A stretch of 63,928 nucleotides of DNA, filler included, from Psammoneis japonica (taxonomy: Eukaryota), in assembly GCA_008632985.1 (NCBI GenBank). It is 4 parts of 4 records of this genome, joined end to end, with 100 filler letters (N's around TTAATTAATTAA, not from the genome) between each part and the next. Parts side by side here need not be neighbours in the genome. Positions count along the whole stretch, not along the records: positions 16,347 to 32,388 come from QPGO01000486.1; 3 more parts are not named here. One strand, 5' to 3'. Numbering within the stretch: position 1 is the stretch's first letter; every line of letters begins with the position of its first letter. The notes below the pieces were generated by a model that saw nothing but the letters and a program-made list of their open reading frames with translations, did not search any database and was not told the DNA's origin. Both the position numbers and the translations under genes were made by a program. This document shows, piece after piece, positions 1 through 63,928 of this stretch.

Positions 1-2945
1 AGTTCTTCTTCGATGCCGAGTCCGACCCGAACCCGTGCCGGATCCACCGGTTCCCCAAGCTCACCATCTGTTGCTGTGGGATCTCTCAAGCTCCCGCTCT
101 TTTGGATCTCTGCAATGCTTTGGGAAGTCTCCTGTGGCTCGTCTGCCCCAGGATGATCCCCCCCCTCCTCCCCGCGTGAACGTCGCCTCAAGCACCGCCC
201 TGCGCTGTGTCGCTGCCCCTGTTGTTGGGGCGTGATTGTGTGTGCGATTGCGCTTTGGCATTTTGTGTGCGGCGGTGCTGTCCCTCCCCACCCCTTTCAA
301 TCATTGGACCGCCTCTCTTCTCAAACATGTGAAGTTGTCTCTGCTCTCGATGAGCGCGTCGATCTGTCGCCCGGTGCGTTCGTCCAGTGCCATGCTGTCA
401 AGGTCAGACAATTCAAATGTGAGTTGGCACGCTCAGAGGGAGACAAGCAAGACACCGCCACTCTACCTTTTGAACTTTCTGAGTTGATTGACAGGAGTGA
501 CGATGACGATTTCTTTGATGCATGCACGGAGCTCCCCGTCCATGCGGAACGCTTCTTCGATGCTGATGCCTTCCGCGAGTCTGACTGCTCGAGCCCAGAT
601 GTCTTCGGCATTGCTGACTTGTGTCACGCCCACTACTTTGTCGACTGTGCCAATGCTCCGGAGCTCGCTGTGGAGGATCCATCGGCTTCACCAGCTTTGC
701 CGACCTCCGCTGCACTTCGTGCCATTTCCGGGGAGACCCAACTTTTGCGTCTCGCCGCTGATCCCCAGGCCCTCTTCCACATCGGACCAAGTGATCTCCA
801 GGTTGTTTTTGACACTGGTGCCTCGCAGGCCATCACTCCTGACGAGAAAGATTTTGATGGTCCGATCAAGTGCTGCCGGACCCCACTCCGCCTCGGCGGC
901 ATGGCTGAAGGCATGTGCATCACTGGTGAGGGCACCGTCACGTGGACCTTTCAAGCCAGAGAGGGTCACGAAATTGCTGTCCAGCTCCGCGCCTTTCTCG
1001 TCCCATCCTCCAAGGTTCGCCCACTTTCTCCACAATGTCTCTTCCATGCAGACGGTGTCAAAGGACATTTTTGGGGTGACAGTGAGATTTTCAAGGTTTG
1101 TTTTGCAGACACGCCGGAGTCAACGCTCGAGTGCGACGAGCGCTCCCACTCACCAGTTGGCTGCACGACTCTTGGTTCCATCCATGCAACACAAGTCAAT
1201 TTGAGCGCCATCAGCGACCCGGATGACCTCAATCTGTCTGCTGGACAGAAGCTTCTCAATGAATGGCATCATGCGCGCTTTGGGCACTTAAATTTTCCCA
1301 AGATCCAGCTCCACTCGCGCCATCCGTTCGAGGCCATGAAATTCAAGGCAGCATCCAAATGCGACATTCCAAAATGCGGTGCATGCGAACATGCCAAGGC
1401 TCATCGCCGTTCTTTGAAGTCTGCCATTCACAAATCCGACCCCAAGTGCGATGGAGCGTTGAAGGCTGACCATCTCAATCCCGGCCAGTCCGTCAGCGTT
1501 GACCATTTCGAATCGCGTCTCAAGGGCCGTGCCTGTGATTCATGCGGCAAACCGTCCTCCCAGCAGCATGTTGGTGGCTGCATCTTTGTCGACCACTCCT
1601 CTGGTCACATCCACGTTGAACACCAAGTCGGTTTCTCCGCTGTCGAGACTGTTCAAGCGAAACAGGCATGTGAGACCCATGGCAATGGACACGGCGTGAT
1701 CGTCCAAACTTGCCTCACGACGGTGGCGCTTTCAAGGCCAACCAGTTCGTTTCCCACATCCATGACTCCCAGCAACGCATGCACTTTTGTGGCACCAACG
1801 CTCATCATCAAAATGGTGTTGCCAAACGCTCCTTTCGGCCCACATCCAATGTGGCTCGCGCCATGATCCTCCATGCTTCGATTCACTGGCGTGGCGGCAT
1901 CGACAGCTCTCTGTGGCCCATGGCAGTGCATTGTGCTGCCCACATCTACAACGCCACTCCCGGCACTCATGGTCTGTGTCCCGCCGACATCTTTGCTGGC
2001 TCCACCGTCCCACGCCACCGCCTCCGCAATCTCCACGTTTGGGGTTGTCCCGTCTGCGTCTTGGATCCCAAATTACAGGAGGGCAAGAAACTTCCCCATT
2101 GGCAGCCGCGTTCTCGGCGTGGTGTCTTTCTTGGACTCAGCAACATTCACACCAGTGAGGTGCCGTTGGTCCTCAATCTCAATGCTGGCTCCATCACTCC
2201 CCAGTGCCACGTCGTGTTTGACAATCTCTTCACCACGGTTGCTTCGATCGCGAGGGAGAGCGAACCGCCAGATCACTGGGAAGAGTTGTGGTTGGAGAAC
2301 ACCACTCAAATTCCCTTGGACTCGACCGATGGACCGTTGTTCCTTCAAGACGACTGGCTCACTCCTGCTGAACTTGAACAGAAACGACGACATGAGACTG
2401 GGGAACGCAATGTTCGCGCTGCACGTCAACAGCAGCAGAACTTGCCGAAACCCACTGAGAAACCAAAACCCACAGCGGATCCTTTGCCATCTCCAAATCC
2501 ACCACCGTCTACACCATCGACACCAACAACTGCAGTTGATCCATCACTGACACCACCGCCACAAACAACATCGCTTCAAAACCCATCATCGCCGATGCCT
2601 CCAGTTGACGATCCTCCACCTTCAGTCGCACGTCCGCCGTCTGCTGCTGGCGATGGTCCGGGCACGTCAGTCCCATCCACGACTGCTCCAGTCCCACCTG
2701 AACCCTCATCCACGACTGAGACACCAGGGGTGCGCCGATCCCAACGGTCGAACAAGGGCACGCGCACAGCTGCTCGTTTCGCTGATGAAGTGTGTCTGGC
2801 TTCTGTTGTCCCTGACGATGTTGGAGGACAACAGGCTCAGCTTGCCCATTTGGCTGAGATCCAGACTGACCATGATTCGGGTGTTTTGGATGTTCAGGAC
2901 CCGCGGATCTGCGCCGCCAAGGTCAAACGCAATGCGGATGATCCG
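1..2945 (+). mobile_element. Ty1/Copia (CoDi-like) internal fragment: protease, GAG-pre-integrase and integrase, truncated before RT; degenerate
   Basis: Colinear with 35110-38060. Motifs VVFDTGAS, WHxRFGH, GGCIFVDH, HHQNGVAxR, HVWGCPV, GVFLG. Frameshifts and Tyr-to-Cys/His changes throughout. Confidence 0.93.
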
Positions 2946-4681
2946 TCGCCTTCGACCAGCACCCAGCTTGCCTTCCGAGGCCAATCCGGATGTAAAAGAC
3001 ACTCCATCGAGTCGTCCTTTGCATGAAGCTTTTAATGCAGACGCGCAAGATGAGGCATCTCTGCCTGTTAGCTTCAAGCGCATTCAAAAAGCACAACAAA
3101 AGGACAAGCGCCTACTCTCACGAGCTAAGGACTCGTCCGACTACTCCATTCGCGCGTATCGTGGGGGAAGGTCATCACGACAGTTAATCTGTCATAAGGA
3201 CAAAATCGCAGTACCACAGTCATTGCAGGTTCCGCTAACTGAATGGTACCACGAGACACTGTGTCATCCAGGTGAGACACGTACGGAAATATCTATTGCC
3301 TAGCACTTCTACTGGCCTAGTATGAGGTCTACGGTGCATTCTACGTGCGTTAAGTGCGATCGATGCCAGAAGACAAAACGCCGAACGCAGCGTTAGGGGA
3401 AGCTACCAGAAAAGGTCGCAGAGATAATTCCATGGGAGACTCTATGCATAGATATGATAGGGCCATATAAAATTCAAAGACGCGGAAAGGACACTTTGCA
3501 ATTATGGGCAGTCACAATGATTGACCCAGCAACCGGGTGGTTCGAGATTGAAGAAGTGTCTACGAAACGCGCAGACGTCGTAGCAAACGTCGTGGAACAA
3601 ACGTGGCTATGCAGATATCCGTGGCCAACCCAGGTGGTTTATGACCGTGGGACAGAATTTATGGCAGAATTTAGCCAGATGATTAAAAATGACTATTGGA
3701 TTTTGAAGAAACCCATAAGTAACGGAATCCACAGGCGAATGCCATAGTGGAACGTGTACACCAGACACTTGGTAACATGGTACGTTCCTTTTCAGTACAG
3801 GATATGGAACTGGACGAAGATGACCCATGGAGTGGCATCCTCCCCGCAGTAGCCTTCGCTATTAGAGCTACGGTAAATACGACCACGCGTGCAAGTCCCA
3901 TGCAATTGGTCTTCGGACGCGATGCGGTTTTATCTATTGCCTATCGTGCTAAGTGGAAGTACATAGAAACCAGAAAGCAGAAGCTTATCTACTTAAACAA
4001 CAAGCGTGAAAATCAGAAACGCAAGGAGTATCAATATACCGTAGGGCAATTGGTACTTATCAAACAGGAACAATCCTCTAAATACGGTTCTGACAGCTAT
4101 GCAGGACCCGCCAGAGTTGTCCGTGTATATGACAACGGCACGTTGCGTATCCAGAACGGAGCGCTGATAGATACGTACAATCTACGGCAGATTGTACCCT
4201 ATCACCAGTAAGACATCCTGTCACTTAACGGCCCTGATCATGGGGGAGTGTGCAGTATGCCTCGCTACTGGACAACACGGCGAGACCGTGCATAAGCCTC
4301 TTGTACGTGGCAACGTAGTGTTGTTAACACGTACCTGGGAAGCACGACCACAGGAGGGCGTGGCTCTAGGTCTTAGGCAATTCCAGAAGGATGCTAAGAG
4401 AGCATCCGTGTGAAGCACACTAGCCCGTCGTCTGGCCCACGATGGCAGCGTGATTCCACACGATGACATCACTCGTGCATGGCGCGTGATGGCTTGATTC
4501 ACACGATCCACAACGCGAACGCACGATCGATTTGATGCGATCCAAATGCGAACGAACAGGGATTTGGCAAGATTCCCCATTCGCATGATCCCACTTTCTC
4601 TGCTCTAAACTGGCTCACAATTTTCACAACGACAAAGTTGCAACACATCTTCTTTTCAGCGCCCAGCACATGCACGGGGCA
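2946..4681 (+). mobile_element. Ty3/Gypsy 3' fragment: integrase, PPT and probable 3' LTR
   Basis: HHCC zinc finger (WYHETLCHPG...CVKCDRCQ), PWETLCIDMIGP, DRGTEF, ANAIVERVHQTL. Internal TAG stops; ORF ends at 4211. PPT GGGGGAG at 4242-4248 followed by TGTG. The LTR end is approximate (4670-4681). Confidence 0.85.
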
Positions 4682-6559
4682 CTGTCGACGCTGCTCACGT
4701 CTTTCTTGCACTTCTGATGTTCGGCACACTTGGGACACTTGGGATCGTTGGCCCAGTGGTCCGGAGCACCACATGCATTGCAGGCCCCTTTTCTGGTCTT
4801 GGAAGTGTTGTTGCTCTGAGGGAGCTTGGTGGAAAGTCCGGGCCAATCCTTGTCGGTGACGCAGAAGCGATGCTCCTTCTGCAAAAAGGAGGTGCACGCT
4901 GTGGGCCCGAGTTCATCACAGCCGGAGTCCGCGGTGATTGCCTTGGGATCGCCAAGGCGATGCTTGTGTTCCATGGTCGACACCTTGTCCAACTTGGCGC
5001 AAATCTTGCGATTGAATGCCTCACATGAGGTCTTTTGGCACTTCTTGAGAATGCTCGACCCGAGGTCGACAGGTGACGCACACCCAGCTTGGAGCAGCTT
5101 GGTGAGACGGAGAGCTTCGGCAGCGAACTCAGTCACGTCCTCACCTGGGTGGGATGCAAGCGATGGAGCATCGAGGTCCTCGGCGGCTTGGGCAATGTCA
5201 TGCACGGCAGATGCATTGCAAGCATCCAAAGCCATCATCAAACAGACTTGACCGGGGTGGCACTCAAAGAGATCGTCATGTCCGAATTGGACCTCGATCT
5301 TCTCGCAGAATCGGTGTGAGATTCTAGACTCAACAACCAATCGGGAGAGGGCGACATCATTGTGCTCGTAATCGTCGCAGGCAGTGAAGTCCTTGGCGAC
5401 GTTGGCGTGATGAAGGCACTCGGCAATCACCTCATCGACCGCAAAAGAGTGGAGATGGTCGAATGGCGACACAACCTTCTTCTCGAGCTTCACAGCGAAG
5501 AAGTTCTCCAAGCCATGCTCCTTGACAAGGGTGCGGATAGCTTGAACGAAGTGGGATTGGTCGAGCTCGTTGGAGGTCGTGTCAGTGAGCTTGAGGTTTC
5601 CATCAAACTTGACGACGAGTGTTCCGTCTCGAGCTTCGCGAAGAGCACGTTCGATGTGCAGCAGAATCTTCTTGTCGTGAGACTGGTTGGTTGAGCGGCA
5701 GGAACGAGGCAGCTTGGGCTTGCAGTCATCGTCCAATGGAGAACCGCCCATGCATCGCCCACATTCTGGATGGATCCCTCCATGCCTTGGAGGAGGCGGA
5801 GGTTGATTGGCTCCTGTGGTGGAACTGCTGTTCTTGCCAGCGGGAGCAGCAGGTGTCCCATTGCCGGTTCGAGAAGGTTGAGGAGTCTGACTCCTCTGTT
5901 GCGGAGTCTTGGTGCCCTTGGGGGTCTTGGACGGAGTCTTTGACGGCATTCCGGCCATGGTGGATTTGAGTCAGTGCGCAGAACTTGGTGCTGAAGCTGC
6001 GTGGAGTTTGGGGCACAAACGGCAAAATGAAGCTCTTGATGCAGCATCATTGGGAGACTGCCGCAGAAGCTCAACAATCAATCAGCAATGAGAGTGTCGT
6101 CGTTGAACAGCGTGAGAGGCAGGTCTTGACTTGGCATGGACTCGGAGAGTTCGAAACGACTCAACCCGGGTTTGGTGTCACAACGGCCGAAAATGACGAC
6201 GCTTGACGATGATGATTCCGGCTCCGTGGATCGGTTCCAGTGGCGGGAAAATGTGTACGAGCCCATCAACGAAGGAGGGAGGCTCAGCTGTACGTAGTGT
6301 CGTCGTCGACAGACTGGAGAGGTCTGTCGAATCGATGAACGGCGATTCCGTTTGAAACGGACGATCGACGGCTTGAGATGACTGACTGCAGATGTCGAAA
6401 GAGCTGATGCTCAAGGTTGTAAACTAGTGGCTGTTGTTGTTGCAAAAGTCGTTGACTGAAAATTATGACTGCAACATCGAGCAGAGTTTTGATGGCGGAA
6501 TTTGAAAATTGATGCGCGCGATTACGCGCAGTCGACAGGTAGATTGACAGACGTCAACT
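4682..6559 (-). mobile_element. Copia 5' half (LTR, UTR, gag) of the same family as 32489-39909; PBS deleted
   Basis: Reverse complement matches the LTR at 39715 and gag at 33148-34430 (MAGMPSKTPSKTPK, zinc knuckle CNACGAPDHWANDPKC). Confidence 0.93.
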
Positions 6560-6669
6560 CGCAGCGGAGAGCGGAGGCTGTGTTGACACCGATTATCGGC
6601 TGTCATCCTCTCGAATACTCTCTTATCTGTTCAAGCGCGGCTCTATACATATGGCGCGTCAAAGAGAAT

Positions 6670-8095
6670 ATGACGAAGATGCACAGCTCGCATTCTCAGA
6701 AATCGGCGCCCGTGATTCTCTTACGGGGCAAAGGCAAGAAGCGGGTTTACAATGAACAGATTGCCCATATTATAAGTAAACGGGTGAATCATGGAGGGTG
6801 GGTAACTGTAGCAGTTGGAGGAGAGGACGACTCAAAAGAGGCAGTAAAGTGGCGTAACAAGGCGTGGAGGCATCGCAACTCCACAAAAGCCGTCAATTTC
6901 GGACCTTAAAGATTGCTGTTTGGTTCATATTCTATCGTTTCTTGGTGCTGGTGAGCCTACAGTGTCTGCTCCTTCAGAAGAGAGTGATGGTTTAGGCGTG
7001 AAAATCCGCAGCCCAGATTCTGTTGATACACTCCTGACTCTTCCTGAAGCAGAAAGCCTTCACTGCACCATTGCACACGTCTGCAAGCGATTCAACAAGT
7101 TATGCAAAAGTTGCCTACCAGCCATTCTTGGACGTCTTGATGCTGATTTTGTTCTTTTTGATTGGTTGAAGTATGTGCCGTGGGTCACAACACGCAAGCT
7201 ACAATTGCGTAGCTTGAAATTCACGAAACTCTCCTCACTTGCCGACTTGGGACTTTTCTTACACATACTTCGAATGTGTGATGTATCCAAGCTAACGACA
7301 CTCGTCGCTACATATGACGAGCGGATGTGGAATGAACAGGGGAGTGGGCTGATAGCAAAACGTGCTTGGCTGCTAGGAGTCACTACTGCGCAAGGCCGAG
7401 ATGTGTTTGATTTAACGCGACCGCCTAGGCCTCTCTCTTCTGGCGACATTTTAGATCAGCTAGGCCTTCCTAGATCTTTGCCGAGAGTGTCCTCGATCGA
7501 TTCTTTTTACCGGTCGGTTGCAGAAATCTGTCCAAGTCTTGTAAATCTCAAGACTACGCTCGCGTTCGGTCGAGATGACTTCAAAGTCGAAAGATCTACT
7601 TGGGGGCAAATGAAGATTCGCGGATTACATCTTGTCATCACAAGCTTTGATTGGCGTGAAATCCAAAGAGATACTCTGTCTTTTACAGAGCTGAGAGAAG
7701 ATACTCTGGCATTCACAGAGCTCGTTGAATCCCTTCCCTCCCTTGAAACCCTCCGTTTGAGCAATTCTCAGCGTGACCATTTCTATAACCAGCAGCTTTG
7801 CCTCAGGTCGACAAGCTTGCAGTTGATTGACATGGTAGACGTGGGAAAGAATGTGTGGTTGTCAGGTTGCGACTGCCCATTACTCAAACAGCTCGATTGT
7901 GTATCGACTCTTTATGGGAACGGTGTGAGACCTCGGAACGACGACGGCGAGCTGTACGTTGGCATGCAAGGAGGCGAATATCGTGCTGGAGAGACACGAT
8001 TTGATGGTGTCTATACCAGTGATCAGAATTTTGTGTGTGATGGATTGGATGTTCCGGATAACTGTCTGGTTCGAATAAGGGATTTCCAAGTTTAA
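6670..8095 (+). CDS. F-box-like / LRR-like protein; probable 1-bp frameshift near 6900
   Basis: DLKDCCLVHILSFL and IAHVCKRFNKLCK resemble an F-box, followed by LRR-like segments (CPSLVNL, LPSLETLRLS, CPLLKQL). Normal TpA content. Start is uncertain. Confidence 0.55.
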
Positions 8096-8374
8096 TGTAG
8101 CGCTTTTACTAAGTTAATACATACTAGTCTCAGTCAGAACCTCCGATGCACTCTCCATCGTGAGTCGATCGACGATGGAGAGTGCCTCCAATGCTAAAAG
8201 CGCGATGAGGATCCACGTGGATCTTTCTCTTCCAAAGATATTAGATATTCTCGCGTTACGTAGGTTCCTACAGAGTTGACTACTAAGCCGATCTTTCAGT
8301 CGCGACACGACGAACGCGGAATCGAATCAGAATAAAGGCGATCGAAAAACGCCAAACTGAAACACTAACTCATC

Positions 8375-9074
8375 ATGGGAGTCACCAAGGTATTATCTGC
8401 CCGCTCGTTTTCTATCGTTTGTTGCACTGCGTTGACCACAGTGAACACTTACCGGTACCTACTCATTCGTATTGTTAGGAAGTTATTAAACCAGGAGACG
8501 GGAAGACATTTCCCAAGCGAGGCGATAAGCTCTCCATGCATTATCAGTAAGTTTTTCTGTATGAAATCAACTTGAACGCACCTTTCATATTCAAATCTTT
8601 GTCTAATCTCTTCTATCTTTCTTTTTTCGACAGTGGCACGTTGGCTTCGAATGGTCAAAAATTTGACGCGAGCCGCGGTAAGAAGCAACCCGCAAATTCT
8701 ACCTTCTGTACCCCGCAAAGGATGGTCTGTCTCTTAATACTCACCTGCGCATCTCCCCTTTTCTCTTTTCCTTTACGCAGACCGTGGGCGTCCATTTGTG
8801 TTTACCATTGGTATCGGTAAGTTTCGTTTCTGGCGCATCCGAAGCTTGAATATGACGTGAGCTTATATTTCCATAATGAATGTTTGCCACCGGTTCTTCG
8901 ATAGGTCAAGTTATTCGAGGGTGGGATGAGGGCGTTATGCAAATGAGCGTTGGAGAGGAAGCTATTCTTCATATTACCTCCGATTATGGCTACGGGGCTG
9001 GCGGGGCTGGTAATGTCATTCCACCAAATGCCGATCTTGACTTTCGTGTGGAACTGTTGGAAATTTTGAAGTAA
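8375..9074 (+). CDS. FKBP12: FKBP12-type peptidyl-prolyl isomerase, 5 exons (8375-8389, 8479-8546, 8634-8677, 8781-8816, 8905-9074), 110 aa
   Basis: GT-AG splicing gives 333 nt in frame: [27 protein letters not shown]...[29 protein letters not shown]...[14 protein letters not shown]. Confidence 0.95.
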
Positions 9075-10399
9075 ATCTGATGCAGTGATTGGGACAGTAT
9101 TTTTGACTGTTGTTGGTGAAAGCTTGACCTGGCACAATAGCGAAGCAATGAGCCATAATTTTTGTGGGATAAGAAATAGCATGGTAGCCCCTCAGCTTAC
9201 TAATCTCTAAGGAGTGTACCTTGAGCTTTACCGAATGCTTGTACAGCACCAAAAGTAGAGGTGAAGCTTCTAAAAACTAGAAAGTGCAGCTTGAGCCCTA
9301 AAGCTTGAACCCCTCACTCGCTGTCCCAGGTGTGGACGTGAAGGATTTGACAAACGTTTCTTTTCTGGAGGCAACCCGCATGAGCCGATCTGACAATCCA
9401 CACAAGTCTTTTTGGCCGAGGATGCAATGGGGTCCTGGACATTGTGGCTCATGAATGCTGCAGACAAGATCAAGGCAGAGCACATGTTTGTGCTCCACTC
9501 CGTGTTGTCCCAGCAGTGGTTCAGCGCGGACGTGGTGTTGTCCAATGAAGTTGATCTCGATGCCTTCTTTTTGGTGTGCCAGTGGTGGTTGTCATTGATT
9601 GGTGGAAAGGTGCCCAGGTCTCGCTGATTGCCTGTTGAGGAAATTGAAAAGTGAAAAACAAATGCTCACAGATTTCCTGCCGTGTTCTCCTTGCTGGACA
9701 GCCAGTTTTTGTCAATGTTGCCCCAAAGGACAAAAGGGAATGTTCTTGAAGACTGCTTGACAGCAATTCCATGCAAGGAAAGACAGCCAGCTACTTTCCA
9801 ATCTTCCAAATTAAATGGCAAGGTTCGTGAACCCATTGCTTGCTGGCACAGTTTTGTAAAAAGGCCTGGCTGCTGTTGCTGCTGTGCTGGATAATCCAGA
9901 CTGCTTGTTGAGCATTGATTTTGTTGTCATTCTGTTGGAGCCAGAGCACAAACAGAGATCATGAAAAACCCGGATGGGTTGAAGAACAGAGACACACAAC
10001 TCATGACTCACAAGGTGGCTCATTGGGTGATTCATTGCTGCACCAGTTTTGCCATTGTCAATCTCTCACCTTTGTTTTTCATTTCACTCTTTGGAGTGAA
10101 TCATTTGGTTTGCATGATTCATCATTCAGCATTGGCAGGCACCTGCCATTGCACAAGTTTGCAGTTTACATTGACACCTTTGGCAACCCACAGCCATCAC
10201 AGACTGCCAAGGCAAGTGCAGTGAGCAGCACAGAAAGCCCAGCAGGATTTTTTTTGGTGACACTCTTTGCAACTGGCACAGGAGGAAAAATGATGAGCAA
10301 AGAGATGGCAAGAATGGCAGTGGTGGCAACAATGACAACAGCAGCAACTGGTCCGACAACAACACAAAGAGCCAGAGCCATGCCCACAAGAGTGACCAG

Positions 10400-13150
10400 A
10401 GCAATGCTGTGGTGTGTCACTGTGTTGCAGCAAACTGAGCCACATGCCTCCAGACTGCAAGCATCAACAAGACACTGCATGTGGCAGACATGAGTTGGGA
10501 ATGAGACCACTTGACAGTGGTTGGTGACAACACTGGCATCAATGCACCACCGGATCCAACCAATTGGCCCACTGTGGCTGAAGCAGGAGTGTTGCATGGC
10601 ATGGGCTGCAGCTGGCAAATGAAAGAAGAAGAGCAACAAGAAGCACAGAAGTGCATCCAGAGCTGTGGTTCTGACAGTGGAGCAGAGTTCCACAAGCCAC
10701 ACCAAGAGGAAGGCAGCAAGCACTTGGTGAGCACTCAGACTGTGCTGCAAAGCTGGAGTTCCCAGTGTGAGGAATTTCAAGCTGTTTTCACCTCAAACCA
10801 GGTTAAAAACTTGTCAATCATGCCCAAAGATGTGGACAGGATGGTTGCATTTTGGGGCCAACCAACAGACTTGCTGAAGGGCAAGACCAAATGTGCACAT
10901 TGCTCCCATGAGAGGAGCAACATTGTGGCTGTCCCATCGGACACACACACAAGAAGCAGAGAGAAGGCACAATCCTCTGCATTGATGTTGTGGAAGCATG
11001 CAGAGTTGGGACACTGCACACAACAGACAAGATGATTCAGTGCCAATTGAGAGTGTGAGACTGAGGTCCAAAAAGCATGTCAATGCATGCAATGCACTGA
11101 ACACAACCCCCCAACAATCAGTTCAGCATGGCTTCATTCAAGATTGTCTTTGTCAAGTGTGACCCCAAGTTTGAGGACATGCTGGCAGAAGTTGCCGATG
11201 GCATGAACTTAGAGCTGATGCCTGCAAACACTGGCAACCATGTTCCTGAAGTTGAAAAGAGCATTGGGACAATCAAAGAGCAAACTCAAGACACTGCACA
11301 CCACCTGCCATGCAAGATGATGCCCAAGTTGATGTGTGAGCATTCCATGACAAAGAATGTTGTCATGTCAAACATGCACCACACCAAGAAGGAATTTTCA
11401 ACATGTGCAGTCCACACACTGTTGTGCAATGAAAAAACCTTGACTGTGACAACAAGCGCACTTTGAGCTTGCATTTGGTGAATTTGTCATGTCTCATGTT
11501 GAGAACAACCCAACAAACACCATTGACATGCACAGCATTGACAGCATGCATCTGCAACCATGCTTTGACATTCCCAAGGGTGGCCACTGTGCTGTGAACC
11601 TGCACAACATGGGCAAGCTTCTCAATCTCCACAAGTGCACTGCCGTGCCCCTGACTGACACATGTGAGCAGTCAAGAATCAAGAAGATGGCCACAGCACA
11701 AGGTGTCAAAGACCCAAGTTGCAGGCAAATGTGGAGACAACCTGCATTGTGCTGACTGGACTGCAGGAGAGTGGACAATGATGAAAGTGACAGCAAATAA
11801 AAAAGTGAAGAAAACAAAAACAAAAACAAACACACCAGCAGTGCCAACTGCCTGACCAAGTCAGAAGATGAAGACTGTGATTGTGAAGCAAACTCAGACA
11901 ACGAGCATGAAGAAACAAATGAAGTCCTTGCTGATGAAAGGCTCAGCTCCAATGAGCAGCACAAGAGCCAAGAAGTCAAAGAAGAAGATGGAGATGACAA
12001 AGAGTCAGAGGACAATTCATGTCCCACACAGAGTGACCAGGACTGGCAAATCATTCAATGTCAAATCACGTGAACACAGAGAAAAGAAAGTTTGATTTTC
12101 AGGAGCGGCAGACAACACAAAAGAAAAGCCCAAGCAGAACAGACTTGAGTGCTGTTGCCCACTTGCAAGCAGCTGAATGTGAGCCCCAATCCAGAGGATG
12201 ACATCAAGTGCAGCGCAGATGCAGCAATGGTGCTGGTGTGCACAACTCATCATGTGCAAGATTGACAGCTGACTCCAATCAGGAAAGAGCACCTCCTTTG
12301 TCCAGCAGCATTTGCTGCACAAAGACCCAAAAGCATTTGTCCAGAGGGGGCATGACATCTCAGAGAAGGAGGTTGGACAACTCCATGACAGGGTGTGCTT
12401 TGCACCAATGTCAGTTGAAGACATGACTCTGACTCAGAGGACCAAGGCTGTGATTGCCTTGATGCTCCAGCAAGATAGCTGCCACAAAAGGGCCGGCAGT
12501 TTGCAGCTGAAAACCAGCTGCAAAATGACTGGACAAGGAATTCAGCTGGCCTGATGGCACCATTGGAAGGAACACCAACAAAGACAGCCATCATTGATGC
12601 CATGGAAGGGCACAACACAATGAGTGCTAATGTGCCAAACACATTTGTGCAGACATTGACTTTGGAGCCTCAGGAAGGCAAAGACCAGATCATGATGAAA
12701 ATTGCAGGAGTGTGTTGGTTGCCGCACTGGCAAGCATTGATCCCCACCTGCCTCCTGTGTGGGCTCCATGTGGTCATGGAGAAAAGGAAAAGAGTCCTCT
12801 GTGTGTTGAAGTTGCTGGAGCTGTTTGCAGCATGTTGGTCACAGCTCTGCTGTGGTGCAAGTGATTTTGCAAGGACTTGGAGAAAAAATCGGGTTCAAGG
12901 TCAACCCATGTGATGTGTGCACTGCCAATCAAACAGTCAATGGCACCCAGAGCACTGTGCATTTCCTTGCAGACACCTCCCACCATTGAGCCACGTGAAC
13001 CCAAAAGTCAATGTGACAAATTTCTGAGTTGGCCAAACAAAATGGATGGGAGCAATGGAAAGTCATTGCAACATGAGGGAAGAAGCTTGGCTGCTGGGAG
13101 GAGGGGATTCTGTGCAGCTGGATGAAAAAATGAGAGACACACACCTGGCA
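10400..13150 (+). mobile_element. Old, heavily decayed Copia element of a different family (integrase and RT remnants)
   Basis: HVPEVEKSIGTIKE (integrase), FGEFV..HVENNPTNT, NVPNTFVQT, FKVNPCDVCTANQTVNG (RT-like NPYD). Almost no TpA. Boundaries are approximate. Confidence 0.7.
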
Positions 13151-13949
13151 GCATTTGAAAGGCAGGAATCCCATGGCAAAAGCAACAAAAGTTGTCCACA
13201 TTTTACACTCTGTGACTGTGATGTGCTGGAAAGGCAATGCTCTGCGCTTTTGGGCTTTCAATTGCACAACAATGCCAGCAAAGTCCCAAAGAGCAACAGA
13301 AAGTCTTGTCGCCAGATCCCGGTCAAGATTTCCTCAAGTTCTTTGCTCATTTTGAAATGTTGCGCAGCACTTGGTGCCATCAAAATTTTCAGTGGAGTCA
13401 ATTAGAAAGGCTGCAATTGTTGCTTTTTTGCTGTTGTCCTCAAGCACATTGCAGAGACAAGTGGCTGGGACACTTTCTTGCTGTTGTCAATCTTTGCCTG
13501 CTCCCTCTTCTTTCTTGAGGAAGGAGACACAAGCTTGTTTGTCTTTGGGTTGTTGACAAGCAACAGTTTGAGTTGGGGAACTTTCTTGCTCTTTATTTTT
13601 TGCACTCATTGAGGAGGTTTGTCATTGCTGCTGTTGCGTGACAAGGGGCAATCAAGAAGCAATGGCTCAGTGCCTTTGTGTCAGGTCATTGAGCTGTTTG
13701 GGCAGAATCAACAAAACAAGAGACGGTGTGCTGACAGGTCTTGTTGGCTGACTCCTTGATTTTGGCTTGCAGCGCTGCGGGGCTGGAGCTTTGCTTTTTT
13801 AGATGAGAGTTGCTGGGTGTGCTGTCAAACATTGTGAGGCAGCAGAAAGCCCACACAGATGTTGCAGTGGAACCCATGTGGCTTTTGATTTTGGCTGTTT
13901 TCCAGCTCAGGTGCCCACCTCCATTGTTGTTGTCATTGAGCTGTCCTCT

Positions 13950-14228
13950 GTCAAGTGGAGTCTCTTGTGGACAGTCTGTGAGACAGAGCAGAGTTGGCAC
14001 AGGCACAAAGAATGACCATGCTCTGTCACTGCTGCACAGATCAAAATTTCACTTGTGATGTTGGCGACACTGGAGATCTTCATTGCAAGTGGAGCCTCTT
14101 GTGGACTGTCTGCAAGACAGAGCAGAGTTGGCACAGGCACAAGGAGCAACCATGCTGCTCTTTCACTGCTGCACAGAGATCAAAATTGCACTTGTGATGT
14201 TGGCAGCATTGAAGACCACCTTCATTGC
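13950..14228. repeat. Imperfect tandem duplication, unit about 134 bp
   Basis: caagtggag(t/c)ctcttgtggac...gagcagagttggcacaggcacaa...cacttgtgatgttggc occurs at about 13952 and 14086. Confidence 0.8.
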
Positions 14229-15457
14229 ATGGAGAGCAACAGAGTTGGTGAAGGACACCAGCTCCTGTGACAGCAGTGTGCTTGGCAATGATGCAGGAGC
14301 AGCAGCAAGTGACAAAGCTGTGGCACAACATTGTTCGCTCCCGCCCATCCAAACAATGGGTGTGTTGCTGTGGCCAGTTTGCAGGTTGGGGATGAGGTGA
14401 GCCACAAGGCAGTGGAAATGGAACATGAAGGCTTTGGCACCTGTGAGAGCCACAGTTGGTGAGAAAAAGTTGGCTCACTGCACACAGCGCCACTGTGCAG
14501 TGGAGTTGTCACTCCCAAGTGTGAGAACACCCAAAACAGGTTGAAAATCCAAAGTCCCACAGAGCAACTCCACCGCTGTGTTGTGCACCATGCAACTGTG
14601 AAGTGTGCATTGTGAAAAATGCATCCATCCTCAGATCTGTTTTGCACAAGAGGCGCAACCACAGTGCAGCCAATGACCGCCATGATGTCATGCACAAAGT
14701 GGCCACAGCTCTGGAAAAATGCTCGTGCCTGGTGGTGGCAATGGAGGGCAGCATGATGAGCTTTTGAGCAACCCTTTTGCCAAGATTTTGACAGGCAAGC
14801 AGAGCACTGCAGTCTGTGCAAAAACATGTTTTTTGCAGTGCCCGAGTGCCAGGACGAGGTGCCCAAAGCTCACGCCACCTTCACAATGGTGGGTCCACCA
14901 GGCCAGCCACCACTTGGGTGGTTGCTTGGCCTCTGGGCCCCTTTGAGGTTTTCATCCCCCACAGGGGAGTTTTTCACGTGTCATGCACTCCTCCGCTTGG
15001 GTGTGTGATGAAGTGTCTGCAGATGGTCAGCACCATTTTGTGGAGCAAATCCAGGTGCAAACAGACAGAGAGGTGGTGTGGGGTGCACTCCAGTTCATCT
15101 CAGTCACTGCTCTTGGATGTGGTGAGTGCAGCAGGATTTGTTTGGATCATGGCAATGCGGTGCTCTTTCTGCATTTCTTGTCAATTCCAATTCATTGTTT
15201 GGCATGTCCCACAATGGCGCACATTGTGCCTTTTCTTGTTGCAGCAAAGAGCAAGCAAGCAATGCACCATGCTGACGTCATTCGTCTGCTTCCAAAAAAA
15301 GGAAAAACGAGAACTCTGACGTAAAAACTCACGATCACAAACCCTTGCGTGACTCGATTGAAACACAATGCAATTGCACAGAAAAGAAATGTTCGGGGGG
15401 AATTTGTCATCATTTCTCGCTGCAAATGGTTTCGACAGACACACATTTGTGATGATG

Positions 15458-16246
15458 ATGGTGATTCATTGTTTGCCCTGCTTCTTGATGCTTCTCTTGG
15501 TTTTTCCGTCGAGCATGGGTCAACTCCCAAGTGGTGATGACTTGATCTTCAGAGTGGGCAGCTGCAGCTCCTCCACAGCATGCCTTGATGCCAAAAACAC
15601 AACAGCAGGAAACAATTCATGCACTGGCGTGCTTGCTTGCAATTCGGCATCCAACATGATTGCAAATGACAGGACCTGCAAAGGCAAACAGGCTTGCTCA
15701 AACCCAGACAATTCCGTGGTGGAAAGTCAATCTTGCAAACATCCTGCTGCTTGTGTCAATGTGGGACACTCCATCATAAAGGCCAGCTGTTGCAACTGCG
15801 AGTGCTCACGTCAATGGCTTTTTGAAACGATGATTGGAAGGGGCTCCTGCAAAGCTGAAGATGGCTGTGGTTTGATTGAGCACTCGACCATTGACTCAGG
15901 TTCTTTCATTGGCTGTGGGTCCTGTGAAAGGATGCGCTGGGTGACAACTGGCAAAAATGGCTGCATTGGTTCAGGCACTTGCATGGATCTCTCTTCAACA
16001 AAGGCAAATGATGGCTCCTGCATTGGCAGCACAGCTTGTGAGGAAATTTTCGATGGAATTGTCAAAAGCGACAGCTGTGTCGACAACAACGCCTGTTGAC
16101 ACCAGCTCCTGTCACTTGCAGAAAACGAGTCATGCCATGCAAAAGGTTTGTGCGGTGAAATTGACAATGCTGTTGTTGGACCTGACAGTTGCTGCAAAAG
16201 AGGATCCTGTCAACAAGTCTCCCACATCACAGTTTGCACCCACAGC
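15458..16246 (+). pseudogene. Secreted Cys-rich repeat protein (xGxxSCxGxxAC-type repeats), degraded
   Basis: Hydrophobic leader followed by ~20-aa repeats (GNNSCTGVLAC, GRGSCKAEDGC, DGSCIGSTAC). In-frame TGA at 16097-16099. Nearly TpA-free. Confidence 0.6.
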
Positions 16247-16346
16247 NNNNNNNNNNNNNNNNNNNNNNNNNNNNNNNNNNNNNNNNNNNNTTAATTAATT
16301 AANNNNNNNNNNNNNNNNNNNNNNNNNNNNNNNNNNNNNNNNNNNN
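16247..16346. other. Artificial scaffold spacer
   Basis: N-run + TTAATTAATTAA + N-run, 100 bp; the same spacer recurs twice more. Confidence 0.95.
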
Positions 16347-18923
16347 AAGTGCATCGTCTCGCAGAAAAAAGCGTCCTGATCTCCGAGTTCAAAAAGAGCA
16401 AAGTGCATCGTCTCGCAGGAAAAAGCGTCCAACTCGTTCCGGCAGCTCGAAAGAAAAAGGACAACCAGCGCAAACTGGATCATCAGCAATTGCTTCAAGT
16501 GGTCACAATGACAGTGCTGAAAGAGAACGGGGCGTTAAGGACGAGACGCAAAATACAAGCGAATATCATAGCCGCACCAGTCGGGAGAGGTCCGTCAACA
16601 GCACAGCCACAGCAAGCCTTGCGCTATCGGCTGCCGCGTATGTCGCGCCAGATGCTTTCACAGTGACGTCTGGAGACCAAGCTGCACAACCCGAAGAACC
16701 GGACAGAGATGACCGCGTCACAGTTACTTCAGATTCCAACAAAGTGATGGAGATGGATCCAGCACAAGTCGTAGAGGCGGTTCCTGCTACTTCTGATGGT
16801 GGTGGTGGCGGACAGAATGAGAAAGCAAATGACACAACGCGAATTAGTGACGAGGATGAGAATGCTGAAGATGAGCTTCATCGCAAGTACCTTCGCAAAC
16901 GATTCATTATTCCGGGCGTTGTATTGTTGGCGATTGCAGCGATTGTCAGTATTGTTGTTGCAGTAAAGCCGTGGGACACAGGTGGTGGAGGGAGCCCCAC
17001 TTTCCCCCCTACTGTTTCCCCTACTGTTGCACCCGCCACAGAGACTACCGAACGAGCCACCGGTTTGGTCATGAGTTTGATTGGTATTGATACCGAGTTT
17101 GATGAAAATGATTCCGAGTTGTGGGCTACGGCAACCAAAGCATTCGTCGAGGATTATTACAACACTCGTCGTCGTCGTCGTGGCCTTGGCTATCTCCAGA
17201 CCCCTCGTATATTACAAGTATCGAATATACAGAATGTCGAGACGTCTTTGGATGTTACTAACACCATTGTGGTTGAAGATGGCAATGGTGGAGAACCATC
17301 CCTTCGAGTCACATACAACCAAGCTATCACGTATACTTTTGAAGACAGCAGCAACGAAAACATTTCCATGGATGCCATGGTGACCGAACCATTCAAGACG
17401 TCTGATAGTCGATCGGCCTACCAAAAAGACCTCCAGGCGGCGGGCACCAGTGCTGGAAGCAACATTTTTGACAATTTGATTGGCACTAGTGAAGTTTCAA
17501 CCAGCACAGCTGCTCCGACACCGTCACCTACAAATAGCATTCCAATTACGGAACTACCAACACAAGATCCCGCGTCGCCACCGTCGACTCCGGGTCCAAC
17601 GACTCTCAATCCAACATCGTTGCCGACGACAAACCCTACTCCTCGTCCAACTCTCAATCCAACACCTCGTCCTACACTCAATCCAACGCCTCGTCCAACT
17701 CTCAATCCAACTCCACGCCCCACTCCATCACCAGCTCCAACAACACCCAATCCCACCAGTGGTGGTGGCAGNTGCATGGCAAAGATGCAAATGATCTTTT
17801 TGGCAATTCCGCAGGCTTGTCTTGTGATGGCAGTGTCATTGCCATTGGAGCGCAGCAATGGACCTTTTCTTCCAATCCCGGCTGTGTTGTTGTCAATCAG
17901 TGCAATTTGAGCACCCAACAATGGACCCAAATTGGCCAAGAATTGATTGGACAAGATGGCGGTGATGGTTTTGGCAAGTCTGTTTTGTTGAATGGCAGTG
18001 GTGCAATTCTTGCCATTGGTGCTGACAGGAATGACAGTGGTGGTGAGGATGCCACCATGTGCTTGTGTTTGAATGCAACTTTGGCTCAAATCGTTGGGAT
18101 CAAATTGGCAGCGACATTCTTGGACAAGGTGCCATTCATCAATTTGGCTTTTCCGTGTTGCTGTCGGAAGCAGGACACATTCTTGCCATGGGAGCTGCCA
18201 CGAAAAATGGCGTGGGCTCTGGATCAGTTCAATTGTTTCAATGCAACCGCAACACATCATCCTGGCATCAACTCAGACAATCACTCATGGGTCAATCCAT
18301 TGATGATCAATTTGGCTTTTCCGTTTCCTTGAATGTGCAGGGAACCATTGTTGGTGTTGGAGCCAACAGAAATGATTCGGGTGGAAGCGATGCGGGCCAA
18401 GTGTCGGTGTTTGAATGCAATTCTGCTCGTCAAATGGGATGTTGGGCATCCAATCAATGGACAAGTTGTTGATGGTTGGTTTGGATCTTCTGTTTCTCTT
18501 GATGACAGTGGTTTGATTGTGGCCGCAGGTGCACGTGGAAGCAACGAGAGAGTTTTGGTTCATTCGCACGACCGCTTGACATCGACATGGAATCAACATG
18601 GCCAAATTCTCTTGACATCACAGCCTTGGAATGTTTTTGGTTGGTCCGTGTCGTTGAGTGGCAATGGAAACGTCCTTGGCGGCGGAAGCATTTGCATGAC
18701 GTCAATGGATGTCCTGCGGGGTNNNNNNNNNNNNNNNNNNNNNNNNNNNNNNNNNNNNNNNNNNNNNNNNNNNNNNNNNNNNNNNNNNNNNNNNNNNNNN
18801 NNNNNNNNNNNNNNNNNNNNNNNNNNNNNNNNNNNNNNNNNNNNNNNNNNNNNNNNNNNNNNNGCTGATGTCAATGGCGACGATTCCGGATCCGCGTACG
18901 CATTCACGGTAAATGACAATTAG
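16347..18923 (+). CDS. 3' part of the MLKL-like receptor kinase gene: TM, ectodomain, Pro/Thr stalk and FG-GAP-like repeats (repeats degraded or gapped)
   Basis: 16347-17298 equals 31436-32388 except for one base. TM FIIPGVVLLAIAAIVSIVVAV; TLNPTPRP repeats; FGxSVSL...VGVGA...DSGGSDAGQVxVF repeats; ends DSGSAYAFTVNDN*. Confidence 0.7.
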
Positions 18924-19954
18924 AAAATGTATTTTGCGCTACATCCTCTTGTATCAATCACACTGTATTTTTTGTAGTTTAGTTCATTTGGTAGACCGTA
19001 CATTTGCGTCGTTTGGCTCGTGTCATTGTGTGCTGTTTTTCGCGTTTGTTCCAAAAATCAAAAAAGTCTGTCTGTCGTGCGATTCCGCTAGTCTATCACG
19101 AACCACACATCACACACACACACATCACACATCGGCTCGCGGTCTTGAACAACCATGACGCTATCAACAGCACTACGAATCATCATGTAACAACAACAAC
19201 AACGATGTCATAACGTTTGGAGGATTATCCGCCTCGTGAGTAGAACACATCAACAATGAGAGTTGTTTTGAACAAACTGTGTTGTTGTTGCATGAGTCGA
19301 ATGCTGCCGCTTGTGAAAATCATTGACACGCTGCTGCTGCCACGCACGCTACAATATTGTTGTTGTACATGTCTACGCACTCTCATACTCATCACTCCTT
19401 CTCTTTCACACNNNNNNNNNNNNNNNNNNNNNNNNNNNNNNNNNNNNNNNNNNNNNNNNNNNNNNNNNNNNNNNNNNNNNNNNNNNNNNNNNNNNNNNNN
19501 NNNNNNNNNNNNNNNNNNNNNNNNNNNNNNNNNNNNNNNNNNNNNNNNNNNNNNNNNNNNNNNNNNNNNNNNNNNNNNNNNNNNNNNNNNNNNNNNNNNN
19601 NNNNNNNNNNNNNNNNNNNNNNNNNNNNNNNNNNNNNNNNNNNNNNNNNNNNNNNNNNNNNNNNNNNNNNNNNNNNNNNNNNNNNNNNNNNNNNNNNNNN
19701 NNNNNNNNNNNNNNNNNNNNNNNNNNNNNNNNNNNNNNNNNNNNNNNNNNNNNNNNNNNNNNNNNNNNNNNNNNNNNNNNNNNNNNNNNNNNNNNNNNNN
19801 NNNNNNNNNNNNNNNNNNNNNNNNNNNNNNNNNNNNNNNNNNNNNNNNNNNNNNNNNNNNNNNNNNNNNNNNNNNNNNNNNNNNNNNNNNNNNNNNNNNN
19901 NNNNNNNNNNNNNNNNNNNNNNNNNNNNNNNNNNNNNNNNNNNNNNNNNNNNNN

Positions 19955-20390
19955 CCTGTTGGATATCATACAGTGAACAAGTAGCGGGTGGAACGGGCTT
20001 GTTGGAAACTGCTGTGGTGGGACAAGAAGAAAAAGCGCGATGAGGAAATCAACATCCAATTGAAGGGGGAGACACGGCTCTGGGTGCTACTACTATTACT
20101 GCTACTTCTACTACGAACTATATAACAACAACGACGCGGATGACAATGACTTTGGAAACCATGGCGGCGCCTGTTGGATATCATACAGTGAACAAGTAGC
20201 GGATGGAACGGGCTTGTTGGAAACTGCTGTGGCGGGACTAGAAGAAAAAACTCGATGAGGAAATCAACATCCAAACAACCACAACCGAAGGGGGGTGCAC
20301 GGTGCCGGTACTGCTACTACTACTACTACTGCTACTGCTGTACGAACTATATAACAACAATGACACGGATGATTATGACTTTGGAAATGT
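19955..20390. repeat. Imperfect tandem duplication, unit about 215 bp, with (CTA)n tracts
   Basis: cctgttggatatcatacagtgaacaagtagcgg occurs at 19955 and 20170. Confidence 0.8.
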
Positions 20391-20728
20391 CGATATCTTT
20401 GTTTCGACCATTCCATCGACACCCGTCAATATTAACGATGACAACGACAAGAAGGATGACGAAGAGTATTAGTAGTATCAACAATGGCACTAATAACAAT
20501 GGCGCGGTGGTGGAAATATCATTTCATCCTATGGAGACTTGAAAGCACGATTTGCCGATAAACTCAACAAAAAAAAGGGACCGCTTGGCTGCTTGTGGGA
20601 TGTCTTTGTTCCTCCCTAATACTACTGCGAATAATAAGGACAAGGACAATGAAAACTACAATGACCTTGGAGATGCCGATAGAGGAAGGGGTTCCTTTGA
20701 TACCACATGCGTGGCGGAATATAAAAAT

Positions 20729-21636
20729 GTACAATTGCAAGAACGAAACTGAATCCTCGAGACGGTTGGGAAGCGATGGAGGATGAATTCATGAATCTGA
20801 GCGCTGCTCCGACTCGACTGTTGTTGCAAATAATATATTGTCGGCCTATACTGTGCAACCCGTCTGGAAGACACTCTCTGCTATGGGGTGTTTGTCTTGG
20901 AATCGGTAGAGCCTGAACCATGGTCTCTCAAAATTCAAACTCCTGTCTCGGCAAACAATGCAGGCACGGTGGAGCAAGCGTACTGGATGCAACGAACGAT
21001 TCGTGACGTGGTCTTGGAATTTCTGCGCTCTCTTCATTTCGCCAGATGCTTTTTTTGGATTTCCAAGAAACTCTCTAGACTGACTGCTCTCCACTCTCTA
21101 GCTGTAGCTCTAGAGATCCCTACATAAAGAGTAACACGTCCCCAGCTGCTAGTAGAGCCACTCTCTCACATGACAGTACAACTTGCAAGAACGAAACTGA
21201 ATCCTCGAGACGGTTGGGAAGCGATGGAGGATGAATTCATGAATCATGAGCGCTGCTCCGACTCGACTGTTGTTGCAAATGATATATTGTCGGCCTATAC
21301 TCTGCAACCCGTCTGGAAGACACTCTCTGCATTGCTAAGGAGTAGTTGTCTTGGAGTCGGTAGAGGCTGAACCATGGTCTCTCAAAAATTCAAACTCCTG
21401 TCTCGGCAAACAATGCAGGCACGGTGGAGCAAGCGTACTGGATGCAACGAACGATTCGTGACGTGGTCTTGGAATTTCTGCGCTCTCTTCATTTCGCCAG
21501 ATGCTTTTTTTGGATTTCCAAGAAACTCTCTAGACTGACTGCTCTCCACTCTCTAGCTGTAGCTCTAGAGATCCCTACATAAAGAGTAACACGTCCCCAG
21601 CTGCCAGTAGAGCCACTCTCTTGCACGACAGTACAA
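20729..21636. repeat. Near-identical tandem duplication, unit about 448 bp
   Basis: ttgcaagaacgaaactgaatcctcgagacgg...gacagtacaa occurs at about 20735 and 21183. Confidence 0.88.
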
Positions 21637-22149
21637 TAGAGAGAGAGAGTGCTTTGGATTTTAAGAGAGATAATAGAGGACGCACACAGCATGCTATGCT
21701 AGCTAGCTGCTTTCCGTCCCAGCTTCGTGGCACCACGTGTAAAAATTAACCCCCCATTTTTAACCAAATGCCCACCTCGATCGACTGGCAGTAACCAGAT
21801 ACGAAGTTCAGCACACTTTTGGGGGCCTAGAGAATGGGGGTGAACGTTAGTTACTAACTAACCAATCACTGAATGCTGACTTTGCACTTGCCCGTGTGAC
21901 AAAGGTGCACCACGAAAAGTTAGTTTTATTTTGAAATACCGAGATACCATGAACAACACATGCCCATTGCATTCTTGCAAGACATTGTTTTTTAAAGACT
22001 GGGAGACCGATGATGCTCATGTCTTGTGCACTTTGTAGCTCTGCTCTAGCTAGCTGGGGTCAAAGTCCAACTGTTTTTTTGGATCAACGATTCGATTCGA
22101 ATGGGTCGAATTTCATTCCCGAGTCGTCGTGACTCGTTCATACGGTGCG

Positions 22150-23400
22150 TGTCTAGTGTTTTCCAATCAACCAGTTCATGCTTGTACCAGTCCGGGAATC
22201 CGTCATGTTGATGGGTGAAGTGGATTTCGCTGTCGCCATGAAACCTGCATGCGGCAACCGCGGCATTCATGCCGGTTCCGCATCGCTTCCAGTCGCGGTG
22301 CCGCCACATGCCTGCAACTCTTTTTTTGTGGGAGCCTTGTTTGCCTGTAAAGCGCTGCTCAATCAGAGCTGTCATTGGACGTGCAACCGATTCGTTTGGG
22401 TTGCCGGGGCCGTGTGTGTCGTCACAGTGAATGTCCGCATACCGCGCAAGTCGGAGCTGATCGCCTCGCATCATGGTCTGGCTGCAGCTGGTCCGTGCCA
22501 CCGCCAAGTTCTTCCAAGCTGCAGACTGAACAACGCAGTTCAAAATTTTGTCCTCAGCAATGCGAGATAGAGCATCCGCAGGCAGCTTGTCGTGAGCTGA
22601 TGCAAACTCAGTGAGCAAATTTTGGGTGCATCGCTCCTTGTGTGCCACCAGAGCGACGTCAACTGCCTCTGATCTCACAACGAATTTTGGATTGGGAGGT
22701 TTGTGCTCCTCCCAAGATGAACAATGCTGCAGTGACCAAATGACATGCTTGGCCGACTTTGGCGTGACGTCTCTTTTTGACACTTTCCAAGAAGTGCCGG
22801 TCGACCTGGTCTGCGTCAAGTGAGGCGGCCCCGACAGAGCCGGCGATTCGTCCACCCATCTTTTGCATGCACTCCACTCAGTGACAAAGTGCCATCCACC
22901 TTGGGTGGTGTGATGGTTTGGGCCAACAAGTCTCCCATGGAGACTAGAGACACCATCGTGTGGGTCTCTTCTTTGCATTGTGACAGCCTCGAGGGATCGT
23001 TTTTGGGGTGCACCCACCTCACTGTCAAAAGAAAAGAGGTTTTTGAAATCAAACGCTCACTTGTGGCGGTCGACAAGTGGAGTCGTTTCGAAACATGTTG
23101 ACATTCGAGTGGGAAGAAAGAACATTTCGACAAGTGGATTTTGTGTCATGCCCTGTTCTGAAGGTTCTTGTCTTCACCAACCACAGGCCTGTCCGGGGTC
23201 CGGGAACCGGTTCCAGGGGTGGTTCCGGCGCCGGCCTCCTGCGGGCAGGAACTGCTGAGGACTCCCCCCGGATGGCTCGGTCAACCCGTGATGTCAGGGG
23301 AAAGCGTGCCCCCCAATCAGCGGTGGTTGTTCCTGCCAACCGAGGTCGCGCGACCCACCACTCGAGACTTGTGACTCAAAGTCACGAGCGCTCGTGCCAT
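22150..23400 (-). mobile_element. Crypton-like tyrosine recombinase (Ndc10 domain II-like) remnant, C-terminally truncated
   Basis: MMRGDQLR..YADI, GMWRHRDWKRCGTGMNA...CRF and FPDWYK follow the order of Crypton/Ndc10 motifs (RGE..R, RH.D...C..GA.A...RF, DWY). TpA-depleted. Confidence 0.6.
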
Positions 23401-24808
23401 TGAGACGACTCTCTCTCTCTCTCTCTCTCTAGAGTGGCCAGTGGCCTGCTCTCGCTCTCTCTGGAGGCAGAGCCAAAGCAGAGAACAGAGAGCAGGTCCA
23501 GAGAGCAGAGGCCACTGCTGTTGTTGCCATGGTGACTGCTGTTGCCATCTCTGCTGCTGTTGTGGCTCTGCCTCCTCTGCCAGTTTGCTGCTCTGTCATT
23601 GCACGAGCACTCACGAGCCATCGCATCCATGCCAAGCTCATCTCATCACTGTGTTGCATTGGTGACCACTCATTGCAGCTTTTCAAAGGCCACACTTGAC
23701 AAAAACCAGAGCTGTGCACTTTGTGAAGAAATGCTGCAGATGTTTGGTTGGCCAGCTGCAGATCCGCAGCACACCAATGTGAAACATGATGCTGGTCAAT
23801 TTCGGTTGACCCAGAGTTTTCAAACAAGCTGCCCATCACTTTTTTTTGCCTGGCTGCCCCCAACTCTGACTTTTCATTTTTGAGTCTCACTGCTGCTGGG
23901 TTTGTTTTGCACGTGGCTCCTTCAGTGTTTGCCAGTGCTTTGTCAAATCTTTCATGCCAGCCCTTGTTGGTGAGTTTCCTGCTTGAGCCTGGTTGGAGAT
24001 CCGGGATTCCAGGAAACACAGCCTTGTGCACTTGCAGCAAAATGTCCAAATCTTGATTTGTTGTGCCATTTGCACATGCCTTCCAAGCAGTGTCACATCA
24101 TCCACCCACGACTTCTTTGTTCTTGAATCTCAACCCACAAATTTGCCAGCATGTCTTGTTCTCTGATTTTTCACTTCAGCACAGCTCTCTCCAACTCAAA
24201 ACACTTTGCTGAGCACATCACAGTTGCTCTGTTGGAAGTCTCAAAAGGTCCCCTGGTGCCAAACTGGTGCAGCATCTCTTGCTTGGGCAATGGCAGCCCA
24301 GAGCTGGTCTTCAGCCATCTCATCACACTCGGTCACCACTGCAAGTCCAATCTCTTTGGCCAAAACTTTCTCTTGCACCACCACCTTTTTGCACTTCAAC
24401 ACAGTGGGTGCCAGAAATCTGGCTGCTGGCGGGTGGTGTCGCGACAAAGCAAAAGGCATGCTCCAATGTTTTGTGCACAGAGCTTCTGTTGTGATGGTCC
24501 AAAAAATGACAAATGTTCAGACACCCATGACACCCTGTCAATGTCATCGTCAGCTCCCGCGGGTTTTTGACAAGTTCTCCGTGCAGTGTCAGTTGTCACT
24601 GCGGTGATGGTCTGTGCGCTAATCCGGAGCACATCACTGCCATGCCAATTTCGAATGATTGCGGTTGATGATTCGTTCGATTCGAGTCCGGGTTCTGAGC
24701 TCACCGATCATGGATTTACCGCACTGGATGGAGCCGCGGCCGTCGCAAAACAACACCATGATGCCTCTTTACCTCTCTTGTTGATACTACTGTAATTGCA
24801 TTGTCATC

Positions 24809-27384
24809 ATGGCTTCGTGGTATACAGAAACAACAATATTGTCGTCGCTGTTGTCTGCTGCTTACGTCATAACAACACCGATGCCGTTCAAGCATACCGG
24901 TCAAGCCCGGAAGCTTTTTCCAATTTCTAACCTATCTCTACGCGGAACGCAAGTTTATTCTTGTCATCTTGATTCACTTTGTTTGTACCATGGTAATTTG
25001 GGGTGAGTAGAGTATATTGTATGATTGAGTTGTGTGTGTGTGTGTGTGTGATTTGCTATACTCATCTCAAACATACCGCCGCACCTCTATACCGTACTCC
25101 CTAACATAATACTACAGCACACTTCTTTGTGGTCAAGTTTCATCAACAAGAAAACAAAGTACCCGAGGACGCAAATCGATATTGGTGGAAACGTCTCGCT
25201 CCGCCACTCGAGTTTGGAGCCATGCATGCCATTTTGTTTCAAATGGCATTCCTACCGCTCACCATGGCTCGGCTCTCCATTGCGGCAGCCTCCAAAACAT
25301 CTCTCAATACGTACTTTCCCTTCAACAAGAGTCAGCGCATTCATATTCATTTGGGATACGTCTTTGGGAGCATTGTTGTGATTGCCACGATTTTCTTTTT
25401 TGCCTTTTTTGGATTGCTTTGTTCCGATGGCGAACAAGCGTTTTGTGACAAGTTTACGTCGGAAATCATGATTACGGGGTACATTACCGTGGCCTTTGTC
25501 TTGATTATCCTCTCTACATCATTCTTTCGAGATTACATGCCATACGAAGTCTTTTATGGCATTCATCATTTGGTATTTGCCATGTACCTGGTGGTCTTGT
25601 TGCATACGATCGATATCAACGTTCGAAAGGACGGACAGAATCGGAGTCAAACCTTCAAGTGGTTTTCGGCGACACTCTTGTACTACGTTTCGGACCGCCT
25701 TGCCATGCGGCTTAATCATCGCTACAAGACGCGTGTCTTGCAAGCCAAAATTGTCAAGAATACAAAGTCGAGTATGATTTTGCTACAGCTCAGACGTCCG
25801 TCCTTGTTTCAATACGAACCGGGTCAGTACGCGCATCTTCGGTTTCCCGACATTGATTCGTATTGGCATCCCTTTTCGATTGGAAGCAGTCCGGATTCCA
25901 ACGTGTTGGAGTTTTATATTGAAGTCTATGACGACAAATCGTGGACGGGAAAACTCTGTCAATTGTTGGGTAATGACGTTAGCCACGAGAATGTTCGTGT
26001 TCAAGTCACGGGCCCGTACGGAACACGCTTGGGTGATACTCATCGATACTCTCATGCCATGGCTATTGGCAGTGGTTCTGGTGTCGTTCCCATTTTGGGA
26101 CTCTACAAAAAGCACATTTGTCAGCTACTCCGATTGGACCCACAAACATACTTTGAAGAACAAGCTCAAATGCATTCGCAACTCAAGCGTATGGAACGAG
26201 CGCGAGAACAAACACGTGGATCGTGGCTCAACTACTTTTTGCGGTGTTCACCTCAACCGACCCGACACGAAATGGGCGTCATTTCGGGAATCTTTGATTC
26301 GAGCGATGCCGAAACCAAGGACTTGCGAGAGGCGGCCAAGCGTGCGTCTTTACCGATTTATGGCGTCAATATATTGATGCAACTGGTTGTCTTGGGAGTA
26401 ATCATGTTGGGATTGACCTTGTCGTGGAATACCATGCCGTTTGAACTCTACGACGGCATGCGAGAAGTGTTGATTGTTGGCTCGATTGTGTTTCAAGGCG
26501 CCTTTGCCGTTGTGTCGATTGGATACTGGGACCGCGGCTCGTTGCTGGCGTATGTTGATGTTTTGATTGTCATTGCTGGTGCCGTGGCCAATTGGTATTG
26601 GTTTGAGTACGACAAGTGGGCCAACTTTGAAGCGGCAGAGCATGTGTATTACATCTTGTTGTTTGGATACATGACGGCGCGGTTGTGGCATTCGGCCGTC
26701 AAGCCACGATACTGTTCATTGCGGAGCAGCTTGGAACGACAACACACGAGTTCAGCATTGGACAAGCTGCACTTTGTTTGGATTACGCGTTCATCCACCA
26801 ACGTTTTGAAGATTGCACCCACAATCATGCAAGAATGGAATGCGCTTGTTGCGGCGTGGGGATTGGAGAATGCCGTCAAGGTGTGTCAGGTTTCTATTTA
26901 CGTTACCGACAAGGACAAGGCCGCCGTGGGCTATCTCAAGCAGGAGTTGTCCAAGACGCCCCTTTACAAGCAAGGTGCATTCCATTATGAGCGTCCTGAC
27001 ATTTCCAAATTGTTGGAAGAGCATGCCATGGAACGCATTTATGATGAGAGTCGTCCCACCTCGTCTACCCTCTTGTGCTTTTGCGGATCTCCCAAGCTAT
27101 CATCAGTGATAAGCAAAGCCAAGACCATTGTGGATATATCAACAATGATTACGGGAAACAAGTACCACCAAATGGATTTCGTTTCCGAGAGTTACAGTGC
27201 CTACACGAAGCGTCCGTCGTCGTCGAACAATAGCAACGCGGTAGTTGTCGCTGCCTCGGCAAAGACGCCACAGTACAGTGTCTTTATGGATTCACCCAGC
27301 TTTATGGAGAAGCAACATTCGGGAGATGAATTGGATACGACGGATACCTTTGAAGACAATGAGGACCACCTTATTTCCATTTGA
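24809..27384 (+). CDS. NADPH oxidase (NOX/RBOH-like flavocytochrome) with a 4-TM insertion in the dehydrogenase domain
   Basis: Heme His (IHIHLG, IHHL..LLHT), FAD site HPFSI, GPYG, GSGSGVVP, extra hydrophobic helices, HFVW, FCGSP. Intron about 25003-25117. The exon 1 frame is uncertain. Confidence 0.85.
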
Positions 27385-27669
27385 GACTACAGAGGATCGT
27401 GGACGGCACGCAACTTTAGAATTGTTTTAGTTTACCTTGCGCATTTATAATTTATAACTACCTCAGCATACATTGATTGTCTTCAGCCTGTGATTCATAA
27501 CTACCCCAGCATGCATTGATCGATTTCAGCTTTTGTGTGTTAGTCTTTTCAATTGAGAACTAGATGCATTTACAATGCCTCCAGTTCCATTTGAGATGTG
27601 CATCTGGCTTTTAGAGGCACATGCTGGGAAGCCATTTTGCTTCATTTTTCCTTGAGCAACTTCCACAAG

Positions 27670-28520
27670 AAGCTCGAAAATGCCCAACCTGGCCTGATTG
27701 CGAAACTTCTGCGTGCAGCCAAGATGGAAGACTGCAATGGATCTCCAACTCCTGCCCTTCCCATCTCTGTTGGCAGTGACACAGAAGGCCCACCATTCGA
27801 TGAACCTTGTGACTGCCGATCTGTGGTTGGCATGTTGATGCATCCAGTGCCCAACAGCTGTCTGGACATCATCTGCACTGCCCATCAATTTGCTTGGTTC
27901 TCCTGTGCTCCAAAAGCCTCCCATGCCATTGCTGTCCAATGCATTCTTTGACACTTGAAGGACACGACTGACAAAGGGCTCATCCCAGCCCCAACCATGG
28001 ATCAACGACTTGATTGTCATGTTGATGCCAATTTTGTGGGTCTCTTCCATGTTGAGGATGATCAGGTTCCTGCTTCTGTTAAGTCTCGCACAGGATGTCC
28101 AAGCTGCAGCGGCCCCTCATGGTTTTGTCTCTGCTGTTGGAGGCAGAGAATGTTTCTCTCCCAATCAATGCATGGCCTCATTCCCCTTTGTGAGATCTTG
28201 AAGGAAATCAATGCACATGCTTTTGGTCAGCTGGACAGGAAGAATGGCATCACCACACATGCCAAGGCTTTCCAACCCACCAACGATGGAACCAATTCAC
28301 CCCCATTGCCTCTGCCAGCATCAGCTTGCTCACACGCCAAAACTGTCCCCACAAACCAAGCACACCATCGTGCCTTGTCACCAGTTTTGTGCTGAAGTTG
28401 AGGCTTTGGAGATCAAGATTGAGCCTGTCAGCTCTGCTGCACAGCTTGCTGACCAGTTTGCTGGGGGTTTGACTGCTGCTGATCTGTTCTGCACTTTTGT
28501 GGGGCCCTCATGGGCTGGCG
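27670..28520 (+). mobile_element. Decayed Copia RT/RNase H fragment
   Basis: QPGLI...MEDCNGSPTP, DCRSVVGMLMH, CHVDANFVG, SPQTKH, QLADQF; homologous to 38810-39660. TpA-free. Confidence 0.85.
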
Positions 28521-29639
28521 ACTGTTTGTCCTGCTTCTCTTGATTTTGCAGGCAGGCTGGGAGAAAATGAGTCAATTTGCTGCTGTTCTGTTGCTTTCCC
28601 CAAACAACAATGGCAAGTCTGCCACCCGTGGCAGAATGTGCAATCAAGGAATTGCTGCGGCAACATGAAGAAAACGCAGCAAGCCACCAAGGAAGAAGAG
28701 TGTCCGTCAACGGCTGTTTTGGAGGTCCTGCTTCACTTGAGCTGCACCAATGTAAAAGTGATGCAGGCTTCACACTTTTTCATCTTGCAGTCTTCTTTGC
28801 AAACATCCTTTTGAAATGCCTGGCACCACGTGCAAAGCTTTTGGGTCCATCAGGAATGAACCGCTCTCACAGCTCTTTTTGTGCTCGATCGACGACAATG
28901 GGGCGAACAACCCAAGGTCCAAATTGTCATGGGTCTTTTTGGCAAATGCAAATGACTGTGCACCGGAGTGGAGTGGCTTTCCATGAGACAACAAACGCCA
29001 ACGTTGGAAAACAGGGTGGGTCTTTTTTCAACAATGGCAGACTTGACAACATGCATTGATTGACCAAGGTGGCAAAACACGCCACGTGTGCACCAACAAC
29101 AGCATCATCATTTCTGCTCGACAACAACAGGGGATGATTTCGATTGGTGTTGTTGGTTTGGTTGTTGATGTTGAAGTGAAGTGCGGCATTGGCGGCCTCT
29201 CTTTTTGGCACGCACCGGCCGGCTGGCACGCACCGGTGTGACTGCACCTATGTGGGTGACAGACGGACGGACCAACCGGATGGCCACATAGTACGCCCGC
29301 CTAAAACCAACATGCGTGCAGCGCAACGCTTGAACCGCACGATCGTTCATCGCGGGAATAAGCATGCAAGCAGTTGGAAGTTGAAGTTATTGGTTATTGT
29401 TCTGTTGTTCTTCTGTTATCCCATTGCTTCATTTAATTCGTTCCTGCCCTTGTCTCACGGGCAAGCGTCGCTGTTCTACAGCATAATCGATCTCGCCTTG
29501 TTGCCATTGTGTTGGTGCCTGTCTCCTTTGCAGTTGCGTTTCTGCTGAGCAGAGGAACCACCTCTTGTCTCGCGTCTCACCGATCCGGACTCCGCAATTT
29601 TGATTCTGCATCTCGCAGAAAGACACAAAAACAGCAGAC

Positions 29640-32388
29640 ATGCTTGGTGACATCATCGCCGGCATAGAAGCGGCTTTCAACTTGTGCGCCGTGATTTACA
29701 AGAGCTATGAAACGGTAAAGATCATGCCGGATTTGGCCAAGACCCTCAAGGACCGCGTACAAATATTCAAACCGCGACTCGAGAAACTCGTTAGGGAATG
29801 CCAGGCATCAGGCACATCACAGAAGGTAATTCCGCTTTTGCATATTCAAAGCTTGAACACGGTGTTGGGTGACATTCAAAAGTACATGAAGAAGCTTCAG
29901 GATGACTCTAAACTACGAAAGTTGAAGAATCGGGTGTTTTATCAGAGTCTCCTGGATGAATATGAAGAGCTCAACACCAAGCTCAATCGTTGTCGGGATG
30001 ATCTTAAATTTGACTTTGAGTTTGATGTCGATGCCGAGAGAAAAGCGTTTGAGAATGAAACGAAAGGTCTCCTACAGTGTCTTATTGATCATCAGGGTCA
30101 AGAGCACCGTATTCTGCGCGAGATGCTTTCTGAAGTCCTCAGGTTCATCAAGGGTCACAAAGCGCTAAATCTCAATGAACAAAACAGTCCTGCTATTGTG
30201 ACCGCTTCTGCATTTATGGACAATAGTGACTCTGCAACTCTACGAGCTATCATTGATGAGCAGAGTGCCATTGAATATGAACTCCCGCCATCGGAGGTCG
30301 TTTTAGAAGATATCGAGCTTGGAGCAGGCACCTTTGGTGTCGTATACAAGGCAACATACAATAATCAAGATGTTGCCATCAAGAAGCCTCATCGTCGAGA
30401 ATCGGATGTTTTGGCGGAACTCATGAACCAAGAAAGATGCAGCGGCTCGCCTTTTGTTGCCCTTATACACGGCTTTGTTTATGTCAATGAGATTCGGTCT
30501 ATTGTTATGGAGTTCATGCCATGTGGTACTCTAGGAGGTCTACTACGCCACGCAATGGGAAGGGATGGGATTGTGTCCATCAGCAAGGACCAGCAAAGTC
30601 TCGAGGCCACACTAGCTGCGTACACAGTAATTCAGCTCTTTCACAAGGTTAGTGAGGGAATGCGATTCATCAGTCAACGTAATGTGATACACCGCGACCT
30701 CAAGCCGGAGAATATTCTTCTAAGTCAAACTCTTGACCCCAAGATTGGGGATTTTGGGTCTGCTCGAGAGCTCGCAAACAGCGCGACTCACCTTTCGGGA
30801 TCCGCTGCTGGATCTGTATACTATATGGCTCCGGAAGTATTGACGGTCCTTAAAGCTGACAAAGGACAATACTCCTATCCTGCCGACCAGTACAGTTTTG
30901 GAATGATCATGGTTAAATGCTGCCATGGTCTGTTTGGTCAGCAGTCTCGTGTGGACCGGCACGACGAGGACGCGCCTCTTCCAGAGATTCCTCTTCCTGA
31001 TGCGTTCCCTTCTTCGGTAACAGATATCAAGAACAATTGCATTGCTTCAGACCCATTGATGCGCTATGGTCGTGGCACCGCTTCAGAATCACTTCTATCA
31101 GAAGCGTTCGAGAAGGTACTGCAGCAATTGGATAGCTCTGTCTCTTATCCAAAGATTGATGGGTATTATGGTGACGACGTTGCAGAGGTGGCAAATATTG
31201 CTCGGATCGCTTTTGAGAGTAAGACGCATCGTGGGGTATCTGGCATTATAACTTCGTCCTCATCGCTGATCCCAACACCCGGCATGGAGAAGAAGCCATT
31301 GAAGGACGGAGAGCCGAGCTACTCCACCGCGTCCTTGTCACATTCGTCTACATCCGCGAAAGAACCGGTTCCTCGTGCAAGGAAGGAGAAGAAAAAGAAG
31401 AAACCGACTGCTGATCTCCGAGTTCAAAAAGAGCAAAGTGCATCGTCTCGCAGAAAAAAGCGTCCTGATCTCCGAGTTCAAAAAGAGCAAAGTGCATCGT
31501 CTCGCAGGAAAAAGCGTCCAACTCGTTCCGGCAGCTCGAAAGAAAAAGGACAACCAGCGCAAACTGGATCATCAGCAATTGCTTCAAGTGGTCACAATGA
31601 CAGTGCTGAAAGAGAACGGGGCGTTAAGGACGAGACGCAAAATACAAGCGAATATCATAGCCGCACCAGTCGGGAGAGGTCCGTCAACAGCACAGCCACA
31701 GCAAGCCTTGCGCTATCGGCTGCCGCGTATGTCGCGCCAGATGCTTTCACAGTGACGTCTGGAGACCAAGCTGCACAACCCGAAGAACCGGACAGAGATG
31801 ACCGCGTCACAGTTACTTCAGATTCCAACAAAGTGATGGAGATGGATCCAGCACAAGTCGTAGAGGCGGTTCCTGCTACTTCTGATGGTGGTGGTGGCGG
31901 ACAGAATGAGAAAGCAAATGACACAACGCGAATTAGTGACGAGGATGAGAATGCTGAAGATGAGCTTCATCGCAAGTACCTTCGCAAACGATTCATTATT
32001 CCGGGCGTTGTATTGTTGGCGATTGCAGCGATTGTCAGTATTGTTGTTTGCAGTAAAGCCGTGGGACACAGGTGGTGGAGGGAGCCCCACTTTCCCCCCT
32101 ACTGTTTCCCCTACTGTTGCACCCGCCACAGAGACTACCGAACGAGCCACCGGTTTGGTCATGAGTTTGATTGGTATTGATACCGAGTTTGATGAAAATG
32201 ATTCCGAGTTGTGGGCTACGGCAACCAAAGCATTCGTCGAGGATTATTACAACACTCGTCGTCGTCGTCGTGGCCTTGGCTATCTCCAGACCCCTCGTAT
32301 ATTACAAGTATCGAATATACAGAATGTCGAGACGTCTTTGGATGTTACTAACACCATTGTGGTTGAAGATGGCAATGGTGGAGAACCA
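29640..32388 (+). CDS. Protein kinase with N-terminal MLKL/MCAfunc-like helical bundle, low-complexity linker and single TM; runs off the scaffold end
   Basis: LGAGTFGVVYKA, VAIKK, HRDLKPENIL, DFG and APE are intact. Amphipathic N-terminus MLGDIIAGIEAAFNLCAVIYKSYETVK. An extra T near 32047 shifts the frame relative to the copy at about 16960. Confidence 0.88.
31412..31519 (+). repeat. 54-bp coding tandem repeat (DLRVQKEQSASSRRKKRP x2)
   Basis: Direct reading of sequence and translation. Confidence 0.9.
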
Positions 32389-32488
32389 NNNNNNNNNNNN
32401 NNNNNNNNNNNNNNNNNNNNNNNNNNNNNNNNTTAATTAATTAANNNNNNNNNNNNNNNNNNNNNNNNNNNNNNNNNNNNNNNNNNNN
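32389..32488. other. Artificial scaffold spacer
   Basis: N-run + TTAATTAATTAA + N-run. Confidence 0.95.
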
Positions 32489-35400
32489 TCGCGCGCTTCA
32501 ATTTTCAAATTCCGCCATCAAAACTCTGCTCGACATTGCAGTCATAATTTTCAGTCAGCGACTTTTGCAACAACAACAGTTGCTAGTTTACAACCTTGAG
32601 CATCAGCTCTTTTGACATCTGCAGTCACACATCGGCATGACAAGTGGTCATCGAGCCCAAACGCAGTGTGTAGAGTCTTTAACCGGAGCTGCACCGATCC
32701 ACCGCGTTCTCGTCGAACGCGACAGTCATCTCAAGCCGTCGATCGTCCGTTTCAAACGGAATCGCCATTCATCGATTCGACAGACGTCTCCAGTCTATCG
32801 ACGTCGACACTACGTACAGCTGAGCCTCCCTCCTTCGTCGATGGGCTCGTGCGCATTTTCCCGCCACCGGAACCGATCCACGGAGCCGGAATCATCATCG
32901 TCAAGCGTCGTCATTTTCGGCCGTTGCGACACAAACCCGGATTGAGTCGTTTCGAACTCTCCGAGTCTATGCCAAGTCCAGACCTGCCTCTCACGCTATT
33001 CGACGACGATGCTCTCGTCACCGATTGATTGTTGAGCTTCTGCGGCAGTCTCCCAACGATGCGGCATCAAGAACTTCATTTTGCCGTTTGTGTTTCAAAC
33101 TCTACGTAGCTTCAGTGCCAAGTTCTATGCATTGACTCAAATCCACCATGGCCGGAACGCCGTCAAAGACTCCGTCCAAGACCCCCAAGGGTGCCAAGAC
33201 TCCGCAACAGAGGAGTCAGACTCCTCAACCTTCTCGAACCGGCAATGGGACATCCACTGCTCCCGCTGGTGATGACAGCAGTTCCACCACAGGAGCTAAT
33301 CAACCTCCGCCTCCTCCAAGGCGTGGAGGGATCCATCCAGAACATGGGCAACACATGGGCGGTTCTCCGTCAGACGACGACTGCAAGCCCAAGCCACCTC
33401 GTTCCTGCCGCTCAACTGACCAGTCTCGCGACAAGAAGATTCTACCGCACATCGAGCGCACTCTTCGCGAAGCTCGAGACGGAACACTCGTCGTCAAGTT
33501 TGACGGAAACCTCGAGCTCACTGACACGACCTCCAACGAGCTCGATCAATCCCACTTCGTTCAGGCCATCCGCACCCTTGTCAAGGAGCATGGCTTGGAG
33601 AACTTCTTCGCTGTGAAGCTCGAGAAGAAGGTTGTGTCGCTCTTCGACCATCTCCACTCTTTTACGGTCGACGAGGTGATTGCCGAGTACCTTCATCGCG
33701 CCAACGTCGCCAAGAACTTCACTGCCTGTGACGATTGCGAGCACAATGATGTCGCTCTCTCCCGATTGGTTGTTGAGTCTAGAATCTCCCACCGATTCCG
33801 CGAGAAGATCGAGGTCCAATTCGGTCATGACGATCTTTTTTGAGCACTGCCCCGGTCAAGTCTATTTGATGATGGCTTTGGACACTTGCAATGCGTCTGC
33901 CGCACATGACGTTGCCCAAGCCGCCGAGGACCTCGATGCTCTGTCGCTTGCATCCTACCCGGGTGAGGACGTGGCTGAGTTCGCCACCGAAGCTCTCCGT
34001 CTCACCAAGCTGCTCCAAGCCGGGCATGCGTCACCTGTCGACCTCGGGTCGAGCATTCTCAAGAAGTGCCAGAAGACCTCATGTGAGGCATTCAATCGCA
34101 AGATTTACACCAAGTTGGACAAGGTGTCGACCATGGAACACAAGTGTCGCCTTGGCGATCCCAAGGCGATTGCCGCGGACTCCGACTGTGATGAACTCGG
34201 GCCTGCAGCGTGCATTTCCTTCTTGCAGAAGGAGCATCGCTTCTGCGTTGCCGACAAGGATTGGCCCGGACTTTCCACCAAGCTCCCTCAGAGCAACAAC
34301 GCTTCCAAGACAGGAAAAGGGGCCTGCAACGCATGTGGTGCTCCGGACCACTGGGCCAACGATCCCAAGTGTCCCAAGCATGCCGAACGTCAGAAGCGCA
34401 AGAAAGAGAAACGTGAGCAGCGTCGACAGAACAGTCGCAAGGACAACCCGTCGGTTCCACCTGCCACTGCACCACCTCCTGCATCTTCCGTCACGGTTGA
34501 CACTGTCCCTGCTGACAAACAAGCCAAACTCAAGGAGTTGCTCACCAACGAGCCCCATCGTTACACCCGTCCGCAGACCTGTCCAAACCCATCGTGAACA
34601 AGCACGGTTCGACCACGCATTTTTGTGGAAAGTGCACTTGCAAGCACACCGGCATTCAGGGGATGTGTGCAAATCACAAGGAGTCAGATCATGTTCGCAA
34701 ACCACCGAAACAAGAACCACCTGCGGCCAATCTCACCTCCATTGACGACCCAGATTCGGGCGTCCCACCTGGGCCACCCGCTCAGACTACTCCAGACCCA
34801 ACCAATGCGCCCGAGCCCTCTCCTGCTGAGGACGAGCTTGTTTGGACTGGATTCCATTGTTGTGTGGTTGAGGGCTCGTCTCCTCCCACCCCGTCTGTCA
34901 TGCGAGTCTCCTGCAAACCCGCTTCTGCGTCTCAGAGGGAGCGCCCACCAGTTGCAGTCGAGACCGTCGCACCTGAAGATGCTGACGACTTCAGCGATTA
35001 CTTCGATGCACATGACGACCTGTCTTGGGACGATTCCATTGTTGTGTTTCCGCCCAAGACTCCTCCTTCATCCAGTGTCCCCACTTCGGGTGCTCCGGCT
35101 CCTGCGGCTGAGTTCTTCTTTGATGCCGAGTCCGGACCCGACCCCGCGCCGGATCCACCGGTTCCCCAAGCTCACCATCTGTTGCTGTGGGATCTCCTCA
35201 AGCTCCCGCTCTTTTGGATCTCTGCAATGCTTTGGGAAGGTCTCCTGTGGCTTGTCTGCTCCCAGGATGATCCCCCCCCTCCTCCCCGCTGTGAACGTCG
35301 CCTCAAGCACCGCCCTGCGCTGCATCGCTGCCCCCATCATTGGGGCGTGATTGCGTGCGCGATTGCGCTTTGGCATTTTGTGCACGGCGGCGCTGTCCCT

Positions 35401-38400
35401 CCCCACCCCTTTCAATCATTGGACCGCCTCTCTTCTCAAACATGCGAAGTTGTCTCCGCTCTCGATGAGCGCGTCGATCTGTCGCCCGGCACGTTCGTCC
35501 AGCACCATGCCATCAAGGTCAGACAATTCAAATGTGAGTTGGCGCGCTCAGAGGGAGACAAGCAAGACACCGCCACTCCACCTTTCGAACTTTCCGAGTT
35601 GGTTGACAAGAGTGACAACGACGATTTCTTTGATGCGCACACGGAGCTCCCCGTCCATGCGGAATGCTTCTTCGATGCTGACACCTTCCGCGAGTCTGAC
35701 TGCTCGAGCCCGGATGTCTTTTGGCATTGCTGACTTGTGTCACGCCTGCCACTTCGTCGACTGCACCAACACTCTGGAGCTCGCTGCAGAGGATCCATCA
35801 GCTTCCCCTGCTTTGCCGACCTCTGCTGCACTTCGTGCCATTTCCAGGGAGACCCAACTTGCGCGTCTCACCGCTGATCCCCAGGCCCTCTTTTCATGTC
35901 GGACCAAGTGATCTCCAGGTTGTTTTTGATGCTGGTGCCTCGCAGGCCATCACTCCTGACGAGAAAGATTTTGATGGTCCGATCAAGTGCCACCGGACCC
36001 CGCTCCGCCTCGGCGGCATGGCTGACGGCATGTGCATCACTGGTGAGGGCACCGTCACGTGGACCTTTCAAGCCAGGGAGGGTCACGAAATTGCCATCCA
36101 GCTCCGCGCCTGTCTCGTCCCGTCCTCCAAGGTTCGCTTGCTTTCTCCACAACGTCTCTTCCATGCAGACGGCATCAAAGGACATTTTTGGGGTGACAGT
36201 GAGATTTTCAAGGTTTGTTTCGCAGACACGCCGGAGTTGACGCTCGAGTGCGACGAGCGCTCCCACTCACCGGTTGGCCACGCGACTCTCGGTTCCATCC
36301 ATGCACCACAAGTCAATTTGAGCGCCATTGGCGACCCGGACAACCTCAATCTGTCTGCTGGACAGAAGCTTCTCAATGAATGGCATGCGCGCTTTGGGCA
36401 CTTACATTTTCCCAAGATCCAAGCTCTGCTCCGCGGCCATCCGTTCGAGGCCATGAAATTCAAGGCAGCATCCAAATGCGACATTCCAAAATGCGACACA
36501 TGCGAACATGCCAAGGCTCATCGCCGTTCTTTGAAGTCCACCATTCACAAATCCGACCCTAAGCGCGATGGAGCGTTGAAGGCTGACCATCTCAATCCGG
36601 GCCAGTCCGTCAGCATCGACCATTTTGAATCGCGTCTCAAGGGCCGCACCCATGATTCATGCGGCAAACCGTCCTCCCAGCAGCATGTTGGCGGCTGTGT
36701 CTTTGTCGACCACGCCTCTGGTTACATCCACGTTGAACACCAAGTCAGTTTCTCCGCTGTCGAGACTGTTCAAGCGAAACAGGCACATGAGACCATGGCA
36801 ATGGGACACGGCGTGATCGTCCAAACTTGCCTCACCGACGGTGGTGCTTTCAAGGCCAACCAGTTCGTTTCCCACATCCACAACTCCCAGCAACGCATGC
36901 GCTTTTGTGGTGCCAACGCTCATCATCAAAATGGTGTTGCCGAATGCTCCATTCGGCCCATCTCCAACATGGCTCGCGCCATGATCCTCCATGCTTCGAT
37001 TCACTGGCATGGCGGCATCGACAGCTCTCTGTGGCCCATGGCAGTGCACTGTGCTGCCCACATCTATGACACCACTCCCGGCGCCCATGGTCTGTGTCCC
37101 GCCGATGTCTTTGCTGGCACTGCCGTCCCACGCCACCACCTCCGCGATCTCCACGTTTGGGGTTGTCCCGTCTACGTCTTGGATCCCAAATTACAAGAGG
37201 GCAAGAAACTTCCCCGTTGGCAGCCGCGTTCTCGGCGTGGTGTCTTTCTCGGACTCAGTCATGTTCACGCCAGTGAGGTGCCATTGGTCCTCAATCTCAA
37301 TGCTGGCTCCATCACTCCCCAGTGCCACATCGTGTTTGACGATCTCTTCACCACGGTTGCTTCGATCGCGAGGGAGAGCGAACCACCAGACCACTGGGAA
37401 GAATTGTGGTTGGAGAATGCCACTCAAATTCCCTTGGACTTGTCCGACAGACCGTTGTTCCTTCAAGACGACTGGCTTGCTCCTGCTGAACTTGAACAGA
37501 AATGACGACATGAGACTGGGGAACGCAATGTTTGCGCTGCACGTCAACAGCAGCAGAACTTGCCGAAACCCGCTGAGAAACCAACACCTGCAGCGGATCC
37601 TTTGCCAACTCCACATCCACCGCCGTCTGCACCATCGACACCAACAACTGCAGTTGATCCATCACTGACACCACCGCCACAAACACTGTCGCTTCAAAAC
37701 CCATCATCGCCAACGCCTCCAGTTGACGATCCTCCACCTTCAGTCGCACGTCCGCCATCTGCTGCTGGCGATGGTCCGGGCACATCAGTCCCATCCATGA
37801 CTGCTCCAGCCCCACCTGAACCTTCATCCACGACTGAGACACCAGGGGTGCGCCGATCCCAACGGTTGAACAAGGGTACGCGCACAACCACTCATTTCGC
37901 CGACGAAGCATGTCTGGCTTCTGTCATCCCTGATGATGTTGGAGGACAACAGGCTCAGCTTGCCTGTTTGGCTGAGATCCAGACTGGCTGTGATTCGGGT
38001 GTTTTGGACATTCAGGACCCGCGGATCTACGCCGCTAAAGTCAAACGCGATGCGGACAATCCGAGTGTTCGCGAGGCTCTCTTGGGTGATTTTGCCGAGC
38101 AAAGCATTGAAGCCATGAAGACGGAGGCATCTGCTCTCGTCCATCGTAAAACGTGGCAATTTGTGAAATGGGAGAAGTCAATGAATGTGCTCAAGTCCAC
38201 GTGGGCATTCAAGTTGAAACGATTGCCGGGTGGCACGCCGCTTGAGTTCAAAGCGCAATTTTGTGTCCAAGGAGATCTGCAAAAAGAGGGAGTTGACTGC
38301 TTCGAGACCTGCGCTCCAGTGGTCCAATGGTCGACCATCCGTCTCGTGTTGAGCACTGTCCTACAAGAAGGATGGACCACCCGTCAGGTCGATTGCACCA

Positions 38401-39909
38401 ACGCTTTTGCGCAGGCCGAAATGACGGAAGACGTTTGTGTCGAACCACCCAAGTGTTTTGCTCCCAGTTCGGGATCCAATGTTGTCTTGAAGCTGCTCAA
38501 GAGTCTCTGCTGTCTCAAGCAAGCTCCCAAGTGCTTCTTTGATGAGCCACGTGAAGGATCATTGGAACGTGGATGGACCCAGTCGCAAGTCGACCCGTGC
38601 CTGTTTTTCAAGGACGGTGTGATTTGTGCAGTCTATGTTGATGACACTGTCCTCACTGGCAAGAATGGAGCCGCTCTAGAAAATGAGATCAAGGCTCTGG
38701 GCATCCAAGACGACGAACAACGCCATGTGTTCGAGTTGCGAAACGAGGGAGAAGTTGGTGACTTCCTCGGCATCAAGATTCGCAAAACCGGACCCAAGGA
38801 ATTCCTCCTCACCCAGCCTGGACTTGTTGATGAGGCCCTCAAGACAGCTGGCATGGAAGATTGCCGCTCTTCTCCCACTCCTGGCACTGCCTCTCCATGT
38901 CATGCGGATAAAGAGGGAGCCGAATTCGACGAGAACTGGGACTGCCGTTCCGTCATCGGCATGTTGATGCATCCATCATCCAACTCCCGACCAGACATCT
39001 GCTGCGCCACACATCAAGCCGCCCGTTTCTCACATGCTCCCAAGCATTCTCATGCGATTGCGGTGAAGCGCATTCTACGCTACTTGCAAGGCACTGAGGA
39101 CAAGGGACTCCATCTACGTCCCAGCGACAACGAACGTGTTGATTGTTTCGTTGACGCCGACTTCGCCGGCCTCTACGGTCACGAAGACACTCAAGATCCG
39201 GTCAGCATCAAGTCCCATGCCGGATGTGTCATCTTGCACTGCGATTGTCCTGGTTTTATGGGTTTCTAAGCTGCAGACGCAAATGGCACTCTCCACTGTG
39301 GAAGCCGAGTGCCTTGCTCTGTCGGCTGCGATGTGCGACCTGATTCCGATTCGTGAAATTTTGAAGGAATTCAAGTGTCATGTTTCGGTCTCACGGATTA
39401 CAAGACCCCTGCCACCACCAAGTCCAAGGCCTTTTCAGATGTAAAGGATGGTGCGATCCCTTCTTCAGCAGTTTATGAAGACAATCAGGCGTGCCTCAAG
39501 TTTGCGAAAATGGCCAAGTCATCTCCACGCACCAAACACATTGGCACTCCCCACCATTGGTTCCACACCAAGGTTGAGGCTCTTGAGATCCGGATTGAGC
39601 CTGTAGGAACTGATTCCCAGTTAGCTGATCAATTTACGAAGGGACTTATTACTGACAAGTTTGAATCTGGTCGGTTGAGTCTCTCAGGCTGGTGGCTCTA
39701 CGGTTGAGAGGGAGAGTTGACGTCTGTCAATCTACCTGTCGACTGCGCGTAATCGCGCGCTTCAATTTTCAAATTCCGCCATCAAAACTCTGCTCGATAT
39801 TGCAGTCATAATTTTCAGTCAACGACTTTTGCAACAACAACAGCTACTAGTTTACAACCTTGAGCATCAGCTCTTTCGATATCTACAGTTATACATCGGT
39901 ATAACAAGT
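32489..39909 (+). mobile_element. Near full-length Ty1/Copia (CoDi-like) LTR retrotransposon, inactivated
   Basis: 5' LTR (clipped by the scaffold start) 32489 to about 32645; PBS-like TGGTCATCGAGCC; gag ATG at 33148; order PR-IN-RT(YVDD)-RH (FVDADFAG, EDNQAC, RTKHI, QLADQFTK); PPT GAGAGGGAG at 39706-39714; 3' LTR 39715 to about 39909. Confidence 0.96.
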
Positions 39910-40065
39910 CACCGCCTGGCCGCCGCACCTTGAAGCCCAAACCTTTTATCTGTATTTTTGTTTTGAATTATTTGGACTGGTAGTCCTAATCCAACCCAGC
40001 AGAGATTTCGCACCTTCATAACAAAAACGTTACCATACTTTCAACTTTTTTGTCTTTTGGAAAGG

Positions 40066-41071
40066 TTACTCATTCTTCAACTCAGGGTACAGAATATCCC
40101 GCATCCTCGCCACATAGGCCACTAAATTCGTGCACGGACTGTCCTTGCTTTTGAGCTCCGACACCCATGGTTCGGCTGCTTGCGATTCGTCGTACAGAAG
40201 AAGAACAAGCCACGAATACACATCACAATCATAGCTGGTCGGATTCTTCGTTCCTAGGATATACTTTTCCTTCCCCAAGAGCTTACTTAGAACGGCAACA
40301 TCTTCTTGTCCTTTCTTGCAAATGTCGACGTGGGCCATTCTACCAATGCCCGCGCCTACCATCATCAGACATTGATTGGATCGTAAGAAAAAAGAAGATA
40401 CTGTGCCTTTTGACAAATAATGCAGCTCGCTTACCGTACAGATTCTTGTTCATATTCCGGAAGACGTGTTTTGAAATCAAGGTTGATACCACAGGTGGGA
40501 ACTTCTCTTTCATTTCGCCACTAAACGCTTTCCTGCCGAATTCCGTGTTGAATTTCTGATGAAGCAAGACCCAATAAAGGCTGCCTTGGAGCATCTGCTG
40601 AATCAGATATCCCTGAGCTAGTTGCTCTTCGCTGAGAGACGAATCGACCGCATTGCCAAACATGTTTTTTAGCATCGAAAGGATGCTAGTGGAATCATCC
40701 ACCATGTTTCCCTTAATGTTTGCAAAAGGGACCTTGCCGCGTGGGTTCTCCATCGCTCCTTTGCTCTCCAGCTTTGTGTAGGGCTGACGAATAAGACGCA
40801 GATAAGCTTCCACACGACTGACGTATGGAGAGGAATCGGATATGCCGTGCTTCCACCCGTGGCATGCATCCAAGACATCAAATCCCCAAACGGTAATGCT
40901 TTCGTTATCTCCTAGCTCAGGGATTTGTTTGGTACACATTTGTTGAATTCTTTCGACAGACGGTGCTTGGAAGAGCTTATAAATTGCATGCAGGGCGACG
41001 ACGCCCAAGAAGACTACCAAGCTCATCAGCGTCGTATCCCTGTCCATCTCGAACGAAAAACGGTCACCCAT
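40066..41071 (-). CDS. Failed-axon-connections/metaxin-like GST-fold protein; intron 40356-40434
   Basis: N-terminal TM; SPYVSRVEAYLR, NPRGKVPF, DDSTSIL, LSKLLGKEKYILG..PTSYD. The GT-AG intron restores the frame. Confidence 0.85.
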
Positions 41072-41960
41072 TTCCTCTACAGTAACCAGTTTGGTTTACG
41101 TTAGTAGATGTCTATTAGTCACAGCCTAATCCTGCAAGAACACAAAGAGACCCAGGCAAAAAGCACCAACCAGAGGGTTGCAGCACGATGAACGATTGAA
41201 GACTTTCAAGATCCACATCCAAAATCCAAAATCCATGCCGAAGAGCTAAAGAGATCTCCGCGCGAGCGAGTCGCGGTGTCAGCGCGCGGCCTTGCCAGGA
41301 TGCTCAAACAAACCCTGATAATAGCTACTCAACTCGCTACTCTCTTAGCTACTATTAGAGCAGAGAGCTCTCTCTAGCTAGAGCTAACTAGAGATGCTAG
41401 TTTTGAGAGAAGCATTCCAGCTGCGAAGTATCAGACCTCAGATCGTGCATCCGTCCTCAACAAGTGTTTGAAGGTTGACAACAAGGAAAGTGCCATTCAC
41501 CTTGAGGTCAAACAGCCCTGACAGAGGGATCACATAAGGCCCATGGGAGATTGCCGAATCACGAACAAACATCCTTCGATGCGTCCCTGTTTCAGCTGGT
41601 CCTCTGTTCTGTCTTGTTCCTCTCTACAAGGGGCAGGGTTGCTAGAGCAGCCTACCAGTACACATGACTTGTTTGAGTTGGCCCTCTGTTTTGTAGTGCT
41701 CCTCTCTCCAGAGTTAGAGTAGATACCGGTAGCGTTCTTGACTCCAAGTTACATTAGAGATAGCAACTGTTTCAGCATAGTTAGTAATTCAATCCATTTG
41801 CATGTAAGTTTGATAAGGTGTCTTATACTTTGAAAACGAACAATTTTTACATATGGAACGAAGTCAAGGTCGCAATCACAATAATCTCCAATGCAGTTGA
41901 GCACCATCTGTGCCCGGATGGTCGAATGTTCCGCTGCCGTGTTCCCCTTATCTCCTAAAA

Positions 41961-43637
41961 TCAATGTTTCGGCTTCGCCTTCTTTCCTTTCGATGCACAG
42001 ATGTTTTTGTGGCATTTCCAATCGGATATTTGGCATTCTCTACTGCAGTAGAACACATTCTTGCATCTAGCGCAGCGCTGTAATTTCTGACCTTCACCGA
42101 GACGCTCCTCTGGCATACCACATGTTTGGCAAGCTCCTGTTGCCATTCCGCGCTCCATCGCTCGCTGCATGGTCTCGCTCGACGTGTTTCCAAAAAGCAC
42201 GCTCATCCAGTCTGTAGAATGGCCTGGATTAGGTATCATATCTTCTTTCCAAGCCTTCCGCATTGCCGTTCTACCCAATTTGAGGCTGAAAGAGGCTTCT
42301 GGGCCAACAACGCTGGTGTCTTGAGGATATCCACCTTCAAAGCCTGGTTTTGCCGCATCGCGCATCCATTCATTCTTTGAATCTGTATCCGCGAGACGTA
42401 GCATCTCGAGACTTAAAGCGTAGGCTTTCGGGCCGCCGCAATCGTAGTCTCCGAAGTCGAGATAGTTGCTTTGGGGCAAACAAGCGCCTTTGCCACCCAC
42501 CAACTGGGCCGTGATTTTTTCTCGTGGGACTAGATCAGTGAGCACGATTTCGGTTTTCCAGCCCGATATGGAAAGCACATGAAAGAACTCCTGTCCGGGC
42601 TCTTGCACCAAATCAGCCAAACAAACGTCAGAGTCGGCTACGCGCATCGGATGAAGGCTTCGCACGGTCCCGTGAAAGCCGTGATTGCTGCTCATCGAGT
42701 GCATTTTGGTGATTGCACCAAACACCACATCATTGGCAGGATTCATGGGTGGCTTCTTCATGTAGCCATGAGGATGAACAAGAAACACAAAATCGTGGTA
42801 GCCGCGAGTCCAACCAAACGCCGGACAAAGGACTCGGTCATGAAATGCAGAAAGTGGAAGGTTTGCGGCAACGTGGAGGTCTCGTTCCGGAGCTATGCAG
42901 GCATCTAGCCCAGTTATCTTAGCCTTGAGGACCATAGTCATCTCTAACGCAGGCTTCACCTTGAGCTGGCGATTCGATCGGTTGCGTAGGATCATTTCCA
43001 TGACCGCCTTTGGAATTCGCTGTCGGCCCGAGGGTACTTGATTCTTCTTCCGCCCAACTGTGGAAAGCATATCAGACATACTTTCTGATCGCATTTGGTT
43101 GTCGCAATTAGCGAAAATAGTAAAGTGATAGTCCTTCTCGTAGAAAGGATGCTGGTACCCTTTGTCTGCATGGAACAGAGGAGGACTGCACATAATCTTT
43201 TCGGTCAGCTCACCCTCTGTATAGGAGTCCTCATCCTCTTCTCCCTCATCGTCATCAGAAGAAGAATTATCACCCAAGTCTTCTGCACCTGATCCTTCCG
43301 CTTTGTCACTGCTGCGGGATCTGCTGTCGTCATCTTGGTTCAGAGTCTCCACTTCCCAACCCTCTTTGAGACAAAACTCCTTGAATCTCTGCTGGTCGAT
43401 AGCATCGATCTCGTATCCAATATCAGGATAGAAGGGGGCGCGACCGTCCCATTCGTACTCGTCCATCGGGGCACTTTCTAGGTGGTTGTCGCTGCTCTTC
43501 TCGATCTCTGTGAACCAATTGACGATTTTGTGCAATTGCATCGACATAGGATGAAGGCGCCTGCGAACAACGCAAGCTTCACATGAAAACCTCAATTGGG
43601 AGGGGCTGCGCGATTTGTGCGGTCTTTGCATGTTCAA
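41961..43637 (-). CDS. pRiA4b ORF3-like domain plus C-terminal MYND zinc finger protein (true start possibly downstream)
   Basis: RDLHVAANLPLSAFHDRVLCPAFGWTRGYHDFVF; CQTC...RCARCKNVFYCSRECQISDWKCHKNIC. Confidence 0.8.
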   Translation of the reverse strand: MNMQRPHKSRSPSQLRFSCEACVVRRRLHPMSMQLHKIVNWFTEIEKSSDNHLESAPMDEYEWDGRAPFYPDIGYEIDAIDQQRFKEFCLKEGWEVETLNQDDDSRSRSSDKAEGSGAEDLGDNSSSDDDEGEEDEDSYTEGELTEKIMCSPPLFHADKGYQHPFYEKDYHFTIFANCDNQMRSESMSDMLSTVGRKKNQVPSGRQRIPKAVMEMILRNRSNRQLKVKPALEMTMVLKAKITGLDACIAPERDLHVAANLPLSAFHDRVLCPAFGWTRGYHDFVFLVHPHGYMKKPPMNPANDVVFGAITKMHSMSSNHGFHGTVRSLHPMRVADSDVCLADLVQEPGQEFFHVLSISGWKTEIVLTDLVPREKITAQLVGGKGACLPQSNYLDFGDYDCGGPKAYALSLEMLRLADTDSKNEWMRDAAKPGFEGGYPQDTSVVGPEASFSLKLGRTAMRKAWKEDMIPNPGHSTDWMSVLFGNTSSETMQRAMERGMATGACQTCGMPEERLGEGQKLQRCARCKNVFYCSRECQISDWKCHKNICASKGKKAKPKH

Positions 43638-43648
43638 TGTTAGGTTTA

Positions 43649-44719
43649 TTATGATGGCTTATCGGTGGCAGAAGCAGCCGGTTCTTTGCAGAAACCGGGG
43701 TTGTTCCAAAAGTCACTTGTAGTGAGGCTTTCCATGATTGACTCTGTCGGTGGCCTTGCAATAAAGTACGCATTCACATTCTGCTGCTTCTTGGTCTTTG
43801 TTTCTGTTGGACCAAATGGCTGTTGCGGCAAAAGCCAGCTCGAATCAACAACGAGGGATGATTCCTCCTGTACTTCACGAACGGCGCCTTCAAGACAAGT
43901 CTCGCCCAAATACCGTTTGCCTCCGGGAAGGTTCAACTCAAGCTTCCGCTTGCCATGAGAACTTTCGTTGTAGACAAGAATGAGCCAGAAAGCAACGTCA
44001 GCGTCAGTATCATCCCTAGTCATAAACAAAAGCTCCTTCAAGTGGTGACCAACAACAAATTGTGGAGCCTTATCGTCTATGTCGATGGGAACATTGTTGT
44101 TTTCCGTCAATTCTCGTAAAAGTTGCCTCTCTGAATCCTCTTTGAGCGTTGCCAGTACTTCGTGTTGTTTTAGTTGTGAGTGCCGCCAGCGTCCGTCGTG
44201 AAATTGTACACACAAAGTCAGCATGATCGGCATGTAGTGATCCCTGTGTTTCCAGAACCCGCTGCTTGCGTTGACGAGCCTGGTCACGGGCAAGATTTAC
44301 AACAGACCGAGACGGAGATGTCACGCACACAAAACCATTCGGATCGTTTCTTTGTAGCAGGCAAGCGGCGCACCTCACTTTATACGAAACATCCGTCTCG
44401 TCAGGAAACAGCTCGGACCTAAGCTTTCGTTCGGCCTCTAATGGATTCTGTTAAACTCTGACGACTCGGTTCCAAGACACATATAGACGCTTCGTGCTTT
44501 ATTCTTTGAATCAGGAACCACCATTAATCCATCACCTGGTTTGACGCCTTTCGCTCGCTGAATTGATTCGTTTTGTAATGCCGTTCGTATGTTCTTTATT
44601 TTCGCACAGGAACAGTTCGGCGCGTGCACAGAATATCGAGAAGCATTGCATGTCTTGTGCATGACGGAAAAGTCGTCGGTGAACAATTTAGGGGTCGACG
44701 GTGGTCTTGATCTTGGCAT
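43649..44719 (-). CDS. NUDIX hydrolase domain protein; 5' part frameshifted or uncertain
   Basis: Nudix box LPGGKRYLGETCLEGAVREVQEES. Confidence 0.7.
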
Positions 44720-45268
44720 TGTATGGATGCTGGTCGATAGTCGATCGCTGAGGCCTGTCAGATTATTGAGTGAAGAGCTTCGTTCCGTTGCTGCTCCTCT
44801 TGGTAACGCCCGTGAATAGCGAAAGTGTCGTTTCGATGCTATCACTCGCGTTGATGGAACTGAACCCTGGTAATGTTTTGGTCGATAGACGCTTTGGATT
44901 CTGTTGAGCAGCGCTTGTGGTGAAAAGGTCCTCCTCATGGCGGCGCTGGCTTTGTGCGCGGACGCTCCACGTTTCGCTCGCTCAATCGCGCGTCCCCCTG
45001 TGCGCGACCACCTAACCGATATTCTTAGTCGTGAGCGTGACTGACATAAGTATGTTCCGGGACTCAGGTAACGCTCGGGCGATTTTGGCGAGTGACTGAG
45101 TCTCACGTCTCGTGAACCTGTTTGGTTGATCCGTGGTTGTGTGTCATTCATGGCCATGTGACAAGGAGAAGCTAATCGTGCACATTGAAAACAAATAGAA
45201 ACGAGTCATTCTTCCATAATAATCCAACGTTACTCGTACTTTAGCTACACGTGTTCAGTAATTCAAAG

Positions 45269-47283
45269 ATGCAGTTTAAGAAGGTGATGATTCATGTCGT
45301 CTTTCTTCTTTTCGCCGTTGTCGCCACAAGAGCCCGCCGTCTTGGCGGTCACCATCATCAACAAAGCCTTACAAAAGACAACAAAAGTGATGGATTCCCA
45401 AACATCTACACTGTGCGGTTCTCGTCACCACTGACAAAAGGTGCCGAGGCGTTTCTCGCGTCGCTGGATATACTCAAAACCAGCAGCGACGACGCGCAGA
45501 AGATGAGCAACGGTGTAACAGTTACGTTCATGGTTCATTCGGGAGAAGAGCTCAAGTTCATTCGTGATCTTGCAGCGAAAGAGTCAATCAAAAGCCTCGA
45601 CCTTGATTTGGAGGCAACCAAGACGTACATGGCCAAGATCAAACCCGAGAACGATGTCGATGTCAAGAATACAGATTCGACTATTAACAACTACCCCTGC
45701 TATCGAAATCTTGCAGGTATGGAAGCTCTCATGCAAGACCTGGTAAAGCAAGCCGAGTCAATACCGAATCTTGAAGTAACTCTTACAGATATTGGGGATT
45801 CATACCTGAAGAGTCAAAACGCAACTCAAGGATATGACATTTGGGCGCTCAACATTACCGGGAGTGGAGTCAGCTCTCGTGGCATGACAACAAAGAAAGG
45901 CGTTCTCTTTGGCATGACGGGTATTCACGCACGGGAATATGCACCACCCGAACTGGCCGCGAGATTCTTGGAAATGCTGGTGGACGGGTACGGGTCTGAT
46001 TCTCATGCGGATATTACATCCGTATTGGATCATACTGAAATCCATTGGGTGCTAAACTCTAATCCGGATGGACGATTTCAGGCTGAGCAATCGCCGTCGC
46101 TCTTTCGTCGAAAGAATTTAAATGGATCCCCTACTGTCTGTGGCGAGGGAGGTTACGGCGTGGATCTCAACAGGAACTTTCCGTTCAAGTGGGGTGGTAG
46201 CGGCTCCTCATCCTTCCCATGCTCGCAGACCTACCGCGGAGCTTCGCCCGCCTCAGAGCCCGAAGTCCAAGCTATTGTGAATTACGTCTCGAGTATATTT
46301 CCGGAAGCGCAACGAAAGGATGATCCAGAGGAGAAAATTGACGAACCATTCAATGAAGATATTGCTGGCATCTTCTTTGACTTGCATAGTTTTGGCGAGA
46401 TTATTATTTGGCCGTGGAGCTATGCCAACAAAGAGACAGGCAATGACCAGGATCTTGAAGCATTGGTCCAAAAATACCAGTCCTCTAACCGATATGACTT
46501 TTCGGGACCGAACAATAACTTCTTGTACCCGGCATCTGGTGTCACTGATGATTGGGCCTACGGCGTTCTTGGGATTCCAGGCATGACATTTGAGCTAGGG
46601 ACGGAGTTCTATCAAGATTGTGGCTACTTTGAAAACAATGTGGTACCACGCAATCTACCTGCTCTTCTTTACTCGGCAAAGACCGCAACAGCTCCCTTTT
46701 TGCTCTCCAAAGGGCCGGACGTGACAAGTCTTGTTCTATCACAAGAATCTCTTGAAATGAAAGATTCGTCTTCAGTTTCGATAACCGCTGAAGTAAGCGA
46801 TAGTGCACTATCATCTGCAGGCTTTCCTTCCGCACAACAGACGATAGCTTCCGTTCGGGTGTTTGTCGACACCCACCCGAATGATGTTGTCAATGAAGGA
46901 AGAACTGCGGCTCCAGAAGGACTTGAGATGGAAAGTGCCTATGCTTCTGGGACTGAGACCGCCACTCTGTCTCTTACATTTGGGGACCTTAAAGATCTGA
47001 TTCAAAAGCCCGTTTTGGAAGGCACACGTTGTACGTACAAGCAACCGACAGCGAGGGCTATGCAGGTCCTGTCGCAGCAGTCTACGTGGAAATTGTTGAA
47101 GACGCATTGACAAGTGAATGTGAGGACTCGGAAGAGACATTCATTGTTGATACAGATCTTGTTGGCGAAAGGAGCTGTGATTGGCTATCCATCAGCATGT
47201 TTCGTTTCAGCTATTTGTGCGACCGAATTGAAGTCGGAAGGCGCTGTCCAAAGACATGCAATCACTGTGATCTGTTTGGGTAG
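45269..47283 (+). CDS. Secreted M14 zinc carboxypeptidase with C-terminal Cys-rich (ShK-like) module; frameshift near 47020
   Basis: Signal peptide; GIHAREY, NPDG, RRKN, GVDLNRNF, DLHSFG, TFELG; C-terminal CDWL...CPKTCNHC. Confidence 0.9.
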
Positions 47284-47599
47284 ATAATTTCAAGCCATTG
47301 TTGCAGTGCAAAAGCTCTTTTTTCCAGCTACACGGCATTCTAGTTCATATCGCTATGCGTACGCATCATCGAATTTTGTGACAGTGTCATCAGAGGAATG
47401 ACTACTACCGGTAGACCCTAGAGAGTTTATCCACGTCCACTTCACACACGTAACCCATAACCCACACAATTCGTATAAGACTATCTCGTAATGAACCACA
47501 TTTTAACAACCATTATGCGGTGGAAAGGCATCTATTATGCAATCTGAACTCAGCCCTAGAAGTGCTGGTGTCTTTTCACCTCCAATCGTTTCACCATCG

Positions 47600-48496
47600 A
47601 TCAGAAACCTCTAATGATCTTCACAATCTCCCAGGCCCTTCCGTTCCCTAAAAGCCATAAACACGTCAGAAAGTGGCTTTGTAGTCTGCAACATGAACCT
47701 AGTAATCTCAAAGGTTTCACTGTCTCTGATGGCGATCGGAATTATTTTATTAATAAGCTCTCATCCAGTCACTTCTTAGTCATCAAAGAAGGACACAAAG
47801 ACGCACATTCGAGTGGGGACATTTCTGATGGCAGCCAGAGCTGCAGTGGTCATCCAGCAACAAGTGTGACATTGACCGGACCTTTCATCTCAACTCAAAA
47901 GGCCTTGACGCTTGCATGCACAAAAGTGCGCTGGCACAAAATCAACCAAGCCATGGAATGGTTGAAAAAAACAGTCCTCTCTGTCACAACATTTCAGGTG
48001 CACAAGAAGGCTCCAAGAAGGTTCTCAGGTTCCTGCTGCAGATGACTGTGCAAGACAACACTGTTGAAGATTGTCATCACAAAACATTGTTTTTAAAGCT
48101 GCGTGACAGAAATCTGGGCATGTGTCATGTGATTGCCCTCATGTCATCAGGCTTGAAAACAAACGGGTTGAGTTGTTTCGTGCATGACAAAAAAGACAGC
48201 ACAAGTTCCAAACAGATCATTCTCAATGGAAAACAGTTTTGTGCATTGCTTGCTTGTTGAGATTGGCAACATGCAAGATCTGGCTTGAGATGACTTGATA
48301 AAACAGGTTGTGAGAGAACCAAGAAGAGACCCGATCAGCACAATCACTGATCAGAACTGACTTCTGACGGCCTCTTGAATGTCCAACATGTCAGTTGATG
48401 CACATGTGTCAGAGAGGGCACACTTGGTCATGGAGCACATGTGCCTGTCTCATTCACTCTTCCCCTCCATGGCGCAAGAATCATGCACACCATTGG
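47600..48496 (+). mobile_element. Probable Helitron-like remnant, TpA-depleted
   Basis: VTLTGPF...KVRWHKINQAMEWLKKNSPLC resembles the VR..KV..AL.WL..NN.LY motif found upstream of Helitron Rep. Confidence 0.5.
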
Positions 48497-48596
48497 NNNN
48501 NNNNNNNNNNNNNNNNNNNNNNNNNNNNNNNNNNNNNNNNTTAATTAATTAANNNNNNNNNNNNNNNNNNNNNNNNNNNNNNNNNNNNNNNNNNNN
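48497..48596. other. Artificial scaffold spacer
   Basis: N-run + TTAATTAATTAA + N-run. Confidence 0.95.
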
Positions 48597-48881
48597 GCGG
48601 TAGTCGCGTCGCGGTACATGCAGGTACTACTCTTTAGGGTGTGCAAGAGGAAGAGTCCTGTCGTCTTTCCCACTCGCTCTCTAGTACATATACCAGTCAT
48701 GAGGAAAGCCTATCACGACCGCCAATCGCCTCCCTGATAATTCTGACGAAACGAAAAGCAATCATGGAAGTCATGTACGTAGCTTTCACTGCTTGCTCAT
48801 CTCAAGAGTACGGACCATGACAATTTTGTCTCGTCTAAAGCAATAGGGAGCAGCTTCGTCATGTTGAAACTTCTCTTCTCT

Positions 48882-50336
48882 TTATTGTGAACCGCCAATT
48901 ATTGACTTTGCCACACGCTCTCCTGACCTATAGGCACCCTGCACCCAACCATTGAATTCGTCGTCAAATCCCTCGCCAGCAAAATATAGAGTCTTTGGGT
49001 CACTTCTATCGTTTGTTCCCGTCACTGCACAAGTCAGGTCTGTTTCAGGAATTGTAGAAAGAGCATGCACTGGAAAGTACGAGTAAGAGCCACAAAACCT
49101 CGAATTCTTTGACCAGTTGGTCACAGCTACGGCTGTGGGTCGCAAGATAGCTGGATCGACACCAGAAAGCTTAACGGAAAAGGCGCTACGAAACAGCCTC
49201 GCAATTTCATTCTTGATTTGCTCCTCTGTCAAGGACTCGACACGCTCAGCCTCATTTCCTCCAATATAGCACATGTAAAGATTCTTTTGGGTAGGTTTGA
49301 ACTTCATCCAAAATGGATAATGTCCTTTTGTGTCTGTGCAGATTGCAAACTGATCCTTTTCGGGTTGGAACTTCTCGTCGAACCGAGCAAACACCTTGGC
49401 AAAGCAAAACATTCCAATCTGATTGATAGCCTGCTTCTTCCAGTCTGGTAATGGTGGAATGAAGTCAATTATGTCCTTCTGCAAAACACCAAGACTCACC
49501 GTACAAACTACTGCATCAGCAGGGCAATTAATGACTTGATCCGAATCGACATCCTTCGCAACCACTTGAACATTTCCTGGAGAATAATGTACTCGTTGCA
49601 CGGCTGTATTGAGTTTGATGATCCCACCACGCTCTTTGATATCGTCTACCATTCCATTTAGTACGGTATTGAATCCTCTCGGATCCTCCACAAAGACTTC
49701 TTCCTTTCCTAAATCTACATCGTTCATTCCAGGACGCATATCGTGTGCGGCACTCAGTTCCCTCAAGTCGTTTGCCACCCACACGTCCAAAACATTGTAT
49801 TGCACTGTTTGTTCAATGATGCTTTGTTCCTCTTGCTTTTTCCATCCACATTTTTCAAGTAATGTCATGACGTCTACGTCCTTTTGCGGTTGAATACCCT
49901 GATTGGCACAAGTTTCGATTGCTTGTTCATAAATGTCATCGAATCGTTGACGTGTTGCCATGTATTCTTTGGTGATATCCATACCAGTCTGTCCATTCAG
50001 TGCCAAAACGCAAGAGTTATCGTCACGATTACTCATTTGTCCTTCTAATTTCGCGTCTTGTGCGAGTTTCCAGACAGGATTGTTGTACGTGTCCTCCAAT
50101 CCGGAAATCCAATTGGCACCCCGTTCGACAGTATATCCTTCAAATTGCATACAACACATTCTTCCACCAATATAGTTGTTGGCTTCCAATATCGTTATCT
50201 GCAGATTTGCATCGTGCATTAGCAGAACATGTGCCAACTTGATGCCTGCCATGCCGGCACCAATCACGACAATTCGTCGAGGGATCGCGCTGCTGCCTGA
50301 TGATGGGCTGGTTGAAGTGCTGATGGCAAGACTCAT
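48882..50336 (-). CDS. Flavin-containing amine oxidase (polyamine oxidase-like)
   Basis: VVIGAGMAG, LEANNYIGGR, ERGANWI, VCTVSLGVLQ, GSYSY, LYFAGE...GWVQGAYRSG. Confidence 0.92.
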   Translation of the reverse strand: MSLAISTSTSPSSGSSAIPRRIVVIGAGMAGIKLAHVLLMHDANLQITILEANNYIGGRMCCMQFEGYTVERGANWISGLEDTYNNPVWKLAQDAKLEGQMSNRDDNSCVLALNGQTGMDITKEYMATRQRFDDIYEQAIETCANQGIQPQKDVDVMTLLEKCGWKKQEEQSIIEQTVQYNVLDVWVANDLRELSAAHDMRPGMNDVDLGKEEVFVEDPRGFNTVLNGMVDDIKERGGIIKLNTAVQRVHYSPGNVQVVAKDVDSDQVINCPADAVVCTVSLGVLQKDIIDFIPPLPDWKKQAINQIGMFCFAKVFARFDEKFQPEKDQFAICTDTKGHYPFWMKFKPTQKNLYMCYIGGNEAERVESLTEEQIKNEIARLFRSAFSVKLSGVDPAILRPTAVAVTNWSKNSRFCGSYSYFPVHALSTIPETDLTCAVTGTNDRSDPKTLYFAGEGFDDEFNGWVQGAYRSGERVAKSIIGGSQ

Positions 50337-50619
50337 TTTCTTGCTTTTTTCGGCTAACTGTAATTTTGTCAATGAGCAAATCGCTGCAATGCAGTTTTGT
50401 GAGAGCAAGGTTCCGATCGGTGCTTGTCATCGTCGTGTCATGTTTGAGGCAGGCTTGTAGGGCCCTACTAGACTAGCTTGTAAAACATAATAATAGTGCA
50501 TGTGCTCACTCACAAGGAACGCCGTCCATCCATCCGTCCGTCCGCCCCCCTGCCGCTGACCGCGCTTTTTTCAATGGTGCATTCCCATTTTTTCTCTCGG
50601 CAAGTCGCATCACTCTATC

Positions 50620-53600
50620 TCTCTCCATGTGCTGTGTGTGCTTGCCGTAGGATTGGCTGCCACAATTGCTTGAGACTCACCACCACATCCTCCTCCTCAG
50701 TGTGCTCAATGAGAAAGCTTGTTGCTGGCCCTTCTCTTGGCAAAACACATCTCTCCAAAGAGCCCCCCCACAAGGGGGGGCATGAGTTTGTTTCTGTGCA
50801 AGACCTTCTTTTTGGAAAGAGCCAAATTGCTTCTTGCTGCAGCTCTTGATTTGTGGCTGCTGTTGTTGCTTGGGAGCTGCCATCAGCTGTGTTGTCCTGC
50901 CAGTCTCCCGCACTTCCTGCAACTTTTTGTTTTTGCTGGGCAAGTGTGCCAACACACCAACACACACACGACAAGTGCCCAGAAAAAAAAAAAACAGGGT
51001 CAGCACCTGCTGAGGTTGTGAAAAACAACTTTGGCCTCTGCACAAGAGAAAGAGGGGGGGAACCACTGCACAGGGGCAGAGAGAAAATGAAAACTTGTGC
51101 TGACACTGAGGCTCTTGGTTGGATGCCAAACTGGTGATGAGCTGCCAGACTCACTGCTGCTGTGACTTTCGTTCAATGCACATCATCATCCGTGCATCAT
51201 TTCTTGCACGATCATGCAAAACATGAGCACCTGAAACATCGTCATCAACATTGAACTTTGAAACTTCACTGTGCTGCAGGATTGCATGGAGGGGGGGCAA
51301 GTGGGTGTCATGTGACCCCCATCGCAGCATTGCAAGCAAGGGGCAGTTGTCGTGGGCCTGTGCAGTTTTCTTCATCTGTTTCTTGCAAATTTTGTTTGGA
51401 TTCTGGCTCTGTGACCATTGCAGTGGCATGGATGTGGTCATCATGGGGGCACATTCTTGGTCACATCTGATGACAGAAGGTCAGATTTGCTTCCAATGAG
51501 CAAATGCATGTGGCGCACTTTACACGCAGATTCCACGCGACATGACATTTTTACACTGTGCACATTGCATCATCACAAAAGTGCATGACACGTCACAAAT
51601 CCTTGAGTGGAGCAAATCTCCACCCGTGGAGATTTGCTCCCCTGGTAGTTGAAGGGCCAAGATGAAACATCAAATGCTTCAAACAACACAATGACACCGC
51701 GGTTGTTAAAGTGTCAAAGAGAAGGATGTCCACAGTCCTCTTTTGCTTCATTTGGACACTCACCAGCCACCAGCAAATCCCAGCTTCACCACATCTGTGC
51801 AAGTTTTGTGAAATGTTTCATCAGCGTCATCTTCATCACACACCTCTCCAATCAACTTGACAGCAGCCCACAAATGGCTGGGTGCAACAGGCGGAGAGTG
51901 CACAATCTTGCACAATGCATCATCATCAGCAACATGTTCTGTCTTGCACTTTTGTTGTTTCTTTGTGCTTGCTTTGTCACCCAATTCTTGATGAACTGAC
52001 GAAGCTCAAGACATGATTCAGCGGTGTTTTCATTGTTCATTGTGATCAGACAACAAGCCCTGACAGGCCAGCCATTCTCCTCTGGATTTTTGTCATTTTT
52101 GTGACTGACTCTCATGGAAACGTCTGAAAGTTGAAAACCTTGATCTGCCAGCAATCTTTTCATCCCAAGCAATGCAGCCTGTGCTGTTGCCACCAATCTT
52201 GACAGGAATGCAATCAACAGTGGCATTTTCAAGAAGGTGCCAGAGGGAGCACGCTTGAAATCTCTTGCACAGCCACCTCCAACCCACACCATTGTCCTCT
52301 GAGTGAGCAAGAACCTCAAGTGGAAAAAATGGAGCACCAGGTGTGAGCATGTGGATTTTCAAGATGAGCTGTCCAATGACATTTTGTTTGCAGTTTGTCC
52401 AGATGCTCACGTCAAACAAGCTGGGAATGAGTCAATGCATGTGGACCCACTTCCAAAGCTTTGTGTGGACTGGCCACCCTGTGATGATGAACCTCAACAA
52501 GAACGTGGAGAAAAAGGAGGCCAATGGCTCTGTTGGCTTTTGTGAGGGAGTTGAGCTGAAGGAATGTGTTTCTTTGGATGACTTGGAGTTGACGAGGATT
52601 GACGGTCATTGGGTGAGGTCAGCCTGTGTTTCACAAGTTGAGTCGATTGTCTTGAGGCATGAGGAAAAGGGAGGAGGAGGGCTGTTTTGTGCACAGCTCC
52701 AAGGAGAGAGATGTGTTGTGTTGTCAACTTTGCTGTCCCTGTGATGGGGGCTTCATTGACAAGAGAACCCCAAGAATCAGTCAGAGGAAGCAATTGACCC
52801 AGTTCTCATTTTTCGCAACAATGCAGCAACTTTGACACCACAGAGACAGCTGGGTTCATGTGGCTCTGTCTGGAGTGACAACAGCAAAAGGGGCTTTGTC
52901 TCAGGAGGGAGTTTGATGGCAGGAAAACAAAGGGCATGCCATTGGCATCAAGAAGCAAGTTCCTTGGTCACTTCAGGAGCACAAGAGAGGGTTCCAAGAA
53001 GGCTGTCAGGCTCATCTGGTGCTGCAAATGACTGTGCAAGGCACTTGCAACTAAAGATTGCAGTCATCAGACAATGACTGTCAGCTGGCAATTTGTCAAC
53101 AATCTGGGCTTGCATCATGTGATTGTCCTTGTCAGGTGCAGAAACAAGGGTGTTGAGTGAGTTGTTTGTGCTCACAATCTCCGGTTTGAAAGCGAGCGAG
53201 CACGCAAAAAGCACAAAATCACCGCATCCATCATCTCAACGGAAAAAAGGGCCACGTCATGTTCACAGATTGAGGGCACAAAAAAAGACAAAAGCAACTG
53301 GCACTCAAATGTTCAATGCAAATTGCTTCAAAACAGAAAACTGGCCAATCGATTGGCCAGGAGTCAACGGCATCCCAACCCAAAAATGACTGGGGCAATG
53401 TAAAATTTGGAATGTTTTGCACAAGCAAACAGAGCAATTTTTGTGAAACCCCAAACCATGCAAAAGTCATTGCACTCTGTTTCATGCACAAAGACTGCTT
53501 GCAAATTTGGTCATTTTGAAAGTGGTCAGCCCCAAACCCCGACTTCGTCTTGCCCATCTGTCTCCAGTCTGTTTGGGGTCAGGGCAGGGGGGAGACACAG

Positions 53601-54700
53601 ATGGACAAAGCAAGCTGGCTGCTGGCAAGCAATGCCCATGCATCTGTCCATCCACCTGTCTGTCTTCCATGTTGCCCGCTTGGCTGAGACAGCTTGTGTT
53701 GCTTGCTGCTGTCCCAGCTGGCACCAGGAGCATGCCAACACTCTCAGAAGTCTCGCACATTGTTCTGTTTGTCTCTGTGCATGTGCGTGCATGTTGTTGA
53801 GTGTGGTTGCTCAGGATGACCATGCAAAGACTTGTTGGGGTGCGAGTCATCCTCCAGGAGCACTCAGGAGGGGGTGGGTCTCTTGCGGCTCCCAGGATTG
53901 CAGGCTGCTCCTGAAATGACATGATGTCATGCACTGCATCTTGTGCGCATCTCATCATTGTTGTTTGGCCATGTTTGTGAACTTTGACCTCAGCACGAGA
54001 AAAAAGTGGGAAGTGGCAGAGGAGAGAACAAACATTTGGTGCACTGATGCTGAGGTTCTTGGACAGCATCAACGTGCTGGCATGGTGGGATGGGGGTGGT
54101 GTGGACAGATGGACGGCAGAAAAATTGCTGGGGCAGGCAGAGTGCAGCATGGCCCAGCTGGTGGGAAGAAGCTGGCACCAACAGATGGGAGCAAGGAACA
54201 AGTCACAGCACATGCTGCAAGATGCACATTGAGCGTGAGTGTGAGTGCACACAAAAAGCAGCTGGCTCGTGCCCCAAGAATTGCCCAGGGAGGGCGGCAA
54301 TGCTGTGCCACCTCCCTGGGCCTGTTTGTTTGTGTGTCACATCATGTGCTGCATGACATTTGATGTTGTCATGGAAAAACCAACAAGCAATCCAACAAAT
54401 GCAACACTGACATCACACCATCTCACACATGACGTTGATGATGTGCTGTCACATGCACCATCTGCCATGATGAGGGCTCTTCAAACTCACAACACTCAAC
54501 TCACAGAGCGCATCTGTCAAGGCCACTTTGTTCCTCTCCCTGTCAATCTCCTCCCACAATCAACCACACAACACACAAACACCACAGCACACTCAACAAC
54601 AAAGGCAACAACCTCAGTCCATTGCAAATCTGGAGTCATTCTGTCGACGGCATGGGAATCGAAAACAGCGCAGAAGTTGTGTGGACGCGTTCCAGCCCTA
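50620..54700 (+). mobile_element. Decayed repeat block containing a Helitron/PIF1-type helicase C-terminal remnant (about 51900-53050)
   Basis: DRNAINSGIF, PVMMNLNKNVEKKEANGS, NNAAT, WVHVALSGVTTAKGLCL (PIF1 motif YVALSRV). TpA nearly absent. Confidence 0.65.
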
Positions 54701-56518
54701 GGTTGGACTCCGTGTGACATTGGGCCCGTAGAATTCTACGTGCGAGCTCCGTAGTACGAGAATTTAATTAATGGATATAATTATCTTCAACATCAAATAA
54801 ACGGCCAAGTTTGTGGTACAATTATGCCTCTTACCACTCGACGTTTTTGCAAATGCACCTGCCCTACGCGATTCTTAAGACATTATAGAATCGCGCTGTA
54901 ACAAAAAATGTCAAAAGTTTTTGGACGGATCGCTCAATAAGTGTACCGTAAAATGACACAAAATATCAAAAAATCACGTAGAATTCTACGTGCGCGACAT
55001 ACGACGAGATTCAAAAAACTATCGATGTCACAGTTCAGTAGTACGAGGTCCCACCTAGACCTGGAACGCGTCTGTGATGCACTTGGCCATGTTTCAAACA
55101 CCCAAGCACCCCACAAACACAAACGACAAACAGCAACATCATGGTGTGAGGGACACAATGGCTCCAAAGCACCAAGCATCTTGAAAACAAGATCGCTGAG
55201 ACGCGCTGTTTTCTCTCTGCATCAGAAGAGTTGCCATTTGATGCTCCTTCCCCAACATGCACAGCATGCAAAAAAGTCAATGGCAGGGTCTCGAGATATT
55301 TTCGAAAAACCCTGTTTTTTTTTTTTGTTTGGGGTTAGCAGGCATGGGTTTGACGCGAAACAGGGCATTGTCATTCGATTGTTGACCTACACCGGGTCCC
55401 TCCCCCGGGCGTCAAACCACAACACGGCTCGCGAGCAGAAGCGCAGCCATCGGATCGAGTTTCTTCCGGACACCAGTTTGAAGATGAACTGCCAGACTCA
55501 CTGCTGACGTTCGTTCACATGCGTCGTCCGCGTGTCACTTTATGCGCGATCGTGCGAAACACGAACCCTAAAACGTCATCATCGATATTGAAGTAACGGA
55601 TTGCATGCTTCAAGATGTCACTAACACTTATTATGATTTTATCAATGATCAATGTCTACATAAAAATCTTTTATTGCCCTTCATGGTGATGTCATCCACA
55701 TTTTTGCCACGATTACACAAACCATGTACATTTGTACATACGCATTCTGTGATACAAAGCTACAGAACTGCGTCAGAGGCGGTGTTTGAAAATTGCGAGG
55801 GGGGTGTCTCGACCAATCAAACTTCTTCAGAATTCCGACGTAAGACATGGTAGCCTTTTATGTATGTAGAAAATATACGAGAACTTTTGCATGTACAAAT
55901 ATGTAGAAATAGTACCAAGTGACTTTCGGCCGCAAAGCATTCGTGCGGCGACCAGCACATCGTCACAAAATCAGATTCGTTCACAAAATCTCCTGATTCG
56001 AGATCACTTTTCAGTTCATATAACAGAAAGCTTTTGCTCAACCAAGCGTCAGAATCCATTCCTCTTGAATTAAAAGAGGAAAGGATCAGCAAAGAGACAG
56101 TCAAAACGTTTCCTCACAGCAACTTCAGACAATCTTTGGTCAAAGGTATGTTGACGATTGACGATGCGCCATGAAAAACGCGCTCTTGGCAAATTTGAGT
56201 TGCTGTAGAATCTGTACGGATTCCCTCGTAGGCCGAGAAATGCCACTGAGTCACTCCAAGAATTTTTGGCGGCAATGATCAATGATGGGCATGACGTACA
56301 ATCCTGACATCGGAGCTGGTACCACCCTACGCAATACCGAATAGAAGTATTGAGTCGTGTGGGTGTCGTACTCTCTTTGTATCAAATTGATTGAGCGCTG
56401 TTCCTCTTTGTTCTCTAATTGATTGCTGACTTTGCTCTTTGCTGTTCTCTTTGCTTCTTTCAGGCGGTACCAAGGCATTTTAGAATAAGCACCAAGCAAC
56501 AACAAGTACCAACTCAAA

Positions 56519-57759
56519 ATGAAACTTCACCATGCAGCATCGATGCCAGTTCTTGACAAGCTGGTTTCTTCAGACAGCGAGAGCGATGATAGCGAAATTA
56601 GAAACGCCCATCCTTCGATGGCGAGGACGGAAAGCACCGTGTGCTTTGCTGATTTCTCCGACGATGAGTCCGAAACGATGGTCCCACCCCATCGTGGATA
56701 CAAGAAAGTCCTCGTGACCGGAGGAGCAGGCTTCATTGGTAGTCACGTCGCCGAATACCTTTTAGCTCGTGGCGATGATGTAGTGATTGTTGATGAAATG
56801 AACGATTACTACGATGTGAAAATCAAAGAGGGTAACCTCAAGCTTCTCCGGGAGAACTACCCTGACAAGCGCCGCCTTAGTATCTACCGCGGAGACATTT
56901 GCGACGATGAGTTTATGCTTCAGGTGTTTGAACAGGAGCGCCCCAAATGGGTCTGCCACATGGCTGCTCGTGCCGGAGTGCGTCCGTCTATTCAGGATCC
57001 TTACGTGTACATTCACTCCAACATCAAGGGAACCACCCACCTTATGGAGCTCTCGCACAAGTTTGGTGTGGAGAACTTTGTCTTTGCCTCCTCGTCGTCG
57101 GTTTATGGAGGATCCGAATCGACCTTTTTCAGTGAGGACGAGAACGTCGACAACCCTGTTAGTCCCTATGCGGCTTCCAAGAAGGCTTGTGAGCTTTTGG
57201 CCTACACTTACCACCATCTCTACCAGCTCAACGTGACTGGTCTTCGTTTCTTCACCGTGTACGGTCCACGTGGACGTCCCGACATGGCCCCGTTCAAGTT
57301 CATCGATCGTGTAAGTCGTGGGCTTGAGATCCAGCAGTTCGGAGATGGCTCGTCTTCCAGGGACTATACCTACATTAGTGATATCGTCGATGGTATCGTT
57401 CGCGCTGTTGATCGCCCTCACAAGTACGAGGTCTTCAATTTGGGCAAGGGAGACGGAACCTCTCTCAAGGAATTCATTGACCTTGTCCAAGAACACACCG
57501 GAAAGAAGCGATCATCAAGGTCATGCCTGATCAGCCTGGTGATGTTCCGTACACGTGCGCGAACATTAGCAAGGCTTACACTCTCTTGGGTTACAAGTCC
57601 AAGGTTCCTTTCGATGAAGGTATTCGCAGGACCGTCAAGTGGTACAACGAGGCGTACAGCCAGAAAGCCATTGAAGTCTGCCCCGAGTCGCAGGCGAACG
57701 GACTAGGACGCGCTCCTTCTTTTGTCGAATTGACCAGCGCCGCCACTGTTTCCATGTAG
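56519..57759 (+). CDS. UDP-glucuronate 4-epimerase-like NAD-dependent epimerase; 1-bp frameshift near 57508
   Basis: VTGGAGFIG, HMAARAGVRPS, YAASKK, RFFTVYGPRGRPDMA, RDYTYI, QPGDV. Confidence 0.92.
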
Positions 57760-58231
57760 GTCTGACTGAATAAGTGTTGTCGGTGTGCAAGAATGTTCGC
57801 AATTTTATATAGATAAGATGCATTAGCTTTCCTGTTTTTTGTTTCATGTACTCATTCTCATGCCGAGACGCCTGCCAATACGCATACCCATGCCAATCCG
57901 GGAGACCTTTCTCCTTAACGAACACATCATTGTGCTGCGATTGACAGTGCATTTCTGACCATTGTCAGCTGTTCTGGAGCATGCTTTCTTGGTTTGAGGA
58001 TGGTACCGTACTGTAGTGTAGGCGTTGCCCGTGTCGGTGTTTTGGATGGTGGTCGCGCGCCTTGATCACGCGCGTAATATGGCTGATTGAGTGAGTCGTG
58101 CGTGATACCATTCCCGAATCGTGATGACGTCTGCAATTTTCGTCTCTCAACTTTTTTGACTCACACCATTTTCTTCACAGCTGTGTTTTCTTCAACTCAA
58201 ATTTCCGGTGCGAGGTTGTTTCTCTGTGCCA

Positions 58232-59364
58232 ATGATCAATCTTTTCTTTTTTTCTTCACTGGTCAGCTTTGAGCTGTTCAGCGTGAACGGGTGGACCGCA
58301 AGGCCGACGGATCGCAAAGGCTTCTTGGAAACTGCTGGACATGCCGCAGCATTTGGTGCTGGTGCGTTGTTGGTTCCAAATCAAGAGGCCGTGGCCTTTA
58401 CAAAGGACTCAATTTATGAACCAGCTCCTAAATCTCTCGTCGGACAAGTTCACGTCATCACTGGAGCCTCATCGGGATCAGGTTTAGAATCTGCCAAACG
58501 ACTCGCTGCTGCGGGAGCCACTGTTGTTTTAACGGCCCGAACTGTTTCAAAGGCGAACTGGCCAAGACACAAGTGCAAGAATATCTGCAAGGAAAAGGAG
58601 AAGCAGCGGAGACGTGTCGTTCCTAACTCTAGATTTGGAACATTTCGACTCGATTCGATCCTTTCCCAAACGTTTGAGAAGTTAATGGGCGAAGACTCCC
58701 GAATAAATGTCCTGATGAATAATGCTGGCTTAAAAGTAGAAAAACGAGCGTTGACGGAGGACGGTTATGAACGAATATTTCAGTCAAATCATCTGGGACC
58801 ATTCCTGTTGACTGCTTGCTGTTTTCCAAGCTGGATCGCCAACATGGGGCTCGCATCGTCAATGTGTCGTCTCAGGCACACAATTTGGTAGTCATGGCGA
58901 ACTCCACCCAAAAAGCTCTAGACTTGACAAATCTCAATGGAGAAAAGTCCTTTACGGGTTTTGGGTGGTCAGCTTATGCCAACTCCAAATTGGAAAACAT
59001 TCTATTTACTCAAGAATTACAACGTCGTGCTGATGCTGCGGGCTTGACTTGGTTGACAGCTGTCTCGTTGCATCCGGGTGTGGTCGGAACGGATATTTGG
59101 AGAGAAACCACTGTCTCCAAACAAAACGACAACCCCTTTAATGCCTTTTTGTCTTTGGCTTTCTACAAGACAGTATTGCCTATAGAAGAAGGTGCCAATA
59201 CGCAAGTCCTTCTCGCGTCATCCCCTTCTATTGCCAAGGGCGAATATTACGACGAGAACGGCCATGTCAAAAAATTAGAAACATATGCCCGTGACCCAGT
59301 CAAGGCAAAGCAACTATGGGATGTCAGCGAGAAAATGGTGGGGATTGACTTTTACGTGGCCTGA
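58232..59364 (+). CDS. Short-chain dehydrogenase (retinol dehydrogenase/Tic32-like) with targeting presequence; frameshifts
   Basis: ITGASSGSG, NNAG, FQSNHLGPFLLT, RIVNVSS, YANSK, LHPGVV, LWDVSE. Confidence 0.88.
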
Positions 59365-59659
59365 TACACTGGAGGAGAGAACGGCGGCATCATGATTTGA
59401 ACAATTCCCCGCCGCAGGGTGAGGATTGAACCTACGGTATCTCCTTCCTGGAGAGGAGCCTTAGATGTGGCTACTTTTGTCTTATTACGAAAGAACAACA
59501 ATGCTCTTACCTACTGCGAACGCCATCACTACACTTAAGATCCAACACATGATAAACAACGTGAATTAGTAGCATGACGTGGCCAAGTGCTGCAAACCAA
59601 CCCAGAGAGCTGGAGAGAGAGTAGATTAGACTGCATTATGATAACACTGCGCTAAAACA

Positions 59660-61411
59660 TTAGACTTTAACTGCGCGGAGGTCATGACGGAAAGAAAAGT
59701 GGAGATCATCAAGACGCTCCCTTACGAATTCTAACAGAGCTCGGTGATAACCTGTTTCAGTTAGGTGATCAAGTACCATCGTTCTTGTCACGTCGATGCT
59801 GCTGAAGAACGAACACGGGGTAAACTTTCCAGTAAATCCAACTCCATCGCGAAACACGTGGATGCATTTCCCGGTGGTATCAATTCGGTTTCTTGTCGTT
59901 CTTGCGGAACCTGTCCGAAAAATGGTCTGTCATATTTGTCAAGGTGATCGTCCAGACGACTGAGCACGTCGCTTATTGGCACATCAAAGAACAATTGTGT
60001 ATCCATGGCGTTTAAGAGGAGCTCAGTGTCTTCCATGGCGAGGCTAGTCCAATCAAATGACATCATATCCAAAACCACATTTGCTACGGATGCACCACTC
60101 ATACGTGGAACTGCAATTCCAATCCAAGGCTGTGTGTGAGCAGGGAAGGCCAACAAATTCAACGCACAACCTACTAGAGACCATACAAACTTACCCACGT
60201 CCGAGTCCGCAATCACAGTGGTAATATAGTCCTGGGTACTCTCGGATAGCTCCTTGGTCAAGAGGGCTGGACATCCGAATCCAATCGCTCGCGCTTCGAC
60301 ATTTTCAAAATCGTTGAACTCAATCGCCGCAATCGCTGCCGCCCCGGCGCCGAGGCTGTGCCCTATCAACGTCAACCGTATCTTTTCTCTGCCAGACGCC
60401 TCCAACAAATGTTGCATCAAATCCTTATGTTTCTTTGCTAAATACATCCCCCCTGAAGCAACACCAATGTGTGTCTTGCCTCCTCTGTATTCTGTGGCAT
60501 CCATAATGACATCGGATAACACGTCACCCAGAGAACTAGTCCCTCGAACCACCATTACCACGTCAAGATATTTTGGCTCTCCCCAAGAAAGTATAGGTCT
60601 TTCCTTCCCTCCTTTTTCAGTGCAATAAAGTGCGCTGGTTCTTGGGGGAAGCTCTCGACTTGCGCGTAAATAACTTCCATGTCGTGCACATAGCCTTTCA
60701 GATGTTCCTTGATATCATCAACACTGGGAGCATAGCTCAAATGAGAAAGGTAAAGATCCTCGTGAAGTGACATGGCCGTCTCAACGTCAATATCATGGTC
60801 GAATCGGTGCTGTCTTCTCTTCCAACTAGGATTCTTCCTCTCGTCCTCCTTCTCAAGCCAGTACCATAAACTGATTGGCAGACTGGATTTGAATTCTATA
60901 TGCCCAAAGTGATTAGCAAGTGACGCTGAAGCTCGATCCATGCCTACTTTGAAGATATCAAGTATTTCTTGAAAATTCCTCTTGGAGTGCTTGGCCGTCG
61001 CATAAACCCGTGCTTGCTCCAAGAAAACGTTCACAGCGTTTCCTTTCCGTCTTCTTCTTCAAACACCATGTCACTTAACTTGTGCCATAGACTACCGCTT
61101 TTTGACTCGTCATCCTTGAGATCCTCTTAATTTGTTCGTGGGTATCTTCTACTTTTTCTTCTTCTTCTTCTTCTCTTCTTCTTCGACATCTTTTTGGTTG
61201 AATACGTGTTGCTGTAGAAACTTGCTCCCTTCTTCTCTCACTTCGTCACCCACCGCCCAAACACATCAAACACGTCCTCCTTATTTTCACACGAGTCAAC
61301 ATCTCCCGAGCACTCCTCTACGGCTATATCTGAGGCATGCAATAATTGACAAACCGTTGAAAAGAGTAACAGACTGGTCAGAACTAAATTAAGACCGTGC
61401 TTTCTCATCAT
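59660..61411 (-). CDS. Class 3 lipase with signal peptide; intron and frameshifts
   Basis: VVRGTSSLGD, IGHSLGAGAA (GxSxG), FGCP, DV/PR; N-terminal MMRKHGLNLVLTSLLLFSTVC. Confidence 0.8.
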
Positions 61412-62086
61412 GGTTGGTTGCGATGCGAACGCGTGACACCGTCGTGACAAAATTCTGAGAAAGATCTCGATCTACAGTACGTACTATGAGGTTTGGGTGC
61501 ATGAGCTGCAGTTTGACCCACGCACGTCCGTCCGTCCCGTCGTCGGTTGAGATAGATGCTATGATACGGTACAGTATGGCGAAAACTGGAAAACGGTCGC
61601 TTGATCGACTGAGATTGAAGCGAGTCGATATTGTTAGCTGTCNNNNNNNNNNNNNNNNNNNNNNNNNNNNNNNNNNNNNNNNNNNNNNNNNNNNNNNNNN
61701 NNNNNNNNNNNNNNNNNNNNNNNNNNNNNNNNNNNNNNNNNNNNNNNNNNNNNNNNNNNNNNNNNNNNNNNNNNNNNNNNNNNNNNNNNNNNNNNNNNNN
61801 NNNNNNNNNNNNNNNNNNNNNNNNNNNNNNNNNNNNNNNNNNNNNNNNNNNNNNNNNNNNNNNNNNNNNNNNNNNNNNNNNNNNNNNNNNNNNNNNNNNN
61901 NNNNNNNNNNNNNNNNNNNNNNNNNNNNNNNNNNNNNNNNNNNNNNNNNNNNNNNNNNNNNNNNNNNNNNNNNNNNNNNNNNNNNNNNNNNNNNNNNNNN
62001 NNNNNNNNNNNNNNNNNNNNNNNNNNNNNNNNNNNNNNNNNNNNNNNNNNNNNNNNNNNNNNNNNNNNNNNNNNNNNNNNNNNNNN

Positions 62087-62931
62087 GCAGTTTGGCAGGC
62101 AACGTCTGCGTTTAAATGCATCTCGACCTCCTTCAAGAGATGCTGAACGGTGGCGTCCTCTTGACTTTGTGAAATCAGTTCCAGTTCCGATATAATCGCT
62201 AAAGACAAAGGATCATCCAGCAAAGATTGTCTCTGTAGACTGGAGCCATCATTTCTTCTGGAGCGCCCATGACTGTCACCAGACCAATGAGATACCCTGC
62301 CAAAGCGATCCAACGTGCTCTCGGCTTCTTCCAAAACATCCGACATTGTGTCCATCCGTTCATTTCGGTAGTTGTCTTGTTGTCTGGCATAATTAAAATG
62401 CGTTTCGCGTCCTTGATCATTCCGTGATTCTCTATAGGAATTTGTCTCGCCTCTGTAAGGTTGCCTTGATTGGTGAGCGTAGTCCATCTGTACCCCCGGT
62501 GCGCGAGCATTGTAGTGATGGTTAAATTCGTCGTGCCCATGACGAGGAGCAGGACCATAATAAACAGTGTGTAGAGGTGGTGGAGCCCTTACTTCTTCAC
62601 GGTACTTGATACCCTCGAGAGGATCGTATCTATCATAATCGTTGTAATTTTCATACCGTCGATCCTTGACATCGTAGTTACCTACATGCCTCCGAGGATC
62701 AAACGATGGACCGCCTTCAAAATAGGGTTGACGACCAGTATAGTATTCTTGTTCATGTCGATATGGTGAAAACGGTGTATAGCTTCGCATAAACAATGGA
62801 CTTGAGCTTCGAACAGGACACGCGTTGTCTTGACGATGAGGAGCAGGAGTCCAGGCAGACACTTCCAAGCCATTATGATTGCATAACAACCAAAACAAAC
62901 ATGTTGCAATCGATCTCGACATTAGGACCAT
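62087..62931 (-). CDS. Hypothetical protein with signal peptide and a Tyr/Arg/Asp-rich region; runs into a gap
   Basis: Open frame of about 280 aa; leader ...LEVSAWTP resembles an ASAFAP-type cleavage motif. Confidence 0.55.
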
Positions 62932-63149
62932 GGTATTCGCCTTTTGCAACAAGATCTTTAGAGAGAAAACGTTCCTTGTTAGCTTGTTGAGTGTAGCAAG
63001 GGAAGATATGGTGCGCGCTGTAACAACGTAAAGTCGACTGAGAACGTGTGATGGCCTCTTACCTCTTGCGTGTTTTTCCCGCCACCTCCCTCCACGTGAG
63101 ACAAAAATTCAAAAAATAATAGACAATCCCAGATGCAATGACGTCACCT

Positions 63150-63928
63150 CATTGTGACGTCAGCAGGTTTGGGTGCCCAGGCCAGTCCCCGCCTGTGATG
63201 CTCCCCAACGCCGTGTGGAGGCACAACGACTGCCAAACATGAGCAAAGCAACGCAAACCTGCCTCCTGACCTCACCAACGGTTCCTGTTTTCCCTTTTGA
63301 ACCTTTCTTCAATGGAGACCTGGACATTTAAAAAATGGGGGACAGCACGGCGCTGTGAGAAAAATCGAAAAAAAGACACAAAACCTGACAAAACATCAAA
63401 AGATCCGACATCAAGCGGGGTTGCGAGAAAGGCAGTTGAAAAGGTTGTAAGAGACAACAAGACAGTGCAAAGAAACAACTCCTTCATTGTCAGCACAAAG
63501 AAGCAGTTTTTGACATTGCATGTTTGCGTTGAAGGATTGTGAACAAAATTGGCCTGGAGCCCAAAGGCAAGCCATGTGTGTCACATGCTCATTGTTCACG
63601 TCGGCGTTCCAGTTGGCCTTGATGCCAGCTTGGCATTTGAGTTGGCCTTGATGCCAGCTTGTGCTTGCTCAATGGCACAGGTTCCCAGATGACAAGAACT
63701 CAGGCAGATCTGGCACGGACGATTTTCAGATGGAAGCAGTTGAGACACCAGAGTGCAAATGAAGCTCGCCAGATTTTTTGTCTTGGTGGTGCAGTGTGCT
63801 GCACATTCAACAATGCTTGTTTCAAATCATTTGTCTGTCAAGCAATCACATTTGATGATGCGATTCTATCTGCTGCTGTTCTGCAATGTCTTTGAAAACT
63901 GTTTCACCGGTTTGAAATGTTGACCACT
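63150..63928. repeat. TpA-depleted decayed repeat, unclassified
   Basis: Abrupt compositional switch; short duplication agttggccttgatgccagctt at about 63611 and 63640. Confidence 0.45.

Follow-up and report, generated by a model that had tools for sequence, protein, structure and literature searches.

TG in one copy and CA in another: probable TpA-directed transitions in copia retrotransposons of the diatom Psammoneis japonica

Copies of a Ty1/copia LTR retrotransposon in Psammoneis japonica (assembly GCA_008632985.1) differ at many places where one copy reads TG and another CA. Which dinucleotide did their common ancestor carry, and what changed it? The original prediction was that an ancestral TpA became TG in one copy and CA in another through independent hits on either strand. 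Our analysis supports this core reading: very probably, most TG/CA columns were TpA in the founding element and were hit by regional, TpA-specific transitions after integration, with a minor share from CpG decay.

The window, meaning the whole stretch of 63,928 nucleotides analysed here, consists of four contigs joined by N44-TTAATTAATTAA-N44 spacers. It holds three copies of the element, so that two or three copies were compared per column:

1-2945, plus strand: copy A, Ty1/copia LTR retrotransposon, 92.3% identical to 35111-38063
220-225, plus strand: leading TG/CA example, TGTTGT in copy A against CATCAT in copy B (35335-35340); second dinucleotide CG in other copies
4682-6560, minus strand: copy C, LTR plus 1.7 kb of 5' internal region, 92.2% identical to 34429-32723
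32489-39909, plus strand: copy B, nearly whole Ty1/copia element at the start of contig 3, from LTR match and Pfam
32489-32645, plus strand: copy B 5' LTR, cut by the contig start, from LTR alignment
35111-38063, plus strand: copy B segment alignable with copy A, with the partner states of 48 TG/CA columns
about 39714-39909, plus strand: copy B 3' LTR, outside the erased tract, TAs retained

Copies A and B lie on different contigs. Copy A, truncated by the contig start and with homology ending at 2945, contains gag, protease, integrase and the start of the linker to reverse transcriptase (RT), with a Pfam match to SH3_retrovirus. The interior of copy B matches the Pfam gag-pre-integrase, SH3-like and RVT_2 domains, its RT frame keeps YVDD at 38634, and its LTRs (32489-32645 and 39753-39909) match at 93%. 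We rejected 4682-6560 as a continuation of copy A; it is a separate minus-strand copy, whose LTR (6377-6560) is 95.7% identical to 39897-39714 and 93.1% to 32633-32489. The contigs contain inner N gaps of sized length (141, 543, 444 and 1 N), which are typical of paired short-read scaffolds and not of nanopore consensus, and they look like short-read scaffolds. Scaffolded copies could be mosaics of several genomic copies, which would weaken any claim about a single copy or the two LTRs of copy B.

All strings quoted in the original prediction are present. GCCCC-TGTTGT-TGGGG (215-230) faces GCCCC-CATCAT-TGGGG (35330-35345); the others are cagTGc/cagCAc at 385/35500, ggcTGc/ggcCAc at 1159/36276, ccTGtgat/ccCAtgat at 1532/36649 and gcaTGtgag/gcaCAtgag at 1666/36783. 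Aligning 1-2945 (A) with 35111-38063 (B) gave 2956 columns (pair 1), comprising 2717 identities, 225 mismatches (194 of them transitions) and 14 gap columns. Among the 49 two-base mismatch runs 44 are TG/CA, and including those within longer runs the total is 48, with TG in copy A at 30 and CA at 18. Shuffling the alignment columns 2000 times produced a mean of 1.6 TG/CA columns and a maximum of 6. The second alignment (pair 2), of 4682-6384 (C) with the reverse complement of 32723-34429 (B), has 128 mismatches in 1708 columns and 24 TG/CA columns. TG-versus-CA columns are thus present in both pairs, in pair 1 far above shuffling.

Runs tests gave no sign that the strand phase of TG/CA columns is clustered, either in pair 1 (21 runs, 23.5 expected, P=0.26) or in pair 2 (14 runs, 12.9 expected, P=0.75). 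In the first nine TG/CA columns of pair 1 it is always copy A that reads TG, and at least one of the nine (223) is CpG-derived. Only 3 of the 2956 columns of pair 1 are TA in both copies. A uniform hit probability misfits this pair: about 34 columns with TA in one copy and TG or CA in the other are expected, as computed from the 3 TA/TA and 48 TG/CA columns, and 9 are observed. Near-saturation inside tracts, together with a few refractory or newly arisen TAs, is therefore needed.

TG/CA columns could also come from a methylated CG ancestor, by deamination of 5-methylcytosine on the top strand in one copy and on the bottom strand in the other. CpG decay is real in this family. CG stands against TG or CA at 69 columns of pair 1 and 33 of pair 2, and about 18% of CpGs have changed per copy. 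We also aligned 378 short contigs from one public run to copy A, 95 of which are at least 99% like copy A. Among the 40 differences listed (of 148), other copies carry CG at three or more TG/CA columns, at A 223, 631 and 671. The first belongs to the leading example of the original prediction: at 223, 5 contigs show T>C at full depth, and 224 is unchanged. The strings of that example stood, but TA ancestry of its second dinucleotide (223-224) did not, since other copies have CG there. Three CG-derived columns in the first 700 bases, where 1.2 are expected, suggest that some CpGs may be hot.

As a main source, however, CpG falls short. With an expectation built from 161 CG/CG columns and 38 + 31 single-copy CpG changes in pair 1, hits falling independently on CpGs would produce 3.7 TG/CA columns there against 48 observed, and 0.6 in pair 2 against 24. 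The copies also retain a rho CG of 0.8-0.9, compared with a rho TA of 0.06. A minority of TG/CA columns derives from CpG, at least 3 as observed and about 4 of 48 as expected.

Ancestral states were read from a protein outgroup of 60 diatom-type copia proteins (P0001-P0060; 50-65% identity) aligned to the copy B frame at 35721-37505. A TG/CA column was counted as informative if at least 50% of at least 30 homologs agreed, which left 14 columns. The consensus residue fits a TA ancestor at 11 of these, a CG ancestor at 0 and neither at 3. As a control, CA-versus-CG columns at the boundary between codon positions 3 and 1 fit a CG ancestor in 7 of 8 cases. Tyrosine codons give the clearest view. 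The 12 columns with Tyr in the homologs read Tyr 1, Cys 5, His 3, Phe 2 and Leu 1 in copy A, and Tyr 3, Cys 4, His 3, Phe 1 and Leu 1 in copy B. Tyr makes up 0.5% of the copy B frame against 2.9% in homologs, and the RT frame of copy B has only 4 Tyr in 569 amino acids. Tyr codons are thus mostly lost, while Arg codons are mostly intact, with CGN in both copies at 11 of 17 Arg columns. This coding evidence establishes TA as the ancestral state and makes a CpG main source very unlikely.

The original prediction had also appealed to a Tyr consensus. Three of its four internal examples outside 220-225 do fall at codons (those of 36279, 36651 and 36786) where the homolog residue is Tyr or Tyr/Phe. 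For the gag columns 220-225 and 385, a protein outgroup search gave two weak matches (29% and 24% identity), which were unusable. A stop-codon test at 35787, where the copy B frame would read TAG if the ancestor were TA, was dropped: copy A is open in another phase there. That column reads CG in contigs of other copies. No hypermutated relative was found among the 120 homologs listed, all of which keep most consensus tyrosines (whole-protein Tyr 1.6-3.9%), and none of 97 pattern matches to relatives in metagenome contigs was confirmed.

The two copies were hit largely separately. At informative columns mutated in both A and B, the state is the same at 12 and different at 11. If mutated tyrosine codons are taken alone, A and B agree in state at 6 columns and disagree at 1, a higher degree of agreement than expected from fully independent hits (about P=0.06).

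When were the changes made? The two LTRs of an element are identical at integration. Between those of copy B there are now 11 differences in 157 positions, 8 of which are TA in the 3' LTR and CA (5) or TG (3) in the 5' LTR. As 8 of the 11 TAs of the 3' LTR are changed in the 5' LTR, the change occurred after integration, on DNA. The three-way LTR pattern in the original prediction is also present, as gaTAttg at 39796, gaCAttg at 32532 and gaTGttg (minus strand) near 6478. Among LTR columns mutated in both, the 5' LTR of copy B and the LTR of copy C agree at 3 and differ at 2.

These data bear on an RNA-level origin, in which ADAR-like A-to-I editing or reverse transcription error would have been fixed by retrotransposition. 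Retroelement RNA is a known ADAR substrate in animals. ADAR favours a 5' U (bioRxiv 10.64898/2026.01.13.699255). Such an origin would act on the sense strand only and give TG but never CA, yet both occur. A step before integration could not account for the changes at 8 of 11 TAs between the two LTRs of copy B, and TA-poor DNA runs roughly 50-260 bases past the homology ends. The conclusion of the original prediction against RNA editing and RT error holds, and we regard an RNA-level origin as highly unlikely.

Strand symmetry needs care. Each TG/CA column holds one TG and one CA, so symmetry inside these columns is true by construction. The real support is the split of Cys to His at tyrosine columns (5:3 in A, 4:3 in B) and the near equality of rho(TG) and rho(CA). 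The predicted symmetry stands on these observations, but the step from it to a double-stranded DNA substrate does not: a single-strand-specific enzyme acting on either strand would give the same pattern. Nor can sequence data distinguish A>G on one strand from T>C on the opposite strand.

The direction of change could also be reversed, as in fungal repeat-induced point mutation (RIP), with TG and CA ancestral, C>T at CpA/TpG creating TAs, and TA-rich copies such as the copy B 3' LTR being the mutated ones. Three-LTR parsimony is slightly better for this direction (9 changes with TA derived, 10 with TA ancestral), and G:C>A:T is the usual mutation bias. Parsimony alone leaves polarity undecided, and the coding evidence decides. 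Under the reversed direction, the pristine protein would lack Tyr residues conserved in 60 homologs, and copies A and B would disagree between Cys and His there; TG in A and CA in B are not one step apart; and TA is normal in host genes and in the rest of the window. This direction is extremely unlikely.

With TA as ancestor, the target is narrow. A/G mismatches occur after A at 7 of 583 sites, after G at 8 of 807 and after C at 69 of 802, which puts the background divergence at about 1% and leaves ApA outside the target. The changes are thus specific to TpA, with CpG decay beside them. Three further processes were considered and rejected. Polymerase eta mutagenesis at WA motifs is inconsistent with ApA at background (7/583), GC-biased gene conversion would raise all A:T>G:C changes and not only those at TpA, and selection against TA in the element would neither replace conserved tyrosines nor differ between copies.

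Loss of TpA is regional. TpA is nearly absent (rho 0.02-0.19) in 28.8 kb of the window, and host genes have it at normal levels; the TA-poor blocks contain 81 TAs and the other 33.8 kb contains 1442. Per kb of these blocks, the TA deficit of 39.8 and CG deficit of 17.1 add up to 56.9, compared with a TG plus CA excess of 55.3. Positions 1-3050, with copy A, have 8 TAs (rho TA 0.06, rho TG 1.45, rho CA 1.41). In copy B, TpA is erased from about 33300 to 39050, reduced in part at the 5' end and still present over roughly the final 850 bases; in copy C it is nearly gone in 4401-6250. Around copies A and C, tract edges lie at about 3050 and 4420. The data suggest a flank preference, with RTAY the most thoroughly erased. 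Further blocks lie outside the copies:

9301-16246, no strand: TpA-poor and CpG-poor block (9851-16250: rho TA 0.03, rho CG 0.17)
17601-18800, 22201-24750 and 27601-29250: similar TpA-poor blocks
47801-48500, 50501-54700 and 63151-63900: similar TpA-poor blocks

Pfam found no transposon domain in 17 ORFs of these other blocks, only DUF7640 at 15368-16099, so within this window it is the copia copies that point to mobile DNA as the target. Host genes with normal TA encode a ferric reductase, a kinase, an M14 peptidase, an amine oxidase and an epimerase; the named best matches of the epimerase are all from diatoms (75-85% identity). These genes have been spared. A 953-base identical pair with normal TA, 16347-17298 and 31436-32388, forms the two ends of one contig and is maybe an assembly overlap.

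A clean pattern confined to blocks might also suggest an assembly or base-calling artefact, in which the true DNA is TA, maybe with a modified base, and the consensus calls TG or CA. In the public run, 0.36 of sampled 31-letter words of copy A are found, near the estimate for words avoiding all such sites, as this reading would have it. The inner N gaps, however, suit paired short-read scaffolds and not a nanopore consensus. The k-mer contigs of the run, which may be the assembly's own data, show TG/CA states as well, including B-like and third-copy combinations. A third copy has CACA at 2791-2794 where A has TGTG and B has CATG, and TA at 2629 where A and B have CA. Among the 40 differences listed of 148, only two change a CA of copy A to TA (1606 and 2629). 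Mixed reads of both strands would give TA and CG calls too, and none were seen. The same mutations also arose de novo in Illumina data from Bigelowiella natans, according to a preprint (bioRxiv 10.64898/2026.01.13.699255). An artefact is very unlikely.

We propose the following mechanism for TpA-specific transitions. The founding element would have carried TpA at most of the present TG/CA columns. After integration of each copy, regional and nearly saturating TpA-specific transitions would have taken place on chromosomal DNA, a change of the top-strand A yielding TG and one of the bottom-strand A yielding CA. Since a single hit abolishes the target, TA would never be turned into CG, and as copies are hit separately, about half of ancestral TAs would end with TG in one copy facing CA in the other. 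Methylated CpGs would decay in parallel at a lower rate and supply a minority of TG/CA columns. We infer an enzymatic process aimed at silenced mobile DNA. As to the chemistry, our best guess is that adenine is deaminated to hypoxanthine when it stands in a 5'-TA context, as proposed in the Bigelowiella preprint; a modified-thymine pathway giving T>C would fit the sequence data equally well.

The closest parallel is the TpA-restricted hypermutation of integrated giant-virus and virophage DNA described in that preprint for B. natans (Mettrop et al., bioRxiv 10.64898/2026.01.13.699255). Its mutation-accumulation lines gained 231 mutations in two integrated viral regions, of which 230 were A>G or T>C, all at TpA, and ADAT2 is only a candidate enzyme (bioRxiv 10.64898/2026.01.13.699255). 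Both systems share A:T>G:C transitions, restriction to TpA and both TpG and CpA products. They differ in host and target, a chlorarachniophyte (rhizarian) and viral DNA there, a diatom (stramenopile) and LTR retrotransposon copies here. Erasure is near saturation here (rho 0.02-0.07), compared with 0.45 in the B. natans NCLDV region, and TpA change is deduced here from copy comparison but arises de novo there.

RIP of Neurospora and other ascomycetes resembles this process in its regional, DNA-level, dinucleotide-specific transitions on both strands, killing transposons after integration and sparing genes. It has the opposite direction, making TpA from CpA/TpG by C>T where the process here removes TpA. 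RIP is triggered by duplication; the mutated copia copies are repeats. Methylated-CpG decay, also active here, likewise acts on either strand of a palindromic pyrimidine-purine step and yields TG and CA, but removes CG instead of TA and covers about 4 of the 48 columns. Polymerase eta at WA motifs in antibody somatic hypermutation also makes A>G at TA on DNA; unlike the process here, which makes transitions with ApA at background, it includes ApA and makes transversions too. In eukaryotic genome defence, we know of no established natural enzyme for A>G or T>C changes on DNA. RIP is named in the Discussion of the preprint (bioRxiv 10.64898/2026.01.13.699255), whose text does not contain the word diatom. 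We found no description in the literature of a TpA-erasing process in diatoms; from these sources, a TpA-specific DNA mutation process has so far been reported only in one unrelated alga.

If our reading is true, a second, distantly related algal lineage rewrites TA to TG/CA in integrated mobile DNA, in a mirror image of fungal RIP. A broader scenario is that diatoms possess an active, chromatin- or RNA-guided DNA-editing defence that changes A to G in 5'-TA on both strands of integrated retrotransposons to near saturation, with an enzyme common with Bigelowiella. It would then be an old stramenopile-alveolate-rhizarian trait and the first natural chromosomal adenine-deamination defence. We put this forward tentatively, as a possibility that we lean somewhat against.

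Within the footprint, the TG-versus-CA columns carry the most information, recording separate post-insertion hits on either strand, with one hit giving immunity. A natural TpA-directed DNA editor would be of interest to builders of base editors. TA-free stretches lack TAA and TAG stops and so yield long false ORFs. Without masking of TpA and CpG sites, ages of diatom transposons based on LTR divergence would come out far too high; in copy B, 9 of the 11 LTR differences are at such sites.

Self-comparison of the window reveals a Ty1/copia LTR retrotransposon family. Positions 1–2945 match 35111–38063 on the same strand (92.3%), 4682–6384 match 34429–32723 in reverse (92.2%), a short LTR at 6377–6560 is matched by 39897–39714 and 32633–32489, and 32489–32645 directly match 39753–39909. 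The copia frames contain the Pfam domains gag-pre-integrase, retroviral SH3-like domain and RVT_2. The host is a diatom: all named best hits of an epimerase gene at 56519–57706 are diatom (75–85% identity). Those copia relatives that carry a name are from Fragilaria crotonensis.

Copies of the copia family
1–2945, + strand, copy A (self-comparison, Pfam)
32489–39909, + strand, copy B (both LTRs present)
6560 down to 4682, − strand, copy C (LTR plus 1.7 kb)

Three N44-TTAATTAATTAA-N44 spacers (16247–16346, 32389–32488, 48497–48596) part the window into four ~16 kb contigs placed one after another, and neither distance nor neighbourhood has any meaning across a spacer. Copies A and C lie on the first contig and copy B on the third. 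Gaps inside the contigs (141, 543, 444 and 1 N), with usual assembler behaviour, suggest short-read scaffolds. Copy B has ~90 bases just inside its 5′ LTR (32633–32722) that copy C lacks (compare 6377–6390); a short direct repeat, CAGTCA..CATC, flanks the missing bases, and the difference looks like a deletion between repeats in C.

The original prediction held that an ancestral TpA became TG in one copy and CA in another, independently and on both strands, and all strings it quoted are present where it placed them. Copies A and B align over 2956 columns with 225 mismatches, 194 of them transitions. TG stands opposite CA in 44 of 49 two-base mismatch runs, and counting those within longer runs there are 48 such TG/CA columns; 2000 column shufflings averaged 1.6 and never exceeded 6. 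Copies C and B differ by 128 mismatches and have 24 TG/CA columns. By arithmetic from column counts, ~77% of A/B differences fall at two palindromic pyrimidine-purine steps. The prediction proposed a check for clustering along each copy, and the succession of TG and CA states shows none. Purine differences between A and B are only ~1% after A (7/583) or G (8/807). The copies are therefore of recent origin, and ApA is not targeted, which disfavours polymerase eta WA-type mutagenesis.

TG/CA columns could also arise by independent CpG hits on both copies. The A/B alignment has 161 CG/CG columns and 38 + 31 with CpG lost in one copy, which predicts 7.3 double hits, half of them (3.7) as TG/CA; the prediction for C/B is 0.6. 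As an outgroup, 60 homologous proteins (50–65% identity) were aligned to the copy B frame 35721–37505, with copy A codons taken via the A/B DNA alignment. A column counted as informative if it was covered by 30 or more homologs of which 50% or more agreed; 14 TG/CA columns qualified. The consensus residue fits a TA ancestor at 11, a CG ancestor at 0 and neither at 3. Consensus residues include Leu at 36139 (38/39), Tyr at 36279 (30/45), Asn at 36341 (46/47), Thr at 36647 (54/60), Ile at 36698 (52/60), Met at 36968 (43) and Asn at 37067 (58/59). CA-versus-CG columns that straddle two codons served as a control: 7 of 8 fit a CG ancestor, so the method recovers CG where expected. Tyrosine survives at 1 (copy A) and 3 (copy B) of 12 tyrosine-consensus columns, the rest now being mostly Cys (5 in A, 4 in B) or His (3 in each), while CGN is intact in both copies at 11 of 17 arginine-consensus columns. 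The copy B reverse transcriptase, whose 569-aa frame has only 4 tyrosines, retains YVDD (38631–38645); the TAT in this motif supplies one of the few TAs surviving in the erased tract of that copy (38634).

Other family copies were sampled via one public run holding part of copy A, from which 378 short contigs were aligned; we considered the best 40 of 148 rows of difference from copy A, all with near-total support. Among these best 40 of 148, three TG/CA columns (A 223–224, 631–632, 671–672) are CG in the contigs, and at four columns the contigs have the copy B state; at 2791–2794 they read CACA (A TGTG, B CATG), and at 2629 they have TA in place of the CA common to A and B. Since near-total support favours columns that are CG in all other copies, the three are probably close to the complete CpG-derived set, matching the 3.7 expected. 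Sequence comparison thus points to TA as the source of most TG/CA columns and CG as that of a few, so the predicted TA ancestor holds for the majority. It fails for part of the leading example, TGTTGT (A 220–225) versus CATCAT (B 35335–35340), where the second dinucleotide (223–224) reads CG in other copies and is CG-derived. A protein outgroup for gag yielded two weak homologs only, leaving 220–221 and an example at 385 unpolarised. A base-calling artefact behind the TG/CA columns is unlikely: the scaffolds appear short-read-derived, the k-mer contigs of the public run (platform unrecorded) themselves contain TG/CA, and copy A CA is replaced by TA in only two of the best 40 of 148 rows (1606, 2629).

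An element integrates with two identical LTRs. In copy B the pair now differs at 11 of 157 positions, of which eight carry TA in the 3′ LTR and CA (five) or TG (three) in the 5′ LTR, one reflects a CpG change and the remaining two belong to neither kind. The process therefore acts on DNA, after integration. CA products and the differing LTRs exclude RNA editing, against which the original prediction had argued from strand symmetry. Where A and B are both mutated at an informative column, their states agree in 12 cases and differ in 11; the test misses some of the shared states, so the 12 is somewhat too low. From the TA density of unmutated DNA (34–43 per kb), copy A would have held ~100–125 TAs at first; the ~45 TA-derived TG/CA columns are then by arithmetic 40–50% of erased sites, close to the 50% expected if the copies were hit separately. 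Both results speak for separate hits on the two copies. Tyrosine codons alone share states more often (6 the same, 1 different), so some hits may be older than the A/B split.

TpA is almost absent across 28.8 kb of the window, with an observed/expected ratio (rho) of 0.02–0.19; outside these blocks, host genes included, rho TA is ~0.5–1.0.

TA-poor blocks (by rho TA)
1–3050
4401–6250
9301–16250
17601–18800
22201–24750
27601–29250
33151–39050
47801–48500
50501–54700
63151–63900

The blocks contain 81 TAs, compared with 1442 outside. Assuming that they began with the composition of the remaining window, their deficit per kb of 39.8 TA plus 17.1 CG (56.9) compares with a TG plus CA excess of 55.3. 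The erased tract of copy B fades after ~39050, and the 3′ LTR lies beyond it. Between A and C, 2945–4682 is unrelated to the element, and in its core (~3050–4420) rho TA is a normal 0.97; TA depletion overruns the end of homology by ~50–100 bases at the A side and ~260 bases at the C side. CpG is lost too at 9301–16246, 27601–29250, 47801–48500 and 50501–54700 (rho 0.17–0.43), unlike in the copia copies (0.8–0.9). These CpG-depleted blocks are probably older targets; Pfam found no transposon domain in their ORFs, only DUF7640 at 15368–16099.

The process is TpA-specific, makes only transitions, hits either strand, and is regional and nearly saturating. No TA-versus-CG columns exist, so it is self-limiting at each site. 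RIP acts in the opposite direction. As to the chemistry, our first guess is deamination of adenine within 5′-TA; the sequence data are just as compatible with a modified-thymine route. In Bigelowiella natans, integrated DNA of giant viruses and virophages was observed to acquire TpA-only A:T>G:C hypermutation, with adenine deamination proposed from an ADAT2 homologue (bioRxiv 10.64898/2026.01.13.699255). The signature in the copia copies matches it, and diatoms are unmentioned in the main text of that preprint. Our literature search found no further description of such a process.

TA survival is non-random: 3/81 TAs within blocks and 432/1442 outside are purine-TA-pyrimidine, and for pyrimidine-TA-purine the figures are 26/81 and 251/1442. 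At mixed-flank sites, the product altering the A before a pyrimidine is more enriched (18.2 versus 10.8 per kb, CpG contribution included). There are thus hints of a flank preference. The second contig, bearing ferric reductase and protein kinase genes, has identical first and last 953 bases (16347–17298, 31436–32388; 0 mismatches) with normal TA (32 TA/TA columns), which could stem from overlap in the assembly or from a ~15.1 kb unit that is circular or tandemly repeated. Because TAA and TAG are gone and TGA is the sole stop left, the erased blocks contain long spurious ORFs in several frames on both strands, and gene callers will over-predict there.

What the first reader, a model, noticed from the sequence alone, without database searches (positions are those of the whole stretch)
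29640..32388. Unusual receptor architecture: MLKL-like helical bundle + active kinase + TM + mucin stalk + FG-GAP propeller (type II topology)
Seen: no signal peptide; N-terminal ~130 aa amphipathic helices; an intact kinase; a basic cluster RKYLRKR just before a single TM; then, via the overlap with 16347-18923, an ectodomain, Pro/Thr repeats and FG-GAP-like repeats. Established: MLKL/MCAfunc/HeLo bundles mediate membrane disruption in animal, plant and fungal cell death, and typical receptor kinases have the opposite orientation. Inference: a single-chain sensor-kinase-executioner in an alga.
Basis: partly seen in the sequence, partly recalled or inferred. Interest (0 to 1): 0.7.

Follow-up and report, generated by a model that had tools for sequence, protein, structure and literature searches.

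The report
MLKL-like receptor kinase, inverted topology
A gene of a eukaryotic microbe, split over the overlapping ends of a draft scaffold, encodes a membrane receptor with an apparently active kinase and a probable MLKL-type "cell-death" helix bundle inside the cell and a propeller sensor outside; I found this layout in no paper, and its killing function is untested.

Summary
The window is four scaffolds joined by linkers. The first 953 nt of scaffold 2 (16347-32388) repeat its last 953 nt, apart from one extra T. Read across that overlap, one frame of about 1,070 codons runs from ATG 29640. It encodes a helical N-terminal domain, a kinase with all catalytic motifs, a 280-aa disordered linker, a basic cluster, one membrane helix, a 180-aa outer module and a Pro/Thr stalk. 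Six FG-GAP blades follow, but only across a real contig break (N at 17772) and with two frameshifts.

A metagenomic homologue (786 aa) carries bundle, kinase, membrane helix and stalk in one frame, so the single-chain, N-in/C-out layout is real.

The MLKL-like call is supported but not proven:
- Pfam MLKL_N scores E 1e-5, or 25.5 bits against a cut-off of 27.
- Language-model neighbours are MLKL_N, MCAfunc and RPW8 clusters.
- Both AlphaFold models were poor, so fold searches say little.
- ESMFold2 predicts self-association through residues 112-174.

Only two other sequence clusters among 1.84 billion share the domain. The executioner function is inference. I rate it a new variant of a known kind, interest 0.6.

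The parts
29640..30014 (+). N-terminal helical domain, aa 1-125. It is a probable MLKL_N / HeLo-like bundle with a hydrophobic first helix and basic patches at aa 21-52 and 81-98.
   Evidence: Pfam MLKL_N matches aa 13-122 at E 5.5e-5 (whole ORF) and 1e-5 (aa 1-200), at 23.1-25.5 bits against a cut-off of 27. Predicted helices are 2-56, 66-87 and 99-121. There are 22 K/R against 17 D/E. Identity to the two homologues is 42-48%.
30003..30071 (+). Most conserved block of the family, aa 122-144, lying between the bundle and the long helix. I propose it as a hinge or latch.
   Evidence: 19 of 23 positions are identical to P0001 and 18 of 23 to P0121, against 42-52% in the flanking domains. The invariant columns are listed.
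30027..30158 (+). Long 'brace-like' helix, aa 130-173. It is the predicted self-association interface and is coiled-coil-like from aa 144.
   Evidence: AlphaFold predicts a helix at 130-172. In the ESMFold2 four-copy model the in-register contacts lie at 112-174. Contact positions from 144 on are mostly hydrophobic in all 3 family members.
30315..31070 (+). Protein kinase domain (aa 226-477) with all catalytic motifs. It is of the TKL/Raf-like type.
   Evidence: Pkinase E 2.5e-36 and PK_Tyr_Ser-Thr E 2.6e-31. The best solved relatives are B-Raf and Raf-1, E about 1e-19 to 1e-20.
31140..31967 (+). Cytosolic linker rich in Ser, Ala, Lys, Glu and Arg (aa about 501-776). It includes a K5 run and an 18-aa unit repeated twice (nt 31413-31520).
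   Evidence: Composition and repeat positions are. No Pfam match falls here.
31968..32048 (+). Basic cluster HRKYLRKR followed by the membrane helix, in the copy at the scaffold's 3' end. The frame is broken just after it by an extra T in the run 32047-32049.
31436..32388 (+). The 3'-terminal 953 nt of scaffold 2, identical to its first 953 nt (16347-17299) except for the one T.
   Evidence: blastn gives 952 of 953 identical with 1 gap; repeat families D1 and D2.
16879..16965 (+). The same basic cluster and membrane helix in the in-frame copy.
   Evidence: Logan contigs of runs X1 and X2 cover 16389-17182 with 0 differences and 0 gaps (records 2 and 9).
16966..17502 (+). Outer juxtamembrane module of about 180 aa, with no known family.
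   Evidence: The ORF is continuous. Pfam finds nothing meaningful. No relative was found among longer proteins.
17503..17771 (+). Pro/Thr-rich stalk with NPTPRPTL repeated three times.
   Evidence: Logan contigs cover 17157-17771 with 0 differences (records 4 and 12).
17772..17772 (.). A single N marking a real contig break. The reads' contig continues with 15 letters that do not match the next scaffold contig.
   Evidence: table 7 (loose end behind 17771 in X1 and X2).
17775..18722 (+). Six FG-GAP-type blades in three reading frames. The frame shifts near 18053 and near 18424-18432.
   Evidence: FG-GAP_2 hits. FGxS motifs lie at nt 17799, 17970, 18143, 18311, 18480 and 18636. The spacings of 173 and 169 nt are not multiples of 3. 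A Logan contig of lower depth (40.6) carries +5 nt at 18426-18446, which restores the frame (record 13).
18864..18923 (+). Last 19 codons and the stop, after a 141-N gap that may hold a seventh blade.

Best explanation
This is one nuclear gene for a single-pass, N-in/C-out (type II) receptor-like kinase.

Order of parts:
- Inside the cell: an N-terminal helical bundle of the MLKL_N / HeLo-like / RPW8 kind (aa 1-125), a strongly conserved hinge (122-144), a long self-associating helix (130-173), a catalytically competent TKL-type kinase (226-477) and a 280-aa disordered linker.
- One membrane helix.
- Outside: a 180-aa module, a Pro/Thr stalk and, probably, a six- or seven-bladed FG-GAP propeller.

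Proposed mechanism (inferred):
1. A ligand bound by the propeller clusters the receptors.
2. The kinases phosphorylate each other.
3. This frees the N-terminal bundle from the hinge and the kinase.
4. The bundle, already held at the plasma membrane, engages the inner leaflet and causes ion flux. The result is a Ca2+/cation signal or cell death.

Shown here: the parts, their order, the intact kinase motifs, conservation of the parts in two other sequence clusters, and the topology as inferred from charge and domain types.

Inferred: the bundle's fold, every activation step, and any action on membranes.
For: Architecture:
- One frame runs from 29640 through the overlap to 17771.
- The in-frame version of the overlap is the one found in the reads' contigs.
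- Homologues P0123 and P0127 (786 aa) carry N-domain, kinase, membrane helix, Pro/Thr stalk and a further outer module in one ORF on 3.1-kb contigs.

N-terminal domain:
- MLKL_N is the best Pfam hit (E 1e-5). The next family is at 0.013.
- P0121 matches the same model in the same register (E 0.032).
- The ESM Atlas neighbours of the window's domain score 0.93 and are MLKL_N, MCAfunc and RPW8 clusters. All 10 of the ten best family-bearing hits fall in one family or clan.
- P0001 gets the same set at 0.80-0.88.
- The domain lies directly before a TKL-type kinase, as in MLKL. The best solved relatives of the kinase are B-Raf and Raf-1.

Self-association (ESMFold2, four copies of aa 1-180):
- Score 0.85; the best of 3 controls was 0.00.
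- The runs agree in at least 96% of contacts, and the partner's pLDDT is at least 84.
- The mark was reached by 21 of 30 proteins solved as pairs of one chain and by 0 of 23 solved as single chains.
- On eukaryotes it was reached by 17 of 29, but by only 1 of the 7 with no older solved relative.
- The calibration used two copies, not four.

Other points:
- All kinase motifs are present.
- The N-domain is as conserved as the kinase (42-52% identity), and the hinge reaches 78-83%.
- Topology: +5 charge before the membrane helix and net 0 after it. The C-terminal side holds a Pro/Thr stalk and FG-GAP repeats, which are typically extracellular modules (direct reading).
Against: - The MLKL_N score is under Pfam's gathering cut-off (23.1-25.5 bits against 27). 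P0001 has no MLKL_N hit at E <= 1.
- The Atlas 'recognition' value of 2279 is just under the 2300 that 91 in 100 known families reach. A third of shuffled proteins also get ten of ten hits in one clan.
- A profile of the three N-domains finds no MLKL among solved structures (3 hits at E <= 10, none related).
- Both AlphaFold models are poor (pLDDT 40.1 and 46.5), so the fold is not shown.
- Unlike animal MLKL the kinase looks active, and the protein is already membrane-anchored, so the MLKL mechanism cannot simply be transferred.
- The propeller is joined only by scaffolding across a real break and has two frameshifts.
- The one homologue whose outer part is visible shows no FG-GAP there.
Confidence: 0.45

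Rival explanations
1. It is an ordinary, though inverted, receptor kinase. The N-terminal helices are only a regulatory or oligomerising coiled-coil/helical domain. The receptor signals by phosphorylating substrates, and nothing attacks a membrane.
For: - The predicted interface is an in-register parallel helix pairing at 112-174, hydrophobic from residue 144 on. That is what a plain coiled coil looks like.
- All evidence for MLKL_N is below threshold or comes from language-model features.
- The kinase is intact and could be the only output.
- The structure searches gave only generic helical bundles: 0 Foldseek matches at E <= 0.001, and a best VIA Z of 8.9 tied with BAR domains and ApoE.
Against: - MLKL_N stands three orders of magnitude above the generic helical families in Pfam.
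- Two family members match it in the same register.
- The neighbours by features are all of one cell-death-bundle clan rather than assorted coiled coils.
- Residues 1-121 are predicted as several separate helices with loops, not one coiled coil.
Confidence: 0.35
2. The composite is partly an assembly artefact or a dead copy. Either the FG-GAP contig belongs to another gene of a large paralogous family, or this copy is a pseudogene with real frameshifts. In that case the true product ends differently or is not made.
For: - The reads' contig runs on past 17771 with 15 letters unlike the next scaffold contig (table 7).
- Most contigs laid on the stretch are only 90-95% alike, which points to many paralogous repeats: 36 of 61 in X1 and 85 of 134 in X2.
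- There are two frameshifts and a 141-N gap in 950 nt.
- No contig of 90% likeness or more covers 17995-18097 in either run (table 2).
- The scaffold's ends overlap, which shows that the scaffolding is unusual.
Against: - The part that matters for the architecture (kinase, linker, membrane helix, outer module, stalk) is one frame.
- An alternative contig restores the frame at the second frameshift (record 13).
- The blade spacing stays regular across both frameshifts, as expected of 1-nt errors.
- An AI note of this scan reports the same bundle-kinase-TM-propeller layout on another piece of this genome (not tested by me).
Confidence: 0.15

Closest known systems
Animal MLKL, the necroptosis executioner: four-helix bundle, brace helices and a pseudokinase
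   Same: An N-terminal helical bundle of about 125 aa is followed by further helices and then a TKL-type kinase fold that starts near residue 215-225. The helical region after the bundle is predicted to self-associate. I recall that the MLKL brace helices mediate oligomerisation. The MLKL mechanism, in which phosphorylation releases the bundle and the bundle perforates the plasma membrane, is taken from passages of PMC12881547.
   Different: Here the kinase keeps all catalytic motifs, whereas MLKL is a pseudokinase. Here the protein also has a membrane helix and a large outer domain. No RIPK3-like partner is implied. The sequence match to the family model is below its cut-off.
Plant MLKL-type proteins and kinase fusion proteins such as wheat Pm13 (MLKL_NTD plus Ser/Thr kinase)
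   Same: An MLKL_N-type domain is fused to a Ser/Thr kinase domain and acts in immunity (abstract of PMC10951266).
   Different: The plant proteins as described in that abstract have no membrane helix or ectodomain. The window's protein belongs to a tiny family of its own.
Fungal HeLo / HeLo-like (HELL) domains, and the plant RPW8 and CC domains of NLRs
   Same: These are membrane-targeting helical bundles related to the MLKL bundle (passages of PMC12881547). The Atlas neighbours include RPW8 and MCAfunc clusters. On the low-confidence model, the CC domain of the ZAR1 resistosome (6j5t_G) came third of the 50 rows shown, with Z 8.5, rmsd 3.3 and 106 residues aligned. It was tied with unrelated bundles, so this is only a hint.
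   Different: Those bundles are triggered by amyloid templating or by an NLR switch, not by a kinase in the same chain that is tethered to a surface receptor.
Bacterial PknB/PknD-type transmembrane Ser/Thr kinases
   Same: The topology is the same: kinase at the N-terminus inside, one membrane helix, sensor domain at the C-terminus outside. I recall that PknD has a propeller sensor. PMC4601284 was seen only as a search listing.
   Different: The bacterial kinases lack an N-terminal bundle before the kinase. The window's kinase is closest to eukaryotic TKL/Raf kinases, and the gene lies beside a eukaryote-type NOX/ferric reductase gene.
Plant and oomycete LRR receptor-like kinases
   Same: A surface sensor domain is joined through one membrane helix to a cytosolic Ser/Thr kinase. 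Oomycetes, which are stramenopiles, have them (abstracts of PMC8254037 and PMC10390575, in the listing).
   Different: I recall that those are type I: signal peptide and ectodomain first, kinase last. Here the order is reversed, and a bundle precedes the kinase.

Membership tests
MLKL_N (Pfam PF22215) / HeLo-like / RPW8 helical-bundle superfamily | A match to the family profile at or above its curated score | tested here: inconclusive
   E 5.5e-5 at 23.1 bits (whole ORF) and E 1e-5 at 25.5 bits (aa 1-200), against a cut-off of 27. P0121 scores E 0.032 in the same register. P0001 has no hit at E <= 1. The match is statistically significant but under the curated threshold.
MLKL_N (Pfam PF22215) / HeLo-like / RPW8 helical-bundle superfamily | A four-helix-bundle fold | tested here: inconclusive
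   The AlphaFold models have pLDDT 40.1 and 46.5. Foldseek gave 0 matches at E <= 0.001. VIA gave a best Z of 8.9 among generic helical bundles, with the ZAR1 CC domain at Z 8.5. ESMFold2 folded the domain at pLDDT 84-85 in a four-copy job, but no model was returned for a fold search.
MLKL_N (Pfam PF22215) / HeLo-like / RPW8 helical-bundle superfamily | Membrane binding or permeabilisation, or cell death, caused by the isolated domain | not testable with these tools
   This needs expression and liposome or cell assays.
MLKL proper (animal and plant MLKL architecture) | Bundle, then connecting helices, then a kinase-fold domain, in this order at the N-terminus | tested here: met
   Helices to about residue 172, then Pkinase at 226-477. 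The best solved relatives of the kinase are the TKL kinases B-Raf and Raf-1.
MLKL proper (animal and plant MLKL architecture) | A kinase domain that is a pseudokinase regulated by an upstream kinase | tested here: not met
   The G-loop, VAIK, HRD, DFG and APE motifs are all present. The protein is therefore not filed as an MLKL orthologue, only as MLKL-like.
MLKL proper (animal and plant MLKL architecture) | A soluble cytosolic protein recruited to the membrane on activation | tested here: not met
   One strong membrane helix lies at aa 785-805, followed by outer-type domains.
Protein kinase superfamily (Pfam PF00069) | A profile match above the cut-off, and the catalytic residues | tested here: met
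   125.9 bits against a cut-off of 31.7; motifs.
FG-GAP_2 repeat propellers (Pfam PF14312) | Repeats above the family cut-off, in a regular array | tested here: met
   29.3 and 26.3 bits against a cut-off of 23 in 2 of 3 ORF pieces, and 16.7 in the third. Six FGxS motifs lie 156-173 nt apart. Whether they belong to this gene rests on scaffolding.
Type I receptor-like kinases (plant or oomycete RLK layout) | An N-terminal signal peptide and ectodomain, with a C-terminal kinase | tested here: not met
   The order is reversed: kinase N-terminal, ectodomain C-terminal, and basic residues on the N-terminal side of the membrane helix.

The most novel reading that the evidence does not exclude
A complete 'sense and execute' pathway in one polypeptide. 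A cell-surface propeller (or, in relatives, another outer domain) detects a pathogen, virus or neighbour cue. Its own active kinase then licenses its own MLKL/HeLo-type bundle to open the plasma membrane from inside. This would be a necroptosis-like suicide or Ca2+ alarm switch in a stramenopile alga, with swappable ectodomains like an immune receptor family.
Probability: 0.2. Interest if true: 0.85.

Novelty: new variant of a known kind. Interest (0 to 1): 0.6.

Why it matters
From the review passages read (PMC12881547), MLKL/HeLo/RPW8-type bundles execute immune cell death in animals, fungi and plants. The triggers described there are a separate kinase, an NLR or amyloid templating.

A version fused to an active kinase and hard-wired to a surface receptor would be the shortest known route from outside signal to membrane attack. 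It would also extend this module to stramenopile microbes, where the molecular basis of programmed cell death and pathogen sensing is, to my recollection, poorly known.

It would give a concrete, testable candidate: express the bundle, kill the kinase, swap the ectodomain. It would also be a rare eukaryotic example of a receptor Ser/Thr kinase with the bacterial (kinase-first) orientation.

If the bundle turns out to be a plain regulatory helix domain, what remains is a modestly interesting inverted receptor kinase family with variable ectodomains.

Tried and rejected
- **Whole genome:** none is held for this window.
- **Paralogues in the window:** tblastn of the gene's parts against the window found only the gene itself and its overlap copy.
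- **Expression:** no RNA holder is listed. There are only three DNA rows of one sample, which may be the source of the assembly. Nothing can be said on expression.
- **AlphaFold2, aa 1-500 with a 3-row alignment:** pLDDT 40.1.
- **AlphaFold2, aa 1-180 with 4 rows:** pLDDT 46.5. Both models are too poor to use.
- **Foldseek against PDB with the second model:** 0 matches at E <= 0.001.
- **VIA-align against 48,161 chains:** 7 chains at Z >= 8, all of them generic helical assemblies and tied within 1 Z. For helical models such values are common, so the absence of MLKL from the rows is not evidence.
- **Profile of the three N-domains against PDB sequences:** 3 hits at E <= 10 (EzrA, DNA polymerase alpha, langerin). 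None is meaningful.
- **Deepening the family:**
  - Exhaustive phmmer of aa 1-200 against 1.84 billion representatives found 2 proteins.
  - A profile search among 5,236 candidates found 1, P0121.
  - Two metagenome-contig scans, with the N-domain alignment and with P0001, found no relative.
  - The outer module (aa 100-300 of the 369-aa ORF) against longer proteins found none, which that tool calls weak evidence.
- **Pfam on the outer parts:** nothing for P0124 (the outer part of the homologue), and for the window's juxtamembrane module only a PT-repeat row at E 1.8. My impression that the homologue's outer module resembles caps of stramenopile LRR ectodomains is recall only.
- **Literature:** seven full-text searches. 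None of the papers listed for them, judged by title and abstract start, describes an MLKL-like or HeLo-like domain in a diatom, a stramenopile receptor kinase with this layout, or a transmembrane MLKL-like kinase. Papers outside the held library and unread supplements could still hold one.
- **Rejected reading, signal peptide:** residues 1-20 hold acidic residues in all three family members. A signal peptide would also put the kinase outside and the mucin-like stalk inside.
- **Rejected reading, introns in the FG-GAP part:** the blade period continues straight across both frameshift points.
Full report
**What the window is.** The window is four scaffolds of 15-16 kb joined by N44-TTAATTAATTAA-N44 linkers: 1-16246, 16347-32388, 32489-48496 and 48597-63928. 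The finding lies at the 3' end of the second scaffold. The first 953 nt of that scaffold (16347-17299) match its last 953 nt (31436-32388) at 952 of 953 positions. The only difference is one extra T in the run 32047-32049. The gene starts near the scaffold's end and continues at its beginning.

**Anatomy.** ORF 29640-32180 (846 aa) begins at the first ATG after a stop, and both homologues align from residue 1. Pfam gives Pkinase at 226-477 (E 2.5e-36) and, below its cut-off, MLKL_N at 13-122. Positions of the parts are:

| Part | Residues |
|---|---|
| G-loop | 228-233 |
| VAIK | 245-248 |
| HRDLKPEN | 351-358 |
| DFG | 371-373 |
| APE | 397-399 |
| Linker rich in Ser, Ala, Lys, Glu and Arg (18-aa unit repeated twice at 592-627) | about 501-776 |
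| HRKYLRKR | 777-784 |
| Only strongly hydrophobic stretch apart from residues 1-19 | 785-805 |

In the 3'-end copy the extra T breaks the frame right after the membrane helix. In the 5'-end copy (ORF 16663-17771) the frame runs on through a 180-aa module without a Pfam family. It then enters a Pro/Thr stalk that holds NPTPRPTL three times. After the single N at 17772 come six FG-GAP-type blades. Their FGxS motifs lie at nt 17799, 17970, 18143, 18311, 18480 and 18636, and FG-GAP_2 is above its cut-off in 2 of 3 ORF pieces. A 141-N gap follows, then 19 codons and a stop at 18923.

**Assembly caveats and reads.** Only DNA runs of one sample, possibly the source of the assembly, hold the stretch. 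I laid their Logan contigs on 16347-19411.
- A 794-nt contig covers 16389-17182 in both runs with 0 differences. The in-frame version of the membrane-helix region is therefore the supported one, and the extra T in the other copy is probably an error. Contigs can hide rare variants, so this is not certain.
- Contigs also cover 17157-17771 with 0 differences, but then run on with 15 letters unlike the next scaffold contig. The N at 17772 is thus a true break, and the propeller is attached only by scaffolding.
- Most contigs laid are only 90-95% alike (36 of 61 in X1, 85 of 134 in X2), so the genome holds many related repeats.
- The frame shifts near 18053 and near 18424-18432. The blade spacings there (173 and 169 nt) are not multiples of three, while the repeat continues unbroken. 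That fits 1-nt indels, not introns.
- One contig of lower depth (40.6) has +5 nt at 18426-18446, which restores the frame.
- The contigs over the overlap and over the unique stalk have similar depths (134.8 against 148.5 in X1; 247.6 against 223.6 in X2). This hints that the overlap is not an extra partial copy, but the tool warns that these depths are not copy numbers.

**Relatives.**
- A word-indexed search with the 846-aa ORF listed 120 proteins. Only P0001 (700 aa, 44% identity) covers 62% of the query. The other 119 cover 11-42%, which is the kinase.
- An exhaustive phmmer search of aa 1-200 against 1.84 billion representatives found 2 proteins: P0001 and the 310-aa fragment P0121. A profile search added none.
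- P0001's cluster has 7 members. Two of them, P0123 and P0127 (786 aa, on contigs of about 3.1 kb), carry N-domain, kinase, basic residues, membrane helix, Pro/Thr stalk and a further outer module in one ORF.
- That outer module has no Pfam match and no FG-GAP, so the ectodomain seems to vary within the family.
- Identity of the window's protein to P0001 is 42% over aa 1-125, 52% over 126-200 and 50% over the kinase. It is 83% (19 of 23) in the block 122-144, and 78% to P0121.
- The N-domain is thus under as much constraint as the kinase, and the junction after the bundle is the most constrained part.

**Is the N-terminus MLKL-like?**

For:
- MLKL_N is the top Pfam hit for aa 1-200 (E 1e-5, 25.5 bits), and the next family is at E 0.013.
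- P0121 matches the same model in the same register at E 0.032.
- The ESM Atlas neighbours of the window's domain score 0.93 and are MLKL_N, MCAfunc, DUF7792 and RPW8 clusters from oomycetes, fungi and plants.
- P0001's domain gets the same set at 0.80-0.88.
- The layout of bundle, further helices and TKL-type kinase from about residue 220 matches MLKL. The best solved relatives of the kinase are B-Raf and Raf-1.

Against, or open:
- The Pfam score is under the gathering cut-off of 27 bits, and P0001 has no hit at E <= 1.
- The Atlas recognition value (2279) is just under its mark, and the tool says a third of shuffled proteins also get a uniform clan.
- A profile of the three domains finds no MLKL among PDB sequences.
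- Both AlphaFold jobs failed to give a usable model (pLDDT 40.1 and 46.5).
- Fold searches on the second model gave only generic helical matches. Foldseek found 0 at E <= 0.001. The best VIA Z was 8.9, and the ZAR1 CC domain (6j5t_G) was third at Z 8.5, rmsd 3.3 and 106 residues aligned, tied with BAR domains and ApoE.

I put the odds that aa 1-125 is a true member of the MLKL_N/HeLo-like/RPW8 superfamily at about 0.6.

**Self-association.** ESMFold2 folded four copies of aa 1-180.
- The score was 0.85, and the best of 3 controls was 0.00.
- The runs agree in at least 96% of contacts, and the partner's pLDDT is at least 84.
- The mark was reached by 21 of 30 proteins solved as pairs of one chain and by 0 of 23 solved as single chains.
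- On eukaryotes it was reached by 17 of 29, but by only 1 of the 7 without an older solved relative.
- The calibration used two copies, not four.
- The contacts are in register along 112-174. The contact positions are polar up to 141 and mostly hydrophobic from 144 on in all three family members.

So residues 144-173 look like a parallel coiled coil. This fits a brace-like oligomerising helix (I recall this role for the MLKL brace) and equally fits a plain coiled coil.

**Topology.** There is no signal peptide: acidic residues lie within residues 1-20 in all three members. There is one membrane helix, with five basic residues before it and net zero charge after it. An ATP-dependent kinase lies on the N-terminal side. 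The C-terminal side carries a Pro/Thr stalk, sequons and FG-GAP blades. All of this points to N-in/C-out. This is inference from sequence, not a measurement.

**How it most likely works.** I take it to be a surface receptor in which binding at the outer domain clusters the chains. The helix at 144-173 would help this. The clustered kinases then trans-phosphorylate. The change passes through the conserved 122-144 hinge to the N-terminal bundle, which sits next to the inner leaflet and carries basic patches (22 K/R against 17 D/E in aa 1-125). The bundle then acts on the membrane, giving ion flux or death. Only the parts list and their conservation are shown. Every step of activation is inferred.

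The main rival is a plain inverted receptor kinase with a regulatory helical N-domain (0.35). A smaller rival is that the propeller join, or this copy, is an artefact or a pseudogene (0.15).

**Comparison with what is known.**
- Passages of the review PMC12881547 state that phosphorylation of MLKL's pseudokinase releases its four-helix bundle, which perforates the plasma membrane. They also state that HeLo, HELL and RPW8-type domains are its fungal and plant relatives.
- The abstract of PMC10951266 describes wheat Pm13 as an MLKL_NTD domain plus a Ser/Thr kinase.
- The window's protein is not an MLKL orthologue. Its kinase is not a pseudokinase and it is an integral membrane protein, so two defining features were tested and not met.
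- It shares orientation with bacterial PknB/PknD-type kinases (recalled; PMC4601284 seen as a listing only). It has the reverse orientation of plant and oomycete LRR-RLKs (abstracts; the type I layout is recalled).
- Seven full-text searches listed no paper that, by title or abstract start, describes this layout.

**Earlier notes of this scan.**
- Nothing had been noted at this place, and no look-alike was found by sequence.
- An AI note on another piece of the same genome (e1-7623266) reports the same combination in two tandem copies with a seven-bladed propeller. The scan has therefore found this kind before on other DNA.
- I could not test that note because no genome is held.
- Other notes call this genome a diatom. 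I did not test that either.

**Verdict.** This is a new variant of known kinds: an MLKL-like kinase and a receptor kinase combined in reverse orientation. Interest is 0.6. The bold reading, a one-protein sense-and-kill switch, has a probability of about 0.2.

Noticed in passing
window 16247-16346, 32389-32488, 48497-48596: The window is not one stretch of genome. It is four scaffolds of 16.2, 16.0, 16.0 and 15.3 kb joined by N44-TTAATTAATTAA-N44 linkers. Neighbourhood across these points means nothing.
   Followed up: yes
window 16347-17299 and 31436-32388: The two ends of scaffold 2 overlap by 953 nt at 952 of 953 identity. The scaffold therefore behaves as a 15,089-nt circle or tandem unit, or its small contigs were placed on the wrong side. 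The contig depths over the overlap and over the unique stalk are similar, which hints against an extra partial copy.
   Followed up: partly
window 25129-27384 (+): A 751-aa ORF 2.2 kb upstream of the kinase gene is a NOX/ferric-reductase-type protein: Ferric_reduct, FAD_binding_8 and NAD_binding_6. A ROS-producing oxidase beside a putative immune receptor is suggestive, but adjacency in a eukaryote is weak evidence.
   Followed up: partly
window 158-2017 vs 35273-37135; 4700-6560 vs 32489-34407 (inverted); 32489-32645 vs 39753-39909: Scaffolds 1 and 3 share several kilobases at 88-96% identity, in direct and inverted orientation. These could be a repeated element or diverged allelic or paralogous copies.
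   Followed up: no
window 15368-16099 (+): A Cys-rich 243-aa ORF at the end of scaffold 1 matches Pfam DUF7640 in three stretches (E 1.2e-14).
   Followed up: no
P0001 / P0123 (homologues), kinase catalytic loop: The homologue has HCD where the window's protein has HRD, so it is a non-RD kinase. I recall that non-RD kinases are typical of pattern-recognition receptors in plants and animals (Dardick and Ronald 2006, recalled and not read here).
   Followed up: no
window 31413-31520 (+): An exact 18-aa unit is repeated twice in tandem in the cytosolic linker, just after a K5 run. The scaffold's first base (16347) falls inside the second unit, which gives a 55-nt secondary match.
   Followed up: partly
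window 20930-21181 and 21385-21636; 19955-20059 and 20170-20274: Direct repeats of 252 nt (98% identity) and 105 nt (95%) lie in the intergenic region downstream of the gene's 3' part.
   Followed up: no

Follow-up and report, generated by a model that had tools for sequence, protein, structure and literature searches.

The locus described here raises the question of why the two terminal repeats of a retrotransposon differ mostly at TpA dinucleotides, and whether a process acting on mobile DNA has converted TpA to TpG and CpA within it. The stretch analysed (63,928 nt from Psammoneis japonica, GCA_008632985.1, hereafter the window) contains at 32489-39909 a Ty1/Copia LTR retrotransposon, element A, whose LTR pair is formed by a direct repeat of 157 nt, 93% identical and with a spacing of 7264 (Table 1). 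Integrase lies upstream of RVT_2, as in the Copia gene order, and the best relatives are diatom Copia polyproteins at 50-58% identity; on these features, element A is a diatom LTR retrotransposon of the Ty1/Copia type, now dead. Alignment of 35700-37502 with its relatives covers 266 conserved columns, 234 of them identical, although Pfam rve is not reported there at E<=0.001. The 5' LTR starts directly after an assembly spacer (N44-TTAATTAATTAA-N44, 32389-32488) in which the 5' flank is lost, and is therefore truncated: the full LTR start lies about 35 nt earlier, equivalent to a position near 39718 in the 3' copy, and these first 35 nt of the 3' LTR are matched only by the LTR of a sister copy, copy C.

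Table 1. Positions of element A, its relatives and the TA-poor tracts in the window
Feature	Position	Strand	Remarks
5' LTR, element A	32489..32645	+	5' end truncated at assembly spacer; CA/TG at 8/11 TA of 3' LTR
Internal region, element A	32646..39717	+	reading frame broken by five switches and an in-frame TGA (37503-37505)
Gag-like part	33136-34594	+	internal region of element A
gag_pre-integrase and integrase SH3	35700-37502	+	profile matches gag_pre-integrs, SH3_retrovirus
RVT_2	37506-39266	+	E 4.7e-32
RNase H-like end	39067-39707	+	internal region of element A
Purine run, polypurine-tract-like (putative)	39706..39717	+	directly upstream of 3' LTR start; read from sequence
3' LTR, element A	39718..39909	+	39753-39909 pairs with 5' LTR; TA density normal
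TA-erased core, element A	33989..38988		75-100% of inferred ancestral TA mutated per 500-bp bin
Copy B, same family as element A	1..2945	+	covers integrase to RT; 92.3% identity with 35111-38063
Copy C, same family as element A	4682..6560	-	LTR 6377-6560 and gag part; 92.2% identical to 32723-34429
Second Copia family fragment, TA- and CpG-erased	27614..29248	+	consensus Tyr kept 0/5 (Cys 2, His 3); consensus Arg kept 1/9
TA-erased tract with tyrosine-recombinase-like ORF	22187..24619	-	ORF 22049-23056
Largest TA-erased tract	9301..15776		nearly CpG-free; CA/TG o/e ~2
TA-erased, CpG-poor tract	50650..54698		starts ~220 bp from start of intact polyamine-oxidase gene

Alignment of 32489-32645 with 39753-39909 is gapless over 157 columns and contains 11 differences, all of them transitions, the same counts as those of an earlier hand alignment made from the sequence only (hereafter the sequence-only reading), which had placed eight of the 11 at TpA retained by the 3' LTR. 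At these eight sites a TA of the 3' LTR is met in the 5' LTR by CA (32534, 32616, 32626, 32628 and 32636) or by TG (32582, 32621 and 32639), and the three others, listed there as AA>AG, C>T and CG>TG, are found at 32558 (G in the 5' and A in the 3' LTR, CAGCG vs CAACG), 32580 (T/C) and 32613 (T/C, TG vs CG). The 157 nt hold 11 TA in the 3' LTR and three in the 5' LTR, and the chance that at least eight of 11 differences fall within the 22 of 157 bases lying in TA is 1.6e-5. While the contrast itself stands, the argument built on it, namely that LTRs are identical at insertion, is weakened in its single-insertion premise because a contig break truncates the 5' LTR and the family is multi-copy. 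In a three-way alignment that includes the LTR of copy C, two sites read TA, CA and TG across the copies, and of the five LTR sites for which outgroup data exist, three read CA/TG in copy C as they do in the 5' LTR. Under simple parsimony these three would be C>T changes in the 3' LTR; we read them instead as parallel hits. All five polarised LTR differences, including the three outside TA, are derived in the 5' LTR; the derived state of those three also fits an older 5' part, as in a chimera or recombinant.

The direction of change was assessed on 751 codons with at least 60% agreement among at least 30 diatom Copia relatives, 628 of which are kept in element A. Only six of 31 consensus tyrosines survive, 16 being replaced by Cys, six by His and three by other residues, whereas His (26/26), Trp (16/16) and Phe (39/40) are retained (Fisher p 8e-16 for the contrast with tyrosine loss). 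The peptides quoted in the sequence-only reading for such Tyr-to-Cys/His changes (VDCFETCAP, VDCTNAF, EDVCVE, KSLCCLKQ, DCRSVIGMLMHP and EAECLALS) are all present in ORFs 37560-39269 and 39136-39444, and its claim of a TA>TG/CA direction is borne out by the tyrosine counts. Single-step replacements number 87 and include 33 A>G, of which 30 follow a T, and 16 T>C, of which 13 precede an A. The excess at TpA over other A sites that the earlier reading anticipated for a polarised spectrum is also found: at conserved Ile, Met, Thr, Asn and Lys codons the first-position A is mutated in 14 of 18 cases after T and in 2 of 84 after any other base (p 6e-12). At second positions in the replacement table, A>G affects 16 of 31 T-A sites (Tyr) and 0 of 46 A-A sites (Lys>Arg 0/30, Asn>Ser 0/16). 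Both DNA strands of element A are mutated, its 158 inferred ancestral TA sites now reading TA (43), TG (60) or CA (55). Judged from these comparisons, the direction is TA>TG/CA, opposite to that of RIP, with a strict specificity for TpA.

Two further copies of the family lie in the window. A dinucleotide that reads TG in one copy and CA in the other occurs at 48 positions between A and B and at 24 between A and C, as compared to 3.7 and 1.2 predicted by CpG decay, and the copies of each pair keep in common only 3 and 3 TA vs 161 and 111 CpG (A/B and A/C, respectively). Per copy, about 85-90% of TA and about 13-18% of CpG have been lost, with ordinary sites differing by about 1.7-1.8% between copies. 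Read together, the three copies show that TA was erased independently in A, B and C, far faster than by ordinary substitution. The discordant pairs also uphold the earlier proposal of action after insertion, in the sense of after the copies separated. In a public run from one sample, 1023 contigs match the stretch at >=90% identity, the family being multi-copy in that sample, and CA/TG pairs recur at at least seven places among the 40 matches listed.

The window as a whole is bimodal. Its 500-bp profile resolves into tracts with TA o/e near 0.03 and CA/TG o/e of 1.3-2.2 on a background of 0.4-1.0, and about 15 such tracts, element A included, occupy some 24 kb in total. They retain 34 TA in 23,966 bp as compared to 0.039 per bp elsewhere in the window, a depletion that is partly circular since the TA data also served to set the tract limits. 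In the Copia tracts CpG o/e is 0.8-0.9 while TA o/e is 0.04-0.13, and the old tracts are CpG-depleted as well (CpG o/e 0.03-0.47). Beside the core of element A the mutated fraction of TA is 56-68% at 32489-33988, 67% at 38989-39488 and 14% at 39489-39988, and sharp edges that ignore element borders are also seen at other tracts. The tyrosine-recombinase-like ORF 22049-23056 has relatives of about 700 aa, with an NDC10_II domain in three of the six tested; its Tyr content is 0.6% vs a median of 3.3% in the relatives, it keeps none of six consensus tyrosines (threshold 0.4), and reverse transcriptase is absent from its tract. A DUF7640-like ORF (15362-16096) sits just past the end of the largest tract. 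Neighbouring host ORFs contain 2.5-5.3% Tyr vs 0.5-0.7% in the integrase and RT ORFs of element A, and in the adjacent polyamine oxidase 10 of 13 consensus tyrosines are still present, in agreement with the normal Tyr that the earlier reading had ascribed to host genes near the element. Erasure in the window appears confined to mobile-element DNA; host genes are spared, and three unrelated element families are affected, namely two Copia families and the tyrosine-recombinase-like element.

These data support, with a probability that we put at roughly 0.8 for the explanation as a whole, a model where a regionally targeted TpA>TpG/CpA process acted on element A after the copies of its family had separated. 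Its target would be integrated double-stranded DNA, where A:T>G:C changes would arise at the A of 5'-TA-3' on either strand, in a tract extending from the truncated 5' LTR as far as 39.1-39.5 kb or so. The last 0.4-0.8 kb, 3' LTR included, would have been spared, and the one-sided LTR contrast would follow from this sparing. Regarding the choice of target, the Copia family is multi-copy, yet a tandem duplication of 450 bp in the window retains its TA (19 and 18) at 95.7% identity. We infer that the process is guided by silent or foreign chromatin and not by the repetition of a sequence.

Several other histories could produce parts of this pattern. The TA erasure may be real and the LTR contrast nonetheless an artefact of an assembly chimera, or the product of recombination between a heavily mutated copy, contributing the 5' LTR and body, and an unmutated copy, contributing the last 0.4-0.8 kb and the 3' LTR. 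Such an origin would account for the contig break at which the 5' LTR starts, for the derived state of all five polarised LTR differences on the same side and for the drop in mutated fraction from 67% to 14% across adjacent 500-bp bins, and it would be favoured by a multi-copy family in which summed contig depth reaches 338-954 over element A vs 59.5 on single-copy flank and in which, among the matches listed, no contig spans the element. We nevertheless consider it rather unlikely, as sharp tract edges indifferent to element borders occur elsewhere in the window, the contig (32489-48496) has no internal gap, and a contig of public run X2 joins the 3' LTR end to its flank with zero differences. 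Far less plausible is ADAR- or APOBEC-like editing of RNA or cDNA in the course of retrotransposition, by which copies would be born mutated. Retroelements in animals are targets of such editing, and each copy here does carry its own set of changes; however, both strands are hit almost equally within one copy, the tract ends inside element A, a tract without reverse transcriptase is erased too, and the two LTRs differ although reverse transcription yields identical LTRs whatever befell the RNA. A similarly small probability attaches to a sequencing or base-calling artefact at modified TpA in otherwise unchanged DNA: because the runs found are contigs from one sample only, possibly the data behind the assembly, an effect at the level of the platform retains some weight, but it would have to turn a given site into TG in one copy and into CA in another, and to do so reproducibly in separate contigs. 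The spacer-joined contigs and variable N runs of the window, which we take to mark an older short-read or Sanger-type assembly, also speak against it, as does the de novo appearance of the same signature, called from Illumina data, in an unrelated alga discussed below.

The least probable of these histories, to which we give almost no weight, reverses the polarity, with RIP-like C>T changes at CpA/TpG having made TA in the 3' LTR and the TG/CA excess being ancestral or due to CpG decay. Copy C does agree with the 5' LTR at three LTR sites, and element A shows the Arg replacements expected of CpG decay, at 9 of 45 consensus positions (including Gln 4, Cys 2 and His 2). Outgroup polarisation contradicts it. 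Against it stand, too, the tyrosine losses and the discordant TG/CA pairs; across 80 related metagenome loci the median TA o/e is 0.63, none of them has a 1-kb window below 0.15, and Cys stands at only 1 of their 1485 consensus-Tyr codons, and TAA plus TAG over six frames fall to 3.8 per kb in the core of element A vs 36.7 in the flank. Fungal RIP-type C>T that creates TpA is likewise rejected, polarity being reversed and TA destroyed in element A. A different chemistry, in the form of slow decay of a symmetric TpA modification on A or T, like that of 5mC at CpG, or of error-prone repair synthesis at TA, is unlikely but carries more weight than the last three. TpA is palindromic like CpG, the strands are hit about equally, sequence alone leaves A and its paired T equivalent as primary target, and the old tracts are depleted in CpG as well; against this, TA loss in the Copia tracts is uncoupled from CpG loss, and the bursts reported for the other alga in only 11 of 15 lines fit a regulated enzyme better than passive decay. 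Error-prone repair of the Pol eta type, one of two candidates in the sequence-only reading, is disfavoured, its WA motif (A>G at AA and TA) being unmatched at the A-A sites given above.

Returning to a targeted process on integrated DNA, we consider its most likely chemistry, at about even odds, to be enzymatic adenine deamination, where an enzyme would convert A in DNA to inosine, read as G. TadA/ADAT enzymes and the adenine base editors derived from TadA carry out A-to-inosine conversion, and the native substrate, the U-A-C anticodon loop of tRNA, fits both the T that precedes the target A (-1) and the pyrimidine that tentatively follows it (+1), discussed below. The natural substrate is nonetheless tRNA rather than DNA, and we know of no regional targeting of chromosomal DNA by TadA/ADAT enzymes.

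The bases flanking TA modulate the rate, with RTAY hit earliest and YTAR latest. None of the 34 TA surviving in the tracts is an RTAY site, vs 435 of 1489 TA elsewhere in the window (p 2e-5). Where both copies are mutated, 32 of 68 sites are RTAY, vs 4 of 30 where at least one copy keeps TA (p 0.0014). Tyrosine codons in YTAY context became Cys 13 times and His once, vs three Cys and five His in RTAY context (p 0.011); in the former the strand with A before a pyrimidine was hit, which points to a tentative 5'-TAY-3' preference. Mixed-context sites with TA kept in one copy divide into 11 predicted and seven unpredicted by a TAY rule, and the LTR sites, read by hand, into two and two. In a product-tetranucleotide test five other tract groups go the right way (ratio 1.26-1.84) and the three Copia tracts the wrong way (0.82-0.97 vs a background of 1.15).

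Among known systems, RIP produces C>T changes, mostly CpA>TpA, makes TA and stop codons, is triggered by duplication before meiosis and depends on RID/DIM-2. The P. japonica tracts share with it transitions of dinucleotide context on both strands of integrated mobile DNA, sharp-edged tracts, killed elements and spared neighbouring genes, but base and direction are opposite, as the tracts lose TA and TAA/TAG stops vanish. RIP is known from Neurospora and other Pezizomycotina (cf. PMC7296669 and PMC7882544), and diatom DNMT4 enzymes related to RID are described in PMC9998398, in the available part of which they are not linked to a TpA signature. Decay of CpG by 5-methylcytosine deamination in methylated transposons similarly strikes a palindromic dinucleotide on both strands and leaves TG and CA, but its source is CG, which the Copia copies largely keep, rather than TA, which they have almost lost; it forms a second, slower layer in the same tracts, visible in the CpG o/e of the old ones and in the consensus-Arg changes of element A.

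A literature search returned no description of TpA hypermutation in diatoms, in line with the sequence-only reading, and the sole account of such erasure to date is a 2026 preprint on the chlorarachniophyte Bigelowiella natans, an alga unrelated to diatoms (Mettrop et al., bioRxiv 10.64898/2026.01.13.699255). In mutation-accumulation lines of that alga, two viral insertions are reported to have gained 231 new mutations, of which 230 are A>G or T>C, all on TpA; the targets, integrated NCLDV and virophage DNA, are reported as single-copy, the changes come in bursts in some lines only, with a rate of some 1e-7 to 1e-6 per site and generation, and an ADAT2-type deaminase is put forward as candidate. 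Both algae show A>G/T>C restricted to TpA on both strands, in blocks of foreign or mobile DNA within a normal genome, with TpA depletion coupled to CpA and TpG enrichment, and the TpA-poor sequences of B. natans are enriched in reverse transcriptase and DDE domains, resembling the P. japonica targets. The hosts differ (a stramenopile diatom vs a rhizarian), as do the targets (LTR retrotransposons and a tyrosine-recombinase-like element vs giant-virus and virophage insertions) and the degree of erasure, which is near saturation in P. japonica (TA o/e 0.03-0.13 vs 0.45 in the B. natans NCLDV region). Mutations were seen in real time in B. natans and are deduced from sequence comparison in P. japonica, and the flank preference found here is not mentioned in the part of the preprint available to us. 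We infer that the process is the same in both. It is conceivable, at less than even odds, that diatoms and chlorarachniophytes share an ancient enzymatic defence, in which an editor of double-stranded DNA, independent of cytosine methylation and guided by chromatin or small RNA rather than by duplication, would convert A to G at 5'-TAY-3' on either strand of silenced mobile or foreign DNA, erasing Tyr codons and TAA/TAG until the element is dead.

If enzymatic, the process would give eukaryotes another kind of genome defence by mutation, the second, with a chemistry opposite to that of RIP and APOBEC, and its presence in two distant SAR branches would suggest that the system is old or has evolved more than once; base-editor research would, if this is true, also have an interest in a natural activity that turns A into G specifically at TA in chromosomal DNA. 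For annotation, dinucleotide profiles would offer a cheap map of silenced DNA; loss of TAA and TAG leads to long spurious ORFs in all six frames, and mutated elements escape domain searches, as does the integrase core of element A with Pfam. Dating by LTR divergence is inflated as well, element A giving 11/157 in raw form vs 3/157 without TA sites.

Our analysis supports, with a probability of about 0.8, a TpA-specific A:T>G:C process that strikes both strands after copies have separated and is confined to tracts of mobile-element DNA. Element A, the copy examined most closely, is a 7.4-kb Ty1/Copia LTR retrotransposon on the plus strand. The nearest relatives of its reverse transcriptase ORF are polyproteins of 1000-2400 aa at 50-58% identity, the named ones being from diatoms (Fragilaria crotonensis, Nitzschia inconspicua). 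The element is dead, with five reading-frame switches and an in-frame TGA; at each switch, contigs of a public run have one base more or fewer than the window, so that the frameshifts either belong to this copy alone or are assembly consensus errors. Its family is multi-copy: 1023 public-run contigs align at 90% identity or more, with a summed contig depth of 338-954 versus 59.5 on the flank, depth not being equal to copy number. The 5' LTR begins directly after the spacer N44-TTAATTAATTAA-N44 at 32389-32488 and, when aligned with the LTR of a second family copy, is short by about 35 nt. A scan of the window for tRNA genes found none.

Coordinates of element A, its relatives and other annotated features in the window
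Feature	Position	Strand	Remarks
Direct repeat (LTR pair) of element A	32489-32645 and 39753-39909	+	157 nt, flanking the ORFs
ORF with gag_pre-integrase and retroviral SH3 domain	35700-37502	+	Element A, upstream of RVT_2
In-frame TGA	37503-37505	+	Element A
ORF with RVT_2	37506-39266	+	Element A
Reading-frame switches	33836, 34572, 35721, 39252, 39382	+	Element A
Copy B	1-2945	+	92.3% identical to 35111-38063
Copy C, with LTR	4682-6560	-	92.2% identical to 32723-34429
ORF with DUF7640 match	15362-16096	+	E 1.1e-14; at the end of the 9.3-15.8 kb tract, where TA and CpG are scarce
Tandem duplication	20729-21636		About 450 bp, 95.7% identical
ORF in TA-erased tract	22049-23056	-	135 relatives; related to proteins of about 700 aa
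Polyamine-oxidase gene, host	48885-50426		Best named relatives Thalassiosira exigua (53%), Seminavis robusta, Attheya, Nitzschia

Scanning the window in 500-bp steps revealed a sharply bimodal TA profile, in which tract blocks hold 0-2 TA per 500 bp (observed/expected ratio, o/e, about 0.03) with CA/TG o/e raised to 1.3-2.2, and the background outside the tracts has a TA o/e of 0.4-1.0. Fifteen tracts totalling 23,966 bp contain 34 TA, compared with 0.039 TA per bp elsewhere in the window, a depletion figure that is partly circular since the tract limits were set from TA gaps in the same data. CpG is close to normal in the Copia-copy tracts (o/e 0.7-1.0) and mostly gone, along with TA, from those at 9.3-15.8, 23.5-24.6, 27.6-29.2 and 50.6-54.7 kb; the existence of both classes means that TA loss and CpG loss are separable. 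Because TAA and TAG have nearly disappeared from the tracts, ORFs of at least 80 residues run across element A in all six frames, 38 of them overlapping 32400-40000; counted over the six frames, TAA plus TAG amount to 3.8 per kb in the element core versus 36.7 in the flank, with TGA unchanged. A blastx comparison with the Copia homolog set gave no match in 9300-16300, 22100-24700, 47700-48400, 50500-54800 and 63000-63928 and only six in 17400-18600, and a word-indexed homolog search with the DUF7640-like ORF found no relative.

Four independent lines of comparison indicate that TA is the ancestral state. When BLASTP alignments of 120 homologs were projected onto element A, taking as consensus any column with at least 60% agreement among at least 30 homologs, the element was identical to the consensus at 628 of 751 codons. 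Consensus Tyr is kept at 6 of 31 positions and replaced by Cys at 16, His at 6 and other residues at 3 (p 8e-16), and the Cys/His peptides quoted in the sequence-only reading are present in the ORFs; consensus His (26/26), Trp (16/16), Phe (39/40) and Cys (17/19) are retained, and copy B, a further fragment of the family, shows the same pattern. The 87 one-base replacements include 33 A>G (30 after T), 16 T>C (13 before A), 14 CpG transitions (12 G>A after C, 2 C>T before G) and 25 others. Polarised by context, substitution is TpA-specific, as the sequence-only reading had proposed: the codon-first A of conserved Ile, Met, Thr, Asn and Lys is mutated in 14 of 18 cases after T versus 2 of 84 after any other base. 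Second-position A>G occurs at 1/52 codons after C (His, Gln), at 1/75 after G (Asp, Glu) and at 0/46 after A (Lys, Asn) versus 16/31 after T (Tyr), and the last two figures counter a WA-motif polymerase, and with it the Pol eta-type candidate that had been put forward earlier.

Comparison of copies within the window points the same way and bears out the direction originally claimed, TA to TG/CA. Opposite products, TG in one copy and CA in the other, stand at 48 dinucleotides between element A and copy B (96 of 225 substitutions) and at 24 between element A and copy C, a second family fragment (48 of 128). TG and CA each lie a single transition away from TA and likewise from CG; at the observed CpG retention (161 sites in both copies and 69 in one for A/B, 111 and 33 for A/C), CpG decay would be expected to yield 3.7 and 1.2 such discordant dinucleotides. 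TA is retained in both copies at three sites in each comparison, and ordinary differences affect 51 of 2942 positions (A/B) and 31 of 1702 (A/C), so that most TA was lost in each copy at less than 2% other divergence; the process outpaces ordinary change by two orders of magnitude. Public-run contigs on element A carry CA<->TG alternatives at seven places among the 40 entries listed, contigs that come from one sample and are therefore not independent support. For element A, three sources combined put the number of inferred ancestral TA sites at 158, with 43 kept, 60 now TG and 55 now CA, the protein-derived subset being able to reveal only TG at cross-codon positions, and the two strands have been struck about equally. 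The choice between TG and CA showed no significant clustering along the copies in runs tests (P 0.15-0.78), and we therefore claim no processive one-strand events.

The LTR pair of element A, from which the original claim was drawn, shows 11 differences over 157 positions, every one a transition, and realignment confirmed that eight of these fall at TA: the 3' LTR has TA where the 5' LTR has CA (5) or TG (3), giving TA counts of 11 and 3, with P = 1.6e-5 for at least 8 of 11 differences landing on the 22 bases within TA. The other three are an A/G at a CAAC site, one C/T and one CG/TG. Three-way alignment with the LTR of copy C identified two sites at which the 5' LTR and copy C carry opposite products of a TA retained in the 3' LTR, three at which they carry the same product, and three without copy C data. 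Such a mixture of discordant and concordant outcomes is what independent hits would be expected to give, with the concordant sites taken alone being those for which parsimony would instead give C>T in the 3' LTR. The mutated fraction of ancestral TA along element A is 56-68% at 32489-33988, 86-100% at 33989-36988, 75-88% at 36989-38988, 67% at 38989-39488 and 14% in the final 500 bp, and the LTR differences run 8:0 in one direction because the tract spans the 5' LTR and ends before the 3' LTR. The differences on which the LTR-identity argument was built are thus real, and the argument itself requires a single insertion, which the contig break in the 5' LTR leaves presumptive. We consider it rather unlikely, though worth weighing, that the one-sided contrast stems instead from chimeric assembly or from a recombinant element: the break truncates the LTR of a multi-copy family, none of the public-run contigs listed for element A spans it, and in all five polarised differences, the three non-TA ones included, the derived state lies in the 5' LTR. 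A chimeric or recombinant origin would leave untouched the evidence for the TpA-specific process from polarity, strands and reach.

The process extends beyond the family of element A and beyond retroelements. A second Copia family, represented by a fragment at 27.6-29.2 kb, keeps none of five consensus Tyr (2 Cys, 3 His) and one of nine consensus Arg. The ORF at 22049-23056 has a Tyr content of 0.6% versus a median of 3.3% in its relatives, and keeps none of six consensus Tyr at a threshold of 0.4; three of six tested relatives contain an NDC10_II domain, which we take to derive from tyrosine recombinases and to typify DNA transposons of the Crypton type, and the ORF is probably the remnant of such an element. 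Host genes escape TA erasure. The polyamine-oxidase gene, whose diatom relatives identify the host as a diatom, keeps 10 of 13 consensus Tyr with tracts lying 220-600 bp away on both sides, in agreement with the normal Tyr content previously ascribed to neighbouring genes, and six other host ORFs have 2.5-5.3% Tyr. Among 80 related metagenome Copia loci, which were the most similar and hence the most intact and so have little bearing on other species, median TA o/e is 0.63 (range 0.28-0.88), Cys occupies 1 of 1485 consensus-Tyr codons, and we found no TA-erased copy and no 1-kb window below 0.15 TA o/e. Three of these loci (L021, L055 and L079) combine TA o/e of 0.28-0.40 with CpG of 0.22-0.44 and CA/TG of 1.43-1.50, and L021 has one Cys and three His at 21 consensus Tyr; such values may come from this process acting in further organisms or from ordinary decay.

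Loss of TA also depends on the flanking bases. None of the 34 TA surviving in tracts is in RTAY (R, purine; Y, pyrimidine), the context of 435 of the 1489 TA that the window holds outside tracts (p 2e-5), and 14 of 34 are in YTAR versus 263 of 1489 (p 0.0013). The comparison of copies serves as an internal control: of 68 sites at which both copies have lost TA, 32 are RTAY, versus 4 of 30 at which TA persists in at least one (p 0.0014). All 8 Tyr codons of element A in RTAY are mutated (3 Cys, 5 His), and of those in YTAY 13 have become Cys and 1 His, with 6 still Tyr (p 0.011 for the difference in outcomes). These counts suggest, tentatively, that the target A favours a 3' pyrimidine (5'-TAY-3') at the level of the strand; in RTAY both strands would then present a good site, and in YTAR neither would. 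The motif is kept tentative because mixed-context sites with TA retained in one copy divide into 11 predicted by TAY and 7 unpredicted, a hand reading of the LTR sites gives 2 to 2, and a product-tetranucleotide test (background ratio 1.15) favours it in the five tract groups other than Copia (1.26-1.84) and does not in the three Copia tracts (0.82-0.97). YTAR is mostly gone too from old tracts, so that the flank preference is one of rate and not absolute.

The TadA tRNA substrate context is U-A-C. An adenine deaminase acting on DNA would convert A to inosine and yield exactly A>G, and, together with the T at -1 and the tentative Y at +1, which resemble that context, this leads us to favour such an enzyme as the likeliest mechanism, at about even odds if the process itself is accepted. 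A further reason is that Mettrop et al. propose an ADAT2-type enzyme in their preprint on Bigelowiella natans (10.64898/2026.01.13.699255). There, 231 of 302 new nuclear point mutations in mutation-accumulation lines fell in two integrated viral regions, 230 of the 231 being A>G or T>C and all on TpA per the authors, and they arose in 11 of 15 lines. The signature is the same as in the diatom, on a different branch of the supergroup, although the diatom targets are transposons near saturation rather than integrated viral regions, and the Results and Discussion of the preprint make no mention of a flank preference such as that of the diatom tracts. The sequence of the tracts would be compatible with either A or its paired T as the primary target, and decay of a symmetric TpA modification is likewise compatible with it as the source of the signature.

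With regard to targeting, the copies of the tandem duplication retain 19 and 18 TA, and only about 3 of their 12 substitutions involve TA, TG or CA; a short duplication alone does not bring erasure. Since this duplication keeps its TA and the B. natans target is single-copy, as reported in the preprint (10.64898/2026.01.13.699255), we favour guidance by chromatin or RNA over homology sensing in the style of fungal RIP, a system of similar logic with opposite base and direction. Diatom DNMT4 enzymes are described as akin to RID in PMC9998398, and nothing connects them to TA erasure. A literature search for the TpA to TpG/CpA signature in diatoms found only the B. natans preprint, consistent with the earlier statement that no diatom description was known, and term searches in the main diatom Copia paper (PMC2806351) and in a 2025 diatom transposon preprint (10.1101/2025.10.24.684338) found neither hypermutation nor RIP nor dinucleotides. 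The diatom case thus joins a very recently described kind of hypermutation. The sequence-only reading was right at its core, including the post-insertional targeting of mobile DNA, which copy-versus-copy and tract evidence upholds; its repeat induction, defence function and enzyme stand as proposals.

Two further features of the window concern TA-normal DNA. An island at 2993-4421, between the TA-erased and oppositely oriented fragments B and C, has a TA o/e of 0.92-1.08, higher than the window background, and could be a segment that arrived later or was shielded from erasure; no inverted repeats were found around it, its 162-aa ORF has no Pfam match, and blastx of the TA-normal interval 2946-4681 against the Copia homolog set gave no match. 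A 953-bp stretch occurs twice, at 16347-17298 and 31436-32388, with 99.9% identity and one 1-nt indel; both copies adjoin an N44-TTAATTAATTAA-N44 spacer and have normal TA (32 each), and the pair probably stems from redundancy of contig ends or from faulty scaffolding, not from true duplication. A 54-nt unit is present in two tandem copies, 98% identical, at 31411-31518 within a protein-kinase ORF (29604-32177).
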